Below are positions 1 to 20,000 of a DNA stretch of 20,000 nucleotides, one piece after another. Position numbers and translations under genes: made by a program. Positions within the stretch are counted from its first letter, which is position 1. Each line of letters opens with the position of its first letter. Below the pieces are notes generated by a model, which was not told where the DNA came from, did not search any database, and saw nothing but the letters and a program-made list of their open reading frames with translations. Source of the DNA: Fonticula-like sp. SCN 57-25 (lineage: Eukaryota); the NCBI GenBank assembly GCA_001724245.1, contig MEDX01000016.1:60113-80112 (forward strand). Direction: 5' to 3'.

Positions 1-3000
1 AGCAACTACCCTGATTTGCATCGCCTCTTGGATGAGGCCGCTGGCTTGGACGAGGAGCGCGTGGGTGAGGAAGAGGAAGAGTACATTGACGATCATGACT
101 TTGACGACGATGAGGCGGAAGAGGCCGAAGTGGTGAGCGACGATGACGACGAAGGCAGCGATTCGGCCAACGAGGCCGCCTCGGACGACGACGACACCGA
201 CGAGCATGAAGCGGGCTTTAACGCATTCCAATCCCGCATGCAGGCGCGGATCGCTTCCGAGTTTGGTCGGTCTCGGCGCATGAACCTGAACGGCAGGGAT
301 ATGCCCCACACGCCAGTTCCATCGCGCGCGAGGCCTGCCGATACGGTCCCGGACCTGCCCGTGGCGCCCAAGTCGCCGGCCGTCTTTGACGCAATCGCCT
401 TTGACAACGAGCGCGTTCGTGAACGGTACATGCAGCTTCTCCATTCCAAGCTCTTTGAGCGGCTCACGCAGGCGACGGTGGCGCGGCTCACGGGAGAGAA
501 TGGCCGCACTTTGCTGGCGGGACTGCGCGCCCTCGCGCTGCTTGCCACGCATGCCTCTGCAGAGAACCTTGCCGACGCGGTCCGCGTTTTCGGTGAAGCG
601 CTCAAGGCGGCGGTCGATGACGAGGGCCTCTGGGCGTCGAGCGCACAGTCGCTCGAAAAAATTGTGCATGTTGTGTCGCTTCTGCTCCTGTTTACCAAGC
701 GGGCAGCCGCGTACAAGGCGACCGACTCGCGCATTGTCGTCATCTCGATGGGCGACGCCGCGGCCAAGGGGGCTACACAGGCCATGGAATCCATCCAGGG
801 GACGCTGCAGACAATCGCCGAGTGCCTTGTTCGCATCGACAGCGCAGCGTTCGCGGTTCAAAGCCAAGATGTTCCCTTTGACACGCTCTCGCTGCCTCTC
901 GCCGAGGAGCCCGTCCCGCGCGAGTGGCCGTTCCTAAACGAAGTGTACGAGGCGCTGCGGATGGCCGAGGCGGCGCCGCTCTCTGTCGATCACCTGGAGC
1001 TGGTGCGTCGCGTCGCGCTCACGCAGGTCATGCGCGTGGCGCTCGCCCTCGTGCAAGCCGGCAGTCTTGGTCAAGCTGAGGTTGAGCGCTGGTCCGGTCT
1101 CGCGACGCAAGTGATGGCGCAGCCGCCGTTCGCAAAGGCCATCCCGTCCGCGGGCCTCCTCTTGGTCGCTGCGAGCGGCTCCCGCGACGCCGCGCTGATG
1201 AGCGTGGACGGCCTCGTTTACGAGTCTTTCCTTTCTCAGCTGCGCGAGCAGCTTGCCGCCGTCCTTGCGCGCGGCAATAGCTACATGGAGCACGCGAGTG
1301 CCGTGGCTCTTCTCCGCGCCATTCTGCGTCGTGTGAATGCACGCCCCGCGGGATGGGCTAAGTTCATCCAGTCGGAGGAAGGCCCGAGCGCCCTGGCGTT
1401 CCTCCTGAAGAACCTTCCGGGGCTGCCTGAGGACGTCGTCGTTCAGATCATTCACTTGTCGGCGGTTGGCATGTCGGGCGCGCCGCCGGTGGAAGCGTCG
1501 GCCAAGTCGAGCGATCGCACGCCGCTGGCACGGCTGCTGAGCATGACGGGCGTCGAGCGCTCGGAGGCTGATTCGTCGTCAAGTGGCAGCCCCAAGCCGC
1601 TGTCGCCGCCGCCCAGTGTATCTAGCGGACCCGATGATCAATTGGAGGCGCCGGCCGCCTACGCCGACATGCTTGAGCTCGTGTGCACACAGGAGCTGAT
1701 CCGCACCGCTGTTGGCGTGATGGTGGGCGTTGTCGCCAAGGACCGCGCGGCCGCCAGCGCGCTCGTCAAGCAGATCTTTGTAAAGTCGGACTGGTCGTTG
1801 CGTAGCACCATTTGCCATGTTTTGTGGTCGCTCCTTCCCAGCCTCCCCGCGTATGGGCCGCACTGCAGCGAGTTTGTTCAGCTGCTCGGCCAGCTCTTTT
1901 TGTTCATGAAGCAGGGTACGGATGCTGATACTTTCTTCTTTGTCTTGCTAAAATCCGCTTTAGCGCCGACTAGGTTTGATCCCGATAATGCTCATCTTGG
2001 AACGCTTGTCGAGGTTCTGGCCAAGCACAACCGGGCGATTGTGGGCCACGCCAACAGCGCGCTGTACGAGGGGCTCGAGCAGCACATGTCCATTGACGGC
2101 TACTTTTTGGAGAGCGGCGCCTGCTCTGGTTGCTTTGTGCACGAGCCTCAGCCGGCCGTCGTGGACCTGTCCGCGCCTCGCATTGAGTGCAAGTACTATG
2201 ACAGCGCCACGATGATTCGCTTCCCGCACCGCCTGACGTTCTCGAGCTTTACCATGAACATCTCCGGGGTGCTGTCCACTCGCACGGTTCGCAAGGTCAA
2301 CCTCTACTTTTCAAACAAGAGGGCGACCGACCCCAACGACCTGAAGAACTATGCCGAGACGTGGTCAAAGTGCGGAAGCGCGACGCTCTCGCGGACCCAG
2401 GTCAAGGTCACGATTGATTTTGAGATTCCCGTGACGGCCACCATGCTCGTCGTTGAGTTTTGGTCGTACTACGAGACGGGGTCGGAGGAATCGCTTCTCT
2501 GCCCGCGGTGCAACCGGCTGGTCACCGACCGCCACGGCATCTGCCGCAACTGCCACGAGAACGCCTTCCAGTGCCGCGCCTGCCGCAACATCAACTATGA
2601 GAACCTGCAGGGCTTTTTGTGCATCGACTGCGGTTTCTGCAAGTATGGCAAGTTTTCGTACTCTGTGAACGGGTGGCCGAGCGACGACGTCGACCGCGTC
2701 GAGACGGACCAGGATGAGAAGCAGTGCCTCGCGGTGATTGAGGCCGAGTCGCAAAAGGCGCGTGATACTGCACAGCGTCTGCAGCGCCTGCGCCGCCCGA
2801 TAGAGCGCGTGCTCGCCGGCACGTCGCGCGAGTCCGTCTCGGTGACCGAGGCGACGGACCCCCCCACGACCCACTCGTTGAACCGCAAGGTCGTGTTGCT
2901 CTCGCAGCTGTACAACCGCGAGGCGCGCTCGTCGTTCATTGCGCTGTCAAAGTCTGTGCGCGTGTTGGCATCTGGCCGCCGCGAGATTCTCGCCTTCCAT

Positions 3001-6000
3001 CTTGGCCGCTCGACGTCAACGGCCGCGGCGCCAGTCAAGGACCCGTCGCGCACCTGCTACGGTTGCCTTAGAAAGTATGTCCATGCGCTCGTTGCGCTGC
3101 TCGGGGACATTGCGCAGGCGGACCACGGCCACGCGGCGTTCCTTGTGGACCGCGACATCATCCAGGAGCTGCTGACGTACAATGTGCGTCGCGGCTCGGC
3201 GCCGATCGACCCGGTCGTGGCGCTCTTCTCGGCGCTTGTGGAGGACAACGAAAGCGCGACGCAGGTCTTCCTCGACGCGGTCACCTCCAGCATCCGCATC
3301 GGGCTGCAGCAGGCGTCGAGCATTGACCTCGGCGAGCTTGTGGGCTACGAGGTCGCGCTGCTGTGCAAGCTCGCGCTCATAGACGACGCCCTCTGGGAGA
3401 TGCGCCTCAAGCACGTCTTCCGGCTGTTCTTTACGGCTCTGCCGCTCTGCAACGAGCAACCGGTCGTGCTCGAGCGCCTGGTCCTGCCGTGCCTCGCCGT
3501 GATCATTCAGCGGAGCACGCTGGACAAGGACGCGGCGGCCACTGCGACTGATGCGCCGTCGTTAACCCCGGCGTCGTTCCCCGCGTGGATGTCGCAGGAC
3601 GACACGTACGCGAGCTGGCTGGCGCGCCGCGCCGCCCAGGCTTCCTTTGGCGGGTCGATGCGAGAAGCCGAGCTTGTTGCCAAGTACTATTGCAGGTGGC
3701 TCTTTACCGTCCGCGCTCGCCGCCGCCGCCTCAGTGGCGCGTCTGCCACGCCCGACGACATGTCTGCGCCGTCATCGCGCTGGCTGGGCCAGCTTTTGCT
3801 CACGCCATTGTCCAAGACGGTTCGCGAGCAGGCGGCCAAGCTCATTGCCGGCCTCGCTTCGTCGTCGCCATCTGTTGCCGTTCGCTTCTTGGACGTCCTG
3901 CGCCGACTGCTACCGCAGATGGCAGGCGCTCGCGAGAATGCTGCTGAGTACTTTGCGCTTCTCAGGCGCTTTGCAGAGCCGCATCGCATGTACCTTGCGT
4001 CCAAGGGCTTTGTTGGCGAACTGTGCGACGCCGTGGCTGGGTCGGTCGCCGAGCTGTCGCGACTCGACGGCGAGGGCATCTACGCAGAGGCGGATCTCTA
4101 CCAAGGGTTTGTGCTGCGCGAGCAGGTTACGCTGCTCGTGTCGCTTGTCGGCGAGGAACACGTCCGCCGCCGCATGCGCAAGCGCGTCAGCGAGCTGTTT
4201 ACGCCCCTGCTCGAGGGCTTCCTCGGACTGCGTGCGCTCGTGACGCAGCGCAGCAAGGTGACTGAAGAGTGCGCCGGCCTCGTCCTGCAGCTTATCCAGT
4301 CACTCTTGCAAGCGTCCGAGGCGGACACGGAGGCATACATCAAGGCTGCCGTCGAGGCGGCTGACCGCATCGTGGCGCGCGCGCCTCGCCCGCAGGGAAC
4401 GCTTAGCCGTACTTCGAGCCTCAGCTCGGGCGACGGCAGCATGCTTGATATCGACGACTGGATGGCGCCAACCATCCGCCGCCGCGCTCGGGTCATTGAG
4501 AGCGCGCGCAAGCTGCAGATTCTGTTTGAGCAGGTGTGCTCGGTGGTCCGGCCCGAAGCCCCCGCCGATGTCATCTACTTTGACCTGGTCAAGGTGGCCA
4601 CCCAGGAGGAGTTTATCCGCGGCTCGATGGTGGAGAACCCGTACTCGCACCTTGACGCCGGGCCGCTCATGCGCGACGTCAAGAACCGCATCTGCAACGA
4701 CCTCGACATGCAGGGCCTGATCGACGACGATAACGGCATGGAGCTGCTCGTCGACGACAAGATCATTGCGCTCGACCTCCCCGTTGACCGTGTTTATCGG
4801 CAGGTGTGGATGCGCGGCCAGGGTCGCGACAGGTCGCGCATGATGATTGTGTACCGCCTTCAGGGCCTGGACGGCGAGGCGAGCGAGGAGCGCGTCGATT
4901 CGCTCCCGGACGAGGGCGCGAACAAGGAAGACCCCGAGGTCGTCTTTGCGCTAACCAAGGTCATTGGTCGCAGCGGCGGCCTTCAGACGGTTCTCGGCGC
5001 GCTCAAGTGGACCAAGGCGCTCGGCGCCAGCCGCGAGCTGCTCGTGGTCCTGCTGCGCCTCTTGTCGTACTGCTCAAACGTGAAGGAGAACCGCGGCCGC
5101 TTGTGGGAGATGCACGCGCTCGGGACGCTTCTCGACTTGCTTACTTTTGCCTCGTCGCACGGCGTCGAGGACTCGCTGCTCACCGTTGTCGAAAGCATTG
5201 TCGCCGAGGCGAATATGCAGACGCAGATGCTGCAAGTACAGAGCACCGCCGACAGCGCCAACCACCTCAAGATCTTTTTGGACAAGATGTCGGCGCAGGC
5301 AGAGACGTCCAACCCTGCGTCTGTCGCGTACCTCACGCGCGTGCTCCCGTTCCTCGTGTACGGCGACGAATCCATCATGGAGGTATGTTTGTTTTCTCGC
5401 TTTTGTCAAATCTAATCTGGGTCGCGTAGATGCTGTACAAGTTCTTTGAGGCGAGCCTGCAGTGGTTCGACTACACTGACGAGTCTTCCACGTACTTTTT
5501 GGACCTCTTTGTGGACATTGCCGAGCACATCCAGCGTGACGCCAACGGCGACGGCCTGCGCACCTTTTTCTTCCGCCGCGGTGTCGTGAGCGGCGTGTGC
5601 ACATTCCTGAAGCTGTCGCGTCCCCGCGACGCCACGTCGGCCGAGGAGTGGGCAAAGCTGGTCGACCTGCACGTGCTGCCGCAAGCGCTGCGCCTGTTGG
5701 GCGCGCTTTGCCGCGGCGCCAACGTCGAGGAGCTCCGTCAACATGTTGTCCTGGAGCACGACGAGGTACTGACCGTGATCCATCAGCTCGAGCAGCGCAC
5801 GTCAGAGCGGCGCGTTGGGTCGCTCGCCGAGACCGTCCTGGACGAAATGGCGGAGACGGACGACGCCCTCGGCGAGCGCGTCAAGGCGATGCGCGATGAG
5901 ACAAAGGCCGACAAGCGCAAGCGCGCAATGGAACAGCGCGAAAAGATGCTCAAGGAACTTGGTTTTGAGCAAACGAATGGCGCCGGCGGCACTGTTCGTA

Positions 6001-7160
6001 TCGTGTCGTCTGCCAAGGTCGCCGACGCGGACAATGTTGACCTTGGCGAGGAAGAAGAGGGCGCCCTGCTGTGCTGCGTGTGCCGCGAAGGCTATCGCCA
6101 CCAGCCGACCGAGTCCTTTTTGATCTACGTTTACGGCAAGCCGGTCACCGTGTCGGTGACTGATCTCCCGATGACCCCCTCTGAGCGGTTTGTGTCGCAC
6201 GTTTCGCACTTTAACGTGATCCACGCGCGCTGCCACGCGTCTGCGATGCAGGCCGACCGCGGCCGCCAGCGCGAGGTATGGGAAGGTGCTTCGCTGCGCA
6301 ATAGCAACACCAAGACCAACTCTGTGATGCCCGTGCACGGCGGGTCTGTGCCGGACGACCGCTACGACCTGCTCGTCGACGCCTTCTTTTTGCGCTCGCT
6401 CCAGATTCTCGGCGGCGGCGCCGTGACCGGGAGCAGCTCTGCCGCCAACCGCTTCAAGCTGACTGTGCAGGACGTGCGCTCGCAGCTCATGCGCTTTGCG
6501 TTCCAGGAGCCGTTCCACACGGACGCGCTCGGCGGCGGCCGCGAGAGCAACATCCAGCTGATTCCCTTCCAGCTGCAGCTCGCGCTGCACCTCTGGGACA
6601 AGCTTCAGCCGGCGGAGCGCACGGCGGCAGAGTCGCTGCTGACGCGCGCCGCGGACGCCGACGCCCTAAAGTCGGCCATCACGCGCGCGATGGAGCCACA
6701 GGACGCGTGCTACGCCCTCGTTCTGACGCTGCTGCTGCGCACCGAGGAGCAGTGGAACGGCGTGCGCATCGCGCTGCTCAAGACGTGCATCGTCGAAGGG
6801 CAGTGCGCGAGCATGGTCAAGGAGGAGGACAGCTCGAGCCTCACGACGCCGACGGCCACCACGCGCGGCATCCTTCTCTTTTACACGCTCGTGTCTCTCT
6901 TCCACTCGGAGGTGTTCAACCAGACTCACAAGGAGGGCGAGGTGTGGCCGGCGCCGCGGCGCCAGCTGCTCAAGGAGGGGTACCGCGACGTGCTGGCGCG
7001 CGTCCGCGGCGTCCTCGAGACGTACGAGGAGGAGCTCGTTCACCTGGAGACGTTCCAAGAGTTCTTTGACGTGGCGGGTGTGTTGGATGACGTGATCAAG
7101 GAGAGTGGGTCAGCCGAAGACTTTGTCAAGGCGGTGGCCACATCGGCGGGTCTCATGTGA
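1..7160 (+). CDS. UBR4: E3 ubiquitin ligase UBR4/p600/BIG/Pushover homolog, 5'-truncated by the window; exons <1-1915, 1964-5382, 5430-7160 (~2354 aa in window)
   Basis: Frame is open from base 1. Motifs: Cys-rich CPRCNRLVTDRHGICRNCHENAFQCRACRNINYE..FLCIDCGFCKY; TQEEFIRGSM..NPYS..GPLMRDVKNRIC..GMELLV..KIIALDL; YRLQGLDGEASE; hemiRING CCVCREGY..SHFNVIHARCH; WEGASLRNSNTKTN; GGGRESNIQLIP. Intron 5383-5429 (GTATGT..CTAAT..TAG, phase 0) joins the two ORFs. A probable in-frame intron lies at 1916-1963. Confidence 0.95.
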
Positions 7161-7334
7161 GAATTATGTACCATACAGCATTAATAATAGCTTTCATTAT
7201 CGAGAACATGTTGGGCATTTAAGGACAATAGGCTTTCAGCGTTGTTGCATAAAACCCTGTCTTGAGACTAGAAAATGTGTTTCTTTTGCGTCAATTCATT
7301 AAATAATACTAATATACACATGATAAAGCAGAGC

Positions 7335-8278
7335 TCAGCCGCTGATCTGCGCGGCGACCTTGTCAAACGCATCAATGAGCTGCTCGATTGTTGGCCTGTC
7401 GGCCGGGTTGAGCGCGAGGCACGCCTTCATGAGGTCGACGAGCGGCGTCGGGTACCTCGGCGTCTTTGGCACGTTGAATGTACCGCTGCACGCCGCCGTG
7501 GCCGTCCCGTCAAACGGCGGCTGCCCGTACATGCACGCGTACAGCGTGCAACCGACCGACCAGATGTCTGACTTTTCCGTGATGCTCGCGCCGAGCGCGC
7601 CCGGCTCAAAAAGCTCTGGCGCGCGGAACGGCGCTGTGCACTGCGACGCGCACATATCCTTGAGCAAAGCGGCCTGTAGCGGCGTGTCGACCGGCGGGCG
7701 AGCAACCGCCACGCTGCCGAGATCGACCAGCACAACCGCGCCGCGGCCGTCCAGCATCACATTCGCGGGCTTGAGGTCGCGGAACGCGTACGGAGGATCG
7801 GAACGGTGAAACGCGCGGATCCCGCGAAGAATGCCGCGGAAGCTCGAGAGGATCGTCGGAAGGGCGTCGGTGGGATCCTGATAGGCGCCGGTCGCAATCC
7901 AATCCTGGAGCGTGCCGCGGCTCATCATCATCGGGAGGAGTAATAGGCCCACGCGGCGGCCATCAACATCAACGATGGCAGAGTCAACAAGGCGAATGAT
8001 GTTTTCTGTGCCTGCAAAGCGCTTGTGCATGTTCACTTCCTGCTCAAAGTCCTGTTCGGGCGGCATTAGCAGGGTGATTAACTGCCACGGGTGGTGCGCA
8101 CCGCTTTGCGCTCGGATATCGCGAGGGAGATCACCTTGAGCGCAAATGTCTCATGCGTCACTATGTCTCGGACATGGTAAACAATCGAGAAGCCTCCTTC
8201 GCCGAGCTGGCTAAGGACCTCTAGGTCGCGGCTGTTGAGCCGAAAGCGCTGCCGAAAGTACGACAGCAGCGCGCCCAT
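7335..8278 (-). CDS. STK16: NAK-family Ser/Thr kinase, STK16/Env7-like; exons 8278-8102, 8051-7335 (297 aa)
   Basis: N-terminal MG (possible myristoylation), LGEGGFSIVY, FALK, alphaC Glu in EQEVNMH, FRDLKPAN, DLGS, ASQCTAPFRAPELF (NAK activation segment), DIWSVGCTLYACMYGQPPF. Intron 8101-8052 (GTGCGC..CTAAT..CAG, 50 nt, phase 0). Confidence 0.88.
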
Positions 8279-8474
8279 CGTCGTGACGCGTCAAGAGCAA
8301 GCCGGTTTAGCGCGGGTCACGTGATTACGATTGGTATGTGTTTGGGGTTGAGTCTGGGGGTGATTCGAGTAAAATTGGGGGTTGACTAGTGGGCAGAGTC
8401 TGCCGTGGACGCGGGAGACGATCGTTTCACGCGAACTCGTGGCAGGGGCAATCTCACTCTCGACCACAGCCACG
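8279..8474. promoter_or_regulatory. Divergent (probable bidirectional) promoter, STK16 / receptor pseudokinase
   Basis: 196-nt head-to-head gap with palindrome TGACGCGTCA (8284-8293), E-box GTCACGTGAT (8316-8325) and reverse CCAAT box CGATTGGTA (8328-8336). Confidence 0.6.
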
Positions 8475-10109
8475 ATGAGCGGCTCGCGAATGCACCAGAG
8501 AGGGGCGCTTGTGCTTCTCCTGCTATTTTGCGCTGGCGCAGCGGCCGACACGTGCCTACCAGGCTGGTCGGGAGCATCGTGCGATGTCTGCGCCGTTGGA
8601 TATTATGGCTCGACATGTGTCGCATGCCCGAGCTGCGGGCCCGGCGGTTCGTGCAACGATGGCCTCGCGGGAGATGGCGTGTGCGTCTGCCGCCCGCAGT
8701 GGCAATTGGCGGATGGATCGTGCGACAAGTGCGTGTCGAGCATGACGGGCCCCACGTGCAGCGAGTGCGTTGATCCCGCGTACGATCCCGACACGCTTTG
8801 CGTCAAAACAATCAATCCCGATCCCGTTATCATCGGGTGTGTGATTGCCGGCGTTGTCTTTATGTTCGTCCTCATCCTGCTCGGCACGTACCTCATGGGG
8901 CGCCGTCCGACGAGATCTCACGCCAAAAACGAGTTTGCGCCTTCGACCCGCATGACGGTACGCTGCTGCCCATATTCATTTTCCTCTAACGGTCGCGCAG
9001 CTTTCCTTGCGTCGCCATGTGCCTGCCAAGCTGCCACCGGGGACCAGCCCGTCGACCGAGCCGCTTAACAGGGCCAAGACCGCAATGGACCTCGAAAAGG
9101 GCATTTCAGGCCTTAGAGACCCGCCGGCCGCAGTCCAGCTCCAGTCAACAGCCGCCCTTGTCATGGACGAAGAGACGGCCGACCACCAGCTGGTACGCAC
9201 AAATGCCTTTTGCGTTCCATCGCTAACACTGTATTTGCAGTCGCGTGCGGGCTTTGCGCTTGGTGAGCTGAACGACAAGGTTATAAAGGGCCGCTTCCCC
9301 GACGCCAAGGTCGCCGTGCGCACGTATGGCGCCGACCACACGGTGGAGCGCTTCATGGTCGAGGCGTCCATCATGTGGACGCTCGACTCGCATAGAAATG
9401 TGGCGCGGATGGCTGCGTGCGTTCCGTCGGCGCCATTCACGCTCATCCTGCCGCGCTACATGGGCGAGCTGCACAGCTGGCTGCACCACTCGGGCGACAC
9501 TGAGGGTCCACTGGAGCCGCACGTCATCGGCTCCATCGCCATGGGCGTGCTGTCGGGCGTCTCGGCCGTCCACGCGCTCCGCGTCGCGCACCTCGACATC
9601 CAGTCGTCCAACATTCTCCTCGAGATGCCAAAGGACGGCGGCAACGTGCCGACGCCGCTCATCGCCAACTTTGCCTACGCCGCCACAGAGTGCGTAAAGT
9701 CGTGTTTGGTATATTGTTGCTGACGCCAATGCGATTTATTAGCAAGCTGGCGGGGCCCGTGGCTGTGCGCGCCGTGCGCTACGCTGCACCCGAGCTGTTT
9801 ACTTATGCGAGCGCGGGCGCGACGCCGTCTCTCGAGGCCGCCGTCGCGATCGACGTGTACGCTGTCGGGTGCATTTTGTGGGAGGTGAGCGAGCGCGCGA
9901 TTCCGTGGGGCGACACGCCCGACGAGGATATCGAGGCAAAGGTAAAGGGCGGCGCGGTTCTGCCCCCGCTGCAGGAGAGGAGCGGCGGCGCCAACGCGCG
10001 CGTCCGGTCGTGCGTCGAGGCCGCGATCAAGGGCACGGAGAGCTCAGTGCCGGAGGAGCGCCCGTCGGCCAGTGGGATGCTGGCGGATATGATGTATTCG
10101 TTTTCCTAG
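8475..10109 (+). CDS. Single-pass receptor-like (pseudo)kinase: signal peptide, EGF/laminin-EGF-like Cys repeats, TM helix, TKL-like kinase fold; exons 8475-8957, 9001-9192, 9241-9689, 9743-10109 (~496 aa)
   Basis: Signal peptide ALVLLLLFCAGAAA; C.PGWSG.SC..C..GYYG.TC and CNDGLAGDGVCVC; TM VIIGCVIAGVVFMFVLILLGTYLM followed by GRR; kinase motifs VAVR, HLDIQSSNILL, ANFA, RYAAPE, DVYAVGCILWE..IPW, ERPSA. Introns 8958-9000, 9193-9240 and 9690-9742 each have a GT donor, CTAAC/CTGAC branch and AG acceptor and preserve the frame. Alternative start ATG at 8490. Confidence 0.85.
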
Positions 10110-10272
10110 GCGCATAATGTGCATTATTTGTTTCGCATTTTGTTCATTTGTTCGATTCTGTCGTTCCTCTATCAGTTTTGGTTGTTCTCCAGCGCCGACT
10201 TTGCGCGCAGTTTTCAGTTCATTATATTGTGCAATATACTAGTAAATTAACCTTCCATGTCAACAAGCAATA

Positions 10273-11419
10273 TCAAAAATGCACAATACACGTCTCACCA
10301 GGCTGCGCCTGGCACATCAGCACCCTTACGACGGTCTCGACGAGCTGGTCGGCGAGCGAGCGCGCGATGATGCGGTCCTCCCGCTCGGCTCGCTCTGCAA
10401 TCTCCAGCTGGACGCGCAGCGGCCCCAGTTCGTTGTACATGCACACGCGGCGGCTGACAAGGTCGCTATGCCGCTCGCTGTTCGCCTCCATCTCGGCCTC
10501 GAGGGCCTGCAGCTGGCCATCGATCCATGTCAGCTCTGCCTCCACAAACTTTGCCCGCTCGGCGACGAGCGACGGCGGTGCAGTCGGGTACGACGCGGCG
10601 AGCAGCGTGTACGGCGACGCCTGGCTCGACGGCGACAAAAGTTCGCTGCGCGCCGACTGCCATGCGTGCTTGCATCGGTGAAAGGTCTCCCACCAGCGGC
10701 GTCGATAAATGTCGGCCGCCAATGTCGAGGGGTGGCCCGCTTCGTCGTCCGGCTCAATTTCGTGCCACGGGCGGACGGAAAACCGAACCGCCCTGACGCT
10801 CTCGCGATGCCTCGCGTACATGGCGGGGTTTGCGTCGGCAAGGGGAGTAAAAAGCACGTCGGTGCACGAGAGGCGCCGCGCGTCAGCGTTCCTCCACTGC
10901 GGGAAAAACTCGTCAAGAAGCGCCTGCTCGGGGCTAGAGTCGGCATCGTCCCCAATTCCCATGCGAAGCTTTCGAACGCACATGTTGTCATAGATGCGGG
11001 CGGACGGGCTCGCGACAAAGAGGCCGGGATGCGGCGCGTCAGGCCACGTCGGGTCCGGCGAGGCCGTCAGCTCAGGGCGCTCAAACAGGTCGTCCAGGTT
11101 GCGGAGCACCAGCAGGTCGTGGTCAACAAAAACAACCTGTTTTCCTGAAGTTAGAAATGTACACGCACTTGGGCAAAAGTACCTTGCCGACACACTCAAG
11201 AGACCATGCGGCGAGCCGCCCACACTGCCCGTCGACCTGGCGGATCTCGTCGTATACGCGTGCAAGCTGCGTGCGGGATCCGGCTCCGATCGCGTCGCCG
11301 GCCGTCATGCAAATGAGCGGCCGCCTCGTCAACGTCTCCTTCAAGGACGCGCCGAGCACGAGCGCCCCCACTACATCGTCTTCGGTCCTCACCAGCGTCG
11401 CGTACGCCTCGGGCGGCAT
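10273..11419 (-). CDS. Glycogenin-like glycosyltransferase family 8 protein (degenerate) with C-terminal coiled coil; exons 11419-11183, 11136-10273 (~366 aa)
   Basis: EAYATL..GALVLGASLK..TRRPL, WSL...KVVFVDHDLLVLRNLDDLFERPELTASPDPTWPD, GLFVASPS, FF.QW, RPW and RWWE.F follow glycogenin motif order. Intron 11182-11137 (GTACTT..CTAAC..CAG, 46 nt). A possible last intron at 10298-10252 would end the protein at ..QAQPG. Confidence 0.82.
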
Positions 11420-11701
11420 CAGGGGTTCAGTGTTCTCTGTCGCGTTGCGACACAACGACGTCACCCAAAAGCGTCGGGTGATGATGCGACATCTTTTGCA
11501 TATAGCCTCAATGGGACCTTACAGGTGTAAAATAGTAGCTTCAATGCACAAATGGCGCCTTGCTCGACACGAACAGCAAATTGTGGTCTGGGGCGTCATC
11601 TCCACCGCCTCAGGCCCACTTTGCTGTTTGCATGTTGACAAAAATGCGCGATTCTGACCAATCAAAATCGCGACCGACCGGCGCGGCTGTGGTGGCCCAA
11701 C
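11420..11701. promoter_or_regulatory. Divergent promoter, glycogenin-like / adenylate cyclase
   Basis: 282-nt head-to-head gap with CRE-like CGACGTCA (11456-11463) and CCAAT box TGACCAATCA (11655-11664). Confidence 0.6.
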
Positions 11702-14700
11702 ATGACCACCCGCCGAGCGAAAGCGAAAGATGCGACGCTGGGTACGGCATTCGGGGGAGGAGAGGGCTCGCTTGTTGTAAAATGGAGCTGACATGGTGAT
11801 TTTTATAGTGATGCCGGCCGAGGAGGACGGCATCCGGTTCATCTCGCTAAATCGGACGTTTCCGTCCAAGACGCTGCGTCTGACCGATTTTCCTGCCATG
11901 TTGGGGCGGCAGCCGGTGCCGAAAGACACGGATCCCTCTCGAGTGCTCAGCTTTTCGAGCAAGGTGGTGTCGCGCCAACACGCTGAGCTTTTTATCCGCG
12001 ATAACAAGCTTCTTATTCGCGACACAAAGAGCTCCACGGGCACCTTTCTCAAGTCGCAGCGGCTAGCTCCGCGCGGCGAAACAAGCCAACCCTTTGAGAT
12101 CAACGACGCGGAAGTTATTCGTCTCGGAGAGGACTACACGTCGGACGGCGAGCTCCACCAGTGCATCAAGATGGTGGTGTACTTGCCACCGAGTATGAAG
12201 GTGCCCACGGCCGACATCGACCCGTCTTACTCGAGCAACACCTTCACCGTCCCGGTCGAGCGCCATCTTCTCGAGACTGTGTACGCTCCTCGCCAGCCGT
12301 CCGGAATTGAAAGCAAGGCGTCCCCAACAAAGGCCGAGTCGCCGGCTGGGTTCCCCCGCGCGAGGCACGCTTCGGACGTGATCACGGCCAATGGCGACGA
12401 AGAGACGGAGCGTGCCTATACGAAATCATTGCCGGTACGCCGCCTTTCGCTACTCTTTAGTATGCCAACACGCCCTAGATTGATATGCGCGTCTATACGC
12501 GAGATGGCGACTATTGCGTAGTTTCCGTGGTGCTGGGCGCGTCCACATCTCAAATCCTAGTGCAGGTGCAGGCCGCCTGGCAGAATGCGTCGGGCGCGAA
12601 TGTCCAGCTGAACGACGCGCGTCGCCTCTACATTGTGCGGAACGGCATGAGCGGTGCGCACAGTTGTTTTTTCTGTTTTCGTTTGCTGACACAAGCCAAA
12701 GAGCGCGAGCTTTCTCCGAGCGAGTTCCCCGGCCGCATCCAGCTTCAGCTGTTGTCCCAGTTTGGCTACGATGTCGCGAGCGGGCTCATGGAGGCATGCG
12801 CCGAGGACCACTCGTACATGTTCCGCTTTATTGCGAGCGACTACCCTGAGGCGCCGTCGGAGGACTTTGTGCTGGCAGGCGACTCGACCGTGGCGGACCT
12901 CTCTGGGCGGAACCTCGTCGCGCCGCCCACGTCCCTGGTGGACGCGGCCAAGGCGGGTTCTCTGCTCTCGCTCGACATTTCGAGCAACCCGTCGCTCTAC
13001 TTGGACGACGCGCTCGTCAAGTCGTGCGCATCGACGCTCAAGCAGCTGACGGCCAACGACAACAACTTGACGGAGCTCCCAGCTAGCATCGGCTGGCTCG
13101 GCAGCCTGGTGTCGCTGCGCGCGGCCCGCAACCGGCTTCATTCGCTACCGTCGCTGTCGAACTTGGAGCAGCTCCGCTTTCTTGACCTGCGCAGGAACTC
13201 GCTCTCGACGCTGCCGGACGACCTGAGCGCGCTCAAGCAGCTAGCCGTGCTCAATGTTGCGAGCAACGCGTTTGATGCGATTCCCGCGAGCGCGACGCGG
13301 CTAGGCACGCTCATTGAGGCCGACTTTTCGTTCAATTCCCTCAAGACGCTGCCGGCCTCTTTTGACGGGTGGACAGGGTCGCTCCGGTCGCTGTTGGTGG
13401 CGGGCAATAGCCTCGCCGACTTGCCAAAGTCGATCGCGACTCTCAAGAGCCTCGTCGAGCTGGATATTCGGCACAATGCCATCACGGACGTCTCCTTGCT
13501 CAAGGGACTGCGCTCGCTCACGTTGCTACTCGCGGACGACAACCGCATCACTACGGCGTTTGCCGTGTCGTCGCTGGACGCATACAGCTTTTCTCACAAC
13601 CCGATTAGCTCTGTCGAATGCATATTGTCGCTGGCGCCGACGCCGCCGTCCGTGTCGCCTGGCGACATGGAGCCGCCAAGCAAGCCGCTTGCGCGGTCGC
13701 GGGCACAGAAGCGCCTGCCGAGTTCCAAGCGGACATCGACCATTACTGCGTCGACGCATTCCAGCCAGGGCACGTCGTCGACGCTCTCGAGTTTGTCAAG
13801 CGGGGGCTCTGCGTCGAGCCTGTCGGCGAGCTCGACGCTTGCGAACCCGTCGATGCACCGCGCGCGCTCGCTGCTCCAGCTTGACCGGCTGCACCTGCGG
13901 AACGAATCGTCGCCGATGCTCGTGCACTCGCCGCTTTCGACTGCGCGCTTCTCCAACTCGTTTAGCTTTATCAGCTCGCTGTCGATGGCGCACGGCGTTT
14001 TGCGCGAGTTTCCCGAGGCGCTCTTCCAGATCAGCACGCTCCTGCAGCTCGACTTTAGCTACAACCGCATTTCGGCGTTTAGCGTGCCAAAGGCGTGCGC
14101 GTCAACGTCGCAGCTGCAGATCCTCAACTTGTCGCACAACCGCCTGACGGCACTACCTGCGTCAATCGACGCGCTGACTCACCTGGCGTCGCTCGACGTG
14201 AGCGACAACCAGCTGGCGGCACTGCCGGCGTGCCTGTGGACGCTGCCGCTGACGACGCTCAACGCGTCCGTGAACGCGCTCACGGCCTTCCCCGAGCCAC
14301 CTCTTTCCACATCAAACATCTCAATGTCGACGCCGTCATCGTCGGCAAGCTCGTTCGCCTCATGGGCCATCGTCGACTCGCTGGCGCACCTTTTGCTGTC
14401 GTTCAACCGCTTTACGGGAGCCAGCCTGGCGCCGCTCGCGCACCTGACAAACGTTGAGCTGCTATCGGTGAGCCAGAACCCGCTGCAGGGCGACCTACCC
14501 GCGTGGGTCGGGTCACTGGGCGGGTCGCTCGAGGCGCTGCACATGTCACACTGCGAGCTGACGTCGGCACCGGACGATGTGCTTGACCGCCTCCGCGCGC
14601 TGCGCATCCTGGACCTGTCGTGCAACCGCCTGACCGTGCTTCCGGCGGCGCTCGCCAAGGTCAAGTCGCTGCAGTCGGTGGACGTGCACGACAATGCGCT

Positions 14701-17016
14701 AAAGTATGACGTGATGAACTGGTCCGACGGCTGGAACTGGAACTGGAACGTGGAGCTGCGCCACCTCGACTTGTCGTACAACTCATCGTTGTTGATTGTG
14801 GCGAGCAAGTTTGGCGCGCTCGAGGGCTTTGCCGCATGCGAGCGGCTCGAGTTCCTAGGGCTTTCCGGCGTGCAACTCAAGGCCGGCACCGCAGTCCCCG
14901 TCGCGCTCAAGCGCCACGGCCGCGTGCGCCGGCAGCAGGCGTCACGCACGGTGCGCTTTGCGACGGCCAACTCGCCCTGGACGTCGTCGTCGACGACCAT
15001 CTGGGACGCGTCCGTGCCGCACTTTCGCCGGTCGCAGACGGAGCACTTTTTCGCCGTCATCGATTCGACCGACGCGACGCTGGCGCGCTTCCTCGCCGAC
15101 CGCCTCCCGATCGTCTTTGCCGCCGAGCTCGCGCGCCTTTCTGAGAATTTGACCGCGCTCGCGGCGCGCCGCACATTCCTCCTGCTCAACGACGAAGTGT
15201 GCAACTTTCCGCCGAACGCGCCGCACAGCGCCTCGGCCGTCGTCGCGTACCTCCGTGGTGACTACCTTGTACTCGGCCACGTTGGCGGCGCGCGTGCACT
15301 TCTTGTCTCGCGCCGCGAGCCGGCATCGCTTCCGACGCAGTACAATGACCACACACCGTCGTCACGCAGCGAGGCGCGCCGCATGATCCAAGCGGGCGGT
15401 TGCCTTGACCGCAACTCGTCGCTGCGTACTGGCGACGTCGAAGTGTCGGCGGTCGGTCTGTCGCGCGCTCCTTCCGAGTCGGACGCCAGCGTCGCTTCGC
15501 TCGACTCGAATGCTGCGCCGGGCTCGCACCTGCACGAGCTTCGCAGCTCGCGCGCCTTTGGTATGGCGAGCCTCGTTCCGATCATTAATGCAAACCCATT
15601 TGTCGTCGAGCTGCATGTGGACGCGGCGACCGACGACCTGCTCGTGCTCGCCAGCCAGGAGTTGTGGGACCACGTGTCGGATGGTGAGGTATCGTCGACG
15701 TGCCGCTTGGCGATGGCGACGACGCACGCGGACCCGGACCGCGCACTCGCGACCGACGAAGCGTGCGCGCGCGTGGCGTCGGCGGTTCGCGACCTGGCAA
15801 TCGCGCACGGCGCCAAGGACGAGCTCGCCGTGACGGTGATTTCGCTGCGGCGTCTCGGCCTTGCTTCGCTTCCTCCGAGCGGGAGCGGCAGCAGCGGCAG
15901 CGCGCAGATGCTCAAGCCGTCGCCGTCGCTGAATGTCGACAAGGCGCCGATCGGCCGCGTGGCGCTTGTCTTCACCGACATTAAGGGATCGACGTCGCTG
16001 TGGGAGCGCGACGCGATTGCGATGCACGACGCGATCCTCGTGCACAACCGGATCATGCGCGAGCTGCTCGCCGAAGTTGGCGGGTACGAGGTCAAGACGG
16101 AAGGCGATGCATTCATGCTCGCCTTTTGGAGCGTGCGGGACGCGCTCGAGTGGTGCACGCGCGTTCAGATGGCGCTGCTCGAGGAGCCCTCGTGGCCCGC
16201 CGCCGTGCTCGCTGCGCCCGTCGGCCTCGAGCGCCGCGGCCCCGACGGCGTGCTCCTCTATCGCGGCGTGTCCGTCCGCATGGGCATCCACGTGGGTGCA
16301 CCGGTCGCGGAGCCGGACCCGACGACCGGCCGCATGGACTACTTTGGGCCGGTCGTGAACCGCGCAGCGCGCGTGTGCTCGGCAGCCGACGGCGGCCAAA
16401 TCTTTGTCTCGATGGACGCGTGGGAGGAGGCGGAGGATGGCCTTGATGAGCTCGCGGCGCGCAACGTAACGGTGTACGCGCGCGACATTGGCGAGTACGT
16501 CTTGAAGGGCCTCGAGACGCCGCAGCACCTCTGGGTTGTGTACCCGAACGCGGTGGCGGAGCGCGACGCGTTTGCGGTTGTTGGCGGCGGCACAAAGGAG
16601 GAGAAGCTTGATTTAACCAACTATTACACGAGCATGCCCGCATCAGAAGTCGCCATCGAGCGGTGGCCGTGCATCCACGCCACAGACGGGCTGCCCAAGG
16701 AGGCTGCAAAGTGCGATTTAATTTTTAATGGTTTTTGCTGACGTATCTTAGGCGAGGGAGGCTTATCCTCACGGCGGGTTACATTTGCTTCCTGCCAAAG
16801 GTCAAGAGCTTTTTGAACAAGAACAAGGAGCGCGACTGGGTTGTCCGCCTGGCGGACGTGCGCGGCGTAAAGGTGGAGAGCTCTATCCAAGGGTTTGGCC
16901 CGGGCATCCGCGTGCAGGTCGGCAACGACTCGTTTTTGTTTGTGCTGCTGGGGACGGACGCTCGTGACGTGAGCGATCGCCTTACAAAGGCCTGCCAGGC
17001 GCTCAAGGAATTGTGA
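11702..17016 (+). CDS. CYR1: Fungal-type (Cyr1-like) adenylate cyclase with architecture FHA-RA-LRR-PP2C-like-class III cyclase-GRAM; exons 11702-11741, 11809-12434, 12479-12653, 12702-16710, 16752-17016 (~1704 aa)
   Basis: Cyclase motifs VFTDIKGSTSLWE, GYEVKTEGDAFM, RGVSVRMGIHVG, RMDYFGPVVNRAARV..ADGGQI. About 20 LRRs including the Cyr1 hallmark LKYDVMNWSDGWNWNWN. PP2C-like SRAFG/LVLASQELWD/VRDLAIAHG. RA-like MRVYTRDG..ERELSPSEFP. Four canonical introns (11742-11808, 12435-12478, 12654-12701, 16711-16751) join the ORFs in frame. Confidence 0.9.
11826..12185 (+). other. FHA domain (SLMAP/Far9/Dma-like) at the N-terminus of the adenylate cyclase
   Basis: MLGRQ, FSSKVVSRQHA, IRDTKSSTGTFL..QRL, EVIRLGEDY, HQCIKM. 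The phosphothreonine-binding G-R and S-x-x-H residues are present. Boundaries are approximate. Confidence 0.88.
16610..17005 (+). other. GRAM (PH-like) domain at the C-terminus of the adenylate cyclase, split by intron 16711-16751
   Basis: Spliced sequence MPASEVAIERWPC..KRGRLILTAGYICF..WVVRLADVRGVK..PGIRVQV..SFLFV plus a terminal helix matches the GRAM pattern LP..E.....F.C...GRLYLT..YICF...IP..DI..I.K. Boundaries are approximate. Confidence 0.75.
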
Positions 17017-17237
17017 TTCAATTTACTACCTTGCGAGCGGTTGTACTTTTATACCATTTTCTTTCTTTTTGGGTCTGCCCTTTTGTAGTACAGCAAGCAT
17101 CTATATCTACACGCCAATATACAACTTTACGGTTTGCCACTTTTTAAAAGACCCGAAAAGACACGTGTGATGCATTCGTTTATGGGATAGGGAGATGGTA
17201 CGGCCAAAAATGTACAAATTTAATCACCTTACTTTAG

Positions 17238-19558
17238 CTATGATGCGGGCGCGCCATCCGCCGGCTTGAGCGTCGTCTCCGGCGCCGGCTTGGTCGTCGT
17301 CTCGGGCTCGGGCCTCTTCCAGGCCGCGTCGACAATGTCCGCGTATGTGGCGCGCTCCGGGAACGGCCTGGCGCCGAGGAGCTCGACCATGTCCTCCTTG
17401 CTGAGCACCTCGCGGTCGAGCAGCCGCTTTGCAACAGCCTCGACGTGGTCCTTGTGCTTTGTGAGCAGCTCGCGGGTGCGCGTGCGGGCCTTTTCGACCA
17501 TCTCGCGCGCCTCCTTGTCGATAAGCCGCGCGGTCGCGTCGGCGTACGGCTTGACAAACGACTGGTCGTCCTGCTGGAAGCTGACGTGGCCAACGGCAGG
17601 GCTCATGCCGAGCGCGACGATCTGCTGGTACGCGAGCTTGGTGATGCGCTGCAGGTCGTCGTGGGCGCCCGTCGTGATGCGGTTGAAAAAGATCTCTTCC
17701 GACACGCGGCCGCCGAGCATGACGCACATGCGGTCCTGCAGCTGCGACTTTGTATAAATGTTTTGCTCCCTCGGCAGGTACTGGGCGTATCCGAGCGCCG
17801 CCGAGCCGCGTGGGATGATGCTGACCTTGAGCAGCGGGTCGGCAAACTGGAGGAACCACCCGGCCACGGCGTGACCGGCCTCGTGGTACGCGACGGTGCG
17901 CTTCTCCTCGGGCGACAGCAGGCGCGTCTTCTTTTCCAGGCCGCCAATGACACGCTCAATGGCCATCTCAAAGTGAGCAAGGCCGACCTCGGTGGCGCCG
18001 TGGCGCGCGGCAATAAGCGCGGCCTCGTTGCAGACGTTGGCAATGTCCGCGCCGGCAAAGCCGGGGGTCAGCGTCGCGAGGCGCTTGGCAATGGCGTCGG
18101 GCGCCTCGGTCGACGCGAGCTTGATGGGCGACAGGTGTACCTTGAAGATGGCGTAGCGGCCCTTAAGGTCGGGCTTGTCGATCGTAACCTGTCGGTCAAA
18201 GCGGCCGGGGCGCTTCAGCGCCGCGTCCAGCACGTCCGGCCGGTTCGTGCCGGCGAGCACAATGACGTGGTTGTCTGTGTCAAAGCCGTCCATCTCAACA
18301 AGCAGCTGGTTCAGCGTATTCTCACGCTCGTCGTTGCTGCCAAACTGGTTCTTGCGGCCGCGCATCTTGCCAATCGCGTCAATCTCGTCGATAAAGACAA
18401 TGCACGGCGCGTGCTTCTTGGCCGTCGCAAAAAGGTCGCGCACGCGCGAAGAGCCGACACCAACAAACATCTCGTTAAACTCGGAGCCGGAAACGGACAG
18501 GAACGGCACGCCAGCTTCGCCAGCGGTCGCCTTGGCAAGCAGCTGCAATTGCACGTGAGCGCAGAGTAAAATACAAGAGCGCGCGTACCGTCTTTCCCGT
18601 GCCGGGAGGGCCGCTGAGGATGGCACCGCGCGGGATCTTGGCACCGAGCGCCTCATACTTTGTGGGGTCCTTCAAAAAGTGGACGAGCTCCATGATCTCC
18701 TCCTTGGCCTCGTCGCACCCGGCGACGTCCGCGAACCGGACCTTGGCCTCGTTCTCGAGGTTGTACAGCTTGGCTTTCGACTTGCCCACGTTAAAGAGAT
18801 TCGCGCCGCCGCCACCAGACTGCTTCATTTGGTTGATGCCCGCGCGGTTAAAGTAGACGAGAGCCGCGATGAGCAGGACGGTCGGGCTGATGGCCCACAA
18901 AAGCTGAGAAAGGTGGCCTTCCTCCGCGTACGTTACAGGGACAAATAGGCTCGTCTCAATGCCGCGTGCCTACACAATTCGTAAGATAAGAAAGTACGTT
19001 GGATGTGCGGCGTACGTGCTGGGCCTCTTCGAGGCGGCGCTCAAAGGCTTCGAGGCTGCCGATGTGGAAATAGTATTGGCGGTCAGCACTGAGGAGGCCG
19101 CCCCGCTTGAGGTGAACGCGGACAAAACGCCTATTTATAACCTCCAGTCGCTCCACCTCGTCACGGTCGAGCATCATTTCCTTAAACTCTTTCCATGTCG
19201 TTTCGCGCTCGGGGTTGCCGCTCGCGAGGTAAAGTCCGGCAAATGCGAGCGATGACCAGAGGAACATGTTGCGCGCGGAGCGGAACTGCGGGTTATTCTG
19301 CATCTGAGTAAAGTCAATGCCCTTTCCGGCCTCGGCAGCGCCCTTTTGCGAGGCGCCACCAGCAGGCCCAGCCGCTCCCGGCTTGGGCGCCGCATCGCCG
19401 TTCGCGAGGAACCGCCGGCCCACCAGAGGGAGGCGCAAGGCGCTCACCCGGGGAGCCGCAGCAACTCTAAATAAAAATAAAATAAGAAGCACAAACGTGA
19501 GTCAAAGAGCGAGAAAGCAGCCAATGCTAAATAGTGCGCACCTCGCGAATCGCCACAT
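17238..19558 (-). CDS. AFG3: Mitochondrial m-AAA (FtsH-family) metalloprotease, AFG3/AFG3L2-like; exons 19558-19542, 19466-19016, 18969-18589, 18542-17238 (~717 aa)
   Basis: Arg/Ala-rich presequence, two TM segments flanking [31 protein letters not shown], Walker A GPPGTGKT, Walker [36 protein letters not shown] Zn motif, [18 protein letters not shown]. Introns 19541-19467, 19015-18970, 18588-18543. Confidence 0.95.
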
Positions 19559-19786
19559 GGCTAATCACACGACGACGCTGATGCCGAGAATGACGCCAAT
19601 CCAAGCGCCAGGCTGCTCCTCAAGTACCGTGACGTTATCCCAATCACTGATTTTCCCTGATTTCCTGATTTTACACAATCGAGATGACGGACGCTGATTG
19701 GTCAATAATAATGACCTCCGCGGATGCGCGGATGGTGCCAAGTGATAACACCTGGCCAGCCTCCCCTCCGTCGCTCCATTCCAGCT
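19559..19786. promoter_or_regulatory. AFG3 promoter, probably divergent with the next gene
   Basis: Several CCAAT boxes (19596-19600, 19640-19646, TGATTGGTCA 19695-19704), TGACG half-sites and three CTGATTT copies at 19647-19671. Confidence 0.55.
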
Positions 19787-20000
19787 ATGCGCACGTTGGT
19801 GGCGGTCGTGCTGCTGGCGGCCAGTGTGCACGGGCACAGCCTGTGCCACCACGAGCGCGCCGCACCGCTTTTGAGCGCTTCGTGGAGCCGCGGATATGAA
19901 TATTTGACAGTCTCTGTCAACCTTCCAGCTGGCGCCCCTTGAATCATGTTTTGCTTGCAATTGGTAAAACCACGAGCGCCGCGGAGAACACGGTGTCGTG
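19787..20000 (+). CDS. Probable 5' end of a secreted protein (partial)
   Basis: MRTLVAVVLLAASVHG resembles a signal peptide and lies downstream of a CCAAT-containing gap. A candidate acceptor (TTGAC..TTCCAG at 19928) leads to a frame open to the window end (WRPLNHVLLAIGK..). The donor site is uncertain. Confidence 0.45.

What the first reader, a model, noticed from the sequence alone, without database searches (positions are those of the whole stretch)
11702..17016. Cyr1-type adenylate cyclase with an N-terminal FHA and a C-terminal GRAM domain
Seen: three ORFs and a short first exon join in frame through canonical introns into FHA-RA-LRR-PP2C-cyclase-GRAM. The metal-binding Asps (FTD, EGD), the adenine-specifying Lys/Asp (VKTE, MDYFG) and the Asn/Arg pair (NRAAR) are intact. 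Known: Dikarya Cyr1 has a G-alpha-binding N-terminal region, then RA, LRR, PP2C, cyclase and a CAP/Srv2-binding tail. Inference: both terminal modules are replaced here, giving a cyclase that could read phosphothreonine, Ras and membrane-lipid inputs. I do not know this architecture as described, but cannot exclude it.
Basis: partly seen in the sequence, partly recalled or inferred. Interest (0 to 1): 0.85.

Follow-up and report, generated by a model that had tools for sequence, protein, structure and literature searches.

The report
Adenylate cyclase with FHA and GRAM-like ends
An uncultured, fungus-related microbe carries a Ras-type adenylate cyclase gene that has gained a phosphothreonine-reading FHA domain at the front and a probable membrane-binding GRAM-like domain at the back, a combination not seen in any relative examined.

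Summary
The gene model holds at the sequence level. Four exons (11702-17016, + strand) join through three short GT..AG introns of 67, 44 and 41 nt into one 1720-codon frame.

Pfam finds FHA, RA, LRRs, a degenerate PP2C and a class III cyclase above threshold. All six catalytic cyclase residues are intact. The C-terminal "GRAM" is only sub-threshold: 16.9-19.6 bits against a cut-off of 23.6. A language-model lead and the sequence pattern support it.

Codon-position GC, strain variants, a 2-nt indel inside intron 3, and the lack of any ATG in the last exon all favour a single gene. No RNA data exist, because the contig comes from a metagenome.

The FHA is of the fungal Dma1 (FHA-RING ligase) type. 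None of 136 Pfam-annotated cyclase relatives carries FHA or GRAM. None of 263-266 relatives matched in local searches with the window's own termini.

The protein lacks the conserved C-terminal domain of fungal Cyr1. It branches, on a very long branch, outside the Dikarya+Mucoromycota+Zoopagomycota clade, beside relatives that also lack that domain. FHA and GRAM therefore look like lineage-specific additions rather than replacements.

Verdict: a new variant of a known kind, with moderate interest.

The parts
11420..11701 (.). Intergenic region shared with the divergent glycogenin-like gene; presumed promoter and 5' UTR
   Evidence: The glycogenin-like gene on the minus strand starts at the ATG at 11419. 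Its residues 2-64 align to glycogenin-1 residues 3-64 and its later part matches at E 4.8e-19. No codon-position GC signal at 11500-11650.
11702..11741 (+). Exon 1: ATG plus 13 codons and one base. The least certain part of the model.
   Evidence: The ATG is preceded by an in-frame stop. It joins exon 2 in frame. There is no homology support.
11742..11808 (+). Intron 1, 67 nt
   Evidence: GTACGG donor, GCTGAC branch-like site, T-rich tract, TAG acceptor; GC 0.49.
11809..12434 (+). Exon 2: FHA domain (Pfam core 11934-12128) and a linker
   Evidence: Pfam FHA E 1e-10. Nearest longer proteins are 8 Dma1-type FHA-RING ligases, 36-49% identity in the best local alignment, and they share the SKVVSR-H-E and DTKSS-GTF blocks. 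The AF2 core (about residues 55-130) has block-mean pLDDT 64-90. All top Foldseek PDB matches are FHA domains, the best being the SLMAP FHA at E 1.8e-5. GC3 0.74.
12435..12478 (+). Intron 2, 44 nt
   Evidence: GTACGC..CCTAG. The acceptor lies 2 codons before the first residue of the RA_3 match. Contigs from four other runs span it (table 8: X4 12059-12530, X2 12418-12672, X5 12423-12633, X6 12387-12537).
12485..12832 (+). Ras-association domain (in exon 3, which spans 12479-16710)
   Evidence: Pfam RA_3 E 2.7e-11, residues 3-118 of the exon 3 ORF, profile positions 1-93 of 94.
12968..14713 (+). Leucine-rich repeat region, with a Ser/Thr-rich insert at about 13664-13978
   Evidence: LRR_8 E 3.5e-33 and LRR_4 E 1.8e-28. 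12 LRR-like motifs by regular expression. The 105-residue insert is 37% Ser+Thr.
15026..15823 (+). PP2C-like domain, degenerate at its metal-binding motifs
   Evidence: Pfam PP2C E 9.7e-25. The alignment to rice PP2C50 (5ZCG) shows D-STDA in place of DGHGG, GGAR in place of GDSR, FGM in place of IGD, SQELWD in place of SDGLWD, and DE in place of DN.
15941..16534 (+). Class III adenylate cyclase catalytic domain
   Evidence: Pfam Guanylate_cyc E 5.6e-25. PDB 1FX4 and 1FX2 at E 7.5e-24 and 7.5e-23, with the metal Asp, Lys/Asp and Asn/Arg columns conserved.
16634..16710 (+). End of exon 3: proposed first strand(s) of the GRAM-like domain
   Evidence: About 26 residues lie upstream of the GRL motif, which is the length the unmatched first ~30 positions of the Pfam GRAM profile need. 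This piece alone gave no Pfam match. 3 of the 4 listed strain variants at 16592-16648 are synonymous in this frame.
16711..16751 (+). Intron 3, 41 nt, with a length polymorphism
   Evidence: GTGCGA..TGCTGAC..CTTAG; GC 0.32. Contigs of 3 of the 4 runs laid carry a TT insertion after 16721 (table 4).
16752..17016 (+). Exon 4: main part of the GRAM-like (PH-fold) domain, plus the stop codon
   Evidence: Pfam GRAM at 16.9-19.6 bits against a cut-off of 23.6. ESM Atlas ranks 1 and 3 are GRAM clusters (0.89, 0.86), and the other named eukaryotic rows are PH-like families. No ATG in this ORF. GC3 0.78.
17017..17237 (.). AT-rich 3' region between two convergent genes
   Evidence: GC 0.38. The minus-strand m-AAA/FtsH-type protease ORF begins at 17238.

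Best explanation
One four-exon gene of an uncultured, fungus-related eukaryote encodes a 1720-residue Cyr1-type adenylate cyclase. Its domain order is FHA, RA, LRR, PP2C-like, class III cyclase, GRAM-like.

Shown. The cyclase domain keeps all six residues that a homodimeric class III enzyme needs. The PP2C domain has lost several metal-binding positions. The FHA belongs to the Dma1 subfamily of phosphothreonine readers. The conserved C-terminal domain of fungal Cyr1 is absent.

Inferred mechanism. As in yeast Cyr1, Ras-GTP on a membrane binds the RA domain and brings two cyclase domains together. Here the C-terminal GRAM-like PH-fold module gives an additional or alternative membrane anchor, in place of the fungal dimerisation/CAP-binding tail. 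The N-terminal FHA docks the enzyme on a phosphothreonine mark. That mark could be on a partner protein or on the enzyme's own Ser/Thr-rich insert in the LRR region. cAMP production would then be gated by a protein kinase.

FHA and GRAM are most likely additions made in this lineage to a bare RA-LRR-PP2C-cyclase.
For: Single gene.
- The spliced frame is open for 1720 codons.
- The GC3 pattern and its phase switches fit the exons.
- Intron length and signals match the UBR4 intron, which is proven by a split Pfam domain.
- The exon 4 ORF has no ATG, so it cannot start a protein.
- The FHA ORF would end at 12521, after the first ATG of the cyclase ORF at 12485, leaving no room for a second promoter.
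- The 5' side is bounded by a divergent glycogenin-like gene that starts at 11419.
- Contigs from four other runs span both junctions, and L001 spans junction 3, so this is not an assembly chimera.
- A TT indel sits inside intron 3 in 3 of 4 runs. Only splicing gives the same protein from both alleles.
- Of 40 listed strain variants, 30 are at codon position 3 and 30 are synonymous.

Domains.

No fungal C-terminal domain. An HMM built from 119 fungal tails hits five test fungi at E 3e-32 to 2e-55. In this protein it matches only profile positions 21-55, which is the end of the cyclase domain.

Position. The protein lies outside a clade of 18 named fungi (SH-aLRT 96), with Capsaspora and with unnamed relatives whose chains end 15-51 residues after the cyclase and show no fungal tail domain.

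Published background. Cyr1 arose in the opisthokont ancestor, and the fungal tail that binds CAP was a later gain (PMC12002173, passages). GRAM domains help membrane interaction in Dictyostelium GbpC/GbpD (PMC11988041, one passage).
Against: - No transcript evidence of any kind: no RNA run holds the stretch.
- GRAM is below Pfam's gathering score. No relative of exon 4 was found among longer proteins or in the PDB by sequence.
- The Atlas scores of 0.89 and 0.86 are below the tool's own 0.9 mark for more than a lead.
- Many in-frame GT..AG pairs exist by chance. One rival for junction 2 (12460-12503, also 44 nt, GTATGC donor) is not excluded, although it would remove the first strand of the RA match.
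- Only one listed strain variant lies in exon 2 and none in exon 4, so purifying selection is shown for exon 3 only.
- The protein sits on a very long branch (3.3-4.1 changes per column), so its place outside the fungal clade may be an artefact.
- Ras, phosphothreonine and lipid binding are all untested.
- The PP2C may still be active: a preprint reports activity for the non-canonical Cac1 PP2C (PMC12710969, abstract only).
Confidence: 0.68

Rival explanations
1. The cyclase gene ends at the stop at 16739-16741 with intron 3 not removed. Exon 4 is untranslated 3' sequence, or a decayed remnant, that only resembles GRAM by chance. The protein would then be FHA-RA-LRR-PP2C-cyclase.
For: GRAM is below the Pfam cut-off. 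There are no homologues of exon 4. AF2 on exon 4 alone gave pLDDT 45. No RNA data exist. Long chance ORFs are common in this GC-rich DNA.
Against: Exon 4 shows the same codon-position GC pattern as exon 3: 0.59/0.40/0.78 against 0.63/0.49/0.82. GC falls to 0.38 only after 17016. The intron has a donor, a branch-like site and an acceptor like the other introns, and a GC of 0.32. The GRAM-like match begins right at the acceptor, and the piece that completes the domain has the right length upstream of the donor. Atlas ranks 1 and 3 are GRAM clusters.
Confidence: 0.12
2. Two genes. A small FHA protein (about 11811-12521) lies next to a separate Cyr1-type cyclase that starts at the ATG at 12485.
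For: Both ORFs have their own ATG. No relative shows an FHA fused to a cyclase. The relatives P0192 and P0220 carry only 25 and 78 residues before the RA match. No RNA data exist.
Against: The two ORFs would overlap by 37 nt on the same strand, with no promoter or terminator space. A 44-nt intron with a good donor and acceptor joins them in frame exactly 2 codons before the RA domain. Intron GC is lower than that of the flanking exons.
Confidence: 0.12
3. The contig is a metagenomic assembly chimera that joins pieces of different genomes.
For: The window comes from a metagenome.
Against: Contigs assembled from four other runs, in four different studies, cover both junctions with 0-6 differences (table 8). 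L001, from another assembly, matches 16329-17777 with 3 mismatches. Composition and intron style are uniform across the window.
Confidence: 0.02

Closest known systems
Fungal Cyr1/Cac1 adenylate cyclase (S. cerevisiae Cyr1, C. neoformans Cac1)
   Same: It has the same RA-LRR-PP2C-class III cyclase core in the same order. The best database hits are fungal Cyr1 proteins (E down to 6.5e-151, 28-37% identity). The PP2C is degenerate, as reported for Cyr1 (PMC12002173).
   Different: There is no PF08509 G-alpha-binding region and no conserved fungal C-terminal (CAP-binding/dimerisation) domain. It carries an FHA in front and a GRAM-like module behind. It lies on a very long branch outside the sampled fungal clade.
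Holozoan Cyr1 (Capsaspora owczarzaki CAOG_04748, P0205) and the unnamed relatives P0220 and P0222
   Same: They have RA-LRR-PP2C-cyclase without the fungal C-terminal domain. Like the window's protein, they lie outside the clade of named fungi in the tree.
   Different: These proteins end 12-27 residues after the cyclase and have no FHA.
Dma1-type FHA-RING ubiquitin ligases of fungi (same class as CHFR/RNF8)
   Same: The FHA domain is closest to theirs. All 8 hits among longer proteins have this architecture, and they share the SKVVSR-H-E and DTKSS-GTF blocks.
   Different: There is no RING finger here. The FHA is followed by a cyclase.
FHA-gated nucleotide cyclases and phosphatases: Bdellovibrio DgcB (FHA-GGDEF) and Arabidopsis KAPP (FHA-PP2C)
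   Same: In both, an FHA domain sits on the same chain as a nucleotide cyclase or a PP2C. Both FHA structures appear among the fold matches (6HC1 rank 11, 1MZK rank 21). That the FHA recruits or gates the enzyme through a phosphopeptide is my recollection of the literature, beyond the entry titles.
   Different: They use different catalytic families and different kingdoms. No homology outside the FHA fold is implied.
Dictyostelium GbpC/GbpD
   Same: A GRAM domain sits inside a cyclic-nucleotide signalling protein, where it aids membrane interaction (PMC11988041, passage).
   Different: Those proteins bind cGMP rather than make cAMP, and their GRAM lies between two cyclic-nucleotide-binding domains.

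Membership tests
Cyr1-type adenylate cyclase | Ras-association domain N-terminal to the LRRs | tested here: met
   Pfam RA_3 E 2.7e-11, profile positions 1-93 of 94.
Cyr1-type adenylate cyclase | LRR region followed by a PP2C-like domain | tested here: met
   LRR_8 E 3.5e-33; PP2C E 9.7e-25.
Cyr1-type adenylate cyclase | C-terminal class III cyclase domain with two metal Asp, the Lys/Asp adenine pair and the Asn/Arg pair | tested here: met
   Guanylate_cyc E 5.6e-25. The relevant columns are conserved in the alignment with 1FX2 and 1FX4. Assigning roles to the residues rests on established class III cyclase knowledge.
Cyr1-type adenylate cyclase | Fungal C-terminal dimerisation/CAP-binding domain | tested here: not met
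   An HMM built from 119 fungal tails matches only profile positions 21-55 (the end of the cyclase domain). The five fungal test proteins score E 3e-32 to 2e-55. This feature defines fungal Cyr1 only; Capsaspora Cyr1 lacks it too.
Cyr1-type adenylate cyclase | G-alpha-binding region (PF08509) | tested here: not met
   Not among the Pfam hits at E up to 0.1 on any exon. Among the hits it occurs only in some named Ascomycota and in unnamed metagenome proteins.
Cyr1-type adenylate cyclase | Activation by Ras-GTP | not testable with these tools
   Needs biochemistry or genetics.
FHA domain (PF00498), Dma1 subfamily | Profile match above the curated cut-off | tested here: met
   42.3 bits against a cut-off of 20.7.
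FHA domain (PF00498), Dma1 subfamily | FHA beta-sandwich fold | tested here: met
   AF2 core pLDDT 64-90. All top PDB matches are FHA domains. The N-terminal strands are of low confidence.
FHA domain (PF00498), Dma1 subfamily | Phosphothreonine-contacting Arg, Ser and His | tested here: inconclusive
   The Ser-Arg-x-His block is invariant with the Dma1-type proteins. The loop Arg is ambiguous: either the R aligned by MAFFT or the GR ten residues later. That segment has pLDDT below 50. The roles of these residues are from general FHA knowledge.
GRAM domain (PF02893) | Profile match above the curated cut-off | tested here: not met
   16.9 bits (exon 4 alone) and 19.6 bits (ORF with intron-coded residues), against a cut-off of 23.6. 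The whole spliced domain could not be given to the profile tool.
GRAM domain (PF02893) | PH-like fold | tested here: inconclusive
   AF2 on exon 4 alone gave pLDDT 45. The Atlas lead points to GRAM and PH-like clusters at 0.81-0.89.
GRAM domain (PF02893) | Lipid or membrane binding | not testable with these tools
   Needs lipid overlay or localisation experiments.

The most novel reading that the evidence does not exclude
A deep-branching relative of fungi has rebuilt the ancestral opisthokont Ras-cyclase into a three-input coincidence detector. cAMP is made only where Ras-GTP, a kinase-written phosphothreonine mark (read by a Dma1-derived FHA) and a particular membrane lipid (read by a C-terminal GRAM domain) meet. 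The GRAM domain does the membrane-clustering and dimerising job that the CAP-binding tail does in true fungi. This would be an independent solution to the same problem and a window on Cyr1 before the fungal tail arose.
Probability: 0.25. Interest if true: 0.65.

Novelty: new variant of a known kind. Interest (0 to 1): 0.5.

Why it matters
Cyr1 is the central cAMP source of fungi and a signal integrator in pathogens. How its non-catalytic parts control dimerisation is still debated.

A natural version without the CAP-binding tail, carrying a lipid-binding-type module and a phosphothreonine reader instead, offers a comparative test of two questions. The first is what the tail is for. The second is whether membrane clustering alone is enough for activation.

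It also adds a data point on Cyr1 outside the well-sampled fungal clades. The limits are plain: domain shuffling in eukaryotic signalling proteins is common, the organism is uncultured, there is no expression evidence, and one of the two new domains is only a sub-threshold call.

Tried and rejected
- RNA evidence: no RNA holder was listed for the stretch, so splicing could not be checked.
No whole genome is held for this window.
- Four remote calls failed at first. They were repeated successfully.
- Metagenome scan with the cyclase exon: only one same-organism fragment (L001) and two irrelevant 13-residue matches, so there were no related loci for comparing intron positions.
- Exon 4 against longer proteins: 85 candidates, none at E up to 0.1.
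- Exon 4 against PDB sequences: one chance hit at E 0.5.
- The 46 residues before intron 3 gave no Pfam match at E up to 10.
- AF2 of exon 4 alone: pLDDT 45, not usable, so no fold search was run on it.
- Complex prediction with the two halves of the proposed GRAM domain as separate chains: no answer, score 0.00. This is not evidence either way.
- The spliced protein itself could not be given to the Pfam, folding or database tools, because only unaltered window sequence is accepted. The full C-terminal domain was therefore never scored as one piece.
- The top-scoring relatives of the PP2C+cyclase piece turned out to be multi-cyclase proteins with 3-4 cyclase domains, two of them from diplonemids. 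They are not orthologues.
- Placing the organism: the Cyr1 trees leave it unresolved on a very long branch. I had no searches left to try a conserved marker such as the FtsH-type protease.

Full report
WHAT IS THERE

The window is GC-rich (0.58-0.67) and eukaryotic. It comes from a metagenome: only DNA runs from bioreactor, wastewater, aquatic, soil and 'fungus metagenome' samples hold it, and no whole genome is held.

On the + strand, three long ORFs and a short ATG-bearing piece lie at 11702-17016. Reading the DNA and joining the pieces in a script gives this model:
- exon 1, 11702-11741
- intron 1, 67 nt
- exon 2, 11809-12434
- intron 2, 44 nt
- exon 3, 12479-16710
- intron 3, 41 nt
- exon 4, 16752-17016

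The result is one 1720-codon frame with a single terminal stop.

IS THE MODEL MORE THAN CHANCE?

Being in frame is weak evidence here. With introns of 30-300 nt I counted 30 in-frame, stop-free GT..AG pairs for junction 2 and 58 for junction 3. The support comes from other observations.

(a) The neighbouring UBR4-like gene has a 45-nt GTATGT..TAG intron that splits one Pfam domain exactly: profile 1-266, then 266-809. Introns of 41-67 nt with GT(A/G)YG donors and CTRAY-like branch sites are therefore the norm in this genome.

(b) GC at codon position 3 is 0.69, 0.74, 0.82 and 0.78 in the four exons. The introns have GC of 0.49, 0.55 and 0.32, and the 3' flank 0.38. The phase of the GC3 signal changes at both large junctions as predicted.

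(c) The exon 4 ORF contains no ATG, so it can only be translated as a downstream exon.

(d) The FHA ORF would stop at 12521, after the first ATG of the cyclase ORF at 12485. Two separate genes would overlap on one strand.

(e) The acceptor of intron 2 lies two codons before the first residue of the RA match, which covers profile positions 1-93 of 94.

(f) Upstream, a glycogenin-like gene on the minus strand starts at 11419 (PDB glycogenin-1 E 4.8e-19, N-terminus aligned from residue 3). Downstream, an FtsH/m-AAA-type protease on the minus strand ends at 17238. The gene is thus boxed in between 11420 and 17237.

(g) Contigs from four other runs span both junctions (table 8), and L001 from another assembly spans junction 3 with 3 mismatches in 1449 bases. 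Assembly chimerism is excluded.

(h) Contigs of 3 of the 4 runs carry a TT insertion inside intron 3 (table 4). A 2-nt length difference there is harmless only if the segment is spliced out.

(i) One run holds a strain about 1% different. Of its 40 listed differences (20 more were not shown), 30 are at codon position 3 and 30 are synonymous in the predicted frame. However, 39 of the 40 lie in exon 3, one in exon 2 and none in exon 4.

No RNA run holds the stretch. The joins are therefore inferred, not observed. Exon 1 is the weakest part; translation could start at the ATG at 11811 instead.

DOMAINS

Pfam gives FHA (E 1e-10), RA_3 (2.7e-11), several LRR families (LRR_8 3.5e-33), PP2C (9.7e-25) and Guanylate_cyc (5.6e-25). 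All are above their curated cut-offs.

Cyclase. The domain is closest in the PDB to the trypanosome receptor-type cyclases 1FX4 and 1FX2 (E 7.5e-24 and 7.5e-23). The columns holding the two metal Asp, the Lys/Asp pair and the Asn/Arg pair are conserved. By established class III rules this is a homodimeric adenylate cyclase with two complete active sites.

PP2C. The domain is degenerate. Against rice PP2C50 it shows D-STDA for DGHGG, GGAR for GDSR, FGM for IGD, SQELWD for SDGLWD and DE for DN. This fits the statement that Cyr1 PP2C domains lack catalytic residues (PMC12002173, passages). A preprint nonetheless reports activity for the non-canonical Cac1 PP2C (PMC12710969, abstract), so inactivity is not certain.

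FHA. Among longer proteins, the only 8 hits are fungal FHA-RING ligases of the Dma1 type, with 36-49% identity in the best local alignment. The blocks SKVVSR-H-E and DTKSS-GTF are invariant across the alignment. An AF2 model made with that alignment has a confident core (about residues 55-130, block-mean pLDDT 64-90). All top Foldseek matches are FHA domains: SLMAP in complex with phospho-MST2 (E 1.8e-5, 39% identity), Far9, RNF8, Rad53 FHA1, KAPP and Bdellovibrio DgcB.

GRAM. This is the weak link. Exon 4 alone scores 16.9 bits (E 5.9e-3), and the ORF including intron-coded residues scores 19.6 bits (E 8.7e-4), against a cut-off of 23.6. The match starts at profile position 27-31 of 112, right at the acceptor. 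The roughly 26 residues before the donor are the right length to supply the missing first part, but alone they match nothing. The ESM Atlas puts GRAM clusters at ranks 1 and 3 (0.89, 0.86), and the other named eukaryotic rows are PH-like families. All of these scores are below the tool's 0.9 mark. AF2 on exon 4 alone failed (pLDDT 45), and the two-chain test gave no answer. I could not hand the spliced domain to any profile or folding tool. I rate GRAM or a GRAM-like PH fold as probable, not shown.

RELATIVES AND ARCHITECTURE

The cyclase exon finds 1130 proteins at E up to 0.001. The best 119 others are fungal Cyr1-type proteins (Mucoromycota, Glomeromycota, Mortierellomycota, Zoopagomycota, Ascomycota, Basidiomycota) at only 28-37% identity. 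None lists PF00498 or PF02893.

A HMMER search of 1.84 billion representatives with the PP2C+cyclase piece gave 21511 hits, and 150 were listed. I Pfam-scanned 17 of the 144 new ones. Six were multi-cyclase proteins, two of them diplonemid by name. Eleven were Cyr1-like, including Capsaspora, Auricularia, Atractiella, Tulasnella, Coemansia and Smittium. None has FHA or GRAM.

In local searches, the window's own N-terminal 222 and C-terminal 135 residues found nothing better than E 0.95 and 1.6 among 263 relatives. A Dma1-type FHA HMM found nothing better than E 0.46 among 266.

Full-text searches found no paper with adenylate cyclase + FHA + GRAM domain. Searches returned nothing relevant. These checks do not cover chytrids, blastoclads, rozellids, aphelids or nucleariids by name, and no InterPro architecture search was possible.

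WHAT WAS 'REPLACED'?

An HMM built from the tails of 119 fungal Cyr1 proteins detects a conserved domain of about 135 residues in the five test fungi (E 3e-32 to 2e-55). In the window's protein it matches only the end of the cyclase domain (profile positions 21-55). The same holds for Capsaspora Cyr1, which ends 12 residues after the cyclase.

Of the 67 further relatives with PP2C plus cyclase, 54 have this tail. P0220 and P0222 lack it and end 15-27 residues after the cyclase.

In a tree of 23 proteins, the 18 named fungi form a clade (SH-aLRT 96) that excludes the window's protein, P0217, P0220/P0222 and Capsaspora. An earlier 25-protein tree left the window's protein unresolved at the base. 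Its end branch is 3.3-4.1 changes per column, so the placement is unsure.

Together with the published view that the dimerisation/CAP-binding tail was a later fungal gain (PMC12002173), the economical reading is this. The lineage never had the fungal tail or the ascomycete G-alpha region, and it added FHA and GRAM to a bare RA-LRR-PP2C-cyclase.

HOW IT LIKELY WORKS

Shown: an intact catalytic domain, a Ras-association domain, a Dma1-type FHA and no fungal tail.

Inferred:
- Ras-GTP recruits and clusters the enzyme at a membrane, as in yeast.
- The GRAM-like module adds lipid-dependent anchoring that could stand in for the missing dimerising tail.
- The FHA ties activity or location to a Thr phosphorylation. 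The mark could be on a partner, or on the protein's own 105-residue insert in the LRR region, which is 37% Ser/Thr. In the second case the FHA would act as an intramolecular latch.
- Precedents for an FHA on the same chain as a nucleotide cyclase or a PP2C exist in Bdellovibrio DgcB and Arabidopsis KAPP. Both are among the fold matches; their mechanisms are recalled, not tested here.

VERDICT

This is a real and probably single gene, a Cyr1-type adenylate cyclase with a new pair of terminal domains. I rate it a new variant of a known kind. I put the six-domain single-gene reading at about 0.68; the GRAM label and the splicing remain to be proven. Interest is moderate.

Noticed in passing
window 1-7160 (+): A large UBR4-type E3 ligase gene runs off the 5' end of the window. 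Its E3_UbLigase_R4 domain is split by a 45-nt intron at 5385-5429. From memory, UBR4 is not a typical Dikarya gene; if so, this hints at an early-branching or non-fungal host. I did not check this.
   Followed up: partly
window 10273-11419 (-): A glycogenin-like GT8 gene, divergent from the cyclase gene. Pfam found nothing at E up to 1, yet PDB glycogenin-1 matches at E 4.8e-19 and the N-terminus aligns from residue 3. An intron probably lies between the two ORFs, around 11123-11304.
   Followed up: partly
window 7335-8150 (-) and 8956-10109 (+): There are two protein-kinase-like ORFs (Pkinase E 2.2e-28 and 9e-10). Their gene models were not worked out.
   Followed up: no
window 17238-19501 (-): An FtsH/m-AAA-type protease (Peptidase_M41 E 6.8e-64, AAA, FtsH_ext) is convergent with the cyclase gene. 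It has at least one intron, because its parts lie in separate ORFs. It would be a good marker for placing the organism.
   Followed up: no
P0124-P0129 (one search hits): The highest-scoring relatives of the cyclase domain are proteins with 3-4 tandem class III cyclase domains. Two of them come from the diplonemids Diplonema japonicum and Namystynia karyoxenos.
   Followed up: partly
P0220, P0222, P0217 (one search hits): These are unnamed Cyr1-like proteins from public assemblies. They end shortly after the cyclase domain and branch outside the named fungi together with the window's protein. They may mark further unsampled lineages that have the ancestral architecture.
   Followed up: partly
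window 13664-13978 (+): A 105-residue insert that is 37% Ser/Thr interrupts the LRR region. It is a possible phosphorylation target for the protein's own FHA, which is speculation.
   Followed up: no
window 16721: Intron 3 varies in length between samples, 41 or 43 nt, through a TT insertion in a T run.
   Followed up: yes
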